Origin: an uncultured Bacillota bacterium
Lineage (GTDB): Bacteria > Bacillota_I > Bacilli_A > RF39 > UBA660
Length of the DNA: 59,414 nt
Direction of reading: 5' to 3'
Assembly: GCA_946611635.1 (NCBI GenBank)
Contig: CAMODW010000004.1
Coordinates: 1-59,414, forward strand
The translations under genes and the position numbers were made by a program. This document shows, one piece after another, positions 1 through 59,414 of this stretch (position 1 is the first letter of the stretch; every line of letters starts with the position of its first letter). The notes beneath the pieces were generated by a model that saw nothing but the letters and a program-made list of their open reading frames with translations, searched no databases and was not told the DNA's origin.

Positions 1-59
1 ATAATACTATTATTATAATTTTCCAAAATAATAATAATTTATTCTTAATCTTAATCATA

Positions 60-1658
60 CTAATTCTCCATTATCAAAACTACTAAATAATCTAAATACT
101 GTTTAATAATAACATTAATATTATTTTTAGAATATATTTTCTTCAAATCATCATTATATATAAGTTCATAATTATCATTAACTAATTCCTTCTCAAAATC
201 AGCCGATAGATAAAAAGAATTGATAGATTTATAAGCTTTATTCTTATACCTTAAACTAACTATATTATCTACATAACTAGCTTTAATTAAATCTAAATTA
301 ATACTCTTTTCAATATTACCAATACCTTTATATTTATTCCATACTTTTTTAGGAATATCATTAAGTACTTCTTCTCTATTAAAACGATGATAATATTTCT
401 CTTTAAATTCTTTAAAACTAACACTTTTTATTTCTTTAAACTCTTTATTACTTAATTCTTTTTGTAATTCAATAATATAATCTGTACTATTTGCTATAGA
501 TATCTCATTATCAAGAGAATTACCTGTATTAAAACCTACAACTTCACCATTAGAATTATATAATGCACTACCAACATCACTTTTATTTAATGCTAACAAG
601 TTTTTATATTTACCATTAAACATCGTAACATTTTTTCCATAATTAACCATAAACCCATTATTACTTTTACTATCTATTACAAAAATATTATCATTATTAC
701 TTAATTGTTTAGAGGAAAAATTAACAGGGATTCCTACTTCTTCATTTAACTTAAGTATTACAAAGTCATACTCAGTATCAGCTGCTACTATTCCTTTTAT
801 ATTATAACTATTCTTATTAATATCATTAACATATAAAAATTCACTATTATTAAGCATCTCTAGTAACAAAGACCAACTAGTAACAACCAAACCTTTACTT
901 ATAAAAAATCCACTACCATATACATTAGTACCAGCATCAGCTAGTGCACTTATCGATACATTTTTACTTGCATTATCTTTATATAACTTTTCTAAATGAT
1001 CTACATTAACAATACTATCTACATTAGAATCTCCTAGAGATAAACTCTTATAAGTTCCCCCAATATTATCTCCCGCTTCTTCTTTATTTCCTAAATTATT
1101 AAAATACTCTTCTAAGTCTTCTCCCTTAGTAAACCAAGGCATAAATAGTTTATATCCATTTTTACCTTCTTTAAGATACAATACTAAAATAAAATCTTCT
1201 ATATTGCCGTTTATATTAGCATTAGGAAAATAAGAAAGAGTTATAACTCCTTGTTTAAATTCAACTGTTCTAATAAGTTTTACATAATCATATTTAATAT
1301 CTAGTTCATTTATCCCCTGAACAAACATATTTATAAACGATAAAGAAGATAAAGTATCAAAACCATTACTACTACTAATTAGTTGTTCTTTATGAAGCTC
1401 AGAAGATCTAGTTTCAATACTATCACTATTAAAAATTATATTAATTATCTTTTTAGTATATTTCTTAGCTTCTTCATTAACTAATTCAGTACTAACAAAT
1501 CCCTTTGTATCTATTTTATAACTCTTATCTAACTTCTCTATCAAACTATCTCCCTTAGAATTAATTTCTAATTTAGTAGTATCAATTAAAAAATCATTTT
1601 CACACAATACAACAGGAATAAATATAATAAATAATACGAATATCAATAGTTTTTTCAA
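60..1658 (-). CDS. secreted protein with a central trypsin-fold (S1/HtrA-like) domain; catalytic His not identifiable (possible pseudo-protease)
   Basis: 532-aa ORF. TTG start at 1658 lies 4 nt after GGTGGTGA and 14 nt below the upstream stop. Signal peptide MKKLLIFVLFIIFIPVVLC. Boxes GSGFFISKGLVVTSWSLL / DFVILKL / SDVGSALYNSNGEVVGFN align with the His/Asp/Ser boxes of S1 proteases, but the TNxHV His is absent. Confidence 0.5.
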   Translation of the reverse strand: MKKLLIFVLFIIFIPVVLCENDFLIDTTKLEINSKGDSLIEKLDKSYKIDTKGFVSTELVNEEAKKYTKKIINIIFNSDSIETRSSELHKEQLISSSNGFDTLSSLSFINMFVQGINELDIKYDYVKLIRTVEFKQGVITLSYFPNANINGNIEDFILVLYLKEGKNGYKLFMPWFTKGEDLEEYFNNLGNKEEAGDNIGGTYKSLSLGDSNVDSIVNVDHLEKLYKDNASKNVSISALADAGTNVYGSGFFISKGLVVTSWSLLLEMLNNSEFLYVNDINKNSYNIKGIVAADTEYDFVILKLNEEVGIPVNFSSKQLSNNDNIFVIDSKSNNGFMVNYGKNVTMFNGKYKNLLALNKSDVGSALYNSNGEVVGFNTGNSLDNEISIANSTDYIIELQKELSNKEFKEIKSVSFKEFKEKYYHRFNREEVLNDIPKKVWNKYKGIGNIEKSINLDLIKASYVDNIVSLRYKNKAYKSINSFYLSADFEKELVNDNYELIYNDDLKKIYSKNNINVIIKQYLDYLVVLIMEN

Positions 1659-1672
1659 GTTATCACCACCAA

Positions 1673-3283
1673 CTATATCTTACTTTTTAAAGTGTTAAAA
1701 ACATATATACTTGCTACTTTAGCATTATTTCCATTTAAATAAAAATCATGAAAAGCTTCTGCAATAGTTTCATCATAAATATAATTACCATTACCATCTT
1801 TAGCCATAGCATAATTTGATATAGAAGCTCTAAAATTATCAAAACTTATATTACTTCCAGTATCTCTAATAAATTTATTATATGCTTCTTCAATAAGCAC
1901 CTTACTATATATACCATCATTAAAATCATTATAAACAGCATACATTACATTTATTCTAGAACTAGTAACAAAAGTCATATCTGATACTCCATAATGATTA
2001 AGTAAAGCTACATATGATAAATAATGACCAAATTCATGAGCCACAGTACTACTTCTAACAGCATTACGAGGAAAATAACCTGTACTTGCTCCATAACTAG
2101 CTGAATTAGCTACTTTAGACGGATTTAAAAAATACTTCGTATTTAATAATATTTGCGCTTTTATACCAACTGGATAATTAGTAGTATTCTTACTTGTAAT
2201 AAAAGTAAAAATAGGCATAAAAGAAGCTATATAATTACCATTAGTAACATTTGCTAAAGTCATATTAGTCATATGATTACGTGCATTAGGAAAATTATTA
2301 TATATATAAGCAACTACTTTTTCTAGTTCAATAGCAAAATCAGTATCCATCTCACACAAATTAACAGCAGTAATACCATAATTACTTATTATATTATTTT
2401 CAATAGCTAATATATTAGAGCTACACTTACTCTTTTGTTTATTACTATCATATCTTATCAAATCTAATACTTCTTGTTTATTAGATAATTCTATTTGTTT
2501 AAAATATTGATTATCATGTATTATACTAGTTTGATACTTTTCAGTAACTACTCCATTATATCCAGATTTAGAAACTCCTTTTAATGAAGAATACTTCTCT
2601 AATCCAGGATTAGAAGGAATTGTTGGAATCGTGGGTGTAGCTGGAGTTGTCGGTGTCGTAGGTGTAGGAGGATTTGCTGGTGTTGTTGGCGAAGGTGGAG
2701 TCGTAGGTGTTGTTGGAGTCGTAGGTGTAGTTGGTGTAGTCGGAGTCGTAGGTGTAGTTGGATTTGTCGGAGTTTCAGGTGTTGTTACACCAGGATCCGT
2801 TTCATTACCCGTACCTACATTAGTATCACTACCATTATTACCCGTCTCATTTTCTTGATTATTATTATCACTACTTACTTTTTGTTCATCTAATCCTACA
2901 AAAAAGAAATCATTTGAATTCTTATTAATAATAAAATATGCAGCAGCTATCCAACAAGCAAGTAATATTAGAGCTACAAAAAGATTTATAGATTTACTCT
3001 TAATATCCTTAGCAACAACTATAAAATTATTATCAGAATTATTATTAGTTAATTCTCCATCATCAATAGGTTCTTCTTTTTTAGACATTAAATTGTTCAA
3101 TGGTGGATATTCAGCATCATTATTACTAAACATCTCATCTTCTTTTTTATTATTATCACTTATAATAGTATTTAACTGCGTATCTTTTCTTAAATAAGCT
3201 CCACAATTAGGACAGAAAGAAACACCTGGATTACTAACTATTGTTTTACACTTTTTACATTCCATCTTCTTCACCATCCTCAT
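1673..3283 (-). CDS. zinc-ribbon / single-TM / Pro-Thr-linker protein with a C-terminal HEFGH zinc metallopeptidase domain (anthrax-LF / PPEP-like, M34-type)
   Basis: 536-aa ORF; the true start may be MECKK at 3265, after GGTGAAG. N-terminal CKKC..CPNC zinc ribbon, TM LFVALILLACWIAAAYFII, TPTTPTTP linker. HEFGH is followed by KFIRDTGSNIS...SNYA...ETIAEAF, resembling the LF pattern KFIDIF..GSNLTSY...EFFAEAF. Confidence 0.55.
   Translation of the reverse strand: MRMVKKMECKKCKTIVSNPGVSFCPNCGAYLRKDTQLNTIISDNNKKEDEMFSNNDAEYPPLNNLMSKKEEPIDDGELTNNNSDNNFIVVAKDIKSKSINLFVALILLACWIAAAYFIINKNSNDFFFVGLDEQKVSSDNNNQENETGNNGSDTNVGTGNETDPGVTTPETPTNPTTPTTPTTPTTPTTPTTPTTPPSPTTPANPPTPTTPTTPATPTIPTIPSNPGLEKYSSLKGVSKSGYNGVVTEKYQTSIIHDNQYFKQIELSNKQEVLDLIRYDSNKQKSKCSSNILAIENNIISNYGITAVNLCEMDTDFAIELEKVVAYIYNNFPNARNHMTNMTLANVTNGNYIASFMPIFTFITSKNTTNYPVGIKAQILLNTKYFLNPSKVANSASYGASTGYFPRNAVRSSTVAHEFGHYLSYVALLNHYGVSDMTFVTSSRINVMYAVYNDFNDGIYSKVLIEEAYNKFIRDTGSNISFDNFRASISNYAMAKDGNGNYIYDETIAEAFHDFYLNGNNAKVASIYVFNTLKSKI
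2630..2790 (-). repeat. imperfect short tandem repeats encoding the Pro/Thr linker
   Basis: Reiterated ggtgtagttgg/ggagtcgtaggt units on the plus strand, giving (TPT/TTP)n in the minus-strand frame. Local G+T-rich island in an AT-rich window. Confidence 0.75.
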
Positions 3284-3318
3284 TATAAAAATTATACCAA
3301 AATACTATATTTTTTTAA

Positions 3319-3352
3319 AGAAAAAAAGCTTCATACTATCGTATGAAACTTT
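3319..3352 (-). terminator. Rho-independent terminator ending the 4294->3355 transcription unit
   Basis: Minus-strand hairpin AAAGTTTCATAC-gata-GTATGAAGCTTT followed by TTTTTCTTT. Confidence 0.7.
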
Positions 3353-3354
3353 AT

Positions 3355-3756
3355 TTACTTAACTACCCAAGGATCAGCTTCTGAACCTGTTCCTCCAGCA
3401 AATTGAACACCAGCTTTAAGAGAAACCACAGGTCTAGTATCATATGCGATTCCTACAAAATTACCTTGATTACTACCATCAGTATCTGCAAAGACAACAT
3501 TATTACTAGTACCAAAAGAATTAATTGGCGGAATAATAAACCAAGGTTCTCCAGTCGCCATTAAAGAAGGAGTATTTATATTTGATAATTCTTCATTTTG
3601 TATAAGTCCAACAGGATAAGTTAACTTAGCTTTATTATTTGATACAGCAAACAGATCAGTAATATTACCATCATATTTAGTAAAACATGAAGAATTCTCA
3701 GTTTTAATTGTTGAATTATAGTATCTATTGTTACTCGTCTTCTTCTGACTGAACAA
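3355..3756 (-). CDS. hypothetical protein without a signal peptide; start uncertain (TTG only); C-terminal ...TRPVVSLKAGVQFAGGTGSEADPWVV motif
   Basis: 133-codon frame overlaps the upstream gene by 26 nt. The first in-frame ATG is at codon ~66 (LMATG). A good terminator follows. Could be a coupled small gene or a gene fragment. Confidence 0.35.
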   Translation of the reverse strand: MFSQKKTSNNRYYNSTIKTENSSCFTKYDGNITDLFAVSNNKAKLTYPVGLIQNEELSNINTPSLMATGEPWFIIPPINSFGTSNNVVFADTDGSNQGNFVGIAYDTRPVVSLKAGVQFAGGTGSEADPWVVK

Positions 3757-4294
3757 AAACTATTTCAAAAGATAACGATAAATCTTCAGCAACATCTAAC
3801 AAGTCTTCCTCTTCAATATCTTCTTTAAATAACAATTTAACTTTTATATTTTTAGACGATCCACCATTTAATATATCATTTACTGCTACTGGTGAATTAT
3901 TATTTGTATAAACAACAGAATAATCAACAATATCTTCCATCTCCGGTGTAATACCGCTAAAATCTACTAAAGACACCTTACCAGGCAAAGATCCTGAATT
4001 AACCATATCAACAGTAAATTCATAATACTTTCCAGGTCTATTTAATAATACAGCATAATCAATTTTCATATTATCCGAAGGATTAATTGTTGCTGGTGTT
4101 GAAGCTTCTACTGAACCTGGAGATATTTGAACATTTTCAAAATGTATATCCCAAGTATTACCGGCAACAGCAGTTGCTCCAGTAATAGAAAGATTACTAG
4201 TTAAATAAGCATAGCCAATTCCTATTACTAATACGAGTAACAGCAATAATATTTTTACTGTTTGGCTGTCTTTTCTTTTAAACCTCATATACAC
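3731..4294 (-). CDS. small secreted or N-terminally anchored protein, paralog A of a 3-member family (candidate SipW substrate)
   Basis: 187 aa. Basic n-region plus hydrophobic core ILLLLLVLVIGIGYA, then YLTSNLSITGAT, WDIHFENV and PGKYYEFTVDMVNSGSLPGK, all shared with 9761..10318 and 10394..10945. RBS AGAGGTG. Confidence 0.7.
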   Translation of the reverse strand: MYMRFKRKDSQTVKILLLLLVLVIGIGYAYLTSNLSITGATAVAGNTWDIHFENVQISPGSVEASTPATINPSDNMKIDYAVLLNRPGKYYEFTVDMVNSGSLPGKVSLVDFSGITPEMEDIVDYSVVYTNNNSPVAVNDILNGGSSKNIKVKLLFKEDIEEEDLLDVAEDLSLSFEIVFVQSEEDE

Positions 4295-4355
4295 ACCTCT
4301 ATTATAAATATACTATAACAAAGTTTTACTATAAGTTATCTAATAGAAAGAAAAA

Positions 4356-6536
4356 TTAATTATCTTCTCCTCTTCCTAATACTTCACGAGGCTTAGAACC
4401 ATTTTGTGGTCCAATAACACCTCTTTCTTCTAATTGATCAATTATTCTAGCAGCCCTATTATAACCTAATCTAAACTTTCTTTGAATTAAAGAAGCTGAA
4501 ATTCTTCCTGTTTCATAAGCAAACTCTACAATTTCATTATATAATGGATCATCATCTGTTCCACCCGGTCCACTACCAATTCCATTACTAGCACCAGATC
4601 CATCAGCAGCTTTATCTAAAGTTTCATCATAAGTAGCAGTTTGTTGAGATCTAACAAAATTAATAACTCTTTCAACTTCATCATCCGTAATAAAGCAACC
4701 TTGAATTCTAATTGGATTATTAACTCCAATTGGCATAAATAACATATCACCTTTACCTAATAGTTTTTCAGCTCCTCCTCTATCTAAGATAGTACGTGAA
4801 TCTACAAAAGATGCAACTGCAAATGCTATTCTAGATGGTATATTAGCTTTAATAATACCGGTAATAACATTAGTACTAGGTCTTTGTGTAGCAACTATTA
4901 AATGTATACCTGCTGCTCTAGCAAGTTGAGTTATTCTTTGTATTGAACCTTCCACTTCTTTAGAAGCAACCATCATCAAATCTGCCAACTCATCAATAAT
5001 AACAACAATATATGGCATTTTTTCTCCTTTATCGGGATTTTTTTCTACCATATTATTATATTCTTCTATCTTTTTTACACCAGTCTCTGCAAAAAGATCA
5101 TATCTCTCATCCATAATACCTACAATTCTTTGTAAAGCTACAGAAGCTTTCTTAGGATCAGTAACAACCGGCCATAATAAATGAGGTATTCCATTATAAT
5201 GAGACATTTCAACCTTCTTAGGGTCCACCAAAACTAGTTTAACCTGATCATAATGATATCTCATTAATATTGAAGCTATAATACTATTCATACATACAGA
5301 TTTACCTGAACCAGTAGAACCAGCTACAAGTAAGTGAGGCATCTTCGTAATATCAGTAGTTTGAACTTTACCCATCAAATCTTTACCAAGAGCAACTAAT
5401 ATATTAGCTTTCTTTTGGTCCTCGGGAATACTACCTAATACTTCTCTAATTTTAACAGCACTAACATCCGGATTAGGAATTTCTATTCCTACTGTACTTT
5501 TACCTGGTATCGGTGCCTCTATTGCAACACTTTTAGCTGATAACGCTGCAGCAATTTCTTTATCTCTTGCTGCAACTTTAGAAAGTATAGTACCACTATG
5601 AACAGCAACTTCAAATTGAGTAACAGCCGGTCCAACATGAACCTCTACTACTTTACCTTCTATTCCAAAATCACTTAATACTTTTTCTAATTCCTTAATA
5701 TTTTTTCCAGTTGTACTATTATTATTTTGTTTAACTTTAGAAACCTCATCTAATAAATTAATACTAGGTAATCTATAAATACCCTTATTAGTAACTATTG
5801 GTTCCTTAGGGGCTTCATTTTCTACTTTAATACTACTAGCAACAGTAACAGGAATCTCAGGCTCCTTTTTATTAATTAAAGGATGCTTATCTTCTATGAC
5901 ATCAACATCATCGTCTTCTCCATCCTCTTCATCATCATTAGCTTTTCTAGAAAGTATAGACCCTTTAATAGAATCTAAAATACCTCCCAAATCAATATCA
6001 AATAATAATATTAAACCAATTATCAATAAAACAATTAATACTATAATAGTACCAACTTTATTAAATAAAGAATCAAAAGCATAAGCTAAAGTTCCACCGA
6101 TAATTCCTCCACCAACATTAATACTCTCTTCACCACTTGTAAATATAGATGCACTAACTCCAATAGTATCAATTCTTCTTTTACAATTTTCTACAGTCCT
6201 ATCAATAATCTCTGCCGGAGGAAAACTCTCTATAAAATAGAAATGACTTCCAACTAATAAAACTATTAACAACAAATAAAATCCAAATAATCGAGAAGAA
6301 ATTAAATTAGGTAACTTTCTTTTAAATAATAGATTTAAACTAATAAATATCAAAAAAAGTAAAATAAGAATCCACCATTCACCAACTAAAAATAACGCAC
6401 CTTTTTTTATCAAAGCTCCAAAAGCTCCAAATCCAAAACCCAATATACCTATTAGTAATAGCATTAAACCAAACAATATAATTTTCATTTCGGTATTAGA
6501 TGATTTCTTAGAAGATTTTTTCTTTTTCTTTGCCAT
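4356..6536 (-). CDS. ftsK: DNA translocase FtsK/SpoIIIE
   Basis: N-terminal TM segments, acidic linker, Walker A GSTGSGKS, DELADLM, and a C-terminal winged-helix gamma domain (LYNEIVEF..ISASLIQRKFRLGYNRAARIID). Start taken at MAKKKKK (6536) after GGTGAG, not the ORF-track 6593. Confidence 0.9.
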   Translation of the reverse strand: MAKKKKKSSKKSSNTEMKIILFGLMLLLIGILGFGFGAFGALIKKGALFLVGEWWILILLFLIFISLNLLFKRKLPNLISSRLFGFYLLLIVLLVGSHFYFIESFPPAEIIDRTVENCKRRIDTIGVSASIFTSGEESINVGGGIIGGTLAYAFDSLFNKVGTIIVLIVLLIIGLILLFDIDLGGILDSIKGSILSRKANDDEEDGEDDDVDVIEDKHPLINKKEPEIPVTVASSIKVENEAPKEPIVTNKGIYRLPSINLLDEVSKVKQNNNSTTGKNIKELEKVLSDFGIEGKVVEVHVGPAVTQFEVAVHSGTILSKVAARDKEIAAALSAKSVAIEAPIPGKSTVGIEIPNPDVSAVKIREVLGSIPEDQKKANILVALGKDLMGKVQTTDITKMPHLLVAGSTGSGKSVCMNSIIASILMRYHYDQVKLVLVDPKKVEMSHYNGIPHLLWPVVTDPKKASVALQRIVGIMDERYDLFAETGVKKIEEYNNMVEKNPDKGEKMPYIVVIIDELADLMMVASKEVEGSIQRITQLARAAGIHLIVATQRPSTNVITGIIKANIPSRIAFAVASFVDSRTILDRGGAEKLLGKGDMLFMPIGVNNPIRIQGCFITDDEVERVINFVRSQQTATYDETLDKAADGSGASNGIGSGPGGTDDDPLYNEIVEFAYETGRISASLIQRKFRLGYNRAARIIDQLEERGVIGPQNGSKPREVLGRGEDN

Positions 6537-6634
6537 ACTACTCACCATAATAATTATATAATAATTAAATACTAAAAGCAAAGAAAACAACATGCAAGAG
6601 AAAAATTGTTTTTACGTTTCCTATACATTATTTA

Positions 6635-6663
6635 TTGTTTTTTCTATTTCATATTGCTATAAT
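6635..6663 (+). promoter_or_regulatory. sigma-A-type promoter for prsA
   Basis: TTGTTT-17 nt-TATAAT, with TGc immediately upstream of the -10 (extended -10); about 30 nt before the AAGGAGGAAAGG RBS. Confidence 0.5.
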
Positions 6664-6695
6664 AATGTTTATGTTAAGGAGGAAAGGTAAAAAAC

Positions 6696-7781
6696 ATGAA
6701 AAAGAATATTACAAGAATTGTAGTGTTATTACTTTGTGTCCTAATAGTAACTGGTTGTGGAAGCAAAATACCAAAACTATCTAACGGAGATGAAGCAGTT
6801 GTAACACTAAAAGGCGGATCAAAGATAAGTGCAAATGATCTATATACAAAATTAAAAGATGATTATGCATTAAATGCTTTGGTTAATATGATAGATAAGA
6901 ATATACTTGAAAAAGAGTATAAAAACAAGAAAAAAGATGCAACAAGCGATGCAGAAAAAACAATGAAAGAACTAGAAGACGCTTACGGAGATGATTTATT
7001 AAATACTATTCAATACTATACTTCATATTCAACTGTTGAAGGATATAAAGAATATTTATATATTAATTATCTTCAAAATTTAGCTATCGAAGACTACAGT
7101 AAAAAACAAATAACTGATAAAGAAATTAAAGATTATTATGAAAAAGAAATAGTTGGAGATATTAAAGTTAATCATATTCTTATAACTGCAAAAGTAAAAG
7201 ATGATATGACCGACGATGAAAAGAAAGCTAAAGAAGACGAAGCTAAAAAGAAAGTTGAAGATATCATTGCTGAATTAAAGAAAACTGACTCTAAAAAAAT
7301 TAAAGACAAATTCAAAGAATTAGCTGAAAAGAACTCTGAAGATGATGCAACAAAGAGTAATGGAGGTTCTTTAGGATATATTAATAAAGATACTCTAGAT
7401 AGTAGTTATGATGAATTAGTTAATGCAGCATACAAATTAAAAGACGGTGAATATTCAACTAAAGTTATCACAACTGAACTAGGATATCATGTAATATTAA
7501 GAGAAGCATCAAAAGATAAAGCTCCTTTAAAAGATGTAAAAGATTCTATCATAGAAAAACTAGCTACCGAATATAAAACAAAAAATCCAGTTGCTAGTGT
7601 AAAAGCCTTACAAGAATTAAGAAAAAGTTATGACATGGAAATTGTTGATAGTGAATTAAAAACACAATATGCTAAATACATTCAAAATCAATTAGCACAA
7701 GCTCAACAACAACAAAATCAAAGTAATAGTCAAGCTCAACAACAAAATCAAAGTAATAGTCAAGCTGAACAATCTAATTAA
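6696..7781 (+). CDS. prsA: foldase lipoprotein PrsA (parvulin-type peptidyl-prolyl isomerase) with a Gln/Asn/Ser-rich C-terminal tail
   Basis: Lipobox LIVTGCGS. Parvulin core VNHILI...GGSLGYINKD...ELGYHVI. Strong RBS. Confidence 0.85.
   Translation: MKKNITRIVVLLLCVLIVTGCGSKIPKLSNGDEAVVTLKGGSKISANDLYTKLKDDYALNALVNMIDKNILEKEYKNKKKDATSDAEKTMKELEDAYGDDLLNTIQYYTSYSTVEGYKEYLYINYLQNLAIEDYSKKQITDKEIKDYYEKEIVGDIKVNHILITAKVKDDMTDDEKKAKEDEAKKKVEDIIAELKKTDSKKIKDKFKELAEKNSEDDATKSNGGSLGYINKDTLDSSYDELVNAAYKLKDGEYSTKVITTELGYHVILREASKDKAPLKDVKDSIIEKLATEYKTKNPVASVKALQELRKSYDMEIVDSELKTQYAKYIQNQLAQAQQQQNQSNSQAQQQNQSNSQAEQSN
7698..7772 (+). repeat. direct tandem repeat (33 + 30 + partial 12 nt) encoding QAQQQ(Q)NQSNS
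   Basis: caagctcaacaacaa(caa)aatcaaagtaatagt repeated head to tail at the 3' end of prsA. Confidence 0.85.
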
Positions 7782-7796
7782 TATCAGCAAAAAAAT

Positions 7797-7818
7797 AGTA
7801 GAGAATTAATTCTCTACT
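7797..7818. terminator. bidirectional terminator shared by convergent prsA and the 7814 gene
   Basis: Perfect palindrome AGTAGAGAATT/AATTCTCTACT flanked by an A-run and a T-run. Contains the TAG stop of the minus-strand gene. Confidence 0.8.
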
Positions 7819-8509
7819 TTTTATTTTTCCCTGCTCTTCTATTAAGACTTTTAAACACTTGTGTTTTAGAAACATCATCCATATCTTTTAGCTTAGGTAA
7901 ATTAGCTAATGTTTGACCTAATAACTTAGAATCCTTAATTGTCCCTCTACTATTATCTTTAAGCGGAGAAATTCGATAAGACTTATTATTACTTAGCTTA
8001 ACAACCGTAGTATTTTCAATACCATCAAAAACACTTTCAGCATCATTTTTTGTTTTATTCCTTTGCTCCTTTAACCAATTATCAAATCCCGTCTCTTCAG
8101 AATCATCAACCTTTAATAGCAATATACAAGCTTGAGTATCATCTACTAAAACAAATAAAACACTTCTATCTTCCCTTTTATAATAAATTGGTTTTCTTAC
8201 TTCTATTTGAGCATCTATAAGATCATCAAAATTCGAAACTTCTACAATACTTCTATCACCAATACTAGGCAAATCAACAACATCAACTAAAACAGCATCA
8301 TATGTATTCATAATCTTCTTTAAAAAAGAATTATATTCATCTTCAGGAGACTTATTAAAATTTAAACCTTTTATAAAAAAGAATAAAGATATAAAAGCAA
8401 GCGGTATAGTTATAATCATATATTTATATAGGTCATTTACATATAAGAAATATGATATCAAACCTAATAATATAAAAAGTACCAAACCTATTAAACTCTT
8501 TTTATTCAT
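7814..8509 (-). CDS. 2-TM membrane protein with a ~170-aa soluble C-terminal domain and basic tail; last gene of the SipW operon
   Basis: Start MNKKS at 8509 lies 6 nt after GGAGGAG and 1 nt after the SipW stop. Two hydrophobic helices (LIGLVLFILLGLISYFLYV, MIITIPLAFISLFFFI). No recognisable catalytic motif. Confidence 0.7.
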   Translation of the reverse strand: MNKKSLIGLVLFILLGLISYFLYVNDLYKYMIITIPLAFISLFFFIKGLNFNKSPEDEYNSFLKKIMNTYDAVLVDVVDLPSIGDRSIVEVSNFDDLIDAQIEVRKPIYYKREDRSVLFVLVDDTQACILLLKVDDSEETGFDNWLKEQRNKTKNDAESVFDGIENTTVVKLSNNKSYRISPLKDNSRGTIKDSKLLGQTLANLPKLKDMDDVSKTQVFKSLNRRAGKNKK

Positions 8510-8510
8510 A

Positions 8511-9659
8511 TTAATCTCCTCCATTTAATAATTCAGATATATATACTGATGGATAAGCTATATAAGGAATTTTAAAAACAACTTTTCCTTTTATACTATC
8601 ATAAGTAACATCAAATACATCTTCTGTATTATTATTATCACCTTTCGTATGATAATAATACTTACCATTTTTTTTCTCAATTCTAACTAACCTATGAACA
8701 ACGATCCTATCTTCACCCTTAAATATCAAAATATCATTTAGTTTTAATTCATTTTCCTTAACTTTTGCTCCAAACACAGCATCCCCAACCTTAATAGAAG
8801 GTTCCATAGAAGCGCTACCAACACCAAGTAAAAACCAAGGAAAGTATCCACTAATAAGAGCTGCCAAGCAAAAAAACAAAGCTATAACTACAAAATCAAA
8901 AGGTTTAAAAGTTGTATAAACAAAATCTCGCTGAACACCATCATTGAAATCAGAAATGAATCTTGAACTATATAAATATACCAAGAATGGTAAACCTATA
9001 CTAAACATAGATAACAAATAATCTCCTAAATCAGGGAATATAGGTACAAAAAACATATAACAATCTAAGACCAACCTATATAATAAAGAAGGCTTATATC
9101 CAACATAATACGTTAAATAACTTAGAACATAATGTTTAACAGTAAGAGGTATAAAAACTAAAGTTAAAAACCTAAAAAGACCAGAAATTTCATTAAGTGG
9201 ATAAGCTTTAATACTCATTATCGCTTCAACCATAACAAAGAAAATAGTTAGAAACGCTATTGATACTTTTTGATTCTTATTAGGAACAATAAATATATAT
9301 CTAAGCAATTCCATAGATACAATAATAGCAATTGGTGCAAATACATTATCAATAATTGAACTAGCTTTTAAAGAATAAGAATTACTTAAAAATCCCACAA
9401 CTAAACCTAAACCATAAATTACTAGAAAATATATTATGATCTGTGTAGCAATAATTTGCAATATACTTTTCCTAGCATAAGTTTTCTTATCTTTAGCAAA
9501 ACCATAGAATAAATAAGCAACAAATGTAATAACAATTAAAAAACATGCTGTTATCGATTCAGAATACTTTAAAAATTTATCTAATATATAAAAAACATAT
9601 AAATAAATATATGTTCCAAGAAGTAATATAATTATAAAATTCTTTAAATATTTTTTCAT
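8511..9659 (-). CDS. SipW-type (ER/archaeal-type, S26B) signal peptidase I fused to a ~270-aa N-terminal polytopic membrane domain
   Basis: The C-terminal ~110 aa carry GSASMEPSIKVGD, VVHRLV and TKGDNN, matching B. subtilis SipW SGSMEP / THRIV / TKGDNN. The N-terminal part has at least 7 hydrophobic segments. RBS AGGGAG. Confidence 0.85.
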   Translation of the reverse strand: MKKYLKNFIIILLLGTYIYLYVFYILDKFLKYSESITACFLIVITFVAYLFYGFAKDKKTYARKSILQIIATQIIIYFLVIYGLGLVVGFLSNSYSLKASSIIDNVFAPIAIIVSMELLRYIFIVPNKNQKVSIAFLTIFFVMVEAIMSIKAYPLNEISGLFRFLTLVFIPLTVKHYVLSYLTYYVGYKPSLLYRLVLDCYMFFVPIFPDLGDYLLSMFSIGLPFLVYLYSSRFISDFNDGVQRDFVYTTFKPFDFVVIALFFCLAALISGYFPWFLLGVGSASMEPSIKVGDAVFGAKVKENELKLNDILIFKGEDRIVVHRLVRIEKKNGKYYYHTKGDNNNTEDVFDVTYDSIKGKVVFKIPYIAYPSVYISELLNGGD

Positions 9660-9720
9660 AATAATACTCCCTATTTATTCCTTATATAAGAAGACAAATC
9701 TCTTTATCTTCATATATAAA

Positions 9721-9757
9721 AAATAAATATATAATCGTCAGATTATATCATTTATTT
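9721..9757 (-). terminator. AT-rich hairpin plus T-run between paralog B and the SipW gene (terminator or attenuator)
   Basis: Minus strand AAATAAATGATATAATC-tgac-GATTATATATTTATTT followed by TTTAT. Confidence 0.5.
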
Positions 9758-9760
9758 TTA

Positions 9761-10318
9761 CTAAGCTTGAACAAAATTCATAATATAAGCTAAATTTAGT
9801 GCAGGTACTTGATTATTAATAGTAGTAGCATCAGCAAGTTCTCTACTATATTCAACTCTTATTCTTAATTTAATAGATTGATTTGCTGCTAATTCTAAAT
9901 TAGCTGGAACATCTACATCCACATTATCTTCTATCATTTTAACAGTATAGACAATATAAGGATAACCCTCTGCTCCAGTCTTTGAAGTTGAATTCAATTT
10001 AGCGGCTAAAGACCCAGAATTAACTACATCAACAGTAAATTCATAAAAATCCCCAGGAGCATTCAAATCAACAGCATATGACAATTCAGTAGTATTTGAT
10101 GCAGTATAAGGTTCATTTTCTGTATTTACTGAACCATTTGTAATAGCAACATTTTCAAAATGAACATTCCAAGAAGATCTCCCGATATTAGCAGTACCAT
10201 TAATCTGAAGAACAGAACTTAATGCAGCATATCCTACTCCAATGACAACAAACAATAATAATAAACCAATTACCAATAAAGTATTACTATTATTTTTCTT
10301 TTTGCTCTCTTTATTCAT
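9761..10318 (-). CDS. small secreted protein, paralog B (candidate SipW substrate or major subunit)
   Basis: 185 aa. LLVIGLLLLFVVIGVGYA / ALSSVLQINGTA / WNVHFENV / PGDFYEFTVDVVNSGSLAAK. RBS AGGAGAG. Followed by a hairpin. Confidence 0.7.
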   Translation of the reverse strand: MNKESKKKNNSNTLLVIGLLLLFVVIGVGYAALSSVLQINGTANIGRSSWNVHFENVAITNGSVNTENEPYTASNTTELSYAVDLNAPGDFYEFTVDVVNSGSLAAKLNSTSKTGAEGYPYIVYTVKMIEDNVDVDVPANLELAANQSIKLRIRVEYSRELADATTINNQVPALNLAYIMNFVQA

Positions 10319-10393
10319 CTTAACTCTCTCCTATCTTAAAAAAATAATATCATTATTTTCTTTTCGTTTCCACTATTTAAATTTCGTTTTACA

Positions 10394-10945
10394 TTAATTT
10401 TGTATATAGTTAACACTAAACGCTAAATTAACAGTTTCATACAAATCATTCAAATCATCTTCATTAATCGGTAAAAGTTTTAAATACTTAACATTTACTT
10501 TTATTTTTTTCCTTTCTCCAGCTCTAAGAATATCACCTTCATTTATTGGAGAACCATCTAAATAAGTTATATTATATTCAATATATTCCTCTTGTTCGGA
10601 AGACAAACCAATTTTTTGACAATCAGTAACTTTTGCATCTACTGTACCTTCGTTATACACATCTGCTACCAACTCATAATAATCATCTATTTTATTAAGA
10701 TTTATCGAAAAACTTATAATAGTTCCTTGACTATTTACACTAGGTGGAACAACAGCAAGACTATCTCCATTAGTAACATTAACATTATCAAAATGAATAT
10801 TCCATTCACTTCTTCTAATATTAGTAGTACCATTAATCAAAATATTTGATGATACTAAAGAATAACCTAAAGTTATACATAACAATAATAAAATAATCAG
10901 CAAAACGTAATTTTTTCTTTTTTTCGATTCGTTTTTTTCTTCCAT
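10394..10945 (-). CDS. small secreted protein, paralog C (more divergent)
   Basis: 183 aa. VLLIILLLLCITLGYS / LVSSNILINGTT / WNIHFDNV / DDYYELVADVYNEGTVDAK. TGcTATAAT-like -10 at 10972..10980 upstream. Confidence 0.65.
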   Translation of the reverse strand: MEEKNESKKRKNYVLLIILLLLCITLGYSLVSSNILINGTTNIRRSEWNIHFDNVNVTNGDSLAVVPPSVNSQGTIISFSINLNKIDDYYELVADVYNEGTVDAKVTDCQKIGLSSEQEEYIEYNITYLDGSPINEGDILRAGERKKIKVNVKYLKLLPINEDDLNDLYETVNLAFSVNYIQN

Positions 10946-10992
10946 AACATCATCTTCCTACTATATTATTCATTATAGCATATAAAAAATAA

Positions 10993-11754
10993 TTACGAAA
11001 CATTTTTAATAGCGTTCTTTATTTCTTCATAAGAAAAACCCTTAGCTAATAACTTAGCCATAATTCTTCTTTCCAATTCATACCCTTCATACTTTTTTAC
11101 AAGCACCTTATAAACTTTTTTATACTCTTTTTCTATAATATTAGATGACACTTTTATTTCTTTATTATTTAAGCAATCTATAATATCTTTTTTATCATAT
11201 CCATAATTATACATATCAACAATTAGTTTTTCCCTAAGTTTATTACTACTATATTTATAATTAGTTCTAATTTTTTTCTCTATAATCTTATCTAACTTTT
11301 CTAAAAAAACATCTTTATTATATTCATTTAATCCATTTAAAATACTTTCTTTATCAAAACCTAATTCCATTAGTTTTCTCACTATCTTATTTGGACCATA
11401 ATTATTAATTGCTATTTGATTAGATATGAACATTTTTAAATAGTAATTATCATTCAAATACCCTTCTTTTAGCAATCTTTCAATAACCATATCTATAACT
11501 AAATGAGGATAATCATCTAAATATTCTTTTATTTCTAAAGTCGTTCTCATCTTCTTATTTAAATACTTTATACTCTTATAATAAGCTTCCATATATTTAT
11601 TATATTTATCTATTTCTTCTACATCTTCTATTTCTTTTTTTATCAATAGATTAAAATGAATTATAGTATCATCATAGAGTTTAAGAACATCTCCGTTATC
11701 TAAATATAAATCATATTTATTACTTTTATTTTTTTTATACTTTATAATCTTCAT
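10993..11754 (-). CDS. recX: RecX-like regulatory protein
   Basis: 253 aa with Firmicutes-type RecX architecture: N-terminal beta-hairpin (KYDLYLDNGDVLKLYDDTI), then repeated three-helix modules rich in Y/K/E. Motif-level call only. Confidence 0.55.
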   Translation of the reverse strand: MKIIKYKKNKSNKYDLYLDNGDVLKLYDDTIIHFNLLIKKEIEDVEEIDKYNKYMEAYYKSIKYLNKKMRTTLEIKEYLDDYPHLVIDMVIERLLKEGYLNDNYYLKMFISNQIAINNYGPNKIVRKLMELGFDKESILNGLNEYNKDVFLEKLDKIIEKKIRTNYKYSSNKLREKLIVDMYNYGYDKKDIIDCLNNKEIKVSSNIIEKEYKKVYKVLVKKYEGYELERRIMAKLLAKGFSYEEIKNAIKNVS

Positions 11755-11810
11755 AAAACCACCATCATGTACATCTTATCACACATACATTTGTATGTAA
11801 ATAAAAAGAC

Positions 11811-12788
11811 TTAGTCATCTTTAACTAAGTCTTCTTTATATTTTAAACAATCTAAATCTAAATCTTTAATAATATTACTAATCATTGATTCATCTTTAAT
11901 TCTTATTCCACTTGCCATTTTATGACCTCCACCACCATATTTAGCAGCAGTCATATTTATAACCGGCCCCTTACTTCTTATATTAATTTTATATATAGAA
12001 TTCTTCTCGTCATAAGTAATAAAAACCCAGGCATATACATCTTTAATATTAGAAAAATCATTTATCATATTAGAAGGAGTTGCAGCATCTACATTATATT
12101 TATTTAGTATATCAGAAGATATATTAATATATGCAAGTCCATTCTCTGTTACATTCAAATTCTCACTTATATACCCATGAAATTTTATTTCATTTATATT
12201 TCTATCATACAAGTAATGGTATAATTCAACAAAATTTATTCCTGTTTTATCAATTAATTGACTAACTAAAGAAAACGTTCTAGAAGTTGTATAACTAAGT
12301 AAAAATCTATCACTATCTGATACAACTCCCAAAAACAAATTCTCAGCAACCTTTCTATCATACTTAAGAGGAGTTTTAAATAACAACTCAATAATCATTT
12401 GACAAGCACTAGAAGAAGATTCATCTACCCAATCACAATCTCCAAACACTTCATCAGATGGATGATGATCTATCTTAAACATTTCTGTAAAAACTGATGA
12501 ATCAACGCCATCAATTCTACTTTTGTTAGGCACATCACATGCTATTAATAATGTATTACCTTCCAAAGTAGTTTCATCTATTTTATCAAGAGTCCCAAAA
12601 TATTTAAACTTTGCTACCCCTGCTCCAACAGCATATACCTTCTTCTTTGGAAAAGTTAATCTAATAGAATCCCTAAGAGAAATCTGAGAAGCAATCGCAT
12701 CAGGATCAGGACTAATGTGTCTAGCTATAACTATAGTATCATATTGTTTTATTTTTTTGAAAATCTTTCTTATTACATTATTTATCAC
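11811..12788 (-). CDS. nrnA: DHH/DHHA1 phosphoesterase, NrnA-like oligoribonuclease / pAp phosphatase
   Basis: HISPDPDAIAS, DHHPS and GGGGH motifs. GTG start 5 nt after AAGGGAGGA. Confidence 0.8.
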   Translation of the reverse strand: MINNVIRKIFKKIKQYDTIVIARHISPDPDAIASQISLRDSIRLTFPKKKVYAVGAGVAKFKYFGTLDKIDETTLEGNTLLIACDVPNKSRIDGVDSSVFTEMFKIDHHPSDEVFGDCDWVDESSSSACQMIIELLFKTPLKYDRKVAENLFLGVVSDSDRFLLSYTTSRTFSLVSQLIDKTGINFVELYHYLYDRNINEIKFHGYISENLNVTENGLAYINISSDILNKYNVDAATPSNMINDFSNIKDVYAWVFITYDEKNSIYKINIRSKGPVINMTAAKYGGGGHKMASGIRIKDESMISNIIKDLDLDCLKYKEDLVKDD

Positions 12789-12814
12789 ACTAATCCTCCC
12801 TTCTATATTCTATT

Positions 12815-14011
12815 TTAACCATTTATTATTTCATAAGTATCTCTAATAATCATTAATTCTTCATTAGTAGGAATAACATATACATCTACTTTAGAATCAT
12901 TTGAGCTAATTAATCCTTCTTGAACATCTTTATAAGATGCAATAGTATCATTAACTTCTTTATTTATATTAATCCCTAAACAATTAAGCTTACTAATAAT
13001 ATCTTCACGTGCCATGCAACCATTTTCTCCTACACCAGCAGTGAAAACTATAGCATCTACATCTCCATTCAATTCAACATAGTACTCAGCAATATATTTA
13101 GCTACTCTATCATTATACATACGAAGAGCAAGTATTGCTTTTTGATCACCTTCAGCAGCAGCTTCTTCAACATCCCTAGAATCACTATGTCCTGATATAC
13201 CTAACAAACCACTTCTCTTATTAAGAGCATTAGTTATATCACCAACACTTAAACCAGATTCTTTACATACATATTCAAGAATAGAAGGATCAATAGAGCC
13301 ACTTCTTGTTCCCATCATCAAACCATCAAGAGGCGTTAATCCCATTGTAGTATCATAACATTTTCCATCTTTAATCGCACTTATACTAGCACCACTACCA
13401 ATATGTGCAATAATAAGATTAACATCATCTCTACCTAATTTTTCTTTCATAACATTTGTTATATATTTATGACTTGTTCCATGGAAACCATATTTACGAA
13501 CACCATACTTTTCATACCATTCCATAGGTACTGGATACATATAATTATAATCTGGCATAGTTTGATGGAAGGCTGTATCATATACAGCAACCATAGGAAC
13601 ATTTGGTAAAGCTTTTCTCATAGCTTCGATTCCTGCTAAATTACCAGGATGATGCAAAGATGCAAATTTAGTCATATCTTTGATATCTTGAATTACTTGA
13701 TCAGTAATTAGAACAGAATCCTTGTACTTTTCAGCACCATGAACAACTCTATGCCCTACACCTTTTATTTCATCTAGACTTTTAACTGCTTTATGTTTTA
13801 ACAACTCTTCAATTAAAACTTCTACTGCTTCACTATGATTTTTTAAATATCTTCCCCCTTTTATTTTTTCACCATTAACCTTAGTAGTCCAAAAAGTATC
13901 TTCTAATCCAATCTTTTCAATGTAACCACTAATAATTACAGTTTCTTCTGGCATTTCAAATAATTGAAATTTTAAAGAACTACTACCTGCATTTACGCAT
14001 AATAATTTCAT
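12815..14011 (-). CDS. ackA: acetate kinase
   Basis: MKLLCVNAGSSSLKFQLF, HRVVHGAEKY, GFHGTSH, EELMI. RBS AAAGGGAGGTGA. Confidence 0.95.
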   Translation of the reverse strand: MKLLCVNAGSSSLKFQLFEMPEETVIISGYIEKIGLEDTFWTTKVNGEKIKGGRYLKNHSEAVEVLIEELLKHKAVKSLDEIKGVGHRVVHGAEKYKDSVLITDQVIQDIKDMTKFASLHHPGNLAGIEAMRKALPNVPMVAVYDTAFHQTMPDYNYMYPVPMEWYEKYGVRKYGFHGTSHKYITNVMKEKLGRDDVNLIIAHIGSGASISAIKDGKCYDTTMGLTPLDGLMMGTRSGSIDPSILEYVCKESGLSVGDITNALNKRSGLLGISGHSDSRDVEEAAAEGDQKAILALRMYNDRVAKYIAEYYVELNGDVDAIVFTAGVGENGCMAREDIISKLNCLGININKEVNDTIASYKDVQEGLISSNDSKVDVYVIPTNEELMIIRDTYEIING

Positions 14012-14131
14012 AATTTCACCTCCCTTTAATTATACAAAAAAAAGGATAGAATATCTATCACTTTTTAAATATTTGCATACCTTTTTCACGCAGTTTATTT
14101 GTTCAATATCATAAATAAGTTAAAATCATAA

Positions 14132-15031
14132 TCATTTTTTTTCATTAATATCATATTTACTAGGATAAACCTTAATAGTATACTCTCTTTTTTTACCATC
14201 TTTAGAAACTATTACAAACTCTGTTTTTCCACCTTTAACAAAGCTCATATTTACACAATATTCATCCACTCCACTTTCATATTTTATTCTAGCTTCACCA
14301 TACTTTTTATCTTTTAAATAAACTTTATCCGTCTTTTTTACCTGATAATTATCCCCACCGAAAAACTGAATATCATAAACTTTTGGTTTAACAATAGTTA
14401 TTATAGTAAACACTAAAATAATAATAATTCCTAATACAATACCAATATTTTTAATCTTTCTATTTTTGAATATAAATAACGGATATATTATTATTGTTAC
14501 TGCACAAAAAATTGCTGACAATAAATGGGAAGGAAAAATAAAAACTAACTCTCTTAAAAATCCCGAATAATGAAAACCAAGAAATACCATCATAGGTAGT
14601 AATATTAATAAACTCCACCATTTATCTTTCTTCATATAGTATCCTATAAATCCCATAGGAACACAAAGTATTGTTGGTAATATCCAAAATCTATAATAAG
14701 TCATCAACAAATTCGAATGATTTACTATATCTTGAACAATATAAATAAGTGGCTGACTAATTAAAAAGAAAACAAAACATTTTAAAGCCGAATCCTTATG
14801 CGATTCACTATTCATAATAATAACAATACCAAATAATATCCATACCTCAAATGAAATACATATATCTCTAAAAGAAGTATTAAGAGTTGCCGGTATTAAG
14901 GCTATAACACCACAATAAACACCTATTACAATCGCAGCAATTATTACTTTAAACCATGTTAATTTTATACCACCAAATAATCCTTTTCTTTCATTATCTT
15001 TTTCTTTTTTTACACTCTTCATATAAACCAT
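14132..15031 (-). CDS. polytopic membrane protein with a small C-terminal beta-rich domain (unknown function)
   Basis: 299-aa ORF with about 6 hydrophobic segments. Start ambiguous (15031 or 15022). Confidence 0.6.
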   Translation of the reverse strand: MVYMKSVKKEKDNERKGLFGGIKLTWFKVIIAAIVIGVYCGVIALIPATLNTSFRDICISFEVWILFGIVIIMNSESHKDSALKCFVFFLISQPLIYIVQDIVNHSNLLMTYYRFWILPTILCVPMGFIGYYMKKDKWWSLLILLPMMVFLGFHYSGFLRELVFIFPSHLLSAIFCAVTIIIYPLFIFKNRKIKNIGIVLGIIIILVFTIITIVKPKVYDIQFFGGDNYQVKKTDKVYLKDKKYGEARIKYESGVDEYCVNMSFVKGGKTEFVIVSKDGKKREYTIKVYPSKYDINEKK

Positions 15032-15036
15032 TCCTT

Positions 15037-16224
15037 TTATAATAAATCTTCAAATTTATTCTCATCAACACTTGTTATTCTTATTATATCATCATTTATT
15101 ATAGCTTTTTTAATTAATTCTTCATAATCAATTAATTTTTCATATTCCTCACATAAGCTTTGCTCAGGATTAATAACCGGATGCTTAGGAACAAAGATAG
15201 TACAACAATCTTCAAAAGGTTCAATACTTATATTATAAGTATCTATCTTTTCACTAATTTTAATAATATCTATTTTATCAAAACAAGCAAGAGGTCTAAT
15301 AACAGGTATTTTAACAACTTCATTTATAACAGACATGCTACTAAGAGTCTGTGAAGCTACTTGCCCTATACTCTCACCATTTATTAATATTTTACATCTA
15401 TTTCTATGAGCAATTCTTTCACTTATTCTATACATCATTCTTCTCATAATAGTTATCAAATAGTCATGAGGAATATTTCTATATATAGTTTCTTGAATCT
15501 CTGTAAAATTAATAACATGTAACTTAATATCATTATTATATAAAGCTAATTTTTTAGCTAAATCAATTACTTTATTCTTAGCCTCAACACTTGTATGAGG
15601 AGGACTTTCAAAATAAATAGCTTCTATTTTTACCCCTCTTTTAATAGCCATATAACCTGCTACAGGAGAATCAATACCTCCACTTAACATTAGTAAACCT
15701 TTACCAGCAGTTGAAACAGGATACCCACCTAATCCTTTTTCACTATTAAAATAATAATAAATCGCATTTAATCTTATTTCTATATTTATATTTAAATCAG
15801 GATTATGAACATCTACTTTCTTATTATCACTATTTTTTAATATTATAGCCCCAACAATTCTACTAACTTCCATAGATTGTAAAGGATACTTTTTATTACT
15901 TCTTTTAGTAGTAACTCTAAAAGTACTAAAGCCATAATCTTTAACTTTTTCTAAAATATTTCTTCCTAATAAATCAATATCTTCATCATAATTCATTTTA
16001 TAAACAATATTATATTCATGTATACCAGCAACATAATGTAATTTATCAATAACTTTATCAAACTCTTTTGTTTCAACAAACATTCTTCCTTTATCAAAAC
16101 TAACTATAACATCTAAATCCTTAAGCGCAAACTCAACATTTTTCTTTAACTGTTTTAAAAAAGCATTAATATTATCTTTTTTTGTACTTAATTCACCATA
16201 CTTAATCATAATAAGTTTATCCAT
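15037..16224 (-). CDS. thiI: tRNA 4-thiouridine synthase ThiI (no rhodanese domain)
   Basis: THUMP-like N-terminus, PP-loop SGGIDSPVA, C-terminal FEDCCTIF. ATG at 16224 preferred over the ORF-track GTG at 16239. Confidence 0.9.
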   Translation of the reverse strand: MDKLIMIKYGELSTKKDNINAFLKQLKKNVEFALKDLDVIVSFDKGRMFVETKEFDKVIDKLHYVAGIHEYNIVYKMNYDEDIDLLGRNILEKVKDYGFSTFRVTTKRSNKKYPLQSMEVSRIVGAIILKNSDNKKVDVHNPDLNINIEIRLNAIYYYFNSEKGLGGYPVSTAGKGLLMLSGGIDSPVAGYMAIKRGVKIEAIYFESPPHTSVEAKNKVIDLAKKLALYNNDIKLHVINFTEIQETIYRNIPHDYLITIMRRMMYRISERIAHRNRCKILINGESIGQVASQTLSSMSVINEVVKIPVIRPLACFDKIDIIKISEKIDTYNISIEPFEDCCTIFVPKHPVINPEQSLCEEYEKLIDYEELIKKAIINDDIIRITSVDENKFEDLL

Positions 16225-16323
16225 ATTATCACCAATCACTTTTTATAATATTTAATAGATTAAACAAATCTATTGACAATTATACATATATATTAAACTA
16301 TTGCAAGTCTATAAAGAAAGAAA

Positions 16324-16686
16324 TCAATTCTTATTATCTTCTTTTACTATTTCTAACAGTGTTTCATAGTTATAATTATCATCTTTGCTATAATTAATAG
16401 TTATTTCAGTATTATCTTCTAATAAGTCATATAAGATTTTTTTATAAGTCTTATTATTTTTAACTCTAAAAGAATCACCCTTGATCGGATCACACGGAGC
16501 TTTAATACAATATATTACATCATATTCTACTATATCTAAATATTTATCACTTACCAAGATATCATATTGCTTATTCTCGTAATTAAAATGAACTATTCCT
16601 TTTTCTTTACTATTTTCAAAAAACAAAAAATACAAAGCAATTATTACTAATAACATTGTAAAAATAATAACTATTTTTTTCTTCAT
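16324..16686 (-). CDS. small N-terminally anchored hypothetical protein
   Basis: ATG at 16686 (MKKKIVIIFTMLLVIIALYFLFF). No motif recognised. Confidence 0.5.
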   Translation of the reverse strand: MKKKIVIIFTMLLVIIALYFLFFENSKEKGIVHFNYENKQYDILVSDKYLDIVEYDVIYCIKAPCDPIKGDSFRVKNNKTYKKILYDLLEDNTEITINYSKDDNYNYETLLEIVKEDNKN

Positions 16687-16694
16687 AATCAAAC

Positions 16695-17066
16695 CTAACT
16701 ACAATTATTAATACTTCCTAAATCATATATATTTCTATATCCCGCTTCACTTAAGCTTTGTGCAGCTATTGAACTTCTTTTTCCACTTTTACAATAAACT
16801 ATTATTATAGAATCCTTATCATCTACTACATCTTCTATTTTATTAACAATTTCTGTATAAGGGATATTAATTGCCCCTTCTAAATGACTTTCTTCATATT
16901 CATCTTTTTCTCTAACATCTATAATTACTCCTTGATCTGCTTGTAAATCTAAAGCTTTTTCACAAGTAACACTTGTTATACCTTTTTTTTCTTTTAATTC
17001 TTCTTTATTTGTTCCACAAGCACAAAGTAAAAAAATCATACTAATCATTAACATTATCTTTTTCAT
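16695..17066 (-). CDS. rhodanese-domain lipoprotein
   Basis: Start MKKIMLM at 17066 after GGAGGAG. Lipobox LLCACGT. Active-site loop YCKSGKRS. Confidence 0.8.
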   Translation of the reverse strand: MKKIMLMISMIFLLCACGTNKEELKEKKGITSVTCEKALDLQADQGVIIDVREKDEYEESHLEGAINIPYTEIVNKIEDVVDDKDSIIIVYCKSGKRSSIAAQSLSEAGYRNIYDLGSINNCS

Positions 17067-18144
17067 AATTAACTCCTCCTTCAAAATAAACATTATTAAA
17101 TATCGTTAAGAAATAATCAATTTCTTTATAACTAACTAAATGAGACAAACTAATTCTAATACTAGTTAAACTTCTAATCTTATTACCATATACTGCCATA
17201 ACACTTGTACTTAAATCACTTTGGTCATCCATATTACTAAGATAAATCTCATAATCATTTAAACAATTAACTATATCTTTTGTATTTCTATCCATCAAAC
17301 TAATATTAATTATATACGGAACACAAAATTTATTACTATTAATATATAACCCTTTATACTTTCCAAGTTCTGAGGACAATAAATCGTGTATTTCTATTAT
17401 TCTTTTTTCTCTCTCGTTTAAAGAATCTACATTTACCTTTACCATCTTAGATAAAGCTACAATACTAGGTAAATCAATTTCATACTTATTATATATTTTT
17501 AGATTATTCTTTTTGAATACTATCCCTTTTCCTTTTAATCCATAAGCATTATCACTAATCATCATACCAATATCTATATCTTTAAAATTTATACTAATTC
17601 TTCCAAAAGCATAACTTAAATCCGAAAAGAATATGACATTTTCATTTTCTTTCTTAATAATCTGCTTAATAATCTTAATCGGTTGTCTAACCCCTAAATC
17701 ACCATTAACATAAGGAATACTCACCAATAAGGTATCATTATTTATTAATTTTTTTAAGTGATTTAAATCAATCAAGCCGTTTTCATCATTATTAACATAA
17801 CTAATACTATAATTATTATCTTCTAATTTTTTTATAAATTTATACATAGAAGGAGATTCTAATTTAGATACTATTATTTTTTTTCTCTTATTTTTATTAG
17901 AACTAATAATATCCATTAAAACTCTATAATTATCTTCTAACCCATTAGTTAATATAATCTCTTCTTTAGACGCTCCAAGATTTTTGGCCATTTCATTTAA
18001 AGATGTATTAAGCAACAATTCACTTCTTTTTCCTAAATCATTATTAGAAAAGATTTTATTATAATATTCTATAGATACCATAGAATATGTTTTTAATACT
18101 TCATCATCCACTGGCGTAGAAGAAGCATAATCAAAATAAACCAT
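17041..18144 (-). CDS. NifS/NifZ-like class V aminotransferase-fold protein lacking the PLP lysine and catalytic cysteine (probable pseudoenzyme)
   Basis: Fold-level resemblance (VYFDYASSTP..., LVSIPYVNGDLGVRQPI). However, SGHK is SDNA, the EH of the PLP-stacking His is ES, and SSGSAC is SNMDDQ. Confidence 0.6.
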   Translation of the reverse strand: MVYFDYASSTPVDDEVLKTYSMVSIEYYNKIFSNNDLGKRSELLLNTSLNEMAKNLGASKEEIILTNGLEDNYRVLMDIISSNKNKRKKIIVSKLESPSMYKFIKKLEDNNYSISYVNNDENGLIDLNHLKKLINNDTLLVSIPYVNGDLGVRQPIKIIKQIIKKENENVIFFSDLSYAFGRISINFKDIDIGMMISDNAYGLKGKGIVFKKNNLKIYNKYEIDLPSIVALSKMVKVNVDSLNEREKRIIEIHDLLSSELGKYKGLYINSNKFCVPYIINISLMDRNTKDIVNCLNDYEIYLSNMDDQSDLSTSVMAVYGNKIRSLTSIRISLSHLVSYKEIDYFLTIFNNVYFEGGVNYEKDNVND

Positions 18145-18160
18145 TTACATCACTCTCTTC

Positions 18161-18189
18161 AAAAAATAAGAATGTCACCATTCTTATTT
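18161..18189 (-). terminator. terminator after ezrA (stop codon inside the stem)
   Basis: AATAAGAATG-gtga-CATTCTTATT followed by TTTTGAAG on the minus strand. Confidence 0.75.
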
Positions 18190-19902
18190 CAACCCCTTTA
18201 ATAATTTTTCGGACACTCCAGGTTCTACACTATTTAGTGCTTGTAAAGTACTTTCTAAAGACTTTTTATACTCACCTTTGTAGAAAAAATCTTCTGCTTT
18301 TCTCAAGGCTTCATTCATACCTTTATTAACCGTTCTATATCTATTACCATAGACAACAGCCATTTCTGCCATAGCAGCAGTTTTAACAATCTGATTGGCA
18401 GTATTATAAACTTTTAAAACTAAATCTCTAGCTGTATCAACCCTTATATTTAAAGTTTTAATACTTATAGGTTGCATATTGAGTTCTTTTATCATTTCTT
18501 CTATAGCAGCTTCTGCTTCATCTATTTGAACATAATAATACTGTGGTATAACAGGCAAATTATAAGTATATACTTTTTCTTTTCCTTTTCTCATTATTTC
18601 AGTTATTTCTACAAGCTGTTCCCTAGCTCTAGATTCATCTTCTTCTAATCCTCCAAGACTATGAAGCGCTCCATTAAGTTTTTCTTCTGTCTTAGCTAAA
18701 CGATTACTTAATGTTTCCATTTCTTTACCTAATCTAGTATAAGCAAAAGAACCTGTTCTATGCGCATTTATTATCTCATCATAATCCCTCTTTATAGCTG
18801 ATATTTCTTGTTTAATAACCTCTATAACTTTTACATCATTATCCGTTAAATCATAACTATACTTTATAACATCCATTTTCCTATATAAAGTATTATTTAT
18901 CTTTTCTATTTTATTAGCTCTTACTATTATTTTTCTTGTGTACTCTTCAAATACTTTTTTAGCATTTCTTTCCTCATCAAAATTATCATACAAACTATCA
19001 AAATAGTTTAATATAGTCCTTAAATCTTGTGTACTATCTTCAACATTTAACACATTTAATTTATCAAAAATATCTGATATCTTTTTCTTAGTTTCTTCAA
19101 TATTATAATCCAAATTTAAATAATCTAAATTATATCCTTCTTTAACAAGCCGATCATAAACATTCTTTACATCTTCTATTTTACTAGGAATTAAATTACC
19201 CCCCAATATAATTATTGTTGGTGCTTCATCAACTATTATTCTTAAATTACCAATAATATCAGATATTCCCTTAACAATTTTACCAACTTCTTCATAACTA
19301 TTATTCTCCATAGCTATTTCAAAAGCTGCAAAAAGTTTATCAACATTTTCAAATTGTAATTCTAAAGAATCACTAACTTCCTTATAATCATTTTTACCAT
19401 TATTATATTTATTAACTATATCCCTATATTCCGTTTTTAATTTAATAATACTATTCCTATTCTTTTCTTCAGACAAAGTAATATCTTTTATCTCTTCAAG
19501 TAAAAAATTAGTTTTAGTCTTTACATAGTATATTTCCAATTCAACCGGAGCAAGTTTTTCTTCTAACTTTTTAAACTCTTTATCATTATAAAGATCTTCT
19601 ATTTCGATTAATTCATCAGTAATTTTAGGAACATCTTCATCTTTTATTCTATTAAAACGTTCTTTCCAGTCTTCCAATTTTTCTTGCATTTTATCATTAT
19701 CACTAATTAATGCTTCTACTTTATGAATTTCGCTAAGAATAGAAGAAGATATAATTAAATTCTTTTCTCTTTCTAAAGAATTAATTTCTCTTCTAAAACG
19801 TTTTCTCTCATTATTATTTATTACATTTAGAACAATTATCAATATTATGATACTAACTATATAAAAAGAAATACCAGCAAGTATATATGCAGTCTGACTC
19901 AT
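18184..19902 (-). CDS. ezrA: septation ring formation regulator EzrA
   Basis: 572 aa. Single N-terminal TM, long coiled-coil repeats, GNRYR patch near the C-terminus. Synteny with the nifZ-like gene, thiI and rpsD as in B. subtilis. Confidence 0.85.
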   Translation of the reverse strand: MSQTAYILAGISFYIVSIIILIIVLNVINNNERKRFRREINSLEREKNLIISSSILSEIHKVEALISDNDKMQEKLEDWKERFNRIKDEDVPKITDELIEIEDLYNDKEFKKLEEKLAPVELEIYYVKTKTNFLLEEIKDITLSEEKNRNSIIKLKTEYRDIVNKYNNGKNDYKEVSDSLELQFENVDKLFAAFEIAMENNSYEEVGKIVKGISDIIGNLRIIVDEAPTIIILGGNLIPSKIEDVKNVYDRLVKEGYNLDYLNLDYNIEETKKKISDIFDKLNVLNVEDSTQDLRTILNYFDSLYDNFDEERNAKKVFEEYTRKIIVRANKIEKINNTLYRKMDVIKYSYDLTDNDVKVIEVIKQEISAIKRDYDEIINAHRTGSFAYTRLGKEMETLSNRLAKTEEKLNGALHSLGGLEEDESRAREQLVEITEIMRKGKEKVYTYNLPVIPQYYYVQIDEAEAAIEEMIKELNMQPISIKTLNIRVDTARDLVLKVYNTANQIVKTAAMAEMAVVYGNRYRTVNKGMNEALRKAEDFFYKGEYKKSLESTLQALNSVEPGVSEKLLKGLK

Positions 19903-20047
19903 AACATTCCTCCCTATTCTAAATAATCTATTAATATATTACCACAATTTAATTATAAAATATACCCGAAATAATAACTAATAAGCAAAATTTTTAAAAA
20001 ACAAAACTATATGTTATAATGTGTGCATCAAATGAAGGGGGATAAAA

Positions 20048-20569
20048 ATGCAATTCAAAAAATTTGTAAATTATGTTGCTATAGCAACTATAATCGCTGG
20101 ATTAGGAGTTGGTGCCACTGGAGCAACTGTTTGTCACAACACTGACCATTTAACACATTATTGTCCATTAAACAATATCTTCGGTATAGAACATCAAATT
20201 AACAAAGTTAATCATGAATATATAACTGATGGTATTCAAGCTTACAAAATTGAAAATGGAACTGTAACTCTAAAAACAGCAGCTTTAATAATACAAGAGG
20301 AAGATGGAAGATTAGCTAGATATTTACCAGAAGGTTTTAAAAATAATAACGGAGAATATGAAAAAGAAATTACCGTACCATTTAGTGGAGAAATAGCTAT
20401 TACTGAAGGAACACCTATATTTCCAGAAGGAGCTAAACCTGGAGATATTGTAAGAAGAAAAGATATAGGAGTATTAGCTCCTGAATTAATTAGAGTAATC
20501 AGTCGTCCAGGTCAGGCAATAGAACCAACAGAAGATATGTATGATGAAACTAAAAGGCAAAAATTTTAA
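20048..20569 (+). CDS. N-terminally anchored or secreted hypothetical protein with a CHx3Hx2HxC motif
   Basis: 173 aa. RBS AAGGGGGA. Hydrophobic N-terminus VAIATIIAGLGVGATGA, then TVCHNTDHLTHYCP. Confidence 0.6.
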   Translation: MQFKKFVNYVAIATIIAGLGVGATGATVCHNTDHLTHYCPLNNIFGIEHQINKVNHEYITDGIQAYKIENGTVTLKTAALIIQEEDGRLARYLPEGFKNNNGEYEKEITVPFSGEIAITEGTPIFPEGAKPGDIVRRKDIGVLAPELIRVISRPGQAIEPTEDMYDETKRQKF

Positions 20570-20586
20570 TATTTTTGCTTTTTTTA
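20557..20586 (+). terminator. Rho-independent terminator
   Basis: GCAAAAAT-tttaat-ATTTTTGC followed by TTTTTTTATTT. Confidence 0.8.
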
Positions 20587-20607
20587 TTTAAATTACCGTG
20601 GTAAACA

Positions 20608-20635
20608 TTGACAAAAACACATTTTCTTGTATAAT
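20608..20635 (+). promoter_or_regulatory. sigma-A-type promoter for rpsD
   Basis: TTGACA-16 nt-TATAAT. Confidence 0.6.
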
Positions 20636-20639
20636 TAAT

Positions 20640-20798
20640 TATGCGATGTATTTGGCAGCGTTATAAGTGATTATAAAGTGTTTATTACGTTCAGTTTATT
20701 AGTAATTAGGGCTGCCCTAATGAAAATATCTAAATAAACTCCCTATATATTATTTATAACAATCCTATATATCAATATTGATAGAAAGGAGATTTCAT
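20640..20798 (+). promoter_or_regulatory. long structured 5' UTR of rpsD (candidate S4 autoregulatory leader)
   Basis: About 160 nt between promoter and start. Long-range complementarity UUGGCAGCG ... GGGCUGCCCUAA. B. subtilis rpsD is known to be autoregulated through its leader. Confidence 0.35.
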
Positions 20799-21401
20799 AT
20801 GGCAAGATATACTGGTCCAGTTTATAAAAAGAGCCGTCGTTTAGGATTCTCAATTCTTGAAAATGGTAAAGAATTAGCAAAACGTCCTTACGCTCCTGGT
20901 ATTCACGGAAACGATAAAAGACGTAAATCATCTGAATACGGTGTTCAATTAGCTGAAAAACAAAAAGTTAGATTAATGTATGGTCTTAACGAAAAACAAT
21001 TCCATAAACTATTTGATAAAGCTTCTAAAATGAAAGGTAATGCTGGTCATAACCTATTATTCTTATTAGAAACTAGATTAGATAACATCGTTTATCGTTT
21101 AGGATTAGCTAAAACAAGAAGAGCTGCAAGACAAGTAGTAAATCATGGACATATTACTGTTAATGGTAAAAAAGTTAATATTCCTTCATTCCAAGTTAAA
21201 GTCGGAAACGAAATTGCTGTTAAAGAGAATTCTTTAGAACATCCAGCAATTAAAGAAGCTGTAGAAACTTGTACTTCTCGTCCAGCATTTGTTGAATTCG
21301 ATCCAAAGAAAATGTGTGGAAAACTTGTTAGATTACCAGATAGAAGTGAAATTAACCAAGAAGTTAACGAAACTCTTATCGTTGAGTACTATAACAGATA
21401 A
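20799..21401 (+). CDS. rpsD: 30S ribosomal protein S4
   Basis: [16 protein letters not shown]... ATG at 20799 after AAAGGAG. The ORF-track start 20778 lies upstream of the RBS. Confidence 0.97.
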
Positions 21402-21407
21402 TAAAAC

Positions 21408-21440
21408 AAAAAATTGTATCTTAATTGATACAATTTTTTT
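21408..21440. terminator. bidirectional terminator between rpsD and the convergent M16 gene
   Basis: AAAAAATTGTATC-ttaatt-GATACAATTTTTTT. Overlaps the TAA of the minus-strand gene. Confidence 0.85.
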
Positions 21441-22707
21441 ATTGTTTCTCCAAAATAACAGTTGATTCGTTATCAAAATTAAGTTTATTCATAATTTCAT
21501 TAGCTTTATTAATATTTATCCCATTATATATATCATATAAATTATCATATATTTTTCCATAACTAATTAACTGTTTTATAATTCTACAAGTAGTAGATTC
21601 CATATCATCATAACCATATATTAAATTCGCTATAGAAGCCCTTCTATTTCTAACAAAATCGCTTTCATTCATCGTCATATTTTTAATCTTATTTTTAACA
21701 ATATTAATTACTTCTCTAACTTTATCAGATATAATATAAATACTAATTACAATAATGTTGTCATCAATATCAGCAGAAGAACGCATATTAGATATCATAT
21801 TTTTTTCTTTTAATTCCTCATATAATAATGAACTTGCAGAAAAATTACACTTCAAAATCAATGACAAATAATAATTTAATTCAATATCTTCAATATCTTT
21901 ATATTTTTCTCTATCTATTTTATACGAAATAATAGCTTTAGGTATTTCTACTCTATTATCAACTATTTCTACTAAACTTTTTTCTACTTCTAAAGGTTCC
22001 TTATGATGTATCTTTTTCACATTATATTTTTCGAATCTTTTATTATTTTGATTACTTCTAACAGTTTCAATTACATCTTTAACTTTAAAATTACCAGTAA
22101 CAACTAAAAACATATTACTAGGATTATAAAACACCTTATGAACTAGTTTTACTTCATCTAAAGATATTCCTTTAACATCTTCCTCTTCCCCAACTATCAT
22201 TCTATCTTTTTTATTTCTAATAAATAAAGCTTTTTTACCTTCTAAATATATTCTTCTATTAATATCATTCTTGTCTCTTCTAACCTCTTCAATTATTATT
22301 CCTTTTTCTTTCGCAATAGTTTTTTCTGTAAAATAATCATTTTGAACATAATCCAACAAAAGGTTTAAATTCTTTTTAATATTATTTGAGCCATCTACTT
22401 CATATACAGTTTGATCATAAGATGTATATGCATTAATATAAGAACCGTATTTTTTAAACAATTCTTCTGCTGATACATCATCTGATATTTGAAAATTAAC
22501 ATGTTCTAAAAAATGAGCAATCCCATCACTTACTTTATATTCTTTTTTGCCTATTTTAAACTCTGTATCGACAGATCCATATTTACAAACAAAATTTAAA
22601 TAATAAGTAGAAATTTTATTATTAGGAAGCATATAAATCGTTAGCCCATTTTCTAAAGTTTCAACATATAAAGTTTGATCTACTTTTTTTAAATTAATTA
22701 TTTCCAT
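21439..22707 (-). CDS. M16 family zinc peptidase (active subunit, HxxEH)
   Basis: HFLEH inverted zinc motif. YmfH/YmfF-like pairing. Start probably MEIINLKK (22707). Confidence 0.8.
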   Translation of the reverse strand: MEIINLKKVDQTLYVETLENGLTIYMLPNNKISTYYLNFVCKYGSVDTEFKIGKKEYKVSDGIAHFLEHVNFQISDDVSAEELFKKYGSYINAYTSYDQTVYEVDGSNNIKKNLNLLLDYVQNDYFTEKTIAKEKGIIIEEVRRDKNDINRRIYLEGKKALFIRNKKDRMIVGEEEDVKGISLDEVKLVHKVFYNPSNMFLVVTGNFKVKDVIETVRSNQNNKRFEKYNVKKIHHKEPLEVEKSLVEIVDNRVEIPKAIISYKIDREKYKDIEDIELNYYLSLILKCNFSASSLLYEELKEKNMISNMRSSADIDDNIIVISIYIISDKVREVINIVKNKIKNMTMNESDFVRNRRASIANLIYGYDDMESTTCRIIKQLISYGKIYDNLYDIYNGININKANEIMNKLNFDNESTVILEKQ

Positions 22708-23968
22708 CTTCATCATCCCCACAAAGTAGAAAAACCATATTCTTTTTTACTTTTTTAGCAACTTTAATTATATCTTCTTTTGTTACTTTTTCTAACAAAC
22801 TAATTCTATCTTCTATTTCATAGTTTTCACAAAAGTCAATATAAAACCTATAATTTAAAGCACTTTCAGAACTATTTGTTATATTCTTAAAAGCATTTTT
22901 TAAAGCTTTTACACTATCTTTTATATCACCTATAGTAAAATCGCCATTAATCATTTCTTCTAAGCATTCATCAATAAGCTTCATACACAATTCTTTATCT
23001 TTTTTATTAATTCCTGCATATATATACAAATAATTATCATAACAATTAATAGCTGAATATATAACATAACATAAAGAATGCTTTTCTCTTACTTTATCAT
23101 ATAATTTAGAAGTCAATCCTCCAGCGCCAAATATATAATTAAATATTATAGCATCTATATTCTTTTCTTTTTTCGAATCCAATTCTAAATTATAAAATAT
23201 AACTAAAGTATCTTGTTTAACAGAGCTCTTTTCTTCTAAATAAAGAACTTCTTTTCTTTCCTTATTATGAATATATAGATTATTATTATTCTTATTTATT
23301 TTTATTCCTTTAAAGTATTTATTAACACAATTAACTATTTGTTTTTTATTTATATTACCAATTATATAAATATAACATTCCGTATTATTTAATAGTACAT
23401 CATACTCTTTTTTTAAATCACCAATTGTAAGTTTTTCTAATTCTTCTAAATATCCATCAATTGTTATTCCTGTTAATGATTCTTCCCCAAAAATCATTAC
23501 AGATCTTTTAATTGCATATTCTGCAGGAGATTCTTTAAGTGATATTAAATAATCTCTATAATTATTTTTACATATTTCAAAAGCTTTTTTACTATAATCT
23601 CCATTATCAAAATTAGGATTAAAAATTATTTCCGAGAACAGTTTTACAACTTCATCCATATAATTCTTATCACAATATTTAGGATTTAAAAAATATAAAT
23701 CATATTCATGAAATAGATTTTCTCCTATCTTAAATATTTTCCCATAAATATTTGAATTATATAAATACTCAAGTTTATTACGTAATTCCCTCCTCGTAGG
23801 ATAATTATATGAACTATATACTAAGAAATCTAAGAGTAAACTATTACAAGTTATAGTATTAACTTTTAACTTTTCTTTAAATACAAATTGTATTTGACAA
23901 TTTTTAAAATTATTAGTCTTTATATAATTAATAGTATAATTATCTAACTTTATAATTTCACCTTTCAT
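22694..23968 (-). CDS. M16 family peptidase-like protein without HxxEH (non-catalytic partner)
   Basis: 424 aa with the same two-lobed length and pattern as the downstream gene. No zinc motif. Overlaps the partner start. Confidence 0.65.
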   Translation of the reverse strand: MKGEIIKLDNYTINYIKTNNFKNCQIQFVFKEKLKVNTITCNSLLLDFLVYSSYNYPTRRELRNKLEYLYNSNIYGKIFKIGENLFHEYDLYFLNPKYCDKNYMDEVVKLFSEIIFNPNFDNGDYSKKAFEICKNNYRDYLISLKESPAEYAIKRSVMIFGEESLTGITIDGYLEELEKLTIGDLKKEYDVLLNNTECYIYIIGNINKKQIVNCVNKYFKGIKINKNNNNLYIHNKERKEVLYLEEKSSVKQDTLVIFYNLELDSKKEKNIDAIIFNYIFGAGGLTSKLYDKVREKHSLCYVIYSAINCYDNYLYIYAGINKKDKELCMKLIDECLEEMINGDFTIGDIKDSVKALKNAFKNITNSSESALNYRFYIDFCENYEIEDRISLLEKVTKEDIIKVAKKVKKNMVFLLCGDDEDGNN

Positions 23969-24019
23969 AAAATCGCCTCGCTCATATATTATATTAAAAA
24001 AGTAACAATATTTCTACTG

Positions 24020-25504
24020 TTACTCATTATATTCATTACCTACATTTATTAAATTACTAACTTTATCATCTATCTTTTTTATCTTACCAGAATATTTATA
24101 TAAATCTCCAGACATTTCCATCTTATTATAATCTTTTATATAATAAATTTCTTTATCGCGTACATATTGATACTTACTAACATCTTCATCTATCAACTTA
24201 GGTTTTCCACCCTTCGAAAAATAAAGATCTCCACTATTACCACTATAGTTTTTAAAATAATATATTATCTTACCATCATTACTTACTTTTAAATTATTAG
24301 CAATTACATCACTATCAATCTTTTTAGCTTTATAGGAATTAGTTATATACAAAGTTCCTAATCCTTTTTTTGTTGAATCCGCAAGAAAGACAAAACCCTT
24401 TTCTGTTTTTCTAAATGATAAGGATTCTACATCACTAATAACAGTTCTACTCTTACCTACTTTAGCTCCATTTATTCTCGCAAACATTAAATCATTATCT
24501 TTATTAATATAATAAACTGCACTCCTATTATTAATAAAAACATAATTTATATTATTTTTCAAATCTTTTTCAATAACACTTGCTTCTTTTGTTCCTTTTT
24601 GAAAATATAAAGAATACTTCTTATCATATTTACTATAAACAATTTCTTTGTTTTCAACATCTACAGTTGCTACATCATAAATATCATTAGCAACTTTATT
24701 ACTCTTAGTTCCATCGTAATAATATAATGTACTATCTAAAGTAAGATAATAGAATTCTTCTAAATCATCAGATGCATAATAAGCACTAACATCTTCATCT
24801 ATTTTTGTCGTATCTTCATTTTTAAGATTATATAGCTTTAAAGTCTTATTACTATCTAAATATATTAATATCTTATTATTTAATAATGTTAGTTCTCTTC
24901 CAAAGTTATCATCAATCTTCTTAACTTCTTCTTTATTATATTTCAAACTTCTTTTACATAGTTTACCATCTTTTAAATAAATAACTTCATCATCTGTTAC
25001 AGCTTTTACTTCTTTAATATCGGAAACTATTTTCTCATTCTTTTTATAATTATAAACATATAAATTATCATCTTCATCTACAGAAACAATATACTTATCA
25101 TTAGGACTAAAATAATATTTTTTTACATTCCCCATAATTTTAATAGTTTCATCTTTTTTATTTGCTTTATACAAATATAAAGAAGAATTTTTAACAAATA
25201 AAACATACTTATTTGTTTTATTAGCATATAAAACATCTTTAATACTATCATTACTTGATAAAGAAACAGTTTTATCTTTTTTATTAATTAAAACTAACTC
25301 CCCACCTTTTTTATTATATATCATAGGATAATCAGTAACTTTCTTATTAAAAAAGATACTCTTTATAAGAAAAAACATTAGTATTATCGTAATTATAGCC
25401 ACAAAAACTCTAATACTAGTAAGTAAACTTCTAATATTATTATTATTTAATTCAAACTTTTTAAACACTGATTCTTTTGTTTTCGTTTCTCTTTTTTTAT
25501 TCAT
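24020..25504 (-). CDS. type II membrane protein with reiterated ~40-aa Tyr-rich beta units (propeller-like ectodomain), unknown function
   Basis: TM VFVAIITIILMFFLIKSIFF, then repeated ...LY.Y/YYI...D.. units (SLYLYKANKKDE, NLYVYNYKKNE, TLYYYDGTKSN, AVYYINKDND, DLYFSKGGKP, DLYKYSGK). Confidence 0.55.
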   Translation of the reverse strand: MNKKRETKTKESVFKKFELNNNNIRSLLTSIRVFVAIITIILMFFLIKSIFFNKKVTDYPMIYNKKGGELVLINKKDKTVSLSSNDSIKDVLYANKTNKYVLFVKNSSLYLYKANKKDETIKIMGNVKKYYFSPNDKYIVSVDEDDNLYVYNYKKNEKIVSDIKEVKAVTDDEVIYLKDGKLCKRSLKYNKEEVKKIDDNFGRELTLLNNKILIYLDSNKTLKLYNLKNEDTTKIDEDVSAYYASDDLEEFYYLTLDSTLYYYDGTKSNKVANDIYDVATVDVENKEIVYSKYDKKYSLYFQKGTKEASVIEKDLKNNINYVFINNRSAVYYINKDNDLMFARINGAKVGKSRTVISDVESLSFRKTEKGFVFLADSTKKGLGTLYITNSYKAKKIDSDVIANNLKVSNDGKIIYYFKNYSGNSGDLYFSKGGKPKLIDEDVSKYQYVRDKEIYYIKDYNKMEMSGDLYKYSGKIKKIDDKVSNLINVGNEYNE

Positions 25505-25555
25505 ATTTATTACCTTCCCTATTAAAATTATAGTTCATATATTTAAATACTTCAA

Positions 25556-26686
25556 TCACTTTTTATTAAGACACACCTTATATTCTTTAACAATATAATC
25601 ATCTGTCATACCCGCTATATAATCAATAACTTTTCTAGCATTACTTGTATTAGATATATACTCTTCAGACATTTTATTTAAAAATACCATAAATATATTA
25701 CTATCTATATTATTTTCTTCTACATCTTTAAGCGATACATCAAAGACAGTATTAAACACTTCATTATAGAATTCTAACATTTCAATACTATTAGCTTTAC
25801 TATAAATATGTTCATAATTGAACTTTTTAAGCTCTTTTACAGCATTAAACACTTCCGAACTCATTTTCAAATATTCTTTATCTAAGCTATTAGTTAGTAA
25901 GTCTTTAATTATAGTATCTATAATTTGTCCATTTGTACAACCTAATACATTACGTATTTCTAGAGGAATATCTTCCTTTTTTATCATCCCAATTCTTATT
26001 GCATCTTCAATATCTCTACCTATATAAGCGATAATATCACTTACACGAACTACACACCCTTCTAAGGTCATTGGCACTAGTTTTTTCACAGCAGAAGGAT
26101 CTACATAAGTATTATTATATTCCATTAAGAATTGTTCCTTAGTTTTACGAGAAGGATGATATTCTTTTAATTCAAGTTCCCCATTATGACATAAAATTGC
26201 ATCTAAAACCTGTACAGTTAAATTGCAACCAACTCCATAATTTTCTAATACCATTAATTGTCTTACACTTTCAACATTATGATTAAAATAGCCTTCTCCA
26301 ACTTTTAAACTTATTTCATTTAGAATTTTTTCTCCTACATGACCAAATGGTACATGACCGATATCGTGACCTAAAGCTGCAGCTTCTATTAAATCTTCAT
26401 TTAAACCTAATGCCCTACCAATTGTTCTAGCCACTTTAGAAACCATTTGGACATGAGTCATACGTTTACTTACATGATCGTTATCATTAAAAGTAAATAC
26501 CTGTGTTTTATCCATATATCTATTATATGATAAAGAATATATTATTCTATCGATATCTCTAAAAAAAGGAGTTCTTATATCTTCTTCCTGCAAAGAAAAC
26601 CTTATTGCATCATCATCTTTTGTTGCATAAAAAGATAAATAATTATTTTTATTTTGCATATTCTTCTTTACTTTATCAATGTCCAT
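25556..26686 (-). CDS. HD-domain dNTP triphosphohydrolase-like protein (dGTPase family)
   Basis: RMTHVQMVS, LGHDIGHVPFGH, DRIAYIxRD-like SDIIAYIGRDIEDA. Confidence 0.8.
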   Translation of the reverse strand: MDIDKVKKNMQNKNNYLSFYATKDDDAIRFSLQEEDIRTPFFRDIDRIIYSLSYNRYMDKTQVFTFNDNDHVSKRMTHVQMVSKVARTIGRALGLNEDLIEAAALGHDIGHVPFGHVGEKILNEISLKVGEGYFNHNVESVRQLMVLENYGVGCNLTVQVLDAILCHNGELELKEYHPSRKTKEQFLMEYNNTYVDPSAVKKLVPMTLEGCVVRVSDIIAYIGRDIEDAIRIGMIKKEDIPLEIRNVLGCTNGQIIDTIIKDLLTNSLDKEYLKMSSEVFNAVKELKKFNYEHIYSKANSIEMLEFYNEVFNTVFDVSLKDVEENNIDSNIFMVFLNKMSEEYISNTSNARKVIDYIAGMTDDYIVKEYKVCLNKK

Positions 26687-26730
26687 ACTATACCTCCATA
26701 CACCATTTTAAATATATCATTTATTAAAAA

Positions 26731-26760
26731 GAAAAAAAAGAATTATATAAATATAATTCT
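26731..26760 (-). terminator. terminator after dnaJ
   Basis: AGAATTATA-loop-TATAATTCT followed by TTTTTTTTC on the minus strand. Includes the dnaJ TAG. Confidence 0.7.
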
Positions 26761-27880
26761 ATAAATATTTCTTAAAATTCTTGAACTCTGAACCAATTTC
26801 CAAATCAGTTTCTGATAATTCTTTAAATAATTCTTTTTGCTTTTTATCAAGTTTATTTGGAATAACAACATCTAAAACGACATACATATCTCCATGTCTA
26901 GAAGAACTAGGATCCTTAACTCCTTTACCTTTCATTCTAAGTTGCTCTCCGGATTGACTACCAGCATCAATATCTAGAATGACACTACCAGTTAAAGTAG
27001 GTACTTCCTTTTTACATCCTAGAACTGCTTCTGTAATCGTTAAAGGTACATCTATATATATATCATTACCTTTTCTTTCAAATAGAGGATGATCCTTAAC
27101 AACAAATTCTATATAAATATCACCATTAGGTCCCCCATTATAGCCAGCAGCGCCCTTTCCAGTAATGCGGAGTTGATGTCCGGTATTAACTCCTTCAGGT
27201 ATCTCTATTTCTATTTCTTTATTTTTAATAACATGTCCTTGACCATTACACTTTTTACATACATTTTTATATGTCTTACCTTTACCATTACAATCAGGAC
27301 AAGTTGTTTCACTTTGAAAAACACCAAACATCGTTCTTTGTTGTTGAACAACTCTTCCATTACCTCCACAGGTAGAGCAAGTAGCTTCACCATCTCCACC
27401 CTTACCATTACAAGAATCACATTCAGAATCTAAATCAAGACTAATAGTTTTTTTACAGCCAAAAACTGCTTCTTCAAAAGTTAAATTAACTTTTACCAAA
27501 GAATCTTTACCTTTTGCAGGACGATTTCTTGAACTTCTTCTAGATGAACCACCAAACATTCCTGATCCAAAAATATCATCAAATATAGAACCTAAATCAA
27601 TATCATCTGCAGAGAATCCTCCAAATCCATTGAATCCACCGAATCCTCCGCCACCAGTGCCATCAAAAGCAGCATGGCCAAATTGATCATATTGTTTCCT
27701 CTTTTGTTCATCTGACAAAACAGCATATGCTTCTCCAATTTCTTTAAACTTCGCTTCATCACCAGTCTCTTTATTATCTGGATGATACTTTTTAGCTAAC
27801 TTTCTAAAAGCACTTTTAATTTCTGCTGTACTAGCACCCTTAGTAAGGCCTAATACTTCATAATAATCTTTCTTTGCCAT
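26759..27880 (-). CDS. dnaJ: chaperone DnaJ
   Basis: J domain with HPD, G/F region, four CxxCxGxG repeats. ATG lies 2 nt after the pmbA stop. Confidence 0.97.
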   Translation of the reverse strand: MAKKDYYEVLGLTKGASTAEIKSAFRKLAKKYHPDNKETGDEAKFKEIGEAYAVLSDEQKRKQYDQFGHAAFDGTGGGGFGGFNGFGGFSADDIDLGSIFDDIFGSGMFGGSSRRSSRNRPAKGKDSLVKVNLTFEEAVFGCKKTISLDLDSECDSCNGKGGDGEATCSTCGGNGRVVQQQRTMFGVFQSETTCPDCNGKGKTYKNVCKKCNGQGHVIKNKEIEIEIPEGVNTGHQLRITGKGAAGYNGGPNGDIYIEFVVKDHPLFERKGNDIYIDVPLTITEAVLGCKKEVPTLTGSVILDIDAGSQSGEQLRMKGKGVKDPSSSRHGDMYVVLDVVIPNKLDKKQKELFKELSETDLEIGSEFKNFKKYL

Positions 27881-27882
27881 GT

Positions 27883-29154
27883 TTACTCTTCACTTCCTGA
27901 AATAGTAATATTATCAACAAGTAAAGAAGGAGAAGACGAAACCATATCAAACTCTTCTAAATCACTTCCTACTTCAATAACATTATTTAATAATTCATTA
28001 ATATTAGTCGATAGAATAATCATATTTAATGATTTTACAATTTTTCCATCTTTAACCATTTTGCCTTTAGCTTGTAAAGAAATATCACCAGTTATATGAT
28101 TAATACCAGCATGCAAACCTTCTACATCATCAATTATTACTCCGTTATTTAACTTACTAACCAATTCTTCAAAAGAGCATTTTCCTTCTTTAATATGATA
28201 ATTAACAAGTTGGTTACTATTACCAGTAGGTTTAGTATTACTCTTATAAGCATATTCTAAGTTATTTAAAGAAAGCTTAAATACACCATCTTTTACTATT
28301 TCTTTATTATATGTTAAAGTTCCCTCTCTATCAAAATACTTATTTACTATAAACTTCGGATTAACAGGTTCTTCTAATATTGTTATTTTATCAGAGAAAA
28401 CTTTTTTACCAAGTTTACCTTTCAAAAGAGATAAGTTCATAAAAATATTTTTTTCCAAAAACATATCAGCCATAGTTTTTAGTATACTATTTACAACCTT
28501 ATTTGTTAGTAAAACAGTATATTTATTCGTACTAATAGATGTAGCAGAAAATTCTAATTCTAAATCTTTAATAGCTTCATCCATTTTCCTTTTTATTACA
28601 TCTATATCAAAGTCTAAGCCATAATACGACACATCTCTAGTTTTAACAACCCCATTCTTAGACATACTAGCAGAGGCATATGCTTCAACACAACTATATC
28701 CATCTTCTAAATGGTGATTTTCATTATCAATTATAGTTTGCGATATTTCTACCTGAGCAATCGAATTAACATTCAAAATATCAGGATATTTCTCTTTATA
28801 ACTATTTAAACTTAATAAATCTTTTTTTATTTTATTATAATCATATTCTATTTTTCTAATATCATTATTCTGATAATCATTTTCACATAATCTATCTAAA
28901 TTATCATTATCAATTATACAACCAATATTTTTAATATTCGTTATAATACCATCTATATCTTTAATACTTTTATAACTAAGAACTATTTTCTTTTCATTAT
29001 ATATTGCTTTTAAAGTATACGTTTTATTATTATCAATATAAAACTTTCTTAAATTATCATTTAATACTTCTATAGTAGCAATATTCTTAATAGAAGTTAG
29101 AACTTCCAAATTAATGCCATTTTTTTTAGCTTCTTTAATTAACTTATTTACCAT
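27883..29154 (-). CDS. pmbA: PmbA/TldE family protein (non-catalytic partner of TldD)
   Basis: TldD/PmbA fold pattern without HExxxH. Start MVNK (29154) lies 6 nt after GGAGGTG and overlaps the tldD end by 11 nt. Confidence 0.75.
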   Translation of the reverse strand: MVNKLIKEAKKNGINLEVLTSIKNIATIEVLNDNLRKFYIDNNKTYTLKAIYNEKKIVLSYKSIKDIDGIITNIKNIGCIIDNDNLDRLCENDYQNNDIRKIEYDYNKIKKDLLSLNSYKEKYPDILNVNSIAQVEISQTIIDNENHHLEDGYSCVEAYASASMSKNGVVKTRDVSYYGLDFDIDVIKRKMDEAIKDLELEFSATSISTNKYTVLLTNKVVNSILKTMADMFLEKNIFMNLSLLKGKLGKKVFSDKITILEEPVNPKFIVNKYFDREGTLTYNKEIVKDGVFKLSLNNLEYAYKSNTKPTGNSNQLVNYHIKEGKCSFEELVSKLNNGVIIDDVEGLHAGINHITGDISLQAKGKMVKDGKIVKSLNMIILSTNINELLNNVIEVGSDLEEFDMVSSSPSLLVDNITISGSEE

Positions 29155-30526
29155 CATCTTCACCTCCAACTAAAATACTAGATACTTTAATAGTTGGTTC
29201 TCCTATTGTTACAGGAATACTACCAGATGAAGCTCCACAAAATCCTGGAGAATATTCCAAATCACTACTAACCATTTCAACATTTTTAAGTATTGATAAA
29301 GTATTACCTATCAAACTAGCACCTTTTACACACTCTGCTATTTTACCATCTCTTATCATATAAGCCGTATTACAAGCAAAGTTAAAATCTCCCGTTTCAG
29401 GATTAACGGATCCCCCGCCTAATTCCATTGCATATAATCCAAAGTCAATACTTTTTATCATATCATCAATACTATCATCTGAAGGAAGCAAATAAGTATT
29501 ATTCATTCTTGATACAGGTGCATAATGATAATCTTGTCTTCTTGATGAACCAGTAATTCCCATTTTTAACTTCCTATCATTTATTTCATCATTTAGATAA
29601 CTAACTAGTACTCCTTTTTCTATTAACACATTCTTTTGAGTATAGTTTCCTTCATCATCAATTTTAGTTGAGCCCCATAATCCATCAATAGTACCATCAT
29701 CAATAATAGTTACTTTTTCACTAGCTATTTTCTCACCTATTTTACCTGCTAAAACACTTTGATTGTTTGCAGTAGCTTCGGCTTCCATAGCATGACCACA
29801 TGCTTCATGAAATATAACAGCACCAAAACCAGGGCCTAAAATAACTGGCATTTCTTTACCGATACATTTACTAGCATATAATTTATCTAAACCAAATTTA
29901 AGCATGTTATCAAGTTCTTTATCGATATTCTTATCTAACAATTCCAAACCAGCATTTGATCCCCATTGAAAAGACGATTTTGCAGACTTATCTTCATCTT
30001 TAAAAGTTACATCTACATACATCCTTGTATTATATCTTTTTTCTGATCTATTAATACTCATATAATTAGAAATATTAACATTTTTATCATACTCAACTAG
30101 TATCAATTCTACTTGAACAATTCTTTTATCTAGTTTTCTTATTCTACTATCCAACTTTTTTAAATAATCTTTTATTTTATCTTCACTATATTCATCATAT
30201 TTAATAACTATTTTATTATTATATTTTTTTTCATCACCTAGGATAATATCTTTATATAAAACCTTAGAATTTACATTCTTTTTCAGTTCATTTGAAAGCT
30301 TTAAAATTTCTTCTTTATCATCAGTAGCTATTGACGCATAATATACTTCACTATCCTTAGCTATTCTAAGTCCATAACCTTCACTTTGAATAAAACCTAT
30401 ACCATCCAACTTAGAATCTATATAAGTATATCTTTTATAAGTTTCCTTCTCTTCATATATTTCTGCAAAATCAGCTCCAGTTGACAGCATATTATTAAGT
30501 ATTCTTTCTTTAAAACTCTTATCCAT
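29144..30526 (-). CDS. tldD: metalloprotease TldD
   Basis: HEACGH (HExxxH) and C-terminal GxC...G pattern PGFCGASSGSIPV. RBS AAGGAGGAAAG. Confidence 0.85.
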   Translation of the reverse strand: MDKSFKERILNNMLSTGADFAEIYEEKETYKRYTYIDSKLDGIGFIQSEGYGLRIAKDSEVYYASIATDDKEEILKLSNELKKNVNSKVLYKDIILGDEKKYNNKIVIKYDEYSEDKIKDYLKKLDSRIRKLDKRIVQVELILVEYDKNVNISNYMSINRSEKRYNTRMYVDVTFKDEDKSAKSSFQWGSNAGLELLDKNIDKELDNMLKFGLDKLYASKCIGKEMPVILGPGFGAVIFHEACGHAMEAEATANNQSVLAGKIGEKIASEKVTIIDDGTIDGLWGSTKIDDEGNYTQKNVLIEKGVLVSYLNDEINDRKLKMGITGSSRRQDYHYAPVSRMNNTYLLPSDDSIDDMIKSIDFGLYAMELGGGSVNPETGDFNFACNTAYMIRDGKIAECVKGASLIGNTLSILKNVEMVSSDLEYSPGFCGASSGSIPVTIGEPTIKVSSILVGGEDDGK

Positions 30527-30559
30527 ACTTTCCTCCTTGTTTTAAGTATTTTTTAACGA

Positions 30560-30587
30560 AGAGAAAAAGGGAGTTTCAATACAACTC

Positions 30588-30589
<2 letters not shown>
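30560..30589 (-). terminator. hairpin plus short T-tract just after dnaK (partial terminator or processing site)
   Basis: AGGAGTT-gtattga-AACTCCC followed by TTTTTCTCTT. Contains the dnaK TAG. Confidence 0.5.
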
Positions 30590-33011
<2,422 letters not shown>

Positions 33012-33019
<8 letters not shown>

Positions 33020-34013
33020 TCTTTCTCTTCTCCAACTCCTTATTAATAAACTCTAACAAACCAAACACTTTATCATATTCCATACGTTTTGGTCCAACAA
33101 TAGCTATCGTTCCTTCCTCGCCATTTAAATTATAACGAGTTTTTACTACTGTTACATTAGAATCAAACTTGCTTTCATCCCCAATATAAACATTTATACC
33201 ATCATTTATACTTTCGATATTCTTAACTAAGTTTTCATCCTCAAATTTATTAATAATATTCTTAATTTCTTCAACATTATCATATTCCGGCTGCTTTAAC
33301 ATATTACTTTTCCCTGAAAAGAAGATGTTCGTACTATTCTTAGTAAAATCATTAAAAGCATCATAAAATATTTCATAAACAGCTTCATATTGTTTAATTC
33401 TCTTACTAATAATAGGTTTAACTTCAAGCTCCAATCTTTCTGACACCTCATCTATTGGTGTACCAATTAAAAGCTTATTTATTATTTCAGAAGTTTTAAC
33501 TAATTCATCTATAAATATATAATCAGGAATTCTAAAAGTTTTATTTTCTACTATTCCCTTATCAGTACAAACCAAAGCAACTACTTGATTATTATCTATT
33601 GGAACAATACTAACTTGCCTTAAAGTATTTTCTTTAGAACTCTTACCTAATACAACACTTGTATAATTAGTAATCTCACTAATAATCTGCATACACTCTT
33701 GAATAGTATCACTTATTTGTAATTCTTGATTATGAAAAATAGTTTGTAGTTTTAACATCTCTTCACCATTCAACTCTTTAGGTTTCATAAGATTTTCTAC
33801 ATAATACTTATAACCTTTTTCAGATGGTATTCTTCCACTAGATACATGATTCTTTTCTAAATAACCTAATTGCTCTAGAAAAGCCATTTCATTCCTTATC
33901 GTAGCAGAAGATAAATTAAACTTATCACACAATCCTTTACTACCAACAGGTTTGATAGTTTTTATATAAGTCTCTACTATCTCTTTTAGCAGTTCTTTTT
34001 GTCTTTCATCCAT
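33012..34013 (-). CDS. hrcA: heat-inducible transcription repressor HrcA
   Basis: KPVGSKGL..LSSATIRNEMAFLEQLGYLEKNHVSSGRIPS. Confidence 0.95.
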
Positions 34014-34026
34014 AAAATCACCACCA

Positions 34027-34053
34027 TTAGCACTGGTAACTTTTTAGTGCTAA
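34027..34053. promoter_or_regulatory. CIRCE operator (HrcA binding site)
   Basis: TTAGCACTG-N9-TAGTGCTAA against consensus TTAGCACTC-N9-GAGTGCTAA. Lies between the -10 and the hrcA RBS. Confidence 0.9.
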
Positions 34054-34056
34054 ATT

Positions 34057-34084
34057 CATTATAACAAAAAATTAGCACTTGTCA
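34057..34084 (-). promoter_or_regulatory. sigma-A promoter of the hrcA operon
   Basis: Minus strand TTGACA-16 nt-TATAAT, with TGt immediately upstream of the -10. Confidence 0.75.
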
Positions 34085-34098
34085 ATAGAAAATGCTAA
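34072..34098. promoter_or_regulatory. second, degenerate CIRCE-like inverted repeat overlapping the -35
   Basis: TTAGCACTT-N9-AAATGCTAA. Confidence 0.55.
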
Positions 34099-34163
34099 TT
34101 ATATAAAATATAAGTTAAAAGTGCCATATTATGATATAATATATATAAGAAAATGGTGATAAT

Positions 34164-35147
34164 ATGACAACAAAAAAGAAAAGAAAAAAAAGATTAAGAC
34201 TTAGATATGAAGGGGTAAAATTTCTGACATATTTTATATTTTTTTTACTTCTTTTTATATACACTATCACTAATTCAATAAAAATTTATTCCTTTTACCA
34301 ATATAAAAAAACCGACGAATATAAAATAAGAACAATGGGCTATAGTTTAGAAGAAACTAAAGATTTTTTAAAAATAATCGATGATGACATCAAAGAATTC
34401 TTATTAACAAATCCCAAAGAAGATATTTATTATTCTATTACCCAAGAAAAATATTTTTTACCAAAAAACTACATAAAATATATAGAATATCAAAAGAGTA
34501 ATCAAAACTTATCACTTAAAGATATAATTGCAATGGTAAACGTTCATTCAAGTGAAGGATGGTATAATAATACTTACAAAACTGATATGTCCAAAAAAAA
34601 TTTAATATTAGTAAACAAATTTTATCAACTAGAAGAAGGATATCAAAGAGATGATCTTGTAGAAATTCCTTTACAATATTCTTATGATGATAATAAAGCT
34701 GCTAAAGAAGTAGTCGATAAATATATAGAAATGCATAAAAAAGTTAAAGAAGAATTAGGTATTCATCTAATGGTTAATTCATCATTTAGATCATATGAAG
34801 AACAAAATGAAATATACAAATCTTTTCGTAGTAAAGGTGAAGCATATGCTGACGCATACGCAGCAAGGCCAGGTTTTTCTGAACATCAAACCGGTTTAGC
34901 TATCGACATTACATCAACAGCTCATCCTTATAGTAAAGACTTTAAAGAATCAGAAGAATTTGAATGGTTAAAAAACAACTGCTATAAATATGGTTTTATT
35001 CTAAGATACCCTGAAGGAAAAGAAAAAATTACTGGTTATAGCACTGAAAGCTGGCATTTTAGATATGTTGGAGTAGAAAACGCTACAAAAATATTCAAAG
35101 AAGGTATTACATTAGATGAATATTATGCTTATTTCATAGAAAAATAA
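34164..35147 (+). CDS. membrane-anchored D-alanyl-D-alanine carboxypeptidase, VanY/M15B family
   Basis: TM FLTYFIFFLLLFIYTI. SFRSYEEQ, SEHQTGLAIDI, ESWHFRYVG. Confidence 0.85.
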   Translation: MTTKKKRKKRLRLRYEGVKFLTYFIFFLLLFIYTITNSIKIYSFYQYKKTDEYKIRTMGYSLEETKDFLKIIDDDIKEFLLTNPKEDIYYSITQEKYFLPKNYIKYIEYQKSNQNLSLKDIIAMVNVHSSEGWYNNTYKTDMSKKNLILVNKFYQLEEGYQRDDLVEIPLQYSYDDNKAAKEVVDKYIEMHKKVKEELGIHLMVNSSFRSYEEQNEIYKSFRSKGEAYADAYAARPGFSEHQTGLAIDITSTAHPYSKDFKESEEFEWLKNNCYKYGFILRYPEGKEKITGYSTESWHFRYVGVENATKIFKEGITLDEYYAYFIEK

Positions 35148-35181
35148 ATAGATATTATTCTAAAATAATATCTATTTTTTA
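35147..35181 (+). terminator. Rho-independent terminator
   Basis: AATAGATATTAT-tctaaa-ATAATATCTATT followed by TTTT. Confidence 0.75.
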
Positions 35182-35284
35182 AACTCTATCAATGATTTTC
35201 TTAACTAAAATACCTGTTCCTAAATCATATTCAATACGACTACCATCAACATTTTCTTTTCTTGTTAAATTAGTAACAGAAGGT

Positions 35285-35316
35285 AAAAAATAACCAAACT
35301 TTTTTGTTTGGTTATT
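35285..35316 (-). terminator. terminator after the 353-aa gene
   Basis: Minus strand AATAACCAAAC-aaaaaa-GTTTGGTTATT followed by TTTTTACC. Includes the TAA. Confidence 0.75.
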
Positions 35317-36376
35317 ATTTATTAATTATCATTGAATAATCAGCACCTGCTAAGTTTCTTTCACTCTTCTTCAAATCATTCTTTACATATACTTCATCAT
35401 CATTAACTTTAACTATTATTTTTCCATTCTCTTCATTTGAAGAAACACTATTAATAGCTACATAACTATTTTCAAACATAGTTCTAACAGCATACGAGTC
35501 AAAAACTTTAATATTATATACGTCATTAACAACTAACAAACCAGCCCCTGCAAAACTATAATCTGTAGCATTTTCAAATACTAAATTACCCTTAAAATCA
35601 TATGCTTCAAAGCTTTGATCTTTTTTTACTATTAACATTTCTCCATCATAAGCAACAATAGGGCTATTAAATTCCTTAGAATAAACAGAATTATTTTTTA
35701 CATCTATAATAACCCAATCCTCACCTTTTCTAGCTGCGAAAAAGTTTTGACTATCTATTTTCTCTCCAGTTGGAACAAAAATACCTATATAATCATAATC
35801 AAAACTAACCATATCTACAATCTTATCACCATTAAATCTAATAACTCCCCACTTACCATTTTCATCCTTAGCAATAAAAGTTTGTAATTCATTTTTATTA
35901 TAATTTTTAATAGCTTGATACTCCTTTACTACTTTACTTGTAGTAAAATCATAAACCTTAACTCCACCATCTCTATGAAGAGTTTCATCCTCAGCGTCAT
36001 CATCGAATAACAAGACAAACCTATTATTAATAATCTTCCTAATTTGATAATCTTGTGAAACATCCACTGCTCTTAAATCATATAAAGCATCATCAGTATA
36101 TCCATATACATAGCCACAAGAAGAATGTGAACACTTATAAGTTCCTACAACACTACCACCACTTTTAATATTTAAAACTCCATCATTAAACTCTTTTTCT
36201 TCTTCAGTACGCATGTTTTCTTCAGTAACGCTACTAGTTTCATTAACAAAACTAATAAACTTTGCAACTCCTCCAACAACACCAAATATAAAACAAAGGG
36301 CACAAGAAGCAATCATAACTATTAGAGCTATTCTCTTATTGTTCTTCTCCTTAGCTTTAATATCATTTCCTTCCAC
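35315..36376 (-). CDS. type II membrane protein with WG-type (KWG-like) repeats
   Basis: GTG start after GGTGAT. TM IALIVMIASCALCFIFGVVGGVA. ...GKWGVIRFNGDKIV... repeat units. Confidence 0.5.
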   Translation of the reverse strand: MEGNDIKAKEKNNKRIALIVMIASCALCFIFGVVGGVAKFISFVNETSSVTEENMRTEEEKEFNDGVLNIKSGGSVVGTYKCSHSSCGYVYGYTDDALYDLRAVDVSQDYQIRKIINNRFVLLFDDDAEDETLHRDGGVKVYDFTTSKVVKEYQAIKNYNKNELQTFIAKDENGKWGVIRFNGDKIVDMVSFDYDYIGIFVPTGEKIDSQNFFAARKGEDWVIIDVKNNSVYSKEFNSPIVAYDGEMLIVKKDQSFEAYDFKGNLVFENATDYSFAGAGLLVVNDVYNIKVFDSYAVRTMFENSYVAINSVSSNEENGKIIVKVNDDEVYVKNDLKKSERNLAGADYSMIINK

Positions 36377-36398
36377 TTATATCACCAACTAACTAATA

Positions 36399-38768
36399 TT
36401 ACTCCCCTGTTTTCTCTTTATCTTCTGGTTTCCCAGTATTTTCAGAAGGCTCTTCTTTTTCTTTATTGCTTTCACTTTCAACCGGTTCAGCAGTTTTCTC
36501 CTTAGCAACTACATCTTTATACTCTGTTCCGTCAAATACAGAAATTACAAAAGTTCTTGCTTTACCATCAGTTGTAGAACTTACCTTAAATGCCGGATTT
36601 TCTGTACGACAATAGGTAGAAGAACCTAAAGCAACGGAATCTTTTAATAAAGAATATCCCTCAAATGTATATAACATAACTCTATTATTCTTATCTACTC
36701 CAGCATAGAAAGTATCATATATTTGAACATATTTCAAATTAGAATCTATCACTGTACCATCACTACTCAAAACATCATAATTAGTTCCTTTTATTTTAAC
36801 CAAATCTAAATCCTTTGAATAGCCTCTAATCTTATATTTATACTCTGTTCCATTACCGCCAAGTATAATCCATTTATCACCTTGTGTCTTAGCTATAAAT
36901 CGATTTCCTTCCCTCTCAATATGTTTATATTCAAAAGGATAAACTGATTGAACGCCATTAACTCCGACACTTATAATACCAAACAATCCTTTTTTATTAA
37001 CAGCAACAACATTAAAGTCGCCTGTAGTTAAAACAAAATTATTATCATTATGAGGTGTATAAGTATTAACTTGTGTATAAGTAGACTTAGCTTTATTCTC
37101 AACTAAGTCATATAAAATAATATTCTTAGCACCATCTTGTACAAATACAAATCTATTATTAAACATTGGAACAACACTACGTCTATTTTCTTCACCAACA
37201 CTCATCATATCATTATCTTCAAAAATCGAATCCATAGCTGGCATACAATTAGATAACGTTGGATTATTAGTAGTTACATTATTTACTACACTACACTTAT
37301 AACTACCAGCAACATTAGTTTTTGTTTCATCTGTATAAAAATACAACAAACCATCAAAATAACTATAATACTTCAAAGATTTATTTAAAGTTCCTTCTAA
37401 TATATTAATAGAAACATTCTTATCTTCTTCATACTTTTTCGTATAAGGCATTATTTCAATTGTATTCTTTTGAACAGTAGGTTTAAACGATAACATTGTC
37501 TTTTTTAACTTACCACTCTCATCATACATATATCCAGGTACATAATCGTTATTCTTTAAAGAAATTCCAACTTCATTATACTTAGATCCTTCATTATCTC
37601 TAACATATAACATATTCTTATCATCAACAACAAATATATATTTATCACTAACTGTAGCAAAGCGATAATTTTCTAGTATGGTATTATTCTTTGAGTCAAT
37701 AACACTATATTTATCATTTTCACGAACAACTAAATAATTCCTGTTATAGTATTTTACTTCCCCAGTAGTTGATAGATTACTACTTAACATCTTACCAACT
37801 TTATTTATTATCACATAACCTTTTCCATTTTCCCCTACAAGCTCATCGGTACCATCAATCATATATAATTTATTATACATTGGTGATATCACAATATTTA
37901 AAGTATCCTTAAATTGATATAAACCATATTTAGAATTAGTATCTTTTAATATTAAGAAATTTCCATCAAATGCCTTAGTATCTAAATATTCACCTTTTTC
38001 TTCTTTAGCACTCAAAGAATATAGAATAGTCTTTCCATCATCATAGATAAACACATAATCATCGTTATAAACAGGCATTCTTTCAATCTTGTCTTTTCCC
38101 TCAGAATCAAGTACTCTTGGAACATCTAAAGATTCACGATAAGTATTTATAGCAACATAACACTTATCCTCATCTTTATCCTTACATTCATAAACACCAA
38201 GTTCATCGTCTTTAGAAGATAAAATATGTAATTTACCCTTCTTATAATAATAATTATCAACTATATTAATAGTTTCTTCTTTCTTCTTTTCCTCTTTCTT
38301 CTCGTTATTCTTATTACCTTTACCAAATAACATAATTAATAAAATAATAAGAATAATCATTATTAATATTCCACTAACAATAAAAATAATTTTTTTCTTC
38401 TTAGATAGTTTTTTCCATTTAGCTAATAAGCCTTCTTTGTTATTATTAGACTCATCTACTTCTTTATTTTTCTTTTCCTCTTCTAATAGTTTCTCAGCTT
38501 CATTAATATTCTTTTCTGTTAAAGCTTCTTCAGCGTTTTCCAAAGCCTCTTTTTCCTCATCACTTATTTCTATTAGTTCTTTTAATTCCTTAGTATCAGT
38601 ATCTACCATTTCTTCTTCATTCTCTTCCAAATTAGTAGATAATTCATCTTCATAATCTTTATATTTTTCTGCTCTAGACATCAAAGCAGATTCATTTTCT
38701 TCATTTTCAAAATCATCATTTATTATTTGAATAGGTTTAGTATCATCTAAATCAGATTTTTTCCTCAT
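36399..38768 (-). CDS. large type II membrane protein: acidic cytoplasmic N-terminus, one TM, WG/YG/FG-repeat ectodomain, acidic C-terminal tail
   Basis: 789 aa. E/D/K-rich residues 1-120. TM IIFIVSGILIMIILIILLIMLF. Units KYGLYQFKD, GLFGIISVG, NNRFVFV also seen in the neighbouring 353-aa protein. Confidence 0.5.
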   Translation of the reverse strand: MRKKSDLDDTKPIQIINDDFENEENESALMSRAEKYKDYEDELSTNLEENEEEMVDTDTKELKELIEISDEEKEALENAEEALTEKNINEAEKLLEEEKKNKEVDESNNNKEGLLAKWKKLSKKKKIIFIVSGILIMIILIILLIMLFGKGNKNNEKKEEKKKEETINIVDNYYYKKGKLHILSSKDDELGVYECKDKDEDKCYVAINTYRESLDVPRVLDSEGKDKIERMPVYNDDYVFIYDDGKTILYSLSAKEEKGEYLDTKAFDGNFLILKDTNSKYGLYQFKDTLNIVISPMYNKLYMIDGTDELVGENGKGYVIINKVGKMLSSNLSTTGEVKYYNRNYLVVRENDKYSVIDSKNNTILENYRFATVSDKYIFVVDDKNMLYVRDNEGSKYNEVGISLKNNDYVPGYMYDESGKLKKTMLSFKPTVQKNTIEIMPYTKKYEEDKNVSINILEGTLNKSLKYYSYFDGLLYFYTDETKTNVAGSYKCSVVNNVTTNNPTLSNCMPAMDSIFEDNDMMSVGEENRRSVVPMFNNRFVFVQDGAKNIILYDLVENKAKSTYTQVNTYTPHNDNNFVLTTGDFNVVAVNKKGLFGIISVGVNGVQSVYPFEYKHIEREGNRFIAKTQGDKWIILGGNGTEYKYKIRGYSKDLDLVKIKGTNYDVLSSDGTVIDSNLKYVQIYDTFYAGVDKNNRVMLYTFEGYSLLKDSVALGSSTYCRTENPAFKVSSTTDGKARTFVISVFDGTEYKDVVAKEKTAEPVESESNKEKEEPSENTGKPEDKEKTGE

Positions 38769-38812
38769 AGCTTTTACCTCTCTTACTATTCAATATTATA
38801 ATTTATTTTCCC

Positions 38813-38847
38813 AAAAAAGAAAAGGAAAACTACTATTTTTCCTTTTC
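38813..38847 (-). terminator. strong terminator after recA
   Basis: GAAAAGGAAAA-atagtag-TTTTCCTTTTC followed by TTTTTTGGG. Includes the recA stop. Confidence 0.85.
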
Positions 38848-39882
38848 ATCACTACTAGCCTTTTTCCCAGCTATTTTTTTCATATTTCCTAATATATTAT
38901 AATGCTCTCTAACTTTATATTCTAAATCATCTCTAACATCAGTATGTTCTCTCAAATAATTCTTAACATTTTCTTTACCTTGCCCAATCTTCTCTCCATT
39001 ATATGAATACCAAGCACCACTTTTATCTAACAATCCAATATCAGCTGCAATATCAATTATATCACTTTCCTTAGAAACACCTGTGCCATACATTATTTCC
39101 ACTTGAGCAGTTTTAAATGGTGGAGCAACTTTATTTTTTACAACTTTAATATTTGTTCTACTACCGATTACTTGATCACCCATCTTTATACTCTCTGCTT
39201 TCCTAACTTCCAATCTAATAGTGGAATAAAACTTTAAAGCTCTTCCTCCTGGAGTAGTTTCCGGATTACCAAATATAATACCTACTTTTTCTCTTAATTG
39301 ATTAATAAATATAGCTGTTGTTTTTGTTTTTTGAAGAATACCAGTAATTTTCCTCAACGCTTGACTCATAAGTCTAGCTTGTAATCCAACATGAGAATCT
39401 CCCATTTCTCCCTCAATTTCTGCTTGTGGTACTAAAGCTGCAACAGAATCTATAACTATCAAATCAATTGCTTCACTTCTAATAAGAGCTTCACATATCT
39501 CTAATGCTTGCTCTCCTGTATCAGGTTGCGATAACAATAAGTTATCGATATCTACTCCTAACTTTTTAGCATATACCGGATCAAGTGCATGTTCAGCATC
39601 AATAAATGCCGCTCTTCCTCCCGTCTTTTGTACTTCTGCAATTGCATGAAGAGCAAAAGTTGTTTTACCTGAAGATTCAGGGCCATAAATTTCAACTATT
39701 CTTCCTTTAGGATATCCTCCAACACCAAGTGCAATATCTAATGCTATTGATCCAGAAGAAGTAGTTTCAATATTCATATGGCTATCTGAACCCAACCTCA
39801 TTATCGATCCTTTACCAAATTGTTTTTCTATATCTAATAAAACTTGTTCTAATACTTTATCATTACTACTATCTTTTACCAT
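38833..39882 (-). CDS. recA: recombinase RecA
   Basis: GPESSGKTT Walker [23 protein letters not shown] at 39882 lies 5 nt after AAGGAGGA. The ORF-track start 39903 sits at the predicted transcription start. Confidence 0.97.
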
Positions 39883-39911
39883 AATTTCCTCCTTGTACAT
39901 CACAAGATAAT

Positions 39912-39939
39912 TTTATAATATCTATTTAACGTTTGTCAA
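39912..39939 (-). promoter_or_regulatory. candidate recA promoter
   Basis: Minus strand TTGACA-16 nt-TATAAA. Confidence 0.5.
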
Positions 39940-39981
39940 GACAAAATAACAAACATTTGTTTTGGTACAATAATTATCAAT

Positions 39982-40008
39982 AAAAAAAAGATTTATAAAT
40001 AAATCTTT
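39982..40008 (-). terminator. terminator after pgsA
   Basis: AAAGATTTAT-tt-ATAAATCTTT followed by TTTTTTTATT on the minus strand. Confidence 0.6.
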
Positions 40009-40023
40009 CTTCAAAATATTTTT

Positions 40024-40662
40024 TTATACTTCAGAGAAGATAAAATCTTTATTAACTAAATAATATTGACAACCAGAGATAATACTCATAACAGTTGCAA
40101 CAAATACAAATAAATAATCTATTCTAATTCCTTCTCCTATAAATGCAAAAGGCATATTATAGAAGAATACTAAAGTAAGACCAATCATCATACAAATAGT
40201 TTTTATCTTTCCTGGCCAAGATGCAGCAACAACTTTTCCCTTAGCTCCAGAAGCCATCTTAATAGAATCTACTATTATATCTCTAGTAATAATAATTACA
40301 GGAACAGCTAGTGGAATAAACTTATCATAAGCAAGAATTATTAATACTCCATTAACTAATACTTTATCAGCAATAGCATCCATTACTTTTCCAAAATCTG
40401 TAACCATATTATACTTTCTAGCTATATAACCATCCAAGAAATCAGTAACTGATCCAATTAAGAATAATACTCCAGCAATAATATATTTCATTTGAACATT
40501 TTGTACTTCATAAACACTATAAGATTTAATAAGAAATTTTACATTCATATCTTCCCATGGTAAACACAATAATAACAAAACCAAAACAGATACAACTAAT
40601 CTTACACAAGTAATCTTATTAGGTAAATTCATACTTTTTTTCTTTCCTTCATTTTTAGACAT
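40024..40662 (-). CDS. pgsA: CDP-diacylglycerol--glycerol-3-phosphate 3-phosphatidyltransferase
   Basis: DGYIARKYNMVTDFGKVMDAIADK (CDP-alcohol phosphatidyltransferase motif). Start ambiguous (MSKNEG at 40662 or MNLPNK at 40632). Confidence 0.88.
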   Translation of the reverse strand: MSKNEGKKKSMNLPNKITCVRLVVSVLVLLLLCLPWEDMNVKFLIKSYSVYEVQNVQMKYIIAGVLFLIGSVTDFLDGYIARKYNMVTDFGKVMDAIADKVLVNGVLIILAYDKFIPLAVPVIIITRDIIVDSIKMASGAKGKVVAASWPGKIKTICMMIGLTLVFFYNMPFAFIGEGIRIDYLFVFVATVMSIISGCQYYLVNKDFIFSEV

Positions 40663-40674
40663 AATAATCAACAC

Positions 40675-41154
40675 CTATCTTTCTATATAACTAACCATAT
40701 TATTTGTACTAGTATTTCCTGTTATTTGTTTAACAGCCCATATAACAATAAATAACATTATAACAGCTATTAAAACATAAAGGATTATCCATAGTTTTCC
40801 TCTTCTTCTAATTGAATTGGTATAAGGAGAAACTACCTTTTCCTTTACTTCTTTATTTTCTTCTTTCTTCTGCTCCATTATTGCTTTTTCAATATCATCA
40901 ATTGGAATTTTTGAAGTATACTCAAATAAATAATCATTAAAATCATCTATAATAGTTTTGGAATCTAACCCTAAGTATTTAGCATAATTAGTTAAATCAT
41001 CTTTTAATATAAAAATATCCTTAAAACAGCCAATATTTCCATTTTCAATATTTTCGAGTACTAGAGTTTTAATCCCCAAATCGGAACTAGCTTCTTCTAA
41101 ACTAACGCCAGTGTTCTCCCTTGTTGTCCGCAGAAGTTCACCTATCTCATTCAA
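40675..41154 (-). CDS. RodZ/YmfM-like protein: XRE-type HTH plus a single TM
   Basis: IGELLRTTRENTGVSLEEASSDLGIKTLVLENIENG, then TM LWIILYVLIAVIMLFIVIWAV. Only a TTG start is available. Synteny with pgsA. Confidence 0.55.
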   Translation of the reverse strand: MNEIGELLRTTRENTGVSLEEASSDLGIKTLVLENIENGNIGCFKDIFILKDDLTNYAKYLGLDSKTIIDDFNDYLFEYTSKIPIDDIEKAIMEQKKEENKEVKEKVVSPYTNSIRRRGKLWIILYVLIAVIMLFIVIWAVKQITGNTSTNNMVSYIER

Positions 41155-41189
41155 AAATATTCACATTCCTTTCTTTAATAATAAAAAAT

Positions 41190-41531
41190 AAAACTTAATA
41201 AGCCACGTTCTGTTCTCCTTTCGGAGCGGCAAATATTTATCTACCTATCACTAGGTCCTTTGCATCGTTCTAATTCCTAGCAAAGACTCCCCTACCAAAT
41301 TTGGGTTTCTCACTCGCGGGGTTTACCACGTTCCACCCTAAGAATTACTTCTTAGACTCGTCTCTTTGGCACTTTTACATCTACTTTAATCCCATAAGGA
41401 CTATTTCGAAGCCGTCAGTATAAACTGCCTAAGGTTATTTTTTCCCTTAGCACGAACACTACAACCATCACAGATTGTGTGAGCTTGGACTTTCCTCAAT
41501 ATACCCTAAGTATACCGCATTTGCCTAAGTT
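41190..41531 (-). ncRNA. rnpB: RNase P RNA, type B (Firmicutes type)
   Basis: The minus strand reads ...GAGGAAAGTCCAAGCTCACA..GTAGTGTTCGTGC..AAAGTGCCAAAGAGACGA..GGTGGAACGTGGTAAACCCCGCGAGTGAGAAACCCAAATTTGGTAGGGGA..ACAGAACGTGGCTTA. This matches B. subtilis rnpB segment by segment. P1 pairs AACTTA/TAAGTT. Local GC-rich island next to gpsB, as in B. subtilis. Confidence 0.92.
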
Positions 41532-41879
41532 CTAATTTTTATCATCCTTATTATTATCTCCAAAAACCACCTTTTCTAACTGACTAAGTCTTCTTAATAA
41601 ATCGACATTATTAACAGAAGAACCACTATTTCCATCTCTTTCTGCAGCAGAGATACTATCTTTTAACCTTCTAAGTTCATTTTTTAATCTCATATTCTCA
41701 TCATTTAATAAACTTATTTCTTTTCTATATTCCTTTATCATATTATTATATTCATTATAATCTCCGATAATTTGATCTAAAAATTTATCAACTTCTTGAG
41801 GTCTAAAACCTCTAGCATCTATTTTAAAATCTTTATTTAATATATCTTCTATTGTTAAAGATATTTTATCTCCGTACAT
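41532..41879 (-). CDS. gpsB: cell-cycle protein GpsB (DivIVA-domain)
   Basis: DILNKDFKIDARGFRPQEVDKFLDQIIGDY. ATG at 41879 after GAAGGGTGA. The ORF-track start 41903 lies upstream of the predicted transcription start. Confidence 0.88.
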   Translation of the reverse strand: MYGDKISLTIEDILNKDFKIDARGFRPQEVDKFLDQIIGDYNEYNNMIKEYRKEISLLNDENMRLKNELRRLKDSISAAERDGNSGSSVNNVDLLRRLSQLEKVVFGDNNKDDKN

Positions 41880-41904
41880 ATAATTCACCCTTCTTATGTG
41901 CATA

Positions 41905-41934
41905 ATTATAAAGCTCCATAACCTTATTTGTCAA
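41905..41934 (-). promoter_or_regulatory. candidate gpsB promoter
   Basis: Minus strand TTGACA-18 nt-TATAAT. Confidence 0.5.
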
Positions 41935-42047
41935 GTTATCGAGCCGATGCCTAAAAAAGCATTTTTCTTTACAAAAAATGATATTTTTTTTACCATAAAG
42001 ACTATATTTTCTATCTTTAATATAGTATAATTAATAAAGGTGATTAC

Positions 42048-42611
42048 ATGCAATATCCAAACAACATAAAGAAATCCTACAATCACATTTCTGTTAGTCA
42101 TAGTAATAGAGGTATGTCTTTAGAGAACCTCTTAAATCATACTAATGACTACTATATAAAAAAAGATATTGCTTTAATATACAAAAAGCCAACACCAATA
42201 GGTGTAGCTGAAGTATCTTATAGTGATCACAAAAAACTAATTAAGAAAGCCTATTTTAAAGAACAATCAACATTAGATTACAATGGTATATATAAAGGAA
42301 AATATATAGAGTTCGATGCCAAAGAAACTCTTAATAAGACTGCTTTCCCTATTGCCAATGTACATACCCATCAAATAGATCAAATACGTGGTGTAATAAG
42401 ACATCAAGGAATAGCTTTTTTAATAATAAAAATGAATAACTTTTATTATTTATTAAAAGGAGAAGATTTTCTACTATTTATAGATAATAGTAATCGAAAA
42501 TCAATCCCTTACACTTATATAAAAAATAATGCTCACTTAATAAAAGAAGGATATCAACCAGCTTTAGACTATTTAAATACTGTTGATGAAATATATTTCA
42601 AAGGAGAATAA
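42048..42611 (+). CDS. recU: Holliday junction resolvase RecU
   Basis: NRGMSLENLLNHTNDYY..IYKKPTP..YFKEQSTLDYNGIYKGKYIEFDAKET is near-colinear with B. subtilis RecU. Confidence 0.93.
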   Translation: MQYPNNIKKSYNHISVSHSNRGMSLENLLNHTNDYYIKKDIALIYKKPTPIGVAEVSYSDHKKLIKKAYFKEQSTLDYNGIYKGKYIEFDAKETLNKTAFPIANVHTHQIDQIRGVIRHQGIAFLIIKMNNFYYLLKGEDFLLFIDNSNRKSIPYTYIKNNAHLIKEGYQPALDYLNTVDEIYFKGE

Positions 42612-42613
42612 AT

Positions 42614-45526
42614 ATGAATAAAGAAAAGGGAAAAAAACTTATTACAATTAAAAACAGAGTGGCTAAAACTAGTACAAAGGCCAAAAAGAAAGCGATAGAA
42701 AAACCTAAAAAGAAGAAAAAAAGAGGCAAAATATTAAACTTTGTTTTAATATCCATAATGTTACTAGGAATTACAGTTATGGGTATTACTCTAGCCTTTT
42801 GTGCTTATATAGTTATTTCTGCTCCCGCTTTTAATACTGATCTACTATATAATAAAGAAGCAACAATTCTTTATGATAAAGATGGAAAAGAAATTGATAG
42901 AATCGGCCGAGAACAAAGAGAGCTAAAAACTTACGAAGAATTACCAGAAGTACTAATAGATGCCATAGTAGCAACCGAAGACTCAAGATTCTTCCAACAT
43001 AATGGTTTTGATATAGTACGTTTTACTAAAGCAGGATTTGGGCAAATAGCCGGTCAATCAGGAGCTGGTGGAGCTTCTACTCTAACAATGCAATTAGTAA
43101 AAAACACATTCACATCAACTGAAGCTCATGGTATCGAAGGTATAATAAGAAAATTTACAGATATCTATATGGCTGTATTTAAACTAGAAAAAAACTATAC
43201 TAAAGAAGAAATAATGGAAATGTATGTTAATAAACCATTTATGGGAAGTAATACATATGGTGTAGAACAAGCTTGCCAAGTATATTTTGGCAAATCAGTT
43301 ACTGATATATCTCTTACTGAAGCAGCACTTATAGCTGGAATATTTAATGCCCCATCTTCATACAATCCATTCTATAGCATTGAATTATCAACTCAAAGAA
43401 GAAATACCGTACTTAACTTAATGGTAAGACACGGATACTTAACTAAAGAACAAGCACAAGACGCTAAAGATATCCCTGTTGAGTCACTACTAAATAAAAA
43501 AGAAAATGATACACAATTAAATAAATATCAATCATATATTGATGTTGTTGTTACTGAAGTACAAAAAATAACTGGTAATAATCCTTATGACGTACCAATG
43601 TTAATCTATACAACATTAGATCCTGAAATCCAAGAAACTCTTAATAAATTAAACGCTGGTGAGCTTGGATACAAATGGGTAAATGATAGAATCCAAATTG
43701 GATTAGCAATTACTAACGTTAAAGACGGTTCTATAACAGCCATAAACGGTGGTCGTAATCAAACTACTCAAAGAGCATTTAATAGAGCCTTAAGTAAGAA
43801 TTACCAACCAGGATCAACTATTAAACCAATTATCGATTATGGTCCATATATTGAATATAATAATGGCTCTCCTGGAACAATCTTTTATGATATTCCATAC
43901 CGTTTCTCAAACGGAACAATCATTACTAACTCAGATAATGGATATAAAGGAGCTATGACAATGCGTCAAGCTCTAGTACAATCAAGAAATATACCTGCTC
44001 TACAAGCATTCCAAGCTGTAGATAAAAGTAAAGTTGCTGAATTCGTTAAGAATTGTGGTATTGATTATTACAAATATGATAGTAAAGGTAATGTATATGA
44101 TGAAACATTATATGAATCTTATGCTATTGGTGGAGGTATGGAAGTAAGCCCATTAGATATGGCTGCCGCCTATGGAACATTTGCTAGAGGTGGAACTTAC
44201 ATTGAACCATATTCATTTACTAAAATAATCTATGAAGAAACAGACGAAGTATACGAAAGAAAACCTGAAAAGAGACAAGCAATGAGTGCTGAAACAGCAT
44301 ACTTAATAAATGATATGTTAGTTACAGCTACAGAAAATGGTGTCGGCGGAAACATTAATGTTCCTGGAACTCAAGTTGCTTCTAAAACAGGAACATCAAC
44401 GTATGACAAAAACATCCTAAGAGCTAACAAAGTACCAGATAATGCCTCAATGGACAACTGGGTATTAACCTACTCACCAGATTATGTTATTTCATTCCGA
44501 TATGGATATGATAAACTTACTCACGATGACTGGACTGATGCTATAGCAGCAGCTATCCAAAGAAAAAAAATATCAGCTGTTCTAGCTAATAAAATTTACA
44601 AAAGAAACTCAAAATTTACAAGACCCAGCGGGGTTGTATCTAGTAAGTATGAAAAAGAATCAATCCCCCCGGAACTTCCCAGTTCCTACACCCCTGCAAA
44701 CTTAATAGGTACTGAACTTTTTAAGAAAGGTACTGAACCAAGCGTAATATCAAATAGATTTGAACAACTTTCAAATCCATCAAATGTTAATGCAACAGAA
44801 TCTGGAGGAAGCGTAACCATAACATGGAGCGCTGCTCCAAAACCTGAAGCAGCTGATTCAGAATACCTAAAAAAATATTTCGAAAACGCTTATGGTAAAG
44901 ATCACTACAAAACATTCTATGATCGAAGAATCAACTACAACAATTCAGCTATAGGAAATATTGGCTATCAATTATATATGACAGATTCCAATGGTCAAGA
45001 AAGCGATATCGGCTTTACTGATGGAACAGTGTATACCTATAATCCTCCAACCAACGGAAGTTATAACTTCACTGTTCGTACAGCTTATAGTCTATATAAA
45101 GCAAATCAATCTTCTGGAATAACAGTAAACGTTAATGTTTCTGGTGGTCAAGATATTCCAAGTAATGTTGAAGAAAACATTGATGATGTTGATGATTCAA
45201 CTGTACCTACCATTTCAATTAACAATGGAATACTATCAGGTGATACTTACAATATTTGTTTAAGCTCTCAAGACGCAGGGGGAACATCTAAAGAAATTGG
45301 AAGTATAATAAATGCTAGTTCCAATGTTGGTAATAAAAATATAAGATATGTAAGAAATAGCGGAACACCAGTTCAAGGAAACGGATTTAAAATTCAATTC
45401 ACTGGTTCAGGTGGATCAACAAGAGTTAGTGTTTATGCTATTAATGGTAGTTTAGAATCATCTCATAAAAACGTAACAATATGGGATTGTAACGAATGTA
45501 ATTCCGCTACAAATACATGTAAATAA
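42614..45526 (+). CDS. ponA: bifunctional class A penicillin-binding protein PBP1A with a long C-terminal extension
   Basis: EDSRFFQHNGFD (GT51), STIKP, SRN and KTGTS (transpeptidase). The ~270-aa C-terminal extension ends in the Cys-rich WDCNECNSATNTCK. recU-ponA operon as in B. subtilis. Confidence 0.93.
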   Translation: MNKEKGKKLITIKNRVAKTSTKAKKKAIEKPKKKKKRGKILNFVLISIMLLGITVMGITLAFCAYIVISAPAFNTDLLYNKEATILYDKDGKEIDRIGREQRELKTYEELPEVLIDAIVATEDSRFFQHNGFDIVRFTKAGFGQIAGQSGAGGASTLTMQLVKNTFTSTEAHGIEGIIRKFTDIYMAVFKLEKNYTKEEIMEMYVNKPFMGSNTYGVEQACQVYFGKSVTDISLTEAALIAGIFNAPSSYNPFYSIELSTQRRNTVLNLMVRHGYLTKEQAQDAKDIPVESLLNKKENDTQLNKYQSYIDVVVTEVQKITGNNPYDVPMLIYTTLDPEIQETLNKLNAGELGYKWVNDRIQIGLAITNVKDGSITAINGGRNQTTQRAFNRALSKNYQPGSTIKPIIDYGPYIEYNNGSPGTIFYDIPYRFSNGTIITNSDNGYKGAMTMRQALVQSRNIPALQAFQAVDKSKVAEFVKNCGIDYYKYDSKGNVYDETLYESYAIGGGMEVSPLDMAAAYGTFARGGTYIEPYSFTKIIYEETDEVYERKPEKRQAMSAETAYLINDMLVTATENGVGGNINVPGTQVASKTGTSTYDKNILRANKVPDNASMDNWVLTYSPDYVISFRYGYDKLTHDDWTDAIAAAIQRKKISAVLANKIYKRNSKFTRPSGVVSSKYEKESIPPELPSSYTPANLIGTELFKKGTEPSVISNRFEQLSNPSNVNATESGGSVTITWSAAPKPEAADSEYLKKYFENAYGKDHYKTFYDRRINYNNSAIGNIGYQLYMTDSNGQESDIGFTDGTVYTYNPPTNGSYNFTVRTAYSLYKANQSSGITVNVNVSGGQDIPSNVEENIDDVDDSTVPTISINNGILSGDTYNICLSSQDAGGTSKEIGSIINASSNVGNKNIRYVRNSGTPVQGNGFKIQFTGSGGSTRVSVYAINGSLESSHKNVTIWDCNECNSATNTCK

Positions 45527-45569
45527 CAAAAAGAATCGAAAACTTAATTAAAGTTCTCGATTCTTTTTT
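45527..45569. terminator. bidirectional terminator between ponA and the convergent nth
   Basis: AAGAATCGAAAACTT-aatt-AAAGTTCTCGATTCTT followed by TTTTT. Overlaps the nth 3' end. Confidence 0.7.
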
Positions 45570-46188
45570 TATCCTTACTATTACAATCTTCATAAAATAA
45601 ACATCTATTACATTCTGGTTTAATAGCTTTACATATATATCTACCAAATAATACTAATTGATGATGGCTTCTACTCCATTTATCTTTAGGAATCTTTTTC
45701 ATTAACTTCTTTTCTACCTTTAAGACATCATCATTTTTATAAGCTAATCTTAGTCTTTTACTTACTCTTTCAACATGTGTATCTACTGCTATAGTAGGAA
45801 CATCAAATAGATTAGATAACACTACATTAGTAGTCTTTCTTCCGACCCCTGGTAACCTTTCTAAATACTCTCTATCATTAGGAACTTTACCATCACATTC
45901 ATTTAGTAGTTTATTAGCTATTTCTAAGATATATCCACTCTTTTTATTATAACTACCACAAGATCTAATAATATTCTCTATATCCCTCTTATTTGCTTTA
46001 GAAAGACTATCTAAATCTTTATATTTACTAAATAATACTTTAGTACAACTATTTACTCTTTTATCAGTACATTGTGCTGATAAAACAGTTGCTATTAATA
46101 ACTCATAATCCTTATTATATTCTAGCTCACATCTAGGATCAGGAAACATCTTATCTAACTTATCATTAAAACTATTTATCATCATCAT
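45544..46188 (-). CDS. nth: endonuclease III
   Basis: HhH LPGVGRKTTNVV and a C-terminal Cx6Cx2Cx5C cluster (CKAIKPECNRCLFYEDC). Confidence 0.92.
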   Translation of the reverse strand: MMMINSFNDKLDKMFPDPRCELEYNKDYELLIATVLSAQCTDKRVNSCTKVLFSKYKDLDSLSKANKRDIENIIRSCGSYNKKSGYILEIANKLLNECDGKVPNDREYLERLPGVGRKTTNVVLSNLFDVPTIAVDTHVERVSKRLRLAYKNDDVLKVEKKLMKKIPKDKWSRSHHQLVLFGRYICKAIKPECNRCLFYEDCNSKDKKRIENFN

Positions 46189-46834
46189 TCAACCAATCAT
46201 AATCCAATACTTCTTGTTCTCTCTTATCAATTATTTTATTATCCTTTTTTCTTTCTGTTCTTCGATTCTTCAAATAATCATTTACTTCTTCAGCTGATTT
46301 AAGTCCCTTCTTCTCCCATTCATATATTATTTTATCTATATATCTAAAACTAGTAACACCATTAAATATTGCTTCTTTTAAAGCACTTATAATAAGTTCT
46401 TCTTTAGTACCAGACATTAACCATCCATTAATTAAAGCAAGTTCTGTCTGTGAAAGCGTCCTTCCTAATTCTTCTTCAAACACTTTAAATATTTCTGATT
46501 CTTCAGAAGTTTCTTTCTCCTCTTCTAAATCAACTATTTTATAAATATTATCAATACTAACATATTCTTTATACTTATCATTCTCGTCCATTTTAGAATC
46601 CAAACTAACTAATCCTTTCATTAGTAAAGAATTAAAACTTTCTAAACATACTTCCGCATCTAAATTAAGAGACTCACTCATTAATTCTATTTCAAAATTA
46701 TCACTATAATTATTATCTAAATACATTAAAACTAAAAACTCTGTTAAAGAAAGATCTTTTAACTTAGCTAGTTTTAACAATACATCAGTAACAACAAATT
46801 TACGTTCCTTCTTTAATCTTCCTTTTCCCACCAT
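46172..46834 (-). CDS. dnaD: DnaD-domain replication initiation / membrane attachment protein
   Basis: FEEELGRTLSQTELALINGWL...YIDKIIYEWEKKG. dnaD-nth synteny. Confidence 0.75.
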   Translation of the reverse strand: MVGKGRLKKERKFVVTDVLLKLAKLKDLSLTEFLVLMYLDNNYSDNFEIELMSESLNLDAEVCLESFNSLLMKGLVSLDSKMDENDKYKEYVSIDNIYKIVDLEEEKETSEESEIFKVFEEELGRTLSQTELALINGWLMSGTKEELIISALKEAIFNGVTSFRYIDKIIYEWEKKGLKSAEEVNDYLKNRRTERKKDNKIIDKREQEVLDYDWLNDDDK

Positions 46835-47930
46835 TAACCCACTTCTTCCTATTATTATAGATATAATTACTTATATCATTTTTTTCATTCTTTATATTCT
46901 TTTCTACTATTTGAACTAATACTTCATCATAAACCATACCAATTACTTTAGATGGTTTACATCCTAAAATATTACATATTTCATAACCAGTTATATTTAT
47001 ATCTTTTTTATCTTTTATAGATAATTCCTTATCCATTTTTATAATATCTCTCTTTTTATAACCTAGTATATCTCCAGCCACACTACATATATATAAACCA
47101 TATTCTATAATAGAATACTTATCTATTCTACCACTATTAACTAATTTATTAATCTTATCTATATTTTCTTTTTCTTTAATAGTAAAAGGATATTCTCTAA
47201 TAAAATTTATCTGGCTATACATACCACATATATCAGATACAACTTTTACTTTTTCATACTCAATACCCATATACTCTGTTAATTTTAATCTTTTTAAGTA
47301 GTTTAAACCTTTAGTTGCTTTTTTACTAACTAATATCTTAGTTAATTCTTCTTTAATTCTAGTAGTAGATAAAGTACCTACTAACTCTCTTTTCTCTAGT
47401 ATAGTATCATATAATTCCTTATCTAATTTAAAATCTAATACTGTAGCAAATCTAATAGCTCTAAGCATTCTTAAAGGATCTTCTGTTAATTTTTTATTAA
47501 CATCTCCAACACATCTAATAATCTTATTATCAATATCTTCTCTACCATTTAATACATCTATTATATTTCCTTCTTTACTCATACATAATGTATTACATGT
47601 AAAATCTCTTCTCTTAATATCTTCTACTAAGTTATCTATATATTTTATTTCTAAACTTCTTCTATTTCCATTATATTTTAATTCTTCTCTATAAGTAGTA
47701 ATATCAAACTTATAATCATTATATGTTATTTTAACAGCTCCATAATTATTACTTACTATATTAAAATCATTAAAAATATCTACTAGTTCAACAACTCTAG
47801 CATTAGTACATATATCTATATCTTTAGTATCCTTATCAAGTAAGAAATCTCTTACATATCCCCCAACTACATATGCTTCAAAACCATTTTCTTCTATTAA
47901 AGAAAGAATTTTTACTATACTTTTGTCCAC
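46800..47930 (-). CDS. cca: CCA-adding tRNA nucleotidyltransferase
   Basis: VVGGYVRDFLL..DIDI, RDFTCN, DPLRMLRAIRF. GTG start after AAAGGTGATGA. Confidence 0.88.
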   Translation of the reverse strand: MDKSIVKILSLIEENGFEAYVVGGYVRDFLLDKDTKDIDICTNARVVELVDIFNDFNIVSNNYGAVKITYNDYKFDITTYREELKYNGNRRSLEIKYIDNLVEDIKRRDFTCNTLCMSKEGNIIDVLNGREDIDNKIIRCVGDVNKKLTEDPLRMLRAIRFATVLDFKLDKELYDTILEKRELVGTLSTTRIKEELTKILVSKKATKGLNYLKRLKLTEYMGIEYEKVKVVSDICGMYSQINFIREYPFTIKEKENIDKINKLVNSGRIDKYSIIEYGLYICSVAGDILGYKKRDIIKMDKELSIKDKKDINITGYEICNILGCKPSKVIGMVYDEVLVQIVEKNIKNEKNDISNYIYNNRKKWVNGGKRKIKEGT

Positions 47931-47983
47931 AGGTTCATCACCTTTTATATTATATCAATAATAATCAGTTCATTCAACCAAGT

Positions 47984-48020
47984 AAAAACAAGACTATTTG
48001 TCATATCTAGTCTTGTTTTT
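47984..48020 (-). terminator. terminator after thrS
   Basis: AAAAACAAGACT-13 nt loop-AGTCTTGTTTTT. The stop codon lies in the loop. Confidence 0.65.
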
Positions 48021-49760
48021 AACATCATTATTTAATAACTTAATAAATTCTTTTCTAGAAAGAGTTACTGTTTCTTCTGAACCACTTCTTCTATAAGAAA
48101 TACTATTATCATCTACTTCCTTTTGACCAAGTATTACTAAGTAAGGTAATTTCTTAACAATAGCTTCTCTAGTTTTATAAGATAACTTCTCATTACGATC
48201 ATCTAATTCTACTCTAAATCCCAATTCTTTTAATTCTTCATATACTTCTTTAGCATAATCTAAATGATATTTTTCATTAACTGGTATTACCTTAACTTGT
48301 ACTGGAGCAAGCCAAGTAGGAAGATATCCTTTAGTTTCTTCCAAATAATAAGCTATAGTTCTATCAATAGAACCAAATACTGCTCTATGTAATACTACTG
48401 GAGTTTTCTTATTACCATCTTGATCTACATATTTTAAATCAAATTTCATTGGTAAACAGAAATCAATTTGACAAGTAGATAAACTAAATTCATTACCTAC
48501 AGCAGGTTTTAATTGAACATCTAATTTTGGCCCGTAGAAAGCTGCTTCACCTATTTTTTCTACATAAGGCATTCCAATATCGTCCATTATCTTTCTTAAA
48601 GCATTTTCTGCTTTATCCCACATTTCATCATCTTGATGATATTTAACTTTATCTTCTGGATCTCTAAGTGATAATTCAAATCTAAAATCTTCTATTTTTA
48701 ATTCTTTATATACTTCTAATATTAAATCTACAACATTTTTAAATTCAGATTCTATTTGATCAGGAGTACAAAAGATATGTGAATCATTTTGACAGAAAGT
48801 TCTAACTCTTTCGATTCCTTTTAATGAACCACTAGTTTCATATCGACAATCTCTAGCTATTTCTGCAATTCTTATTGGTAAATCACGATATGAATGAATA
48901 TCATTACCATAAATAACCATATGATGAGGACAATTCATTGGACGAAGTACATATTCCTCATCTTCTACTTGCATTATAGGAAACATAGCATCTTTATAAT
49001 GCTCTAAATGACCAGATGTTTTATATAAATTAACATTCCCAAGTGGTGGAGTTTGTACATGTAAATATCCTCTTTTAATTTCTTTATCCCTAATATAAGT
49101 TTCTAGTATATTCCACATTGTAAATCCATTAGGTAGATACATAGGAAGACCTCTACCTACTAAATCACTCATCATAAATATTCCTAAGTCTTTACCTATT
49201 TTTCTATGATCACGACTTGCTCTTTCCTCTAATTCTTTTAAATAATCTTCTAACTCTTCTTCAGTAGGAAAACAAACACCATAGATACGTTGAAGCATCT
49301 TATTATTGGCATCTCCCTTCCAATAAGCTCCACTAAACTTAGTTAATTTAAAATTCTTACATAATTTAGTATTCTCTACATGAGGACCTCGACAAAGATC
49401 AGTAAAATCCCCTTGCGTATAGCAAGAAATAACATTTTCTTCTTCATCCATCCTAGATATTAAATCCATCTTATATGGATCATCTTTAAACATTTCTAGT
49501 GCTTCTTCTTTACTAATTTCTTTTCTAATAATATTCTTAGCATCTTTAGCACATTTTTTCATTTCTTTTTCTATTTTAGCTAAATCTTCTTCAGTAATTT
49601 TAGCATCCCCTAAATCTATATCATAATAGAAACCTTCTTCTACTACAGGGCCTACCCAAAATTTAGCATCTGGATATAAATGCTTTACTGCTTGTGCAAG
49701 TAAATGCGCACAACTATGATTTAACTTATTTAATTTTTCATCTTCTTTAAAATTTATCAT
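47994..49760 (-). CDS. thrS: threonine--tRNA ligase lacking the N-terminal TGS domain
   Basis: Begins directly at the editing-domain HxxxH (NHSCAHLLAQAV). Class II motifs follow, plus the anticodon-binding domain. Confidence 0.95.
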   Translation of the reverse strand: MINFKEDEKLNKLNHSCAHLLAQAVKHLYPDAKFWVGPVVEEGFYYDIDLGDAKITEEDLAKIEKEMKKCAKDAKNIIRKEISKEEALEMFKDDPYKMDLISRMDEEENVISCYTQGDFTDLCRGPHVENTKLCKNFKLTKFSGAYWKGDANNKMLQRIYGVCFPTEEELEDYLKELEERASRDHRKIGKDLGIFMMSDLVGRGLPMYLPNGFTMWNILETYIRDKEIKRGYLHVQTPPLGNVNLYKTSGHLEHYKDAMFPIMQVEDEEYVLRPMNCPHHMVIYGNDIHSYRDLPIRIAEIARDCRYETSGSLKGIERVRTFCQNDSHIFCTPDQIESEFKNVVDLILEVYKELKIEDFRFELSLRDPEDKVKYHQDDEMWDKAENALRKIMDDIGMPYVEKIGEAAFYGPKLDVQLKPAVGNEFSLSTCQIDFCLPMKFDLKYVDQDGNKKTPVVLHRAVFGSIDRTIAYYLEETKGYLPTWLAPVQVKVIPVNEKYHLDYAKEVYEELKELGFRVELDDRNEKLSYKTREAIVKKLPYLVILGQKEVDDNSISYRRSGSEETVTLSRKEFIKLLNNDVKNKTRYDK

Positions 49761-50005
49761 TTTTTTCTTTCTCCTCCATTTATCTCTTTTTTTTCATTAA
49801 TAACTATTCCTTTTTCCCTAGCATCTATGAGTAATCTAGCAAACTCTTTACGCACAGATTCAATCTGCTTTTCAAGATTCTCTTTATCTTTGTCACCACG
49901 AACTTTTGACAATCTAAGTTCAAATAACTTTGCTCTCAACTCAGAATACTTATTATTAAACTCTTCAATAGTATGCAATGTTGTCCCTTCGGTCTCAATA
50001 TCCAT
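49757..50005 (-). CDS. 82-aa K/E-rich helical protein between the T-box terminator and thrS (unknown function)
   Basis: ATG at 50005 about 8 nt after AAAGGAAG. The stop overlaps the thrS start (ATGA). The thrS SD GGAGGAG lies inside its last codons. Confidence 0.5.
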   Translation of the reverse strand: MDIETEGTTLHTIEEFNNKYSELRAKLFELRLSKVRGDKDKENLEKQIESVRKEFARLLIDAREKGIVINEKKEINGGERKK

Positions 50006-50025
50006 AAGCATCACTTCCTTTAATA

Positions 50026-50225
50026 ATAAAAAACCACATTACTTGCAGGAGCAAATAATGCGGTACCATCCTTATTATTACTTAATTATATATAACGGCT
50101 TAATTGGCCGGGTATTATTATACCTCTCAAGAAGGAGTAACTATTAAGTACTCTATTAGTTCTCACCAACCACTAACTCTCTTAAAGAGATAATCTTAAT
50201 AATCATATCTTCTCTCATCGAATTA
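50026..50225 (-). promoter_or_regulatory. T-box riboswitch leader (thrS)
   Basis: Minus strand carries the GAUGAGA K-turn motif, an AGAGAG / GGUUGGUGAGAA distal region, ACU triplets on the 3' side of stem I, and T-box AAGGAUGGUACCGC. The terminator is CATTATTTGC-tcct-GCAAGTAATG followed by TGGTTTTTTATT. Confidence 0.85.
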
Positions 50226-50230
50226 ACTAA

Positions 50231-50259
50231 ATGATAAATCTTTTTACCTTTTTTGTCAA
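50231..50259 (-). promoter_or_regulatory. promoter of the T-box/thrS unit
   Basis: TTGACA-17 nt-TATCAT. Confidence 0.6.
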
Positions 50260-50277
50260 CATTTCCAACTATATAAA

Positions 50278-50305
50278 ATAAAAAAAGAATGGCTAGTGCC
50301 ATCTT
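50278..50305 (-). terminator. terminator after the 715-aa paralog
   Basis: AAGATGGC-acta-GCCATTCTT followed by TTTTTTATTTT. Includes the stop. Confidence 0.65.
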
Positions 50306-52451
50306 AAATACTTAAACCATTTTCAATATCAAATTTATTATTTTCATTCATCACAGGTATTCTCGTTCCATCATCTGAAATTTGATATCTAATCGGAAAA
50401 CATGCTGCTTGTCTTTCTTTATTATATTCTAATATACTAGCCATTTTTTCATCTAATTCTTCTGGTGTAAATTCACCAGTTTTATCATACATTTCTCTAA
50501 TTGCAGACATAAGTACTTCCCCAGAAATCATATTATTAACATGATTAATAATATACTCACCGACTTCTAACATAAATTCCTGAACATATTCATTACTTAA
50601 TTCTAATTCAAATTCGAAATCTTCTAGTTCTTTATACTTTTCACTTAATTCTTTATATTTTTGTTTATCAATACTTTTAAAAAACTCTAACATTTTTTCC
50701 ATAAATTTTTGAGTAGATGTTTTATTCGCTTTAAAAATGGTATTCTGTAAATATTCAATATCACCATAAATATCCGTGACATTAAAAAATTTTGATTCTA
50801 ATTCTTGGTTATTTAACTTATTGACAATTGGTCTCATTCTATCAATGAATCGTCCAATATTACTAGCTGCTGTATCCATACTAGCCAAATTATAATAAAC
50901 AGTACTAAACCATTCATAACTTTCTTTATCTAATGTCTCTAAAGTTTTCATAAATTCCAGTAAACTTTCCTTAAAATCTTTTACTTTTTCCAACAAATCT
51001 GTATTGGCACTTTCTATTATCTCACTCTCTTCTTTTCTCATCCATATATTAGCTTTTTCATAAAATTCTTCTAAAGAATGAACAAACAACATCTCTTGAA
51101 CACCTAAAAAACTCAAACAATTATATATTCTTAAACCATTGTATTCATCCGGAGTCATTAATGCATGAACATAACTATCGTTATCCATTTCATTATCAAA
51201 AGTAGGATCAGAAATAAATACTCCATCAATATCATATTTAGGATCTATTAAATGAATCAACAAACGAGCATGTCCAGCAGTTGCATACTCTACATCATCT
51301 GGAATAACTAAAGCATCATCAGGCTCCTTTTCTAAAGTTATATCAACATTTACGGAATAATGAGACGACTTAATGCCTAATTTACTTAATAAATCTTCGA
51401 GTAAAGTTACGTATCCTACACATACCATATACTCTCCATCCATGACTTTATATAAATCTCTAGATTCAGATTTATCATCGGGATTTTCTTTATATTCTTT
51501 AAAATTTTTAGTAACATTGTATGCAAATAGAAATTTTTCTAATGGGCTCAAATTCAATGCCGGTCTTATCATCTCTATTAAACGTTTTTCATATTTTACA
51601 TAATCTTTAATAGAATAATCTTCTGAATCTCCTACCCCAATTTCAATATCATAATCTAATACTTCTAAATGACTAAAAATATATTCATTAAATTCATTTT
51701 TAAAATCATAACTATCATAATCTTTAACATCAACTAAAATACTATTTCCTTTTCCTAATTCCTTCAATCTTTTAATAACTTTAAAAATATTATCAAAATC
51801 ATTTGATTTAAATTCTATTTTTGCATTATCATTTAAAAATTTAATATTTTTAATTTCTTCATCAGATAAACTTCTATCTATCTTAAGATATGTACTTCCA
51901 CATAAATCTTCATAAGATGAATCTAAGACAAGTTTTCGTTCTACATTATAACAAATTTTAGAATCAAACACTTCACTAATCTCTTCATCAACTTGATAAG
52001 TTTTTATTGAATCAATACTAGAAACTTTTAATATTTCATAGTCTTCTTTTGTTAATGAATACGGTTGATCATAAGAACCAAGTATCAATTCATTAATATG
52101 CGTATTTTCACTTAGTGCTTTAATAATTTCCTTTGTTATAAAAGGATCTTCCAAACTAAAAATCTTCTGGTCTACATTACGACATATTTCCGTAACTGCT
52201 GCAAATACTTTATCTTTATTAGATTCAAAATACTTGCCGTCAAATCCCAAATAATTACCAGATAAAAAATCGCCAACAACAATAGGATGTGCTGCATCAG
52301 TAAAATGCCATCTAGTATTATTATTTATTGTTGCAATAGGATCAACTTGTATGCCGCTAAAATGATAATTTTTTAAATTAGACAACAATTCTTCAATAGT
52401 TAAAGAATTTGGTTTTGTTTTATCCGAATCAAATATGTTAACATCTCTCAT
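50304..52451 (-). CDS. large cytoplasmic protein with a central transglutaminase-like Cys-His-Asp core (paralog 1)
   Basis: ATG at 52451 lies 5 nt after AGGTGA. No signal peptide or TM. GEYMVCVGYVTLLEDLLSKLGIKS ... AGHARLLIHLIDPKYDIDGVFISDPTFDN. Confidence 0.6.
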   Translation of the reverse strand: MRDVNIFDSDKTKPNSLTIEELLSNLKNYHFSGIQVDPIATINNNTRWHFTDAAHPIVVGDFLSGNYLGFDGKYFESNKDKVFAAVTEICRNVDQKIFSLEDPFITKEIIKALSENTHINELILGSYDQPYSLTKEDYEILKVSSIDSIKTYQVDEEISEVFDSKICYNVERKLVLDSSYEDLCGSTYLKIDRSLSDEEIKNIKFLNDNAKIEFKSNDFDNIFKVIKRLKELGKGNSILVDVKDYDSYDFKNEFNEYIFSHLEVLDYDIEIGVGDSEDYSIKDYVKYEKRLIEMIRPALNLSPLEKFLFAYNVTKNFKEYKENPDDKSESRDLYKVMDGEYMVCVGYVTLLEDLLSKLGIKSSHYSVNVDITLEKEPDDALVIPDDVEYATAGHARLLIHLIDPKYDIDGVFISDPTFDNEMDNDSYVHALMTPDEYNGLRIYNCLSFLGVQEMLFVHSLEEFYEKANIWMRKEESEIIESANTDLLEKVKDFKESLLEFMKTLETLDKESYEWFSTVYYNLASMDTAASNIGRFIDRMRPIVNKLNNQELESKFFNVTDIYGDIEYLQNTIFKANKTSTQKFMEKMLEFFKSIDKQKYKELSEKYKELEDFEFELELSNEYVQEFMLEVGEYIINHVNNMISGEVLMSAIREMYDKTGEFTPEELDEKMASILEYNKERQAACFPIRYQISDDGTRIPVMNENNKFDIENGLSI

Positions 52452-52479
52452 AGAATTCACCTATTATAAGTATAACATA

Positions 52480-52504
52480 TAAAAAGATGATTATTCGTCA
52501 TCTT
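52480..52504 (-). terminator. terminator retained from the duplicated der 3' end; now terminates paralog 2
   Basis: AAGATGA-cgaataa-TCATCTT followed by TTTAT. Two base pairs differ from the der terminator by compensatory double changes. Confidence 0.6.
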
Positions 52505-52620
52505 CTACATAGTCTTTACATCTGCAATTTTTAAATAGAAATATAATGGGTATTCTGCCAAAATCAAAATTTTTTCTTATAGAATTTATTAAATACCTTT
52601 CATAACTAACTAATCACTAC
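52491..52620 (-). pseudogene. relic of the 3' end of der (about 40 codons), left by a segmental duplication
   Basis: Translates to LVSYERYLINSIRKNFDFGRIPIIFLFKNCRCKDYVEDDE*, against the Der C-terminus LVHFSYERYLENSIRKNFDFSGTPIILQFKNRNGDEDSE*. An in-frame TGA lies immediately upstream. DNA is colinear with 54887..55015. Confidence 0.85.
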
Positions 52621-52678
52621 CAATTCACATTAATTATCTTACACTAATGCTGTTATAATTTATAGTTATAGCAACTTA

Positions 52679-54847
52679 CTACATACTAATATTCATATTA
52701 TCTATATCAAACTTATTAAGATGATCTGAAATAGGTACTTTATCATCTTCAGTTATTTTATATCTTACTGGAAAACGTGGTTCTTGCCTAGCTTTATTAA
52801 TATACATAACTTTATTTACTTCTTCTTCTAACTTGTCATCTGGTACCCCATAACACTTACTATATAATTCCATAAGAGCAGCTTTATACTTTTCACCAGA
52901 AACTTCATGATTCATATTATTAACTACATATTCACCAAAATCAAACATAGCACTAGATATAAAATAATCATCAGGAATAAAGTTATATTCGTAGACATCT
53001 TTATATTTATTATAGAAATAATCATATTTCTTATAATCTAAATATTTTAAATACTCTATAAAACTCTTTATAAAATCTTTTTGAATATTAACTTTGTCTT
53101 TCAAATATTTATTTTTACCATCATTAAAAGAATCTACAACAAGCCTTATACGATATAAAGTATTCTCTAATTCCGGATTATAATGACTCTTTAAGTATTC
53201 CATTTCTCTTTTTTCAAAATACTTCATATTAGAAGGCACAAATTTGGCATTTTTTAAATTACCAAATAATAAAATGACATTATTATACTCATTTTCATCA
53301 AATTCTTTTAATTTTTCTATATATTCTAAAAACAATTCACTAATGGCATGAGTGTATTCTTTTTTAGTTGCTGCACTATATTCTTTATCTATTTTTTTAA
53401 TATTACTAGTCATCCAAAAGTTCGCTTTAGTATAAAACTCATCAATAGTTTTAGAGAAGAATACTTCTCCAATCTTTTCTCTAGAATAGAAACTTGATCG
53501 ATAAATTCTAAGAAACTCCTCTTGAGTCATTAAAGAATAATTATAAGTATTAATCTCCATAACGTTATCCCAAGTAGGATCAGCATAAAATATTCCGTCT
53601 ATACCATATTTAGGATCAACAAGATGTACCATAAGTCTCATATGTTCTTCACGGCCAACCTCCATTCCTTCAGGTGTAACTTCCGCATCCAAAGAGACTT
53701 TACTAAATTCATTTACCACGCCTAGAGTGATAAGATCACTTTCAATTCCTAATTTATCAAGTAAATCTCTAAGCATCTCCGCATAACCGACACAAACCAT
53801 ATATTCGCCATCTAAAATTCTATATAAATCTCGAGCTGCCCAAGTATCTTCTGGATTTTCTTTATATTGTTTATATCTTGTTACAACACTATAAGCAAAT
53901 AAATATTTTTCAAATGGACTTAAATCATATGCATCTTTTATTAAATCATATAATCTTTTCTCATAATTATAATAATCTTTAATAAGATATTTAGAATCAT
54001 GTTTTTCATCATTATTTGGCATAATAACAGTTATATTTTTATCTATTAATTCTGGATGTTTGTCTATAAAAGCATTAAAATCATTTTTATAACTACGTCC
54101 TTTAATAGGTCTTAGTTTAATATTTATCTTAATATCCCTGTTTTCTTCCAAATAATTTATTACTTTCAAAACATTATCATAATCGGTAACGCCTACAAAT
54201 TCTACTTCGCAACCTTTTTTCAAATATTTTAAGTTTATTATTTCTTCATCAGATAAAGGCGTATCAATTAGAAATCGATCACACTTTGATAAAGAGGAAT
54301 AAGTATAATTATATATTAAGCATCTACTATCATTACAATAAATCTTACCATTAAAAATATCCCTTATTTCTGGAGCTGCATCTGCAGAATAAATAGTTTC
54401 TATAGAAGAATCAACTATAATATCATATATTTCTTTAGTTAAAGTATATTTTCCATCATTACTACTAAGATATATTGCTTTTATATTAGAATTTTTGCTA
54501 ATTGCTCTAATAAAATCTTCTCGAATAAAATCATCTGCTAATATTATATGATCACTTTTAGTAGTAGATAGAATTCTAAATAATTGTTCATCTATTGCTT
54601 CTTTATTTTGTAAATAGTATTTCCTATCAAAAGATAGTATATTTTCCTCATCTAAAACCCTTTCTAAATAGGAAATAACATGTTCATCATCATTATATCT
54701 TATTATAAATTCTCCTTTTTGATTTTTTCCACTAAACTTACCATTAAGTAACAAAGCAAAAACAGGTTTATTAAAATCTTTTAATTGTCCTATACTTAAA
54801 CTATGTGCACCAAAAAAAGGAGCATCAAAAGCACTAGTCTCTATCAT
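52679..54847 (-). CDS. large cytoplasmic protein with a central transglutaminase-like Cys-His-Asp core (paralog 2)
   Basis: 722 aa. RBS AGGTGG. GEYMVCVGYAEMLRDLLDKLGIES ... EEHMRLMVHLVDPKYGIDGIFYADPTWDN. Colinear with paralog 1 through to the C-terminal FP(I/V)RY..NKFDI motif. Confidence 0.6.
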   Translation of the reverse strand: MIETSAFDAPFFGAHSLSIGQLKDFNKPVFALLLNGKFSGKNQKGEFIIRYNDDEHVISYLERVLDEENILSFDRKYYLQNKEAIDEQLFRILSTTKSDHIILADDFIREDFIRAISKNSNIKAIYLSSNDGKYTLTKEIYDIIVDSSIETIYSADAAPEIRDIFNGKIYCNDSRCLIYNYTYSSLSKCDRFLIDTPLSDEEIINLKYLKKGCEVEFVGVTDYDNVLKVINYLEENRDIKINIKLRPIKGRSYKNDFNAFIDKHPELIDKNITVIMPNNDEKHDSKYLIKDYYNYEKRLYDLIKDAYDLSPFEKYLFAYSVVTRYKQYKENPEDTWAARDLYRILDGEYMVCVGYAEMLRDLLDKLGIESDLITLGVVNEFSKVSLDAEVTPEGMEVGREEHMRLMVHLVDPKYGIDGIFYADPTWDNVMEINTYNYSLMTQEEFLRIYRSSFYSREKIGEVFFSKTIDEFYTKANFWMTSNIKKIDKEYSAATKKEYTHAISELFLEYIEKLKEFDENEYNNVILLFGNLKNAKFVPSNMKYFEKREMEYLKSHYNPELENTLYRIRLVVDSFNDGKNKYLKDKVNIQKDFIKSFIEYLKYLDYKKYDYFYNKYKDVYEYNFIPDDYFISSAMFDFGEYVVNNMNHEVSGEKYKAALMELYSKCYGVPDDKLEEEVNKVMYINKARQEPRFPVRYKITEDDKVPISDHLNKFDIDNMNISM

Positions 54848-54874
54848 ACTACCACCTATTTTTAATTATATCAC

Positions 54875-54900
54875 AAAAAAAGATAGTTATTCACTATCTT
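54875..54900 (-). terminator. terminator after der
   Basis: AAGATAGT-gaata-ACTATCTT followed by TTTTTGTG. The der stop lies in the loop. Confidence 0.7.
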
Positions 54901-56209
54901 CATCACCATTTCTATTCTTAAACTGTAATATAATAGGTGTTCCACTAAAATCAAAGTTTTTTCTAATAGAATTTTCTAAATACCTTTCATAACTAAAATG
55001 AACTAATCCTTTATTATTACATCTAAAAGTAAACTTTGGCGGACAAGCTCCAGTTTGAGAGCAAAAATAAATTTTTAACCTTTTACCCTTATAACCAGGT
55101 GCTTCATGTAAATTAGTAGCATCATTAATAACATTATTTAATAAAGAAGTCTTTATTTCTTTTCTATTATTATTATAAGCATTAATTATTTCTGGCATTA
55201 AAGTATGTAGTCTTTTCTTAGTCTTAGCCGATAAGAAAACTACATTAACATAAGTCATAAATTGAAATTCAGCTGCGATTAGTTCTTTCCATTTCTTCAT
55301 CTCAGCATCTTTGTTCTCTATTACATCCCATTTATTTACAACTAACACTAAACCTTTGCCAGCTTCTATAGCATAAGAAGCTATATGTTTATCATGTTCA
55401 ATAATACCTTCCGAAGCATCTATAACAAGAACACAAACATTACTTCTTTCTATAGCTTTTAAACTTCTAATTAGCGAATATTTTTCTACTGATTCAAATA
55501 TTCTACCTTTTTTACGCATACCAGCCGTATCTATTACTACATATTCTTCTCCATTATATTTAAACCTTGTATCAATAGCATCTCTAGTAGTTCCAGCAAC
55601 ATTAGATACAATAGATCTCTCCTGATTTAATATAGCATTTATCAAACTACTTTTACCTACATTTGGTCTACCAATTATAGAAAACTTTAATAAATCTTCT
55701 TCTTCCTCTACTAAAGGAGTTAATCCATCTATTATAGTATTCATCATTTCGGAAAAACCTAAACTATGTAAAGCAGAAAAAGGTATTACATGTTCAAAAC
55801 CTAATTCATAGTAATAATAAACTCTTTCTTCTTGCATCTTATAATTATCTAATTTATTTAATAGTACTATAACTTTTTTATCAGTCTTTATAAGCATATC
55901 TCTTACTCTAAAATCATCACTAGTTAGATCTTCTCTACCATCTACTACAAATAGAATTATATCACTTTCTTCAATAGCTATCTCTGCTTGTAATATTATA
56001 TCCTTATTAAAATTACCATTTCCATAATCTATACCACCAGTATCAATTAACAAAAAAGAATAATCTTTATAATTTACAGTTCCATATATTCTATCTCTAG
56101 TAACTCCTGGTTCATCCATTATAATAGCTTTATTTTCTTTAATTAACTTATTAAAGATAGTACTCTTACCTACATTTGGTCTTCCTATTAAACATACTGT
56201 CCTTTTCAT
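54887..56209 (-). CDS. der: ribosome-associated GTPase Der (EngA)
   Basis: Two G domains (GRPNVGKST twice, DTGG/DTAG, NKLD/NKWD) plus a KH-like C-terminus. Confidence 0.96.
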   Translation of the reverse strand: MKRTVCLIGRPNVGKSTIFNKLIKENKAIIMDEPGVTRDRIYGTVNYKDYSFLLIDTGGIDYGNGNFNKDIILQAEIAIEESDIILFVVDGREDLTSDDFRVRDMLIKTDKKVIVLLNKLDNYKMQEERVYYYYELGFEHVIPFSALHSLGFSEMMNTIIDGLTPLVEEEEDLLKFSIIGRPNVGKSSLINAILNQERSIVSNVAGTTRDAIDTRFKYNGEEYVVIDTAGMRKKGRIFESVEKYSLIRSLKAIERSNVCVLVIDASEGIIEHDKHIASYAIEAGKGLVLVVNKWDVIENKDAEMKKWKELIAAEFQFMTYVNVVFLSAKTKKRLHTLMPEIINAYNNNRKEIKTSLLNNVINDATNLHEAPGYKGKRLKIYFCSQTGACPPKFTFRCNNKGLVHFSYERYLENSIRKNFDFSGTPIILQFKNRNGDEDSE

Positions 56210-56263
56210 AGTAACCCCTCCAAGTTCAACTATTTTATCAAAAAAAAGAAAAGAAGTAAATTA

Positions 56264-56812
56264 TTAACCTGTTTTAATACTTCCTCCCTCTTTATAGTAG
56301 TATGACTTATACCTAGCTCCCCCAACTTCTACCGACTCTGTACATTTATCAGCATCTTCTTTAGAATTGAAAATAAATTGAGCATTAACTCTTTTATTAA
56401 CAATATATACCATAACTTGATTAGTAAGCATACTTTTAAAATCTCTAGGATCTAAAAATTCTGTTTCAGCAGAACTCTTTCCAACTTTTTCTAATTTTAA
56501 GAATCCTTTATCTGCTAAATTAGCTATTGTAGTTAATTGACAATATTCTATTGTTTCTCCACCTACAGCGCAAGAAGTATTCCCATCTACTAAGTTTTCA
56601 CTTATTTGCCCAGTTATAGTATTATCCAAATAACTAAACCGATCTTCTCCATATAATTGAGCTGCCTTAACAACCGTCTTAACTTTTTTACAATACATAT
56701 TATATCTATTCTTTCTCGAAATAGACAAAACTGCTGGAGTAGCCATAACCATAAGTATTGCTAATATAGTAATTACCCCCAACAATTCTACCAAAGTAAA
56801 ACCTTTTTTCAT
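56264..56812 (-). CDS. type IV pilin / pseudopilin-like protein (prepilin N-terminal methylation motif)
   Basis: MKKGFTLVELLGVITILAILMVMATP. Four Cys at positions equivalent to the upstream paralog. The ATG overlaps the upstream TAA (TAATG). Confidence 0.75.
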   Translation of the reverse strand: MKKGFTLVELLGVITILAILMVMATPAVLSISRKNRYNMYCKKVKTVVKAAQLYGEDRFSYLDNTITGQISENLVDGNTSCAVGGETIEYCQLTTIANLADKGFLKLEKVGKSSAETEFLDPRDFKSMLTNQVMVYIVNKRVNAQFIFNSKEDADKCTESVEVGGARYKSYYYKEGGSIKTG

Positions 56813-57390
56813 TACCAAATACTCACCTTTCCATGTGGAACATCTGAAGCATGATCTTCTTCATAATAATATCCATAAGTTTTTGAAGAATCTATAGCTT
56901 TCTTTTCAGCATCTTCTTTATTACAAAATTCAGAATCTGCTATATTACTATATACAAATCTTGCATAAGCTCTTTCATTTTCGACATATACAACCACATA
57001 ATTATCCTTCATACTAGCAAAAGTTCTAGGATCATAAAACTCATCATATATTGGTTTATTCTTATCATCTTTTACTAAAGCATTAGCTTCTTTCTTTAAA
57101 TATCCTTTAGCTAATAAAGTATTAATTGTTATATATTGGCAAGCTTCTGAATTACTATGCGTAATAACAGAACACTTTCTTTCAATTATTTTATCGCCTT
57201 TTATAGTTTCTTTAACATCATTACCATATAATCTCGCTGCTCTTTCAATAGTTTCTACCTTCGAACAAAACATTTTCTTTTTCATATTCTCTTGAAAAGT
57301 AAAAGCTGAAGGAACAGCAATTACTGTTAATATAGAGATTATTGTAACAACTGCTAATAACTCTATTAAGGTAAATCCTTTATTATTCAT
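56812..57390 (-). CDS. type IV pilin / pseudopilin-like protein
   Basis: MNNKGFTLIELLAVVTIISILTVIAVPS (G/F cleavage site, Glu+5). RBS AGTAGGTGA. Confidence 0.75.
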   Translation of the reverse strand: MNNKGFTLIELLAVVTIISILTVIAVPSAFTFQENMKKKMFCSKVETIERAARLYGNDVKETIKGDKIIERKCSVITHSNSEACQYITINTLLAKGYLKKEANALVKDDKNKPIYDEFYDPRTFASMKDNYVVVYVENERAYARFVYSNIADSEFCNKEDAEKKAIDSSKTYGYYYEEDHASDVPHGKVSIW

Positions 57391-57435
57391 TAATTCACCT
57401 ACTTTACAATACCATTATAATATATTTTAACAAAA

Positions 57436-57459
57436 TAAAAAAGATACTATTTAGTATCT
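57436..57459 (-). terminator. terminator after engB
   Basis: AGATAC-taaata-GTATCT followed by TTTTTTATTTT. Includes the TAG stop. Confidence 0.6.
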
Positions 57460-58037
57460 AGACATTCGTCAATGATTTTATGAACCATATCTTTACCTTC
57501 CTTAGTTACACTAGAAAAATAAACAATATTATCATTATTAGCTAATTCAAAAGCTTCATTAAACTTACTATCTAATTTAGCTCTATCACTTTGTTTTAAT
57601 TTATCACACTTAGTAGCTACTATAGTAACATCTAAATTATGATACTTAATAAAGTTAAACATTAACAAGTCATCTTCCATAATCTTATGTCTACTATCTA
57701 CTAGTAAAAAAACTCTTTGTAAGTTATCTCTATTTTTTAAATACTCTTCTATCATCATGCCAAATTTCTTTTGTACTTCTTTAGAAGTAGCTGCATATCC
57801 ATAACCTGGTACATCAACAAAATAAAACTCATCATTAATCAAATAAAAATTCAAAGTTTGAGTCTTACCTGGTGTAGCACTAGTATGTGCCATATTTTTT
57901 CTATTTATACAAGTATTAATAAAACTACTTTTACCAACATTACTTCTACCAACTAATAAAAACTCTTTTTTATTATCTGTTGGATATTGGCTTTCTCTAT
58001 TTGCTATAGTTTCCAACATTACAGAATTAATCTTCAT
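57447..58037 (-). CDS. engB: ribosome biogenesis GTPase EngB (YsxC/YihA)
   Basis: GRSNVGKSSFIN, DVPGYGYA, TKCDK. Start MKINS (58037) lies 7 nt after AGGTGA. Confidence 0.92.
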   Translation of the reverse strand: MKINSVMLETIANRESQYPTDNKKEFLLVGRSNVGKSSFINTCINRKNMAHTSATPGKTQTLNFYLINDEFYFVDVPGYGYAATSKEVQKKFGMMIEEYLKNRDNLQRVFLLVDSRHKIMEDDLLMFNFIKYHNLDVTIVATKCDKLKQSDRAKLDSKFNEAFELANNDNIVYFSSVTKEGKDMVHKIIDECLDTK

Positions 58038-58058
58038 ATTCATCACCTATACGAATAA

Positions 58059-58087
58059 ATTATAAAATATTTTCTCGTTTATTGCAA
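58059..58087 (-). promoter_or_regulatory. sigma-A promoter for engB
   Basis: TTGCAA-17 nt-TATAAT on the minus strand. Confidence 0.65.
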
Positions 58088-58098
58088 ATCACTAAACT

Positions 58099-59414
58099 TT
58101 ACTTAAGAGTAAACTCACTATAATACGCTTTTATTTTACTAGCTGCTTTAACTTGTTCTTCTACCGTAGGAGCCAAAAAGAAGTCTATTACATCTTGTTG
58201 AATTTCACTAGGTGAAAGAAATGTTGCTAACTCTTTTTCATGTTCTCTAACTAACCTTACTGTATCTTTAAATAATTCACTAATCTCCGGTGTTATTTTT
58301 TTTCTATCTAGAAAGTAATTTCTTCTATTTTCTTCTATTTCAGCTTTAGTTAAAGAATTTATTTCATCTAATACTGATTTTAGTATCAAAGGATCTATTA
58401 ATCCTATTTGAATCTTATGATGCAAATCCCCAGAAAACCTCGTAAAATTCCACTCTCTATTATAATCATTCTCATTTAAGACTATTTTACCCATTCTTTC
58501 ATTTAATAACCTAATTACTTTCTTAACAACGTCCATAATCGAATGAATCTTTCCATCTTTATCAAAATTATTCCATTTATCAAGATCTCCTCCAGAATGT
58601 TGATTTATATAAAATGAAAAATGAGGATTAGGCGCACCGTGTGACCTATCATATTCCATATTATAATCAGAACATATTTTTTGCAGAGATTTCTCTATTT
58701 TTTTCTTTATAGATGTTGGATACTCATACTTAGCATCTTCTCCAAATCTAAAAGGCAACTTTCCCTCCTCTACTAAGATCATATTAATACCTGTAACAAG
58801 ATCTCCTTTAACTATTCTAATCTTCTTACTAGTAGCAAATATTCTTTCCATTAATTCTTTATCATCTTTAATCTTATTATAAGTAGCAAGTGTAAAAACC
58901 GTAATACTATTTTTAGATATTGGTAATGGCTCATGAGTTATATCACAATAAGCATCTTTATCAGCTAAAGAATAACCATAACCAGATTCCAGAAAGTTAT
59001 CTATATCATCAATTATAACAAAATTCATATTAGGATTCATATTATTCCATTCTAATGTAGTACCTAAAGCCGTATTAATAGTAAAATGCTTAGTTGAAAA
59101 AAATCTTACAGGCGTATATAAATACAAAGATTCTAACTCCGGTTCTCTTATTTCATCAACTTTTTTAGATCCGAAAAAACTAAATATTGACTTCTTCTTT
59201 GCTACTTCATTTCTAATAGCATTTTTATCATAGCTAGCTATCAACCTATATTCACCATCTGTATAAGTAGAACCACAAACCCACTTAGATTCATAAGGAT
59301 AATTATCAACACTTCTAAGCGTAGCAAGTCCATCAATATACTCTTTATTAGGATCTTCTTCAATCTCTATCAAACGTTTTAACTTATTATAGAAATCCTC
59401 TCTAGTTTTTGTAT
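58099..59414 (-). CDS. hypothetical cytoplasmic protein, 5'-truncated by the window edge
   Basis: The reading frame stays open from 59373 up to base 59414 (..TKTREDFYNKLKRLIEIEEDP..), so the ORF-track TTG start is an artefact. No motif recognised and no signal peptide in the visible part. Confidence 0.6.
   Translation of the reverse strand, partial: TKTREDFYNKLKRLIEIEEDPNKEYIDGLATLRSVDNYPYESKWVCGSTYTDGEYRLIASYDKNAIRNEVAKKKSIFSFFGSKKVDEIREPELESLYLYTPVRFFSTKHFTINTALGTTLEWNNMNPNMNFVIIDDIDNFLESGYGYSLADKDAYCDITHEPLPISKNSITVFTLATYNKIKDDKELMERIFATSKKIRIVKGDLVTGINMILVEEGKLPFRFGEDAKYEYPTSIKKKIEKSLQKICSDYNMEYDRSHGAPNPHFSFYINQHSGGDLDKWNNFDKDGKIHSIMDVVKKVIRLLNERMGKIVLNENDYNREWNFTRFSGDLHHKIQIGLIDPLILKSVLDEINSLTKAEIEENRRNYFLDRKKITPEISELFKDTVRLVREHEKELATFLSPSEIQQDVIDFFLAPTVEEQVKAASKIKAYYSEFTLK

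Follow-up and report, generated by a model that had tools for sequence, protein, structure and literature searches.

A candidate fibre operon with AbpX-like subunits and a polytopic signal peptidase in an uncultured gut Bacilli lineage

Gene organization and transcription signals

The window, a stretch of 59,414 nucleotides (contig CAMODW010000004.1 of assembly GCA_946611635.1), belongs to a walled, low-GC bacterium of an uncultured gut Bacilli lineage. Four genes lie in one direction on its minus strand, and a third paralog of the first two stands apart as a satellite (Table 1). A sequence-only reading of this DNA had reported all five genes, which were confirmed as real at the coordinates given, except for one start: parC had been placed at 3731..4294 from a GTG in the list of open reading frames, whereas its ATG gives the shorter gene. 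Every ORF of the operon is intact and has a good Shine-Dalgarno sequence. The ATG of the last gene (8509) does lie, as had been noted, 1 nt past the TAA of the fusion gene (8513-8511) and 7 nt behind GGAGGAG, so that its translation may be coupled to that of the peptidase gene.

Table 1. Genes and sequence features of the operon and of the satellite locus.
Feature	Coordinates	Strand	Description and basis
Possible extended -10 promoter element	10972..10980	-	TGCTATAAT; read from sequence
parA	10394..10945	-	AbpX-like subunit, 183 aa
parB	9761..10318	-	AbpX-like subunit, 185 aa
parB leader	10226-10318	-	aa 1-31, ending GYA
parB predicted donor strand	10172-10225	-	aa 32-49, ALSSVLQINGTANIGRSS
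Two hairpins, parB-peptidase spacer	9690..9763	-	RNA fold; first 9715-9763, second 9690-9711
Polytopic peptidase fusion	8511..9659	-	382 aa
N-terminal polytopic domain	8844..9659	-	aa 1-272; AlphaFold2, hydropathy, family alignment
C-terminal ER/archaeal-type SPase I domain	8511..8843	-	aa 273-382; TIGR02228, Foldseek, alignments
Truncated DUF5305 partner	7814..8509	-	231 aa; independent gene call agrees
Bidirectional intrinsic terminator	7797..7818	both	9-bp stem, T-runs on both strands; terminator scan
prsA	6696-7781	+	
ftsK	4356-6593	-	
parC	3731..4288	-	satellite AbpX-like paralog, 185 aa from ATG behind GAGGTG
orf3355	3355..3756	-	overlaps parC 3' end in another frame; convincing start codon absent
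Shared terminator near orf3355	3325-3352		terminator scan

The 81-nt spacer past parB folds into two hairpins (-19.9 kcal/mol, z = -4.27, with none of 200 shuffles equally stable), in agreement with the hairpin and T-run described there before. The first resembles a terminator or attenuator in that a T-run follows its stem; this stem is AU-rich, and the hairpin therefore went undetected by the consensus terminator scan, which is GC-dependent. Attenuation at this site is plausible. The bidirectional terminator closes the operon and is common to the convergent prsA, which was correctly placed between the two loci and is accompanied there by ftsK. Since no PrsA-like gene was found at any of 80 related loci, the position of prsA next to the operon is coincidental. 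At the other end, the possible -10 element lies 13 nt past the recX stop and ~27 nt ahead of the parA ATG, and is missing from the consensus scan because its -35 is poor. The recX-parA interval contains no terminator, so that read-through from recX may also occur. Within the cluster, we found no LPXTG, sortase, SLH anchor, regulator or long tip protein.

Relationship of the paralogs to AbpX

The three paralogs are 33-37% identical in pairs (E 1e-20 to 1e-26). The motif W(D/N)(I/V)HF(E/D)NV, reported from two of them, is found in all three. PGxxYEFTVDxVNSGSL fits parB and parC but not parA, which reads IDDYYELVADVYNEGTV. All three share the G-Y-(A/S) junction, of which G-Y-A obeys the -3/-1 rule; the residues proposed to follow show conservative deviations in parA, which has V and I for L, and in parC, which ends G-A, not G-T. 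The leader of parA (aa 1-29) ends in GYS, and the protein has a degenerate PGD motif and one Cys; it is probably a minor subunit. The parC leader ends in GYA. Mature parB (pI 4.35) and parC (pI 4.05) fall within a range of pI 4.05-4.37 for the mature proteins, with 11-17% Asp+Glu, which is AbpX-like, and parB is a plausible candidate for the major subunit. The paralogs matched nothing in Pfam or NCBIfam and no sequence of the PDB, and neither Peptidase_M73 nor TIGR04088 recognized them; TIGR04088 is the SipW-cognate signal model with which the leaders had been suggested for comparison, and on this point the earlier reading is not supported.

AbpX, a member of the TasA superfamily, is a subunit of donor-strand fibres whose structure has been solved (bioRxiv 10.64898/2026.01.04.697558; PDB 9SJ2, 9RHP). 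When the paralog family (alignment A1) was compared by hhalign with AbpX and 19 bacterial AbpX-like proteins, the two aligned over 162 columns (Prob 98.9%, E 3.4e-17). The probability was 96.6% without the leader and 96.5 for the core only, and ten column-shuffled alignments gave at most 0.4%. The lone AbpX sequence against A1 gave only Prob 32 (E 5e-4). Further, jackhmmer seeded with AbpX reached all three window paralogs by the second round. On this profile evidence, the paralogs are homologs of AbpX and fall into its clade within the TasA superfamily.

The homology extends residue for residue through the junction, where TYA followed by QWSETLSLSATI in AbpX corresponds to GYA followed by ALSSVLQINGTA in parB. 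In the cryoEM structure, the segment of AbpX that follows TYA is the donor strand, and the N-terminal segment of monomeric AbpX is reported to be unstructured (bioRxiv 10.64898/2026.01.04.697558). AlphaFold2 models parB as a confident beta-sandwich (aa 52-184; pLDDT 89.2, core >90) in which aa 34-51 have no secondary structure, although this is the most conserved segment of the family in A1. The junction of the gut-Bacilli clade reads GYA followed by x(L/F/Y)(S/A)(S/T/Q)xLxINGT, in which the otherwise conserved Trp clamp is replaced, as is the acidic residue that binds Ca; the window proteins lack the two critical donor-strand residues of AbpX, aromatic at position 2 and acidic at position 4. 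A Foldseek search with the parB model gave no significant match: the TasA fibre 8aur reached E 0.022, 7pnb (the Saci_0406 thread) reached E 0.037, and the deposited AbpX structures (9sj2, 9rhp) were outside the top 50.

These features also bear on an alternative in which the paralogs are beta-sandwich proteins, secreted or at the surface, that do not polymerise (for example coat proteins, binding proteins or ectodomains for which an uncleaved leader serves as TM anchor) and that the peptidase processes or regulates with no fibre involved. The absence of the Trp clamp and acidic residue would suit such proteins, as would the generic Ig-like or beta-sandwich matches that were all the fold search gave, the modelling of the parB leader as one long helix continuing through GYA, and the weak fn3, DUF11 and CARDB matches among family members. 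However, the homology to a solved fibre subunit is full-length, G-Y-A obeys the -3/-1 rule, and a dedicated peptidase is strictly syntenic. Further, the most conserved segment follows GYA yet is unplaced in the monomer fold, which a plain anchor or linker leaves unexplained. We regard this alternative as unlikely.

The polytopic peptidase, its DUF5305 partner and their synteny

The N-terminal domain of the fusion is polytopic, as the sequence-only reading had recognized, but its figure of at least 7 TM segments was an under-count, since AlphaFold2 gives nine helices ahead of the catalytic domain. Hydropathy and the positive-inside pattern fit an N-in/C-out topology. Invariant across phyla are G85, E117-x-x-R120 (TM4), P171 and, at the outer end of TM7, P206-x-x-P209-(D/N)-L. 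No entry of Pfam or NCBIfam and no fold in the PDB matched this polytopic domain. It is matched by 590 representative clusters; among the best 150 of these, full-length matches are 330-410 aa long (mostly 370-400) with the domain N-terminal and none is without the peptidase domain, so that within this set it is fused to the peptidase throughout.

The C-terminal domain matched TIGR02228 (82.8 bits, cutoff 51.85), and its catalytic residues, Ser284 (SMEPS), His322 (HRLV) and Asp341/Asp347 (KGDNNNTED), are invariant in alignments A2 and A5. The assignment to the Ser-His ER/archaeal type made from SMEPS, HRLV and KGDNN therefore stands, but not an assignment to Bacillus SipW itself, because the equivalog NF046067 scored 61.7 bits, below its cutoff of 190. 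The top Foldseek matches of the catalytic domain were human SEC11C and SEC11A (7p2q, E 2.7e-4; 7p2p, E 7e-4), and tail hydropathy gave no C-terminal TM segment.

The 231-aa partner, judged by its profile match, is a truncated DUF5305 protein. It matched PF17231 (38.1 bits, cutoff 29) at profile positions 126-212 of 217 only, and lacks the ~230-residue ectodomain of canonical members (alignment A4). Its TM hairpin has an outer loop of 7 residues; the cytoplasmic domain is conserved, and the C-terminal tail is specific to the clade. The family has been proposed to be a signal-peptidase accessory subunit (bioRxiv 10.64898/2026.01.04.697558).

Across 74 polytopic-peptidase loci, AbpX-like genes were present at 67, a DUF5305-like gene lay immediately downstream of the peptidase at 67, and 60 had both; co-occurrence of the fusion with the paralog family, suggested earlier as a check, was thus observed. 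This synteny holds in ~90% of loci from Bacilli, Clostridia, Chloroflexota and other lineages. In contrast, none of five classical short SipW loci had an AbpX-like gene and none had DUF5305. Some members of the paralog family are satellites distant from any peptidase.

If the polytopic peptidase were a housekeeping signal peptidase, or had some other task in the membrane (for example in transport or lipid-linked chemistry), its adjacency to the paralogs would be meaningless. The TM domain matches no family or fold, its invariant charged intramembrane ExxR could point to catalysis or transport, and the window has no other signal peptidase gene for comparison. Such a role is nevertheless very unlikely given the synteny with AbpX-like and DUF5305 genes that short SipW loci lack, the constant association of the TM domain with the peptidase domain among the best 150 clusters, and the suggested translational coupling of the partner to the peptidase.

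Relatives encode long proteins in which an AbpX-like N-terminus is joined to DUF285/LRR, Listeria-Bacteroides repeat, SdrD_B/Big or VWA modules, a set that would be expected for tip adhesins. The last ~100 aa of orf3355 match the C-termini of long proteins at related loci by phmmer (L005 1636-3096, which has an AbpX-like N-terminus; L005 3121-4425; L004 1768-3153; L030 8536-12003), and orf3355 is probably a remnant split off a tip or minor-subunit extension. It could be asked whether the whole cluster is such a remnant, with assembly lost in this host: orf3355 resembles a C-terminal domain that was split off and has no start codon, the long tip protein present in L003, L004 and L005 is absent, parA lacks the PGD motif and the accessory protein has no ectodomain. 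We consider this very unlikely, because the four operon ORFs are intact behind good Shine-Dalgarno sequences, the catalytic residues are intact, and the peptidase is 98-100% conserved over several samples (35-member cluster). Further, throughout the sub-clade the short DUF5305 form is conserved (31-35% identity), a sign of selection.

Proposed assembly and comparison with known systems

Taken together, the operon is likely to encode both TasA/AbpX-type fibres, of the surface or the matrix, and the machinery that processes their subunits. This is supported by the homology of all three components, the synteny, the catalytic residues, the topology and the unstructured but conserved N-terminal extension. 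The fibres first suggested from the sequence have thus gained the backing of AbpX homology and of synteny with the peptidase and the 2-TM partner in dozens of genomes.

In the mechanism that we propose, parA and parB, together with parC from the satellite locus, would be synthesized with Sec-type leaders and then enter the membrane. The SEC11/SipW-like catalytic domain on the outer face would cut at the predicted site after the invariant G-Y-(A/S) and release the conserved amphipathic N-terminal extension (ALSSVLQINGTA... for parB). The released strand would enter the open groove of the neighbouring subunit's beta-sandwich, so that the paralogs would polymerise into a chaperone-free donor-strand-complemented (DSC) fibre. 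We infer that the truncated DUF5305 protein may serve as a peptidase accessory subunit at the membrane and its cytoplasmic side, and the polytopic domain, in which ExxR and PxxP(D/N)L are invariant, as a dedicated substrate-handling or assembly platform, not a mere anchor. The hairpin past parB may increase the subunit-to-enzyme ratio. Calcium probably does not gate strand exchange in this clade as it does in Pyrodictium abyssi AbpX, because the clade's donor strand is without the Trp clamp and the Glu that binds Ca.

Bacillus subtilis tapA-sipW-tasA likewise encodes a dedicated ER/archaeal-type signal peptidase with its fibre substrates, and its beta-sandwich TasA subunits form fibres by donor-strand complementation. 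The PGD...F.F.N.GSL motif of the paralogs presumably resembles that of TasA. In contrast to the fusion, SipW has ~190 aa and two TM segments without a polytopic domain; TapA is absent here, and DUF5305 is absent from the Bacillus operon.

Haloarchaeal Tat-fimbriae (Tafi) combine TafA/TafE pilins, the peptidase TafD and the DUF5305 protein TafG, and deletion of tafD abolishes both TafA processing and the fibres, which is genetic proof that the dedicated peptidase is required (PMC11821415, PMC12337348). The set of components and the donor-strand fibre assembly of Tafi are like those proposed here. However, Tafi pilins carry Tat leaders and come from another cluster of the TasA superfamily, TafD has four TM helices with an N-terminal catalytic domain and a second outer domain, and TafG keeps the full ectodomain. 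The eukaryotic signal peptidase complex (SEC11A/C; PDB 7P2P, 7P2Q), the best structural match of the catalytic domain, also places a Ser-His-Asp enzyme amid extra helices. Those are provided by the accessory subunits SPC12, SPC22/23 and SPC25, whereas here they are fused in cis with no detectable similarity to SPC subunits; further, that enzyme is general and this one would be dedicated to few substrates. The analogy of DUF5305 to this complex has also been drawn elsewhere (bioRxiv 10.64898/2026.01.04.697558).

By its components, the operon resembles the loci of P. abyssi AbpX and its archaeal and bacterial homologues. A January 2026 preprint described the module, in which AbpX subunits are accompanied by a "ten-TM" SPase I and by DUF5305 as accessory protein, with examples from Thermoproteota and Methanosuratincola archaea and bacterial ones all from non-Bacilli Firmicutes (bioRxiv 10.64898/2026.01.04.697558); the three-part module, many-TM peptidase included, is therefore already described, contrary to what had been suggested. 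Both sets of loci have small acidic subunits that measure ~160 aa once mature. The Sec leader ends in (T/G)-Y-A, and an amphipathic donor strand, predicted here, follows at the N-terminus; the core is a beta-sandwich or jelly roll that carries PG...N.G and, C-terminally, N..Q motifs. Both also encode a dedicated SPase I of the ER/archaeal type with many TM helices, an accessory DUF5305 protein and several minor subunits that are paralogous. In contrast to AbpX, with its invariant Trp at donor position 2 and Asp/Glu at position 4, the window proteins have Leu/Val (Phe/Tyr in many clade members) and Ser; with this Ser and a non-acidic D46/D48 loop, a Ca site is not evident in them. Also unlike AbpX loci, I-N-G-T is conserved past the donor strand, DUF5305 has no ectodomain, the cluster is without SLH or LPXTG anchor, regulator or tip gene, and the host belongs to an uncultured gut Bacilli lineage. 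Since this type of system was first described in 2025-2026, the operon represents a divergent new branch and not a new invention; what sets its gut-Bacilli clade apart is an altered donor strand and a truncated accessory protein.

Gene order and conservation of the locus

Gene coordinates bore out the sequence-only reading of four co-directional genes, encoding two AbpX-like paralogs (parA and parB), a fusion of a nine-helix domain to a signal peptidase I (SPase I) domain and a DUF5305 partner, with a third paralog (parC) outside the operon, all on the minus strand (table). Pairwise identity among the paralogs was 33-37 % (E 1e-20 to 1e-26). Their described motifs were present, except that parA lacked the PG..YEFTVD..N.GSL motif. 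The partner ATG lies 1 nt past the peptidase TAA, and the same start was found in an independent gene call from another assembly. RNA folding resolved the hairpin noticed earlier behind parB into two hairpins in the 3' spacer (-19.9 kcal/mol, z = -4.27), with the T-run after the first; a GC-dependent terminator scan did not pick up the parB hairpin. The operon ends at a bidirectional terminator (7797-7818), and a TGCTATAAT element is located immediately upstream of parA.

Features of the window, and genes following DUF5305 in related loci (L numbers)
Feature	Position	Strand	Remarks
parA, 183 aa	10394-10945	minus	co-directional operon gene
parB, 185 aa	9761-10318	minus	co-directional operon gene
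Peptidase fusion, 382 aa	8511-9659	minus	co-directional operon gene
Partner, 231 aa	best start ATG at 8509	minus	7 nt behind GGAGGAG
parC, third paralog	3731-4288	minus	
orf3355	3355-3756	minus	other frame, overlaps parC end; no ATG, no Shine-Dalgarno
Terminator common to parC and orf3355	3325-3352		
536-aa protein	1673-3283	minus	N-terminal zinc ribbon, one TM, long Pro/Thr repeat linker, C-terminal HEFGH metalloprotease-like motif
532-aa secreted protein	60-1658	minus	trypsin-like domain PF13365
Tandem orphans, 718 and 722 aa	50304-52460 and 52679-54847	minus	36 % identical over about 650 aa
789-aa orphan	36399-38768	minus	very acidic
353-aa protein	35315-36376	minus	single TM
Class B RNase P RNA	41194-41532	minus	272.7 bits
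Class A PBP, 970 aa	42614-45526	plus	PBP1A-family
EzrA	18184-19902	minus	
Gene after DUF5305, 740-1155 aa	L003 8160-10694; L007 8045-10402; L012 8169-10847; L048 8054-10279; L030 8536-12000		

AbpX is a protein of Pyrodictium abyssi reported in a January 2026 preprint (bioRxiv 10.64898/2026.01.04.697558), and the gene order in the window is that of an AbpX-type neighbourhood, with a many-TM SPase I and DUF5305. Scanning a single genome for each GTDB species identified at least 522 relatives of the peptidase. We fetched 80 related loci, 74 of which encoded the full polytopic peptidase. One to five AbpX-like genes were present in 67 of the 74, and a DUF5305-like gene lay directly downstream of the peptidase gene in 67 (both in 60/74); the exceptions were mostly on short contigs. 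Neither gene was found at five loci with a classical SipW-type peptidase (about 197 aa). From the subunit side, some copies adjoin the peptidase gene and others are satellites like parC. Contig titles of the relatives named the guts of humans, rabbits, ruminants, chickens and mice. A functional link to prsA was rejected, since the 80 related loci contained no PrsA-like gene.

In the relatives, DUF285/LRR, Listeria-Bacteroides repeat, SdrD_B/Big or VWA domains occur in long proteins that start with an AbpX-like module. Among those encoded after DUF5305 (table), most begin with an AbpX-like leader and module; this was not shown for the N-terminus of the L030 protein. Because of the domains that follow the AbpX-like module, these long proteins are candidate tip adhesins. 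The window cluster itself contained no anchor, regulator or tip gene, including a long protein after DUF5305. Judged from its sequence, the parC/orf3355 pair seems to be a tip or minor-subunit gene that has been split or frameshifted. The explanation that the cluster is a decaying remnant appears very unlikely.

The last ~100 aa of orf3355 are similar to the C-terminal ends of long proteins from related loci (L005 1636-3096, L005 3121-4425, L004 1768-3153 and L030 8536-12003), the first of which begins with an AbpX-like domain and the last of which has a VWA domain. A longer parC (at least 407 aa, 5418-6638 in L084/L085) was discarded as evidence, since its sequence is unrelated past window position 3781 and lies at a contig end. 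The DNA of L084 and L085, two 6.6-kb contigs from other assemblies, is 100 % identical through parC up to this position, and the ORF beyond it encodes unrelated, Cys/His/Trp-rich, cytoplasmic-looking sequence. The join is probably an assembly chimera; a strain-specific recombination point is possible.

Immediately downstream of parC/orf3355 are genes for two unannotated proteins of 536 and 532 aa, which may be surface or matrix-processing enzymes. Elsewhere in the window, the 718- and 722-aa orphans lacked a signal peptide and matched nothing in Pfam or NCBIfam, and the 789-aa and 353-aa proteins, which had no family match, were weakly similar to each other (23 % over about 220 aa, E 5e-5 to 1e-4). 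The GC content is about 27 %. Taken together, class B RNase P RNA, the PBP1A-family PBP and EzrA identify the host as a walled low-GC Firmicute, although MAG titles call close relatives 'Mollicutes' or 'Tenericutes'.

Relationship of the paralogs to AbpX

A single-sequence search detected 73 homologues of the paralogs and a profile search 356, all of them unnamed or 'hypothetical'. There was no Pfam or NCBIfam match to the window paralogs, either as single sequences or with all 43 family members, whose scans gave only sub-threshold fn3, DUF11 and CARDB noise. A profile search against PDB sequences likewise gave only insignificant Ig/FN3 matches (best E 0.4). The sequence-only reading had suggested comparing the leaders with the SipW-cognate signal model; no window paralog matched this GGTxAxFxD-type model (TIGR04088) or the TasA/camelysin family Peptidase_M73 at E up to 1, and both were outside the 25 most-matched of the 57 Pfam families matched by the 43 family members.

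Comparison of the window paralog family alignment (A1) with AbpX and its 19 phmmer matches at E up to 1.4e-4 (A3) using hhalign gave Prob 98.9 (E 3.4e-17). The match was retained after removal of the leader (Prob 96.6 for the mature region and 96.5 for the core alone), and column-shuffled controls gave Prob of at most 0.4. The window paralogs therefore belong, as divergent members, to the AbpX clade within the TasA superfamily. Further, a jackhmmer search from AbpX reached the window paralogs in its second round, and AbpX and parB align across the cleavage junction (TYA|QWSETLSLSATI versus GYA|ALSSVLQINGTA), the PG...N.G motif and the C-terminus. By phmmer, AbpX alone matched 20 proteins at E up to 1e-3, whose genes are neighbours of the polytopic peptidase gene in Clostridia-type, Chloroflexota and other loci. 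The mature paralogs share the low pI (about 4) and the Asp+Glu content (about 15 %) of the AbpX clade: pI and Asp+Glu content were 4.37 and 14.9 % for parA, 4.35 and 11.0 % for parB and 4.05 and 17.1 % for parC, compared with 4.05 and 14.9 % for AbpX computed in the same way.

In the family alignment, the leader junction was invariant or nearly so (IGYAALSTTLxINGTANI...W(N/D)VHF) and was followed by PGDFYEFTVDVVN.G and a C-terminal NYVQA. The AlphaFold2 model of parB was a confident beta-sandwich (mean pLDDT 89.2) with strands across aa 52-184. The best-conserved stretch, aa 34-51, had no secondary structure in this model (block pLDDT 67-76), and the N-terminal extension of AbpX is likewise reported to be unstructured in the monomer. 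Foldseek found no match to the parB model below E 1e-3, with TasA and Saci_0406 weakly matched and AbpX outside the top 50, so that fold-level support for parB is lacking; the TM helix and unpaired strand kept in the query could perhaps explain this.

The AbpX donor strand was described as having a Trp 'clamp' and a Ca-ligating acidic residue (bioRxiv 10.64898/2026.01.04.697558). The junction motif GYAxW(S/T)(E/D/Q)xL of bona fide AbpX-like proteins differs from GYAx(L/F/Y)(S/A)(S/T/Q)xLxINGT of the gut-Bacilli clade, and thus both features are absent from this clade. At position 2, the invariant W of bona fide AbpX-like proteins is replaced by Leu (parB and parC) or Val (parA), so that the window paralogs lack a conserved aromatic, and by L, F or Y in the clade. 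At position 4, where AbpX has the Ca2+-ligating acidic residue, all three window paralogs have Ser, and the clade mostly S, T or Q. AbpX E4 and the D46/D48 loop had no acidic counterparts in the window paralog alignment, in which the loop alignment is uncertain. Set between these differences and the homology to AbpX, the alternative that the paralogs are surface proteins that do not polymerise seems unlikely. In the gut-Bacilli clade, the predicted donor strand also contains a near-invariant N-G-T, an N-glycosylation sequon (I-N-G-T; parB residues 39-42), which is absent from bona fide AbpX-like proteins and could have a purely structural role, such as forming a turn.

The peptidase fusion and its DUF5305 partner

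The C-terminal 110 aa of the peptidase matched TIGR02228 (archaeal/ER-type SPase I) with 82.8 bits (cutoff 51.85), and Ser284, His322, Asp341 and Asp347 were invariant in both peptidase alignments (A2 and A5, the latter spanning Bacilli to Chloroflexota). The window peptidase is therefore an ER/archaeal-type signal peptidase I (MEROPS S26B). Its score against the Bacillus SipW equivalog NF046067 was 61.7 bits, below the cutoff of 190. Bacillus SipW is short (about 190 aa) and has two TM segments; the window peptidase, of 382 aa, has nine helices at its N-terminus and no TM segment at its C-terminus. Of 75 members of the peptidase family, 71 lack a tenth helix at the C-terminus, so that one comparable to that of SipW was rejected. 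We consider a housekeeping or unrelated peptidase very unlikely, and the least probable of the explanations.

The AlphaFold2 model of the fusion (pLDDT 79.7) comprised nine helices followed by a beta-domain, and the charges of the loops are consistent with an N-in topology that places the catalytic domain outside. Only the catalytic domain found matches by Foldseek, the best in the PDB being human SEC11C and SEC11A; the membrane domain had no relative in Pfam, NCBIfam or the PDB. Searched alone, the membrane domain matched 590 clusters (50 % identity) among 1.84 billion representatives. Full-length matches among the 150 listed of these clusters had 330-410 aa, mostly 370-400, with the membrane domain N-terminal, which indicates that among these 150 it is always fused to the peptidase. 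The residues G85, E117-x-x-R120 (in TM4), P171 and P206-x-x-P209 are invariant from Bacilli to Chloroflexota, which argues for a specific function of the membrane domain; P206-x-x-P209-(D/N)-L is located at the outer end of TM7 throughout this range (A5). The ExxR and PxxP(D/N)L motifs resemble no nameable family. A CPBP/CAAX protease, rhomboid or exosortase-like identity of the membrane domain was rejected: ExxR is kept, but there is no conserved membrane His/Cys and no Pfam match.

The partner matched DUF5305 (PF17231) with 38.1 bits (gathering threshold 29) at profile positions 126-212 of 217 only, and it lacks the full architecture of TM1, extracellular beta-sandwich, TM2 and cytoplasmic alpha/beta domain. 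When aligned with canonical homologues of about 360 aa, the partner and its closest relatives retained both TM helices together with the cytoplasmic domain; by this alignment, an extracellular domain of ~230 residues has been lost and a tail specific to the clade has been gained. A 7-residue loop takes the place of the ectodomain in the window partner and in loci L001, L003 and L004. L002 kept the cytoplasmic domain alone, and a short form (204 aa) was also present in L086.

Proposed fibre assembly and comparison with known systems

In the reading that we consider most likely, and probable, the subunits would be exported by Sec, the outward-facing catalytic domain would cleave them after G-Y-(A/S), and the freed N-terminal strand would enter the groove of the next subunit, forming fibres. 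DUF5305 would be a helper of the peptidase, acting from the membrane and from the cytoplasmic side, and the polytopic domain would handle either the substrate or the assembly step. Homology, synteny, catalytic residues and topology, as shown by the analysis, support the earlier proposal of polymerising substrates indirectly; cleavage, polymerisation and the accessory roles are inferred by comparison with the AbpX, TasA and Tafi systems.

That the module is undescribed no longer holds, having been overtaken by the literature of 2025-2026. A search for DUF5305 led to the Tafi papers (PMC11821415, PMC12337348) and the AbpX preprint. According to the latter, AbpX-like loci of archaea and bacteria encode minor as well as tip subunits, along with two further proteins: a dedicated SPase I, described as 'possessing ten transmembrane helices', and DUF5305, called an 'SPase I-associated accessory protein' (bioRxiv 10.64898/2026.01.04.697558). 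The difference between ten helices and the nine found here is probably one of counting. The bacterial AbpX examples of the preprint are all from non-Bacilli Firmicutes, whereas the window belongs to a gut-Bacilli clade. The novelty lies in a gut-Bacilli branch that is large, unannotated and divergent in sequence, whose donor strand is altered and whose accessory protein is minimal. It comprises at least 356 clusters of subunits (90 % identity) and 590 of peptidase domains (50 % identity).

TasA-superfamily donor-strand fibres are emerging as a cross-domain route to biofilm matrices and pili, and the locus adds a large unannotated branch of this system in uncultured low-GC Bacilli of animal and human guts, where such fibres could matter for adhesion, aggregation and colonisation. 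Genes now labelled 'hypothetical protein' and 'signal peptidase I' could be named. The branch is also a natural experiment: donor strands that lack both the Trp clamp and the Ca ligand can help to define the essentials of chaperone-free strand exchange, and an accessory protein cut to its membrane and cytoplasmic part can help to define the role of DUF5305. The fusion of the conserved nine-helix domain to the signal peptidase is obligatory, yet without an assigned function in any system. Tentatively, and as an unlikely extension of the donor-strand reading, this domain may be a membrane assembly platform rather than a passive anchor, coupling leader cleavage to donor-strand hand-over via ExxR and PxxP(D/N)L and, in the gut-Bacilli clade, working with a cytoplasm-only DUF5305 and no calcium gating. 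If so, adhesive or matrix fibres would be made in this way in abundant uncultured gut bacteria, and the nine-helix domain would be a functional analogue of an usher or a pilin-polymerising sortase, built onto a signal peptidase.
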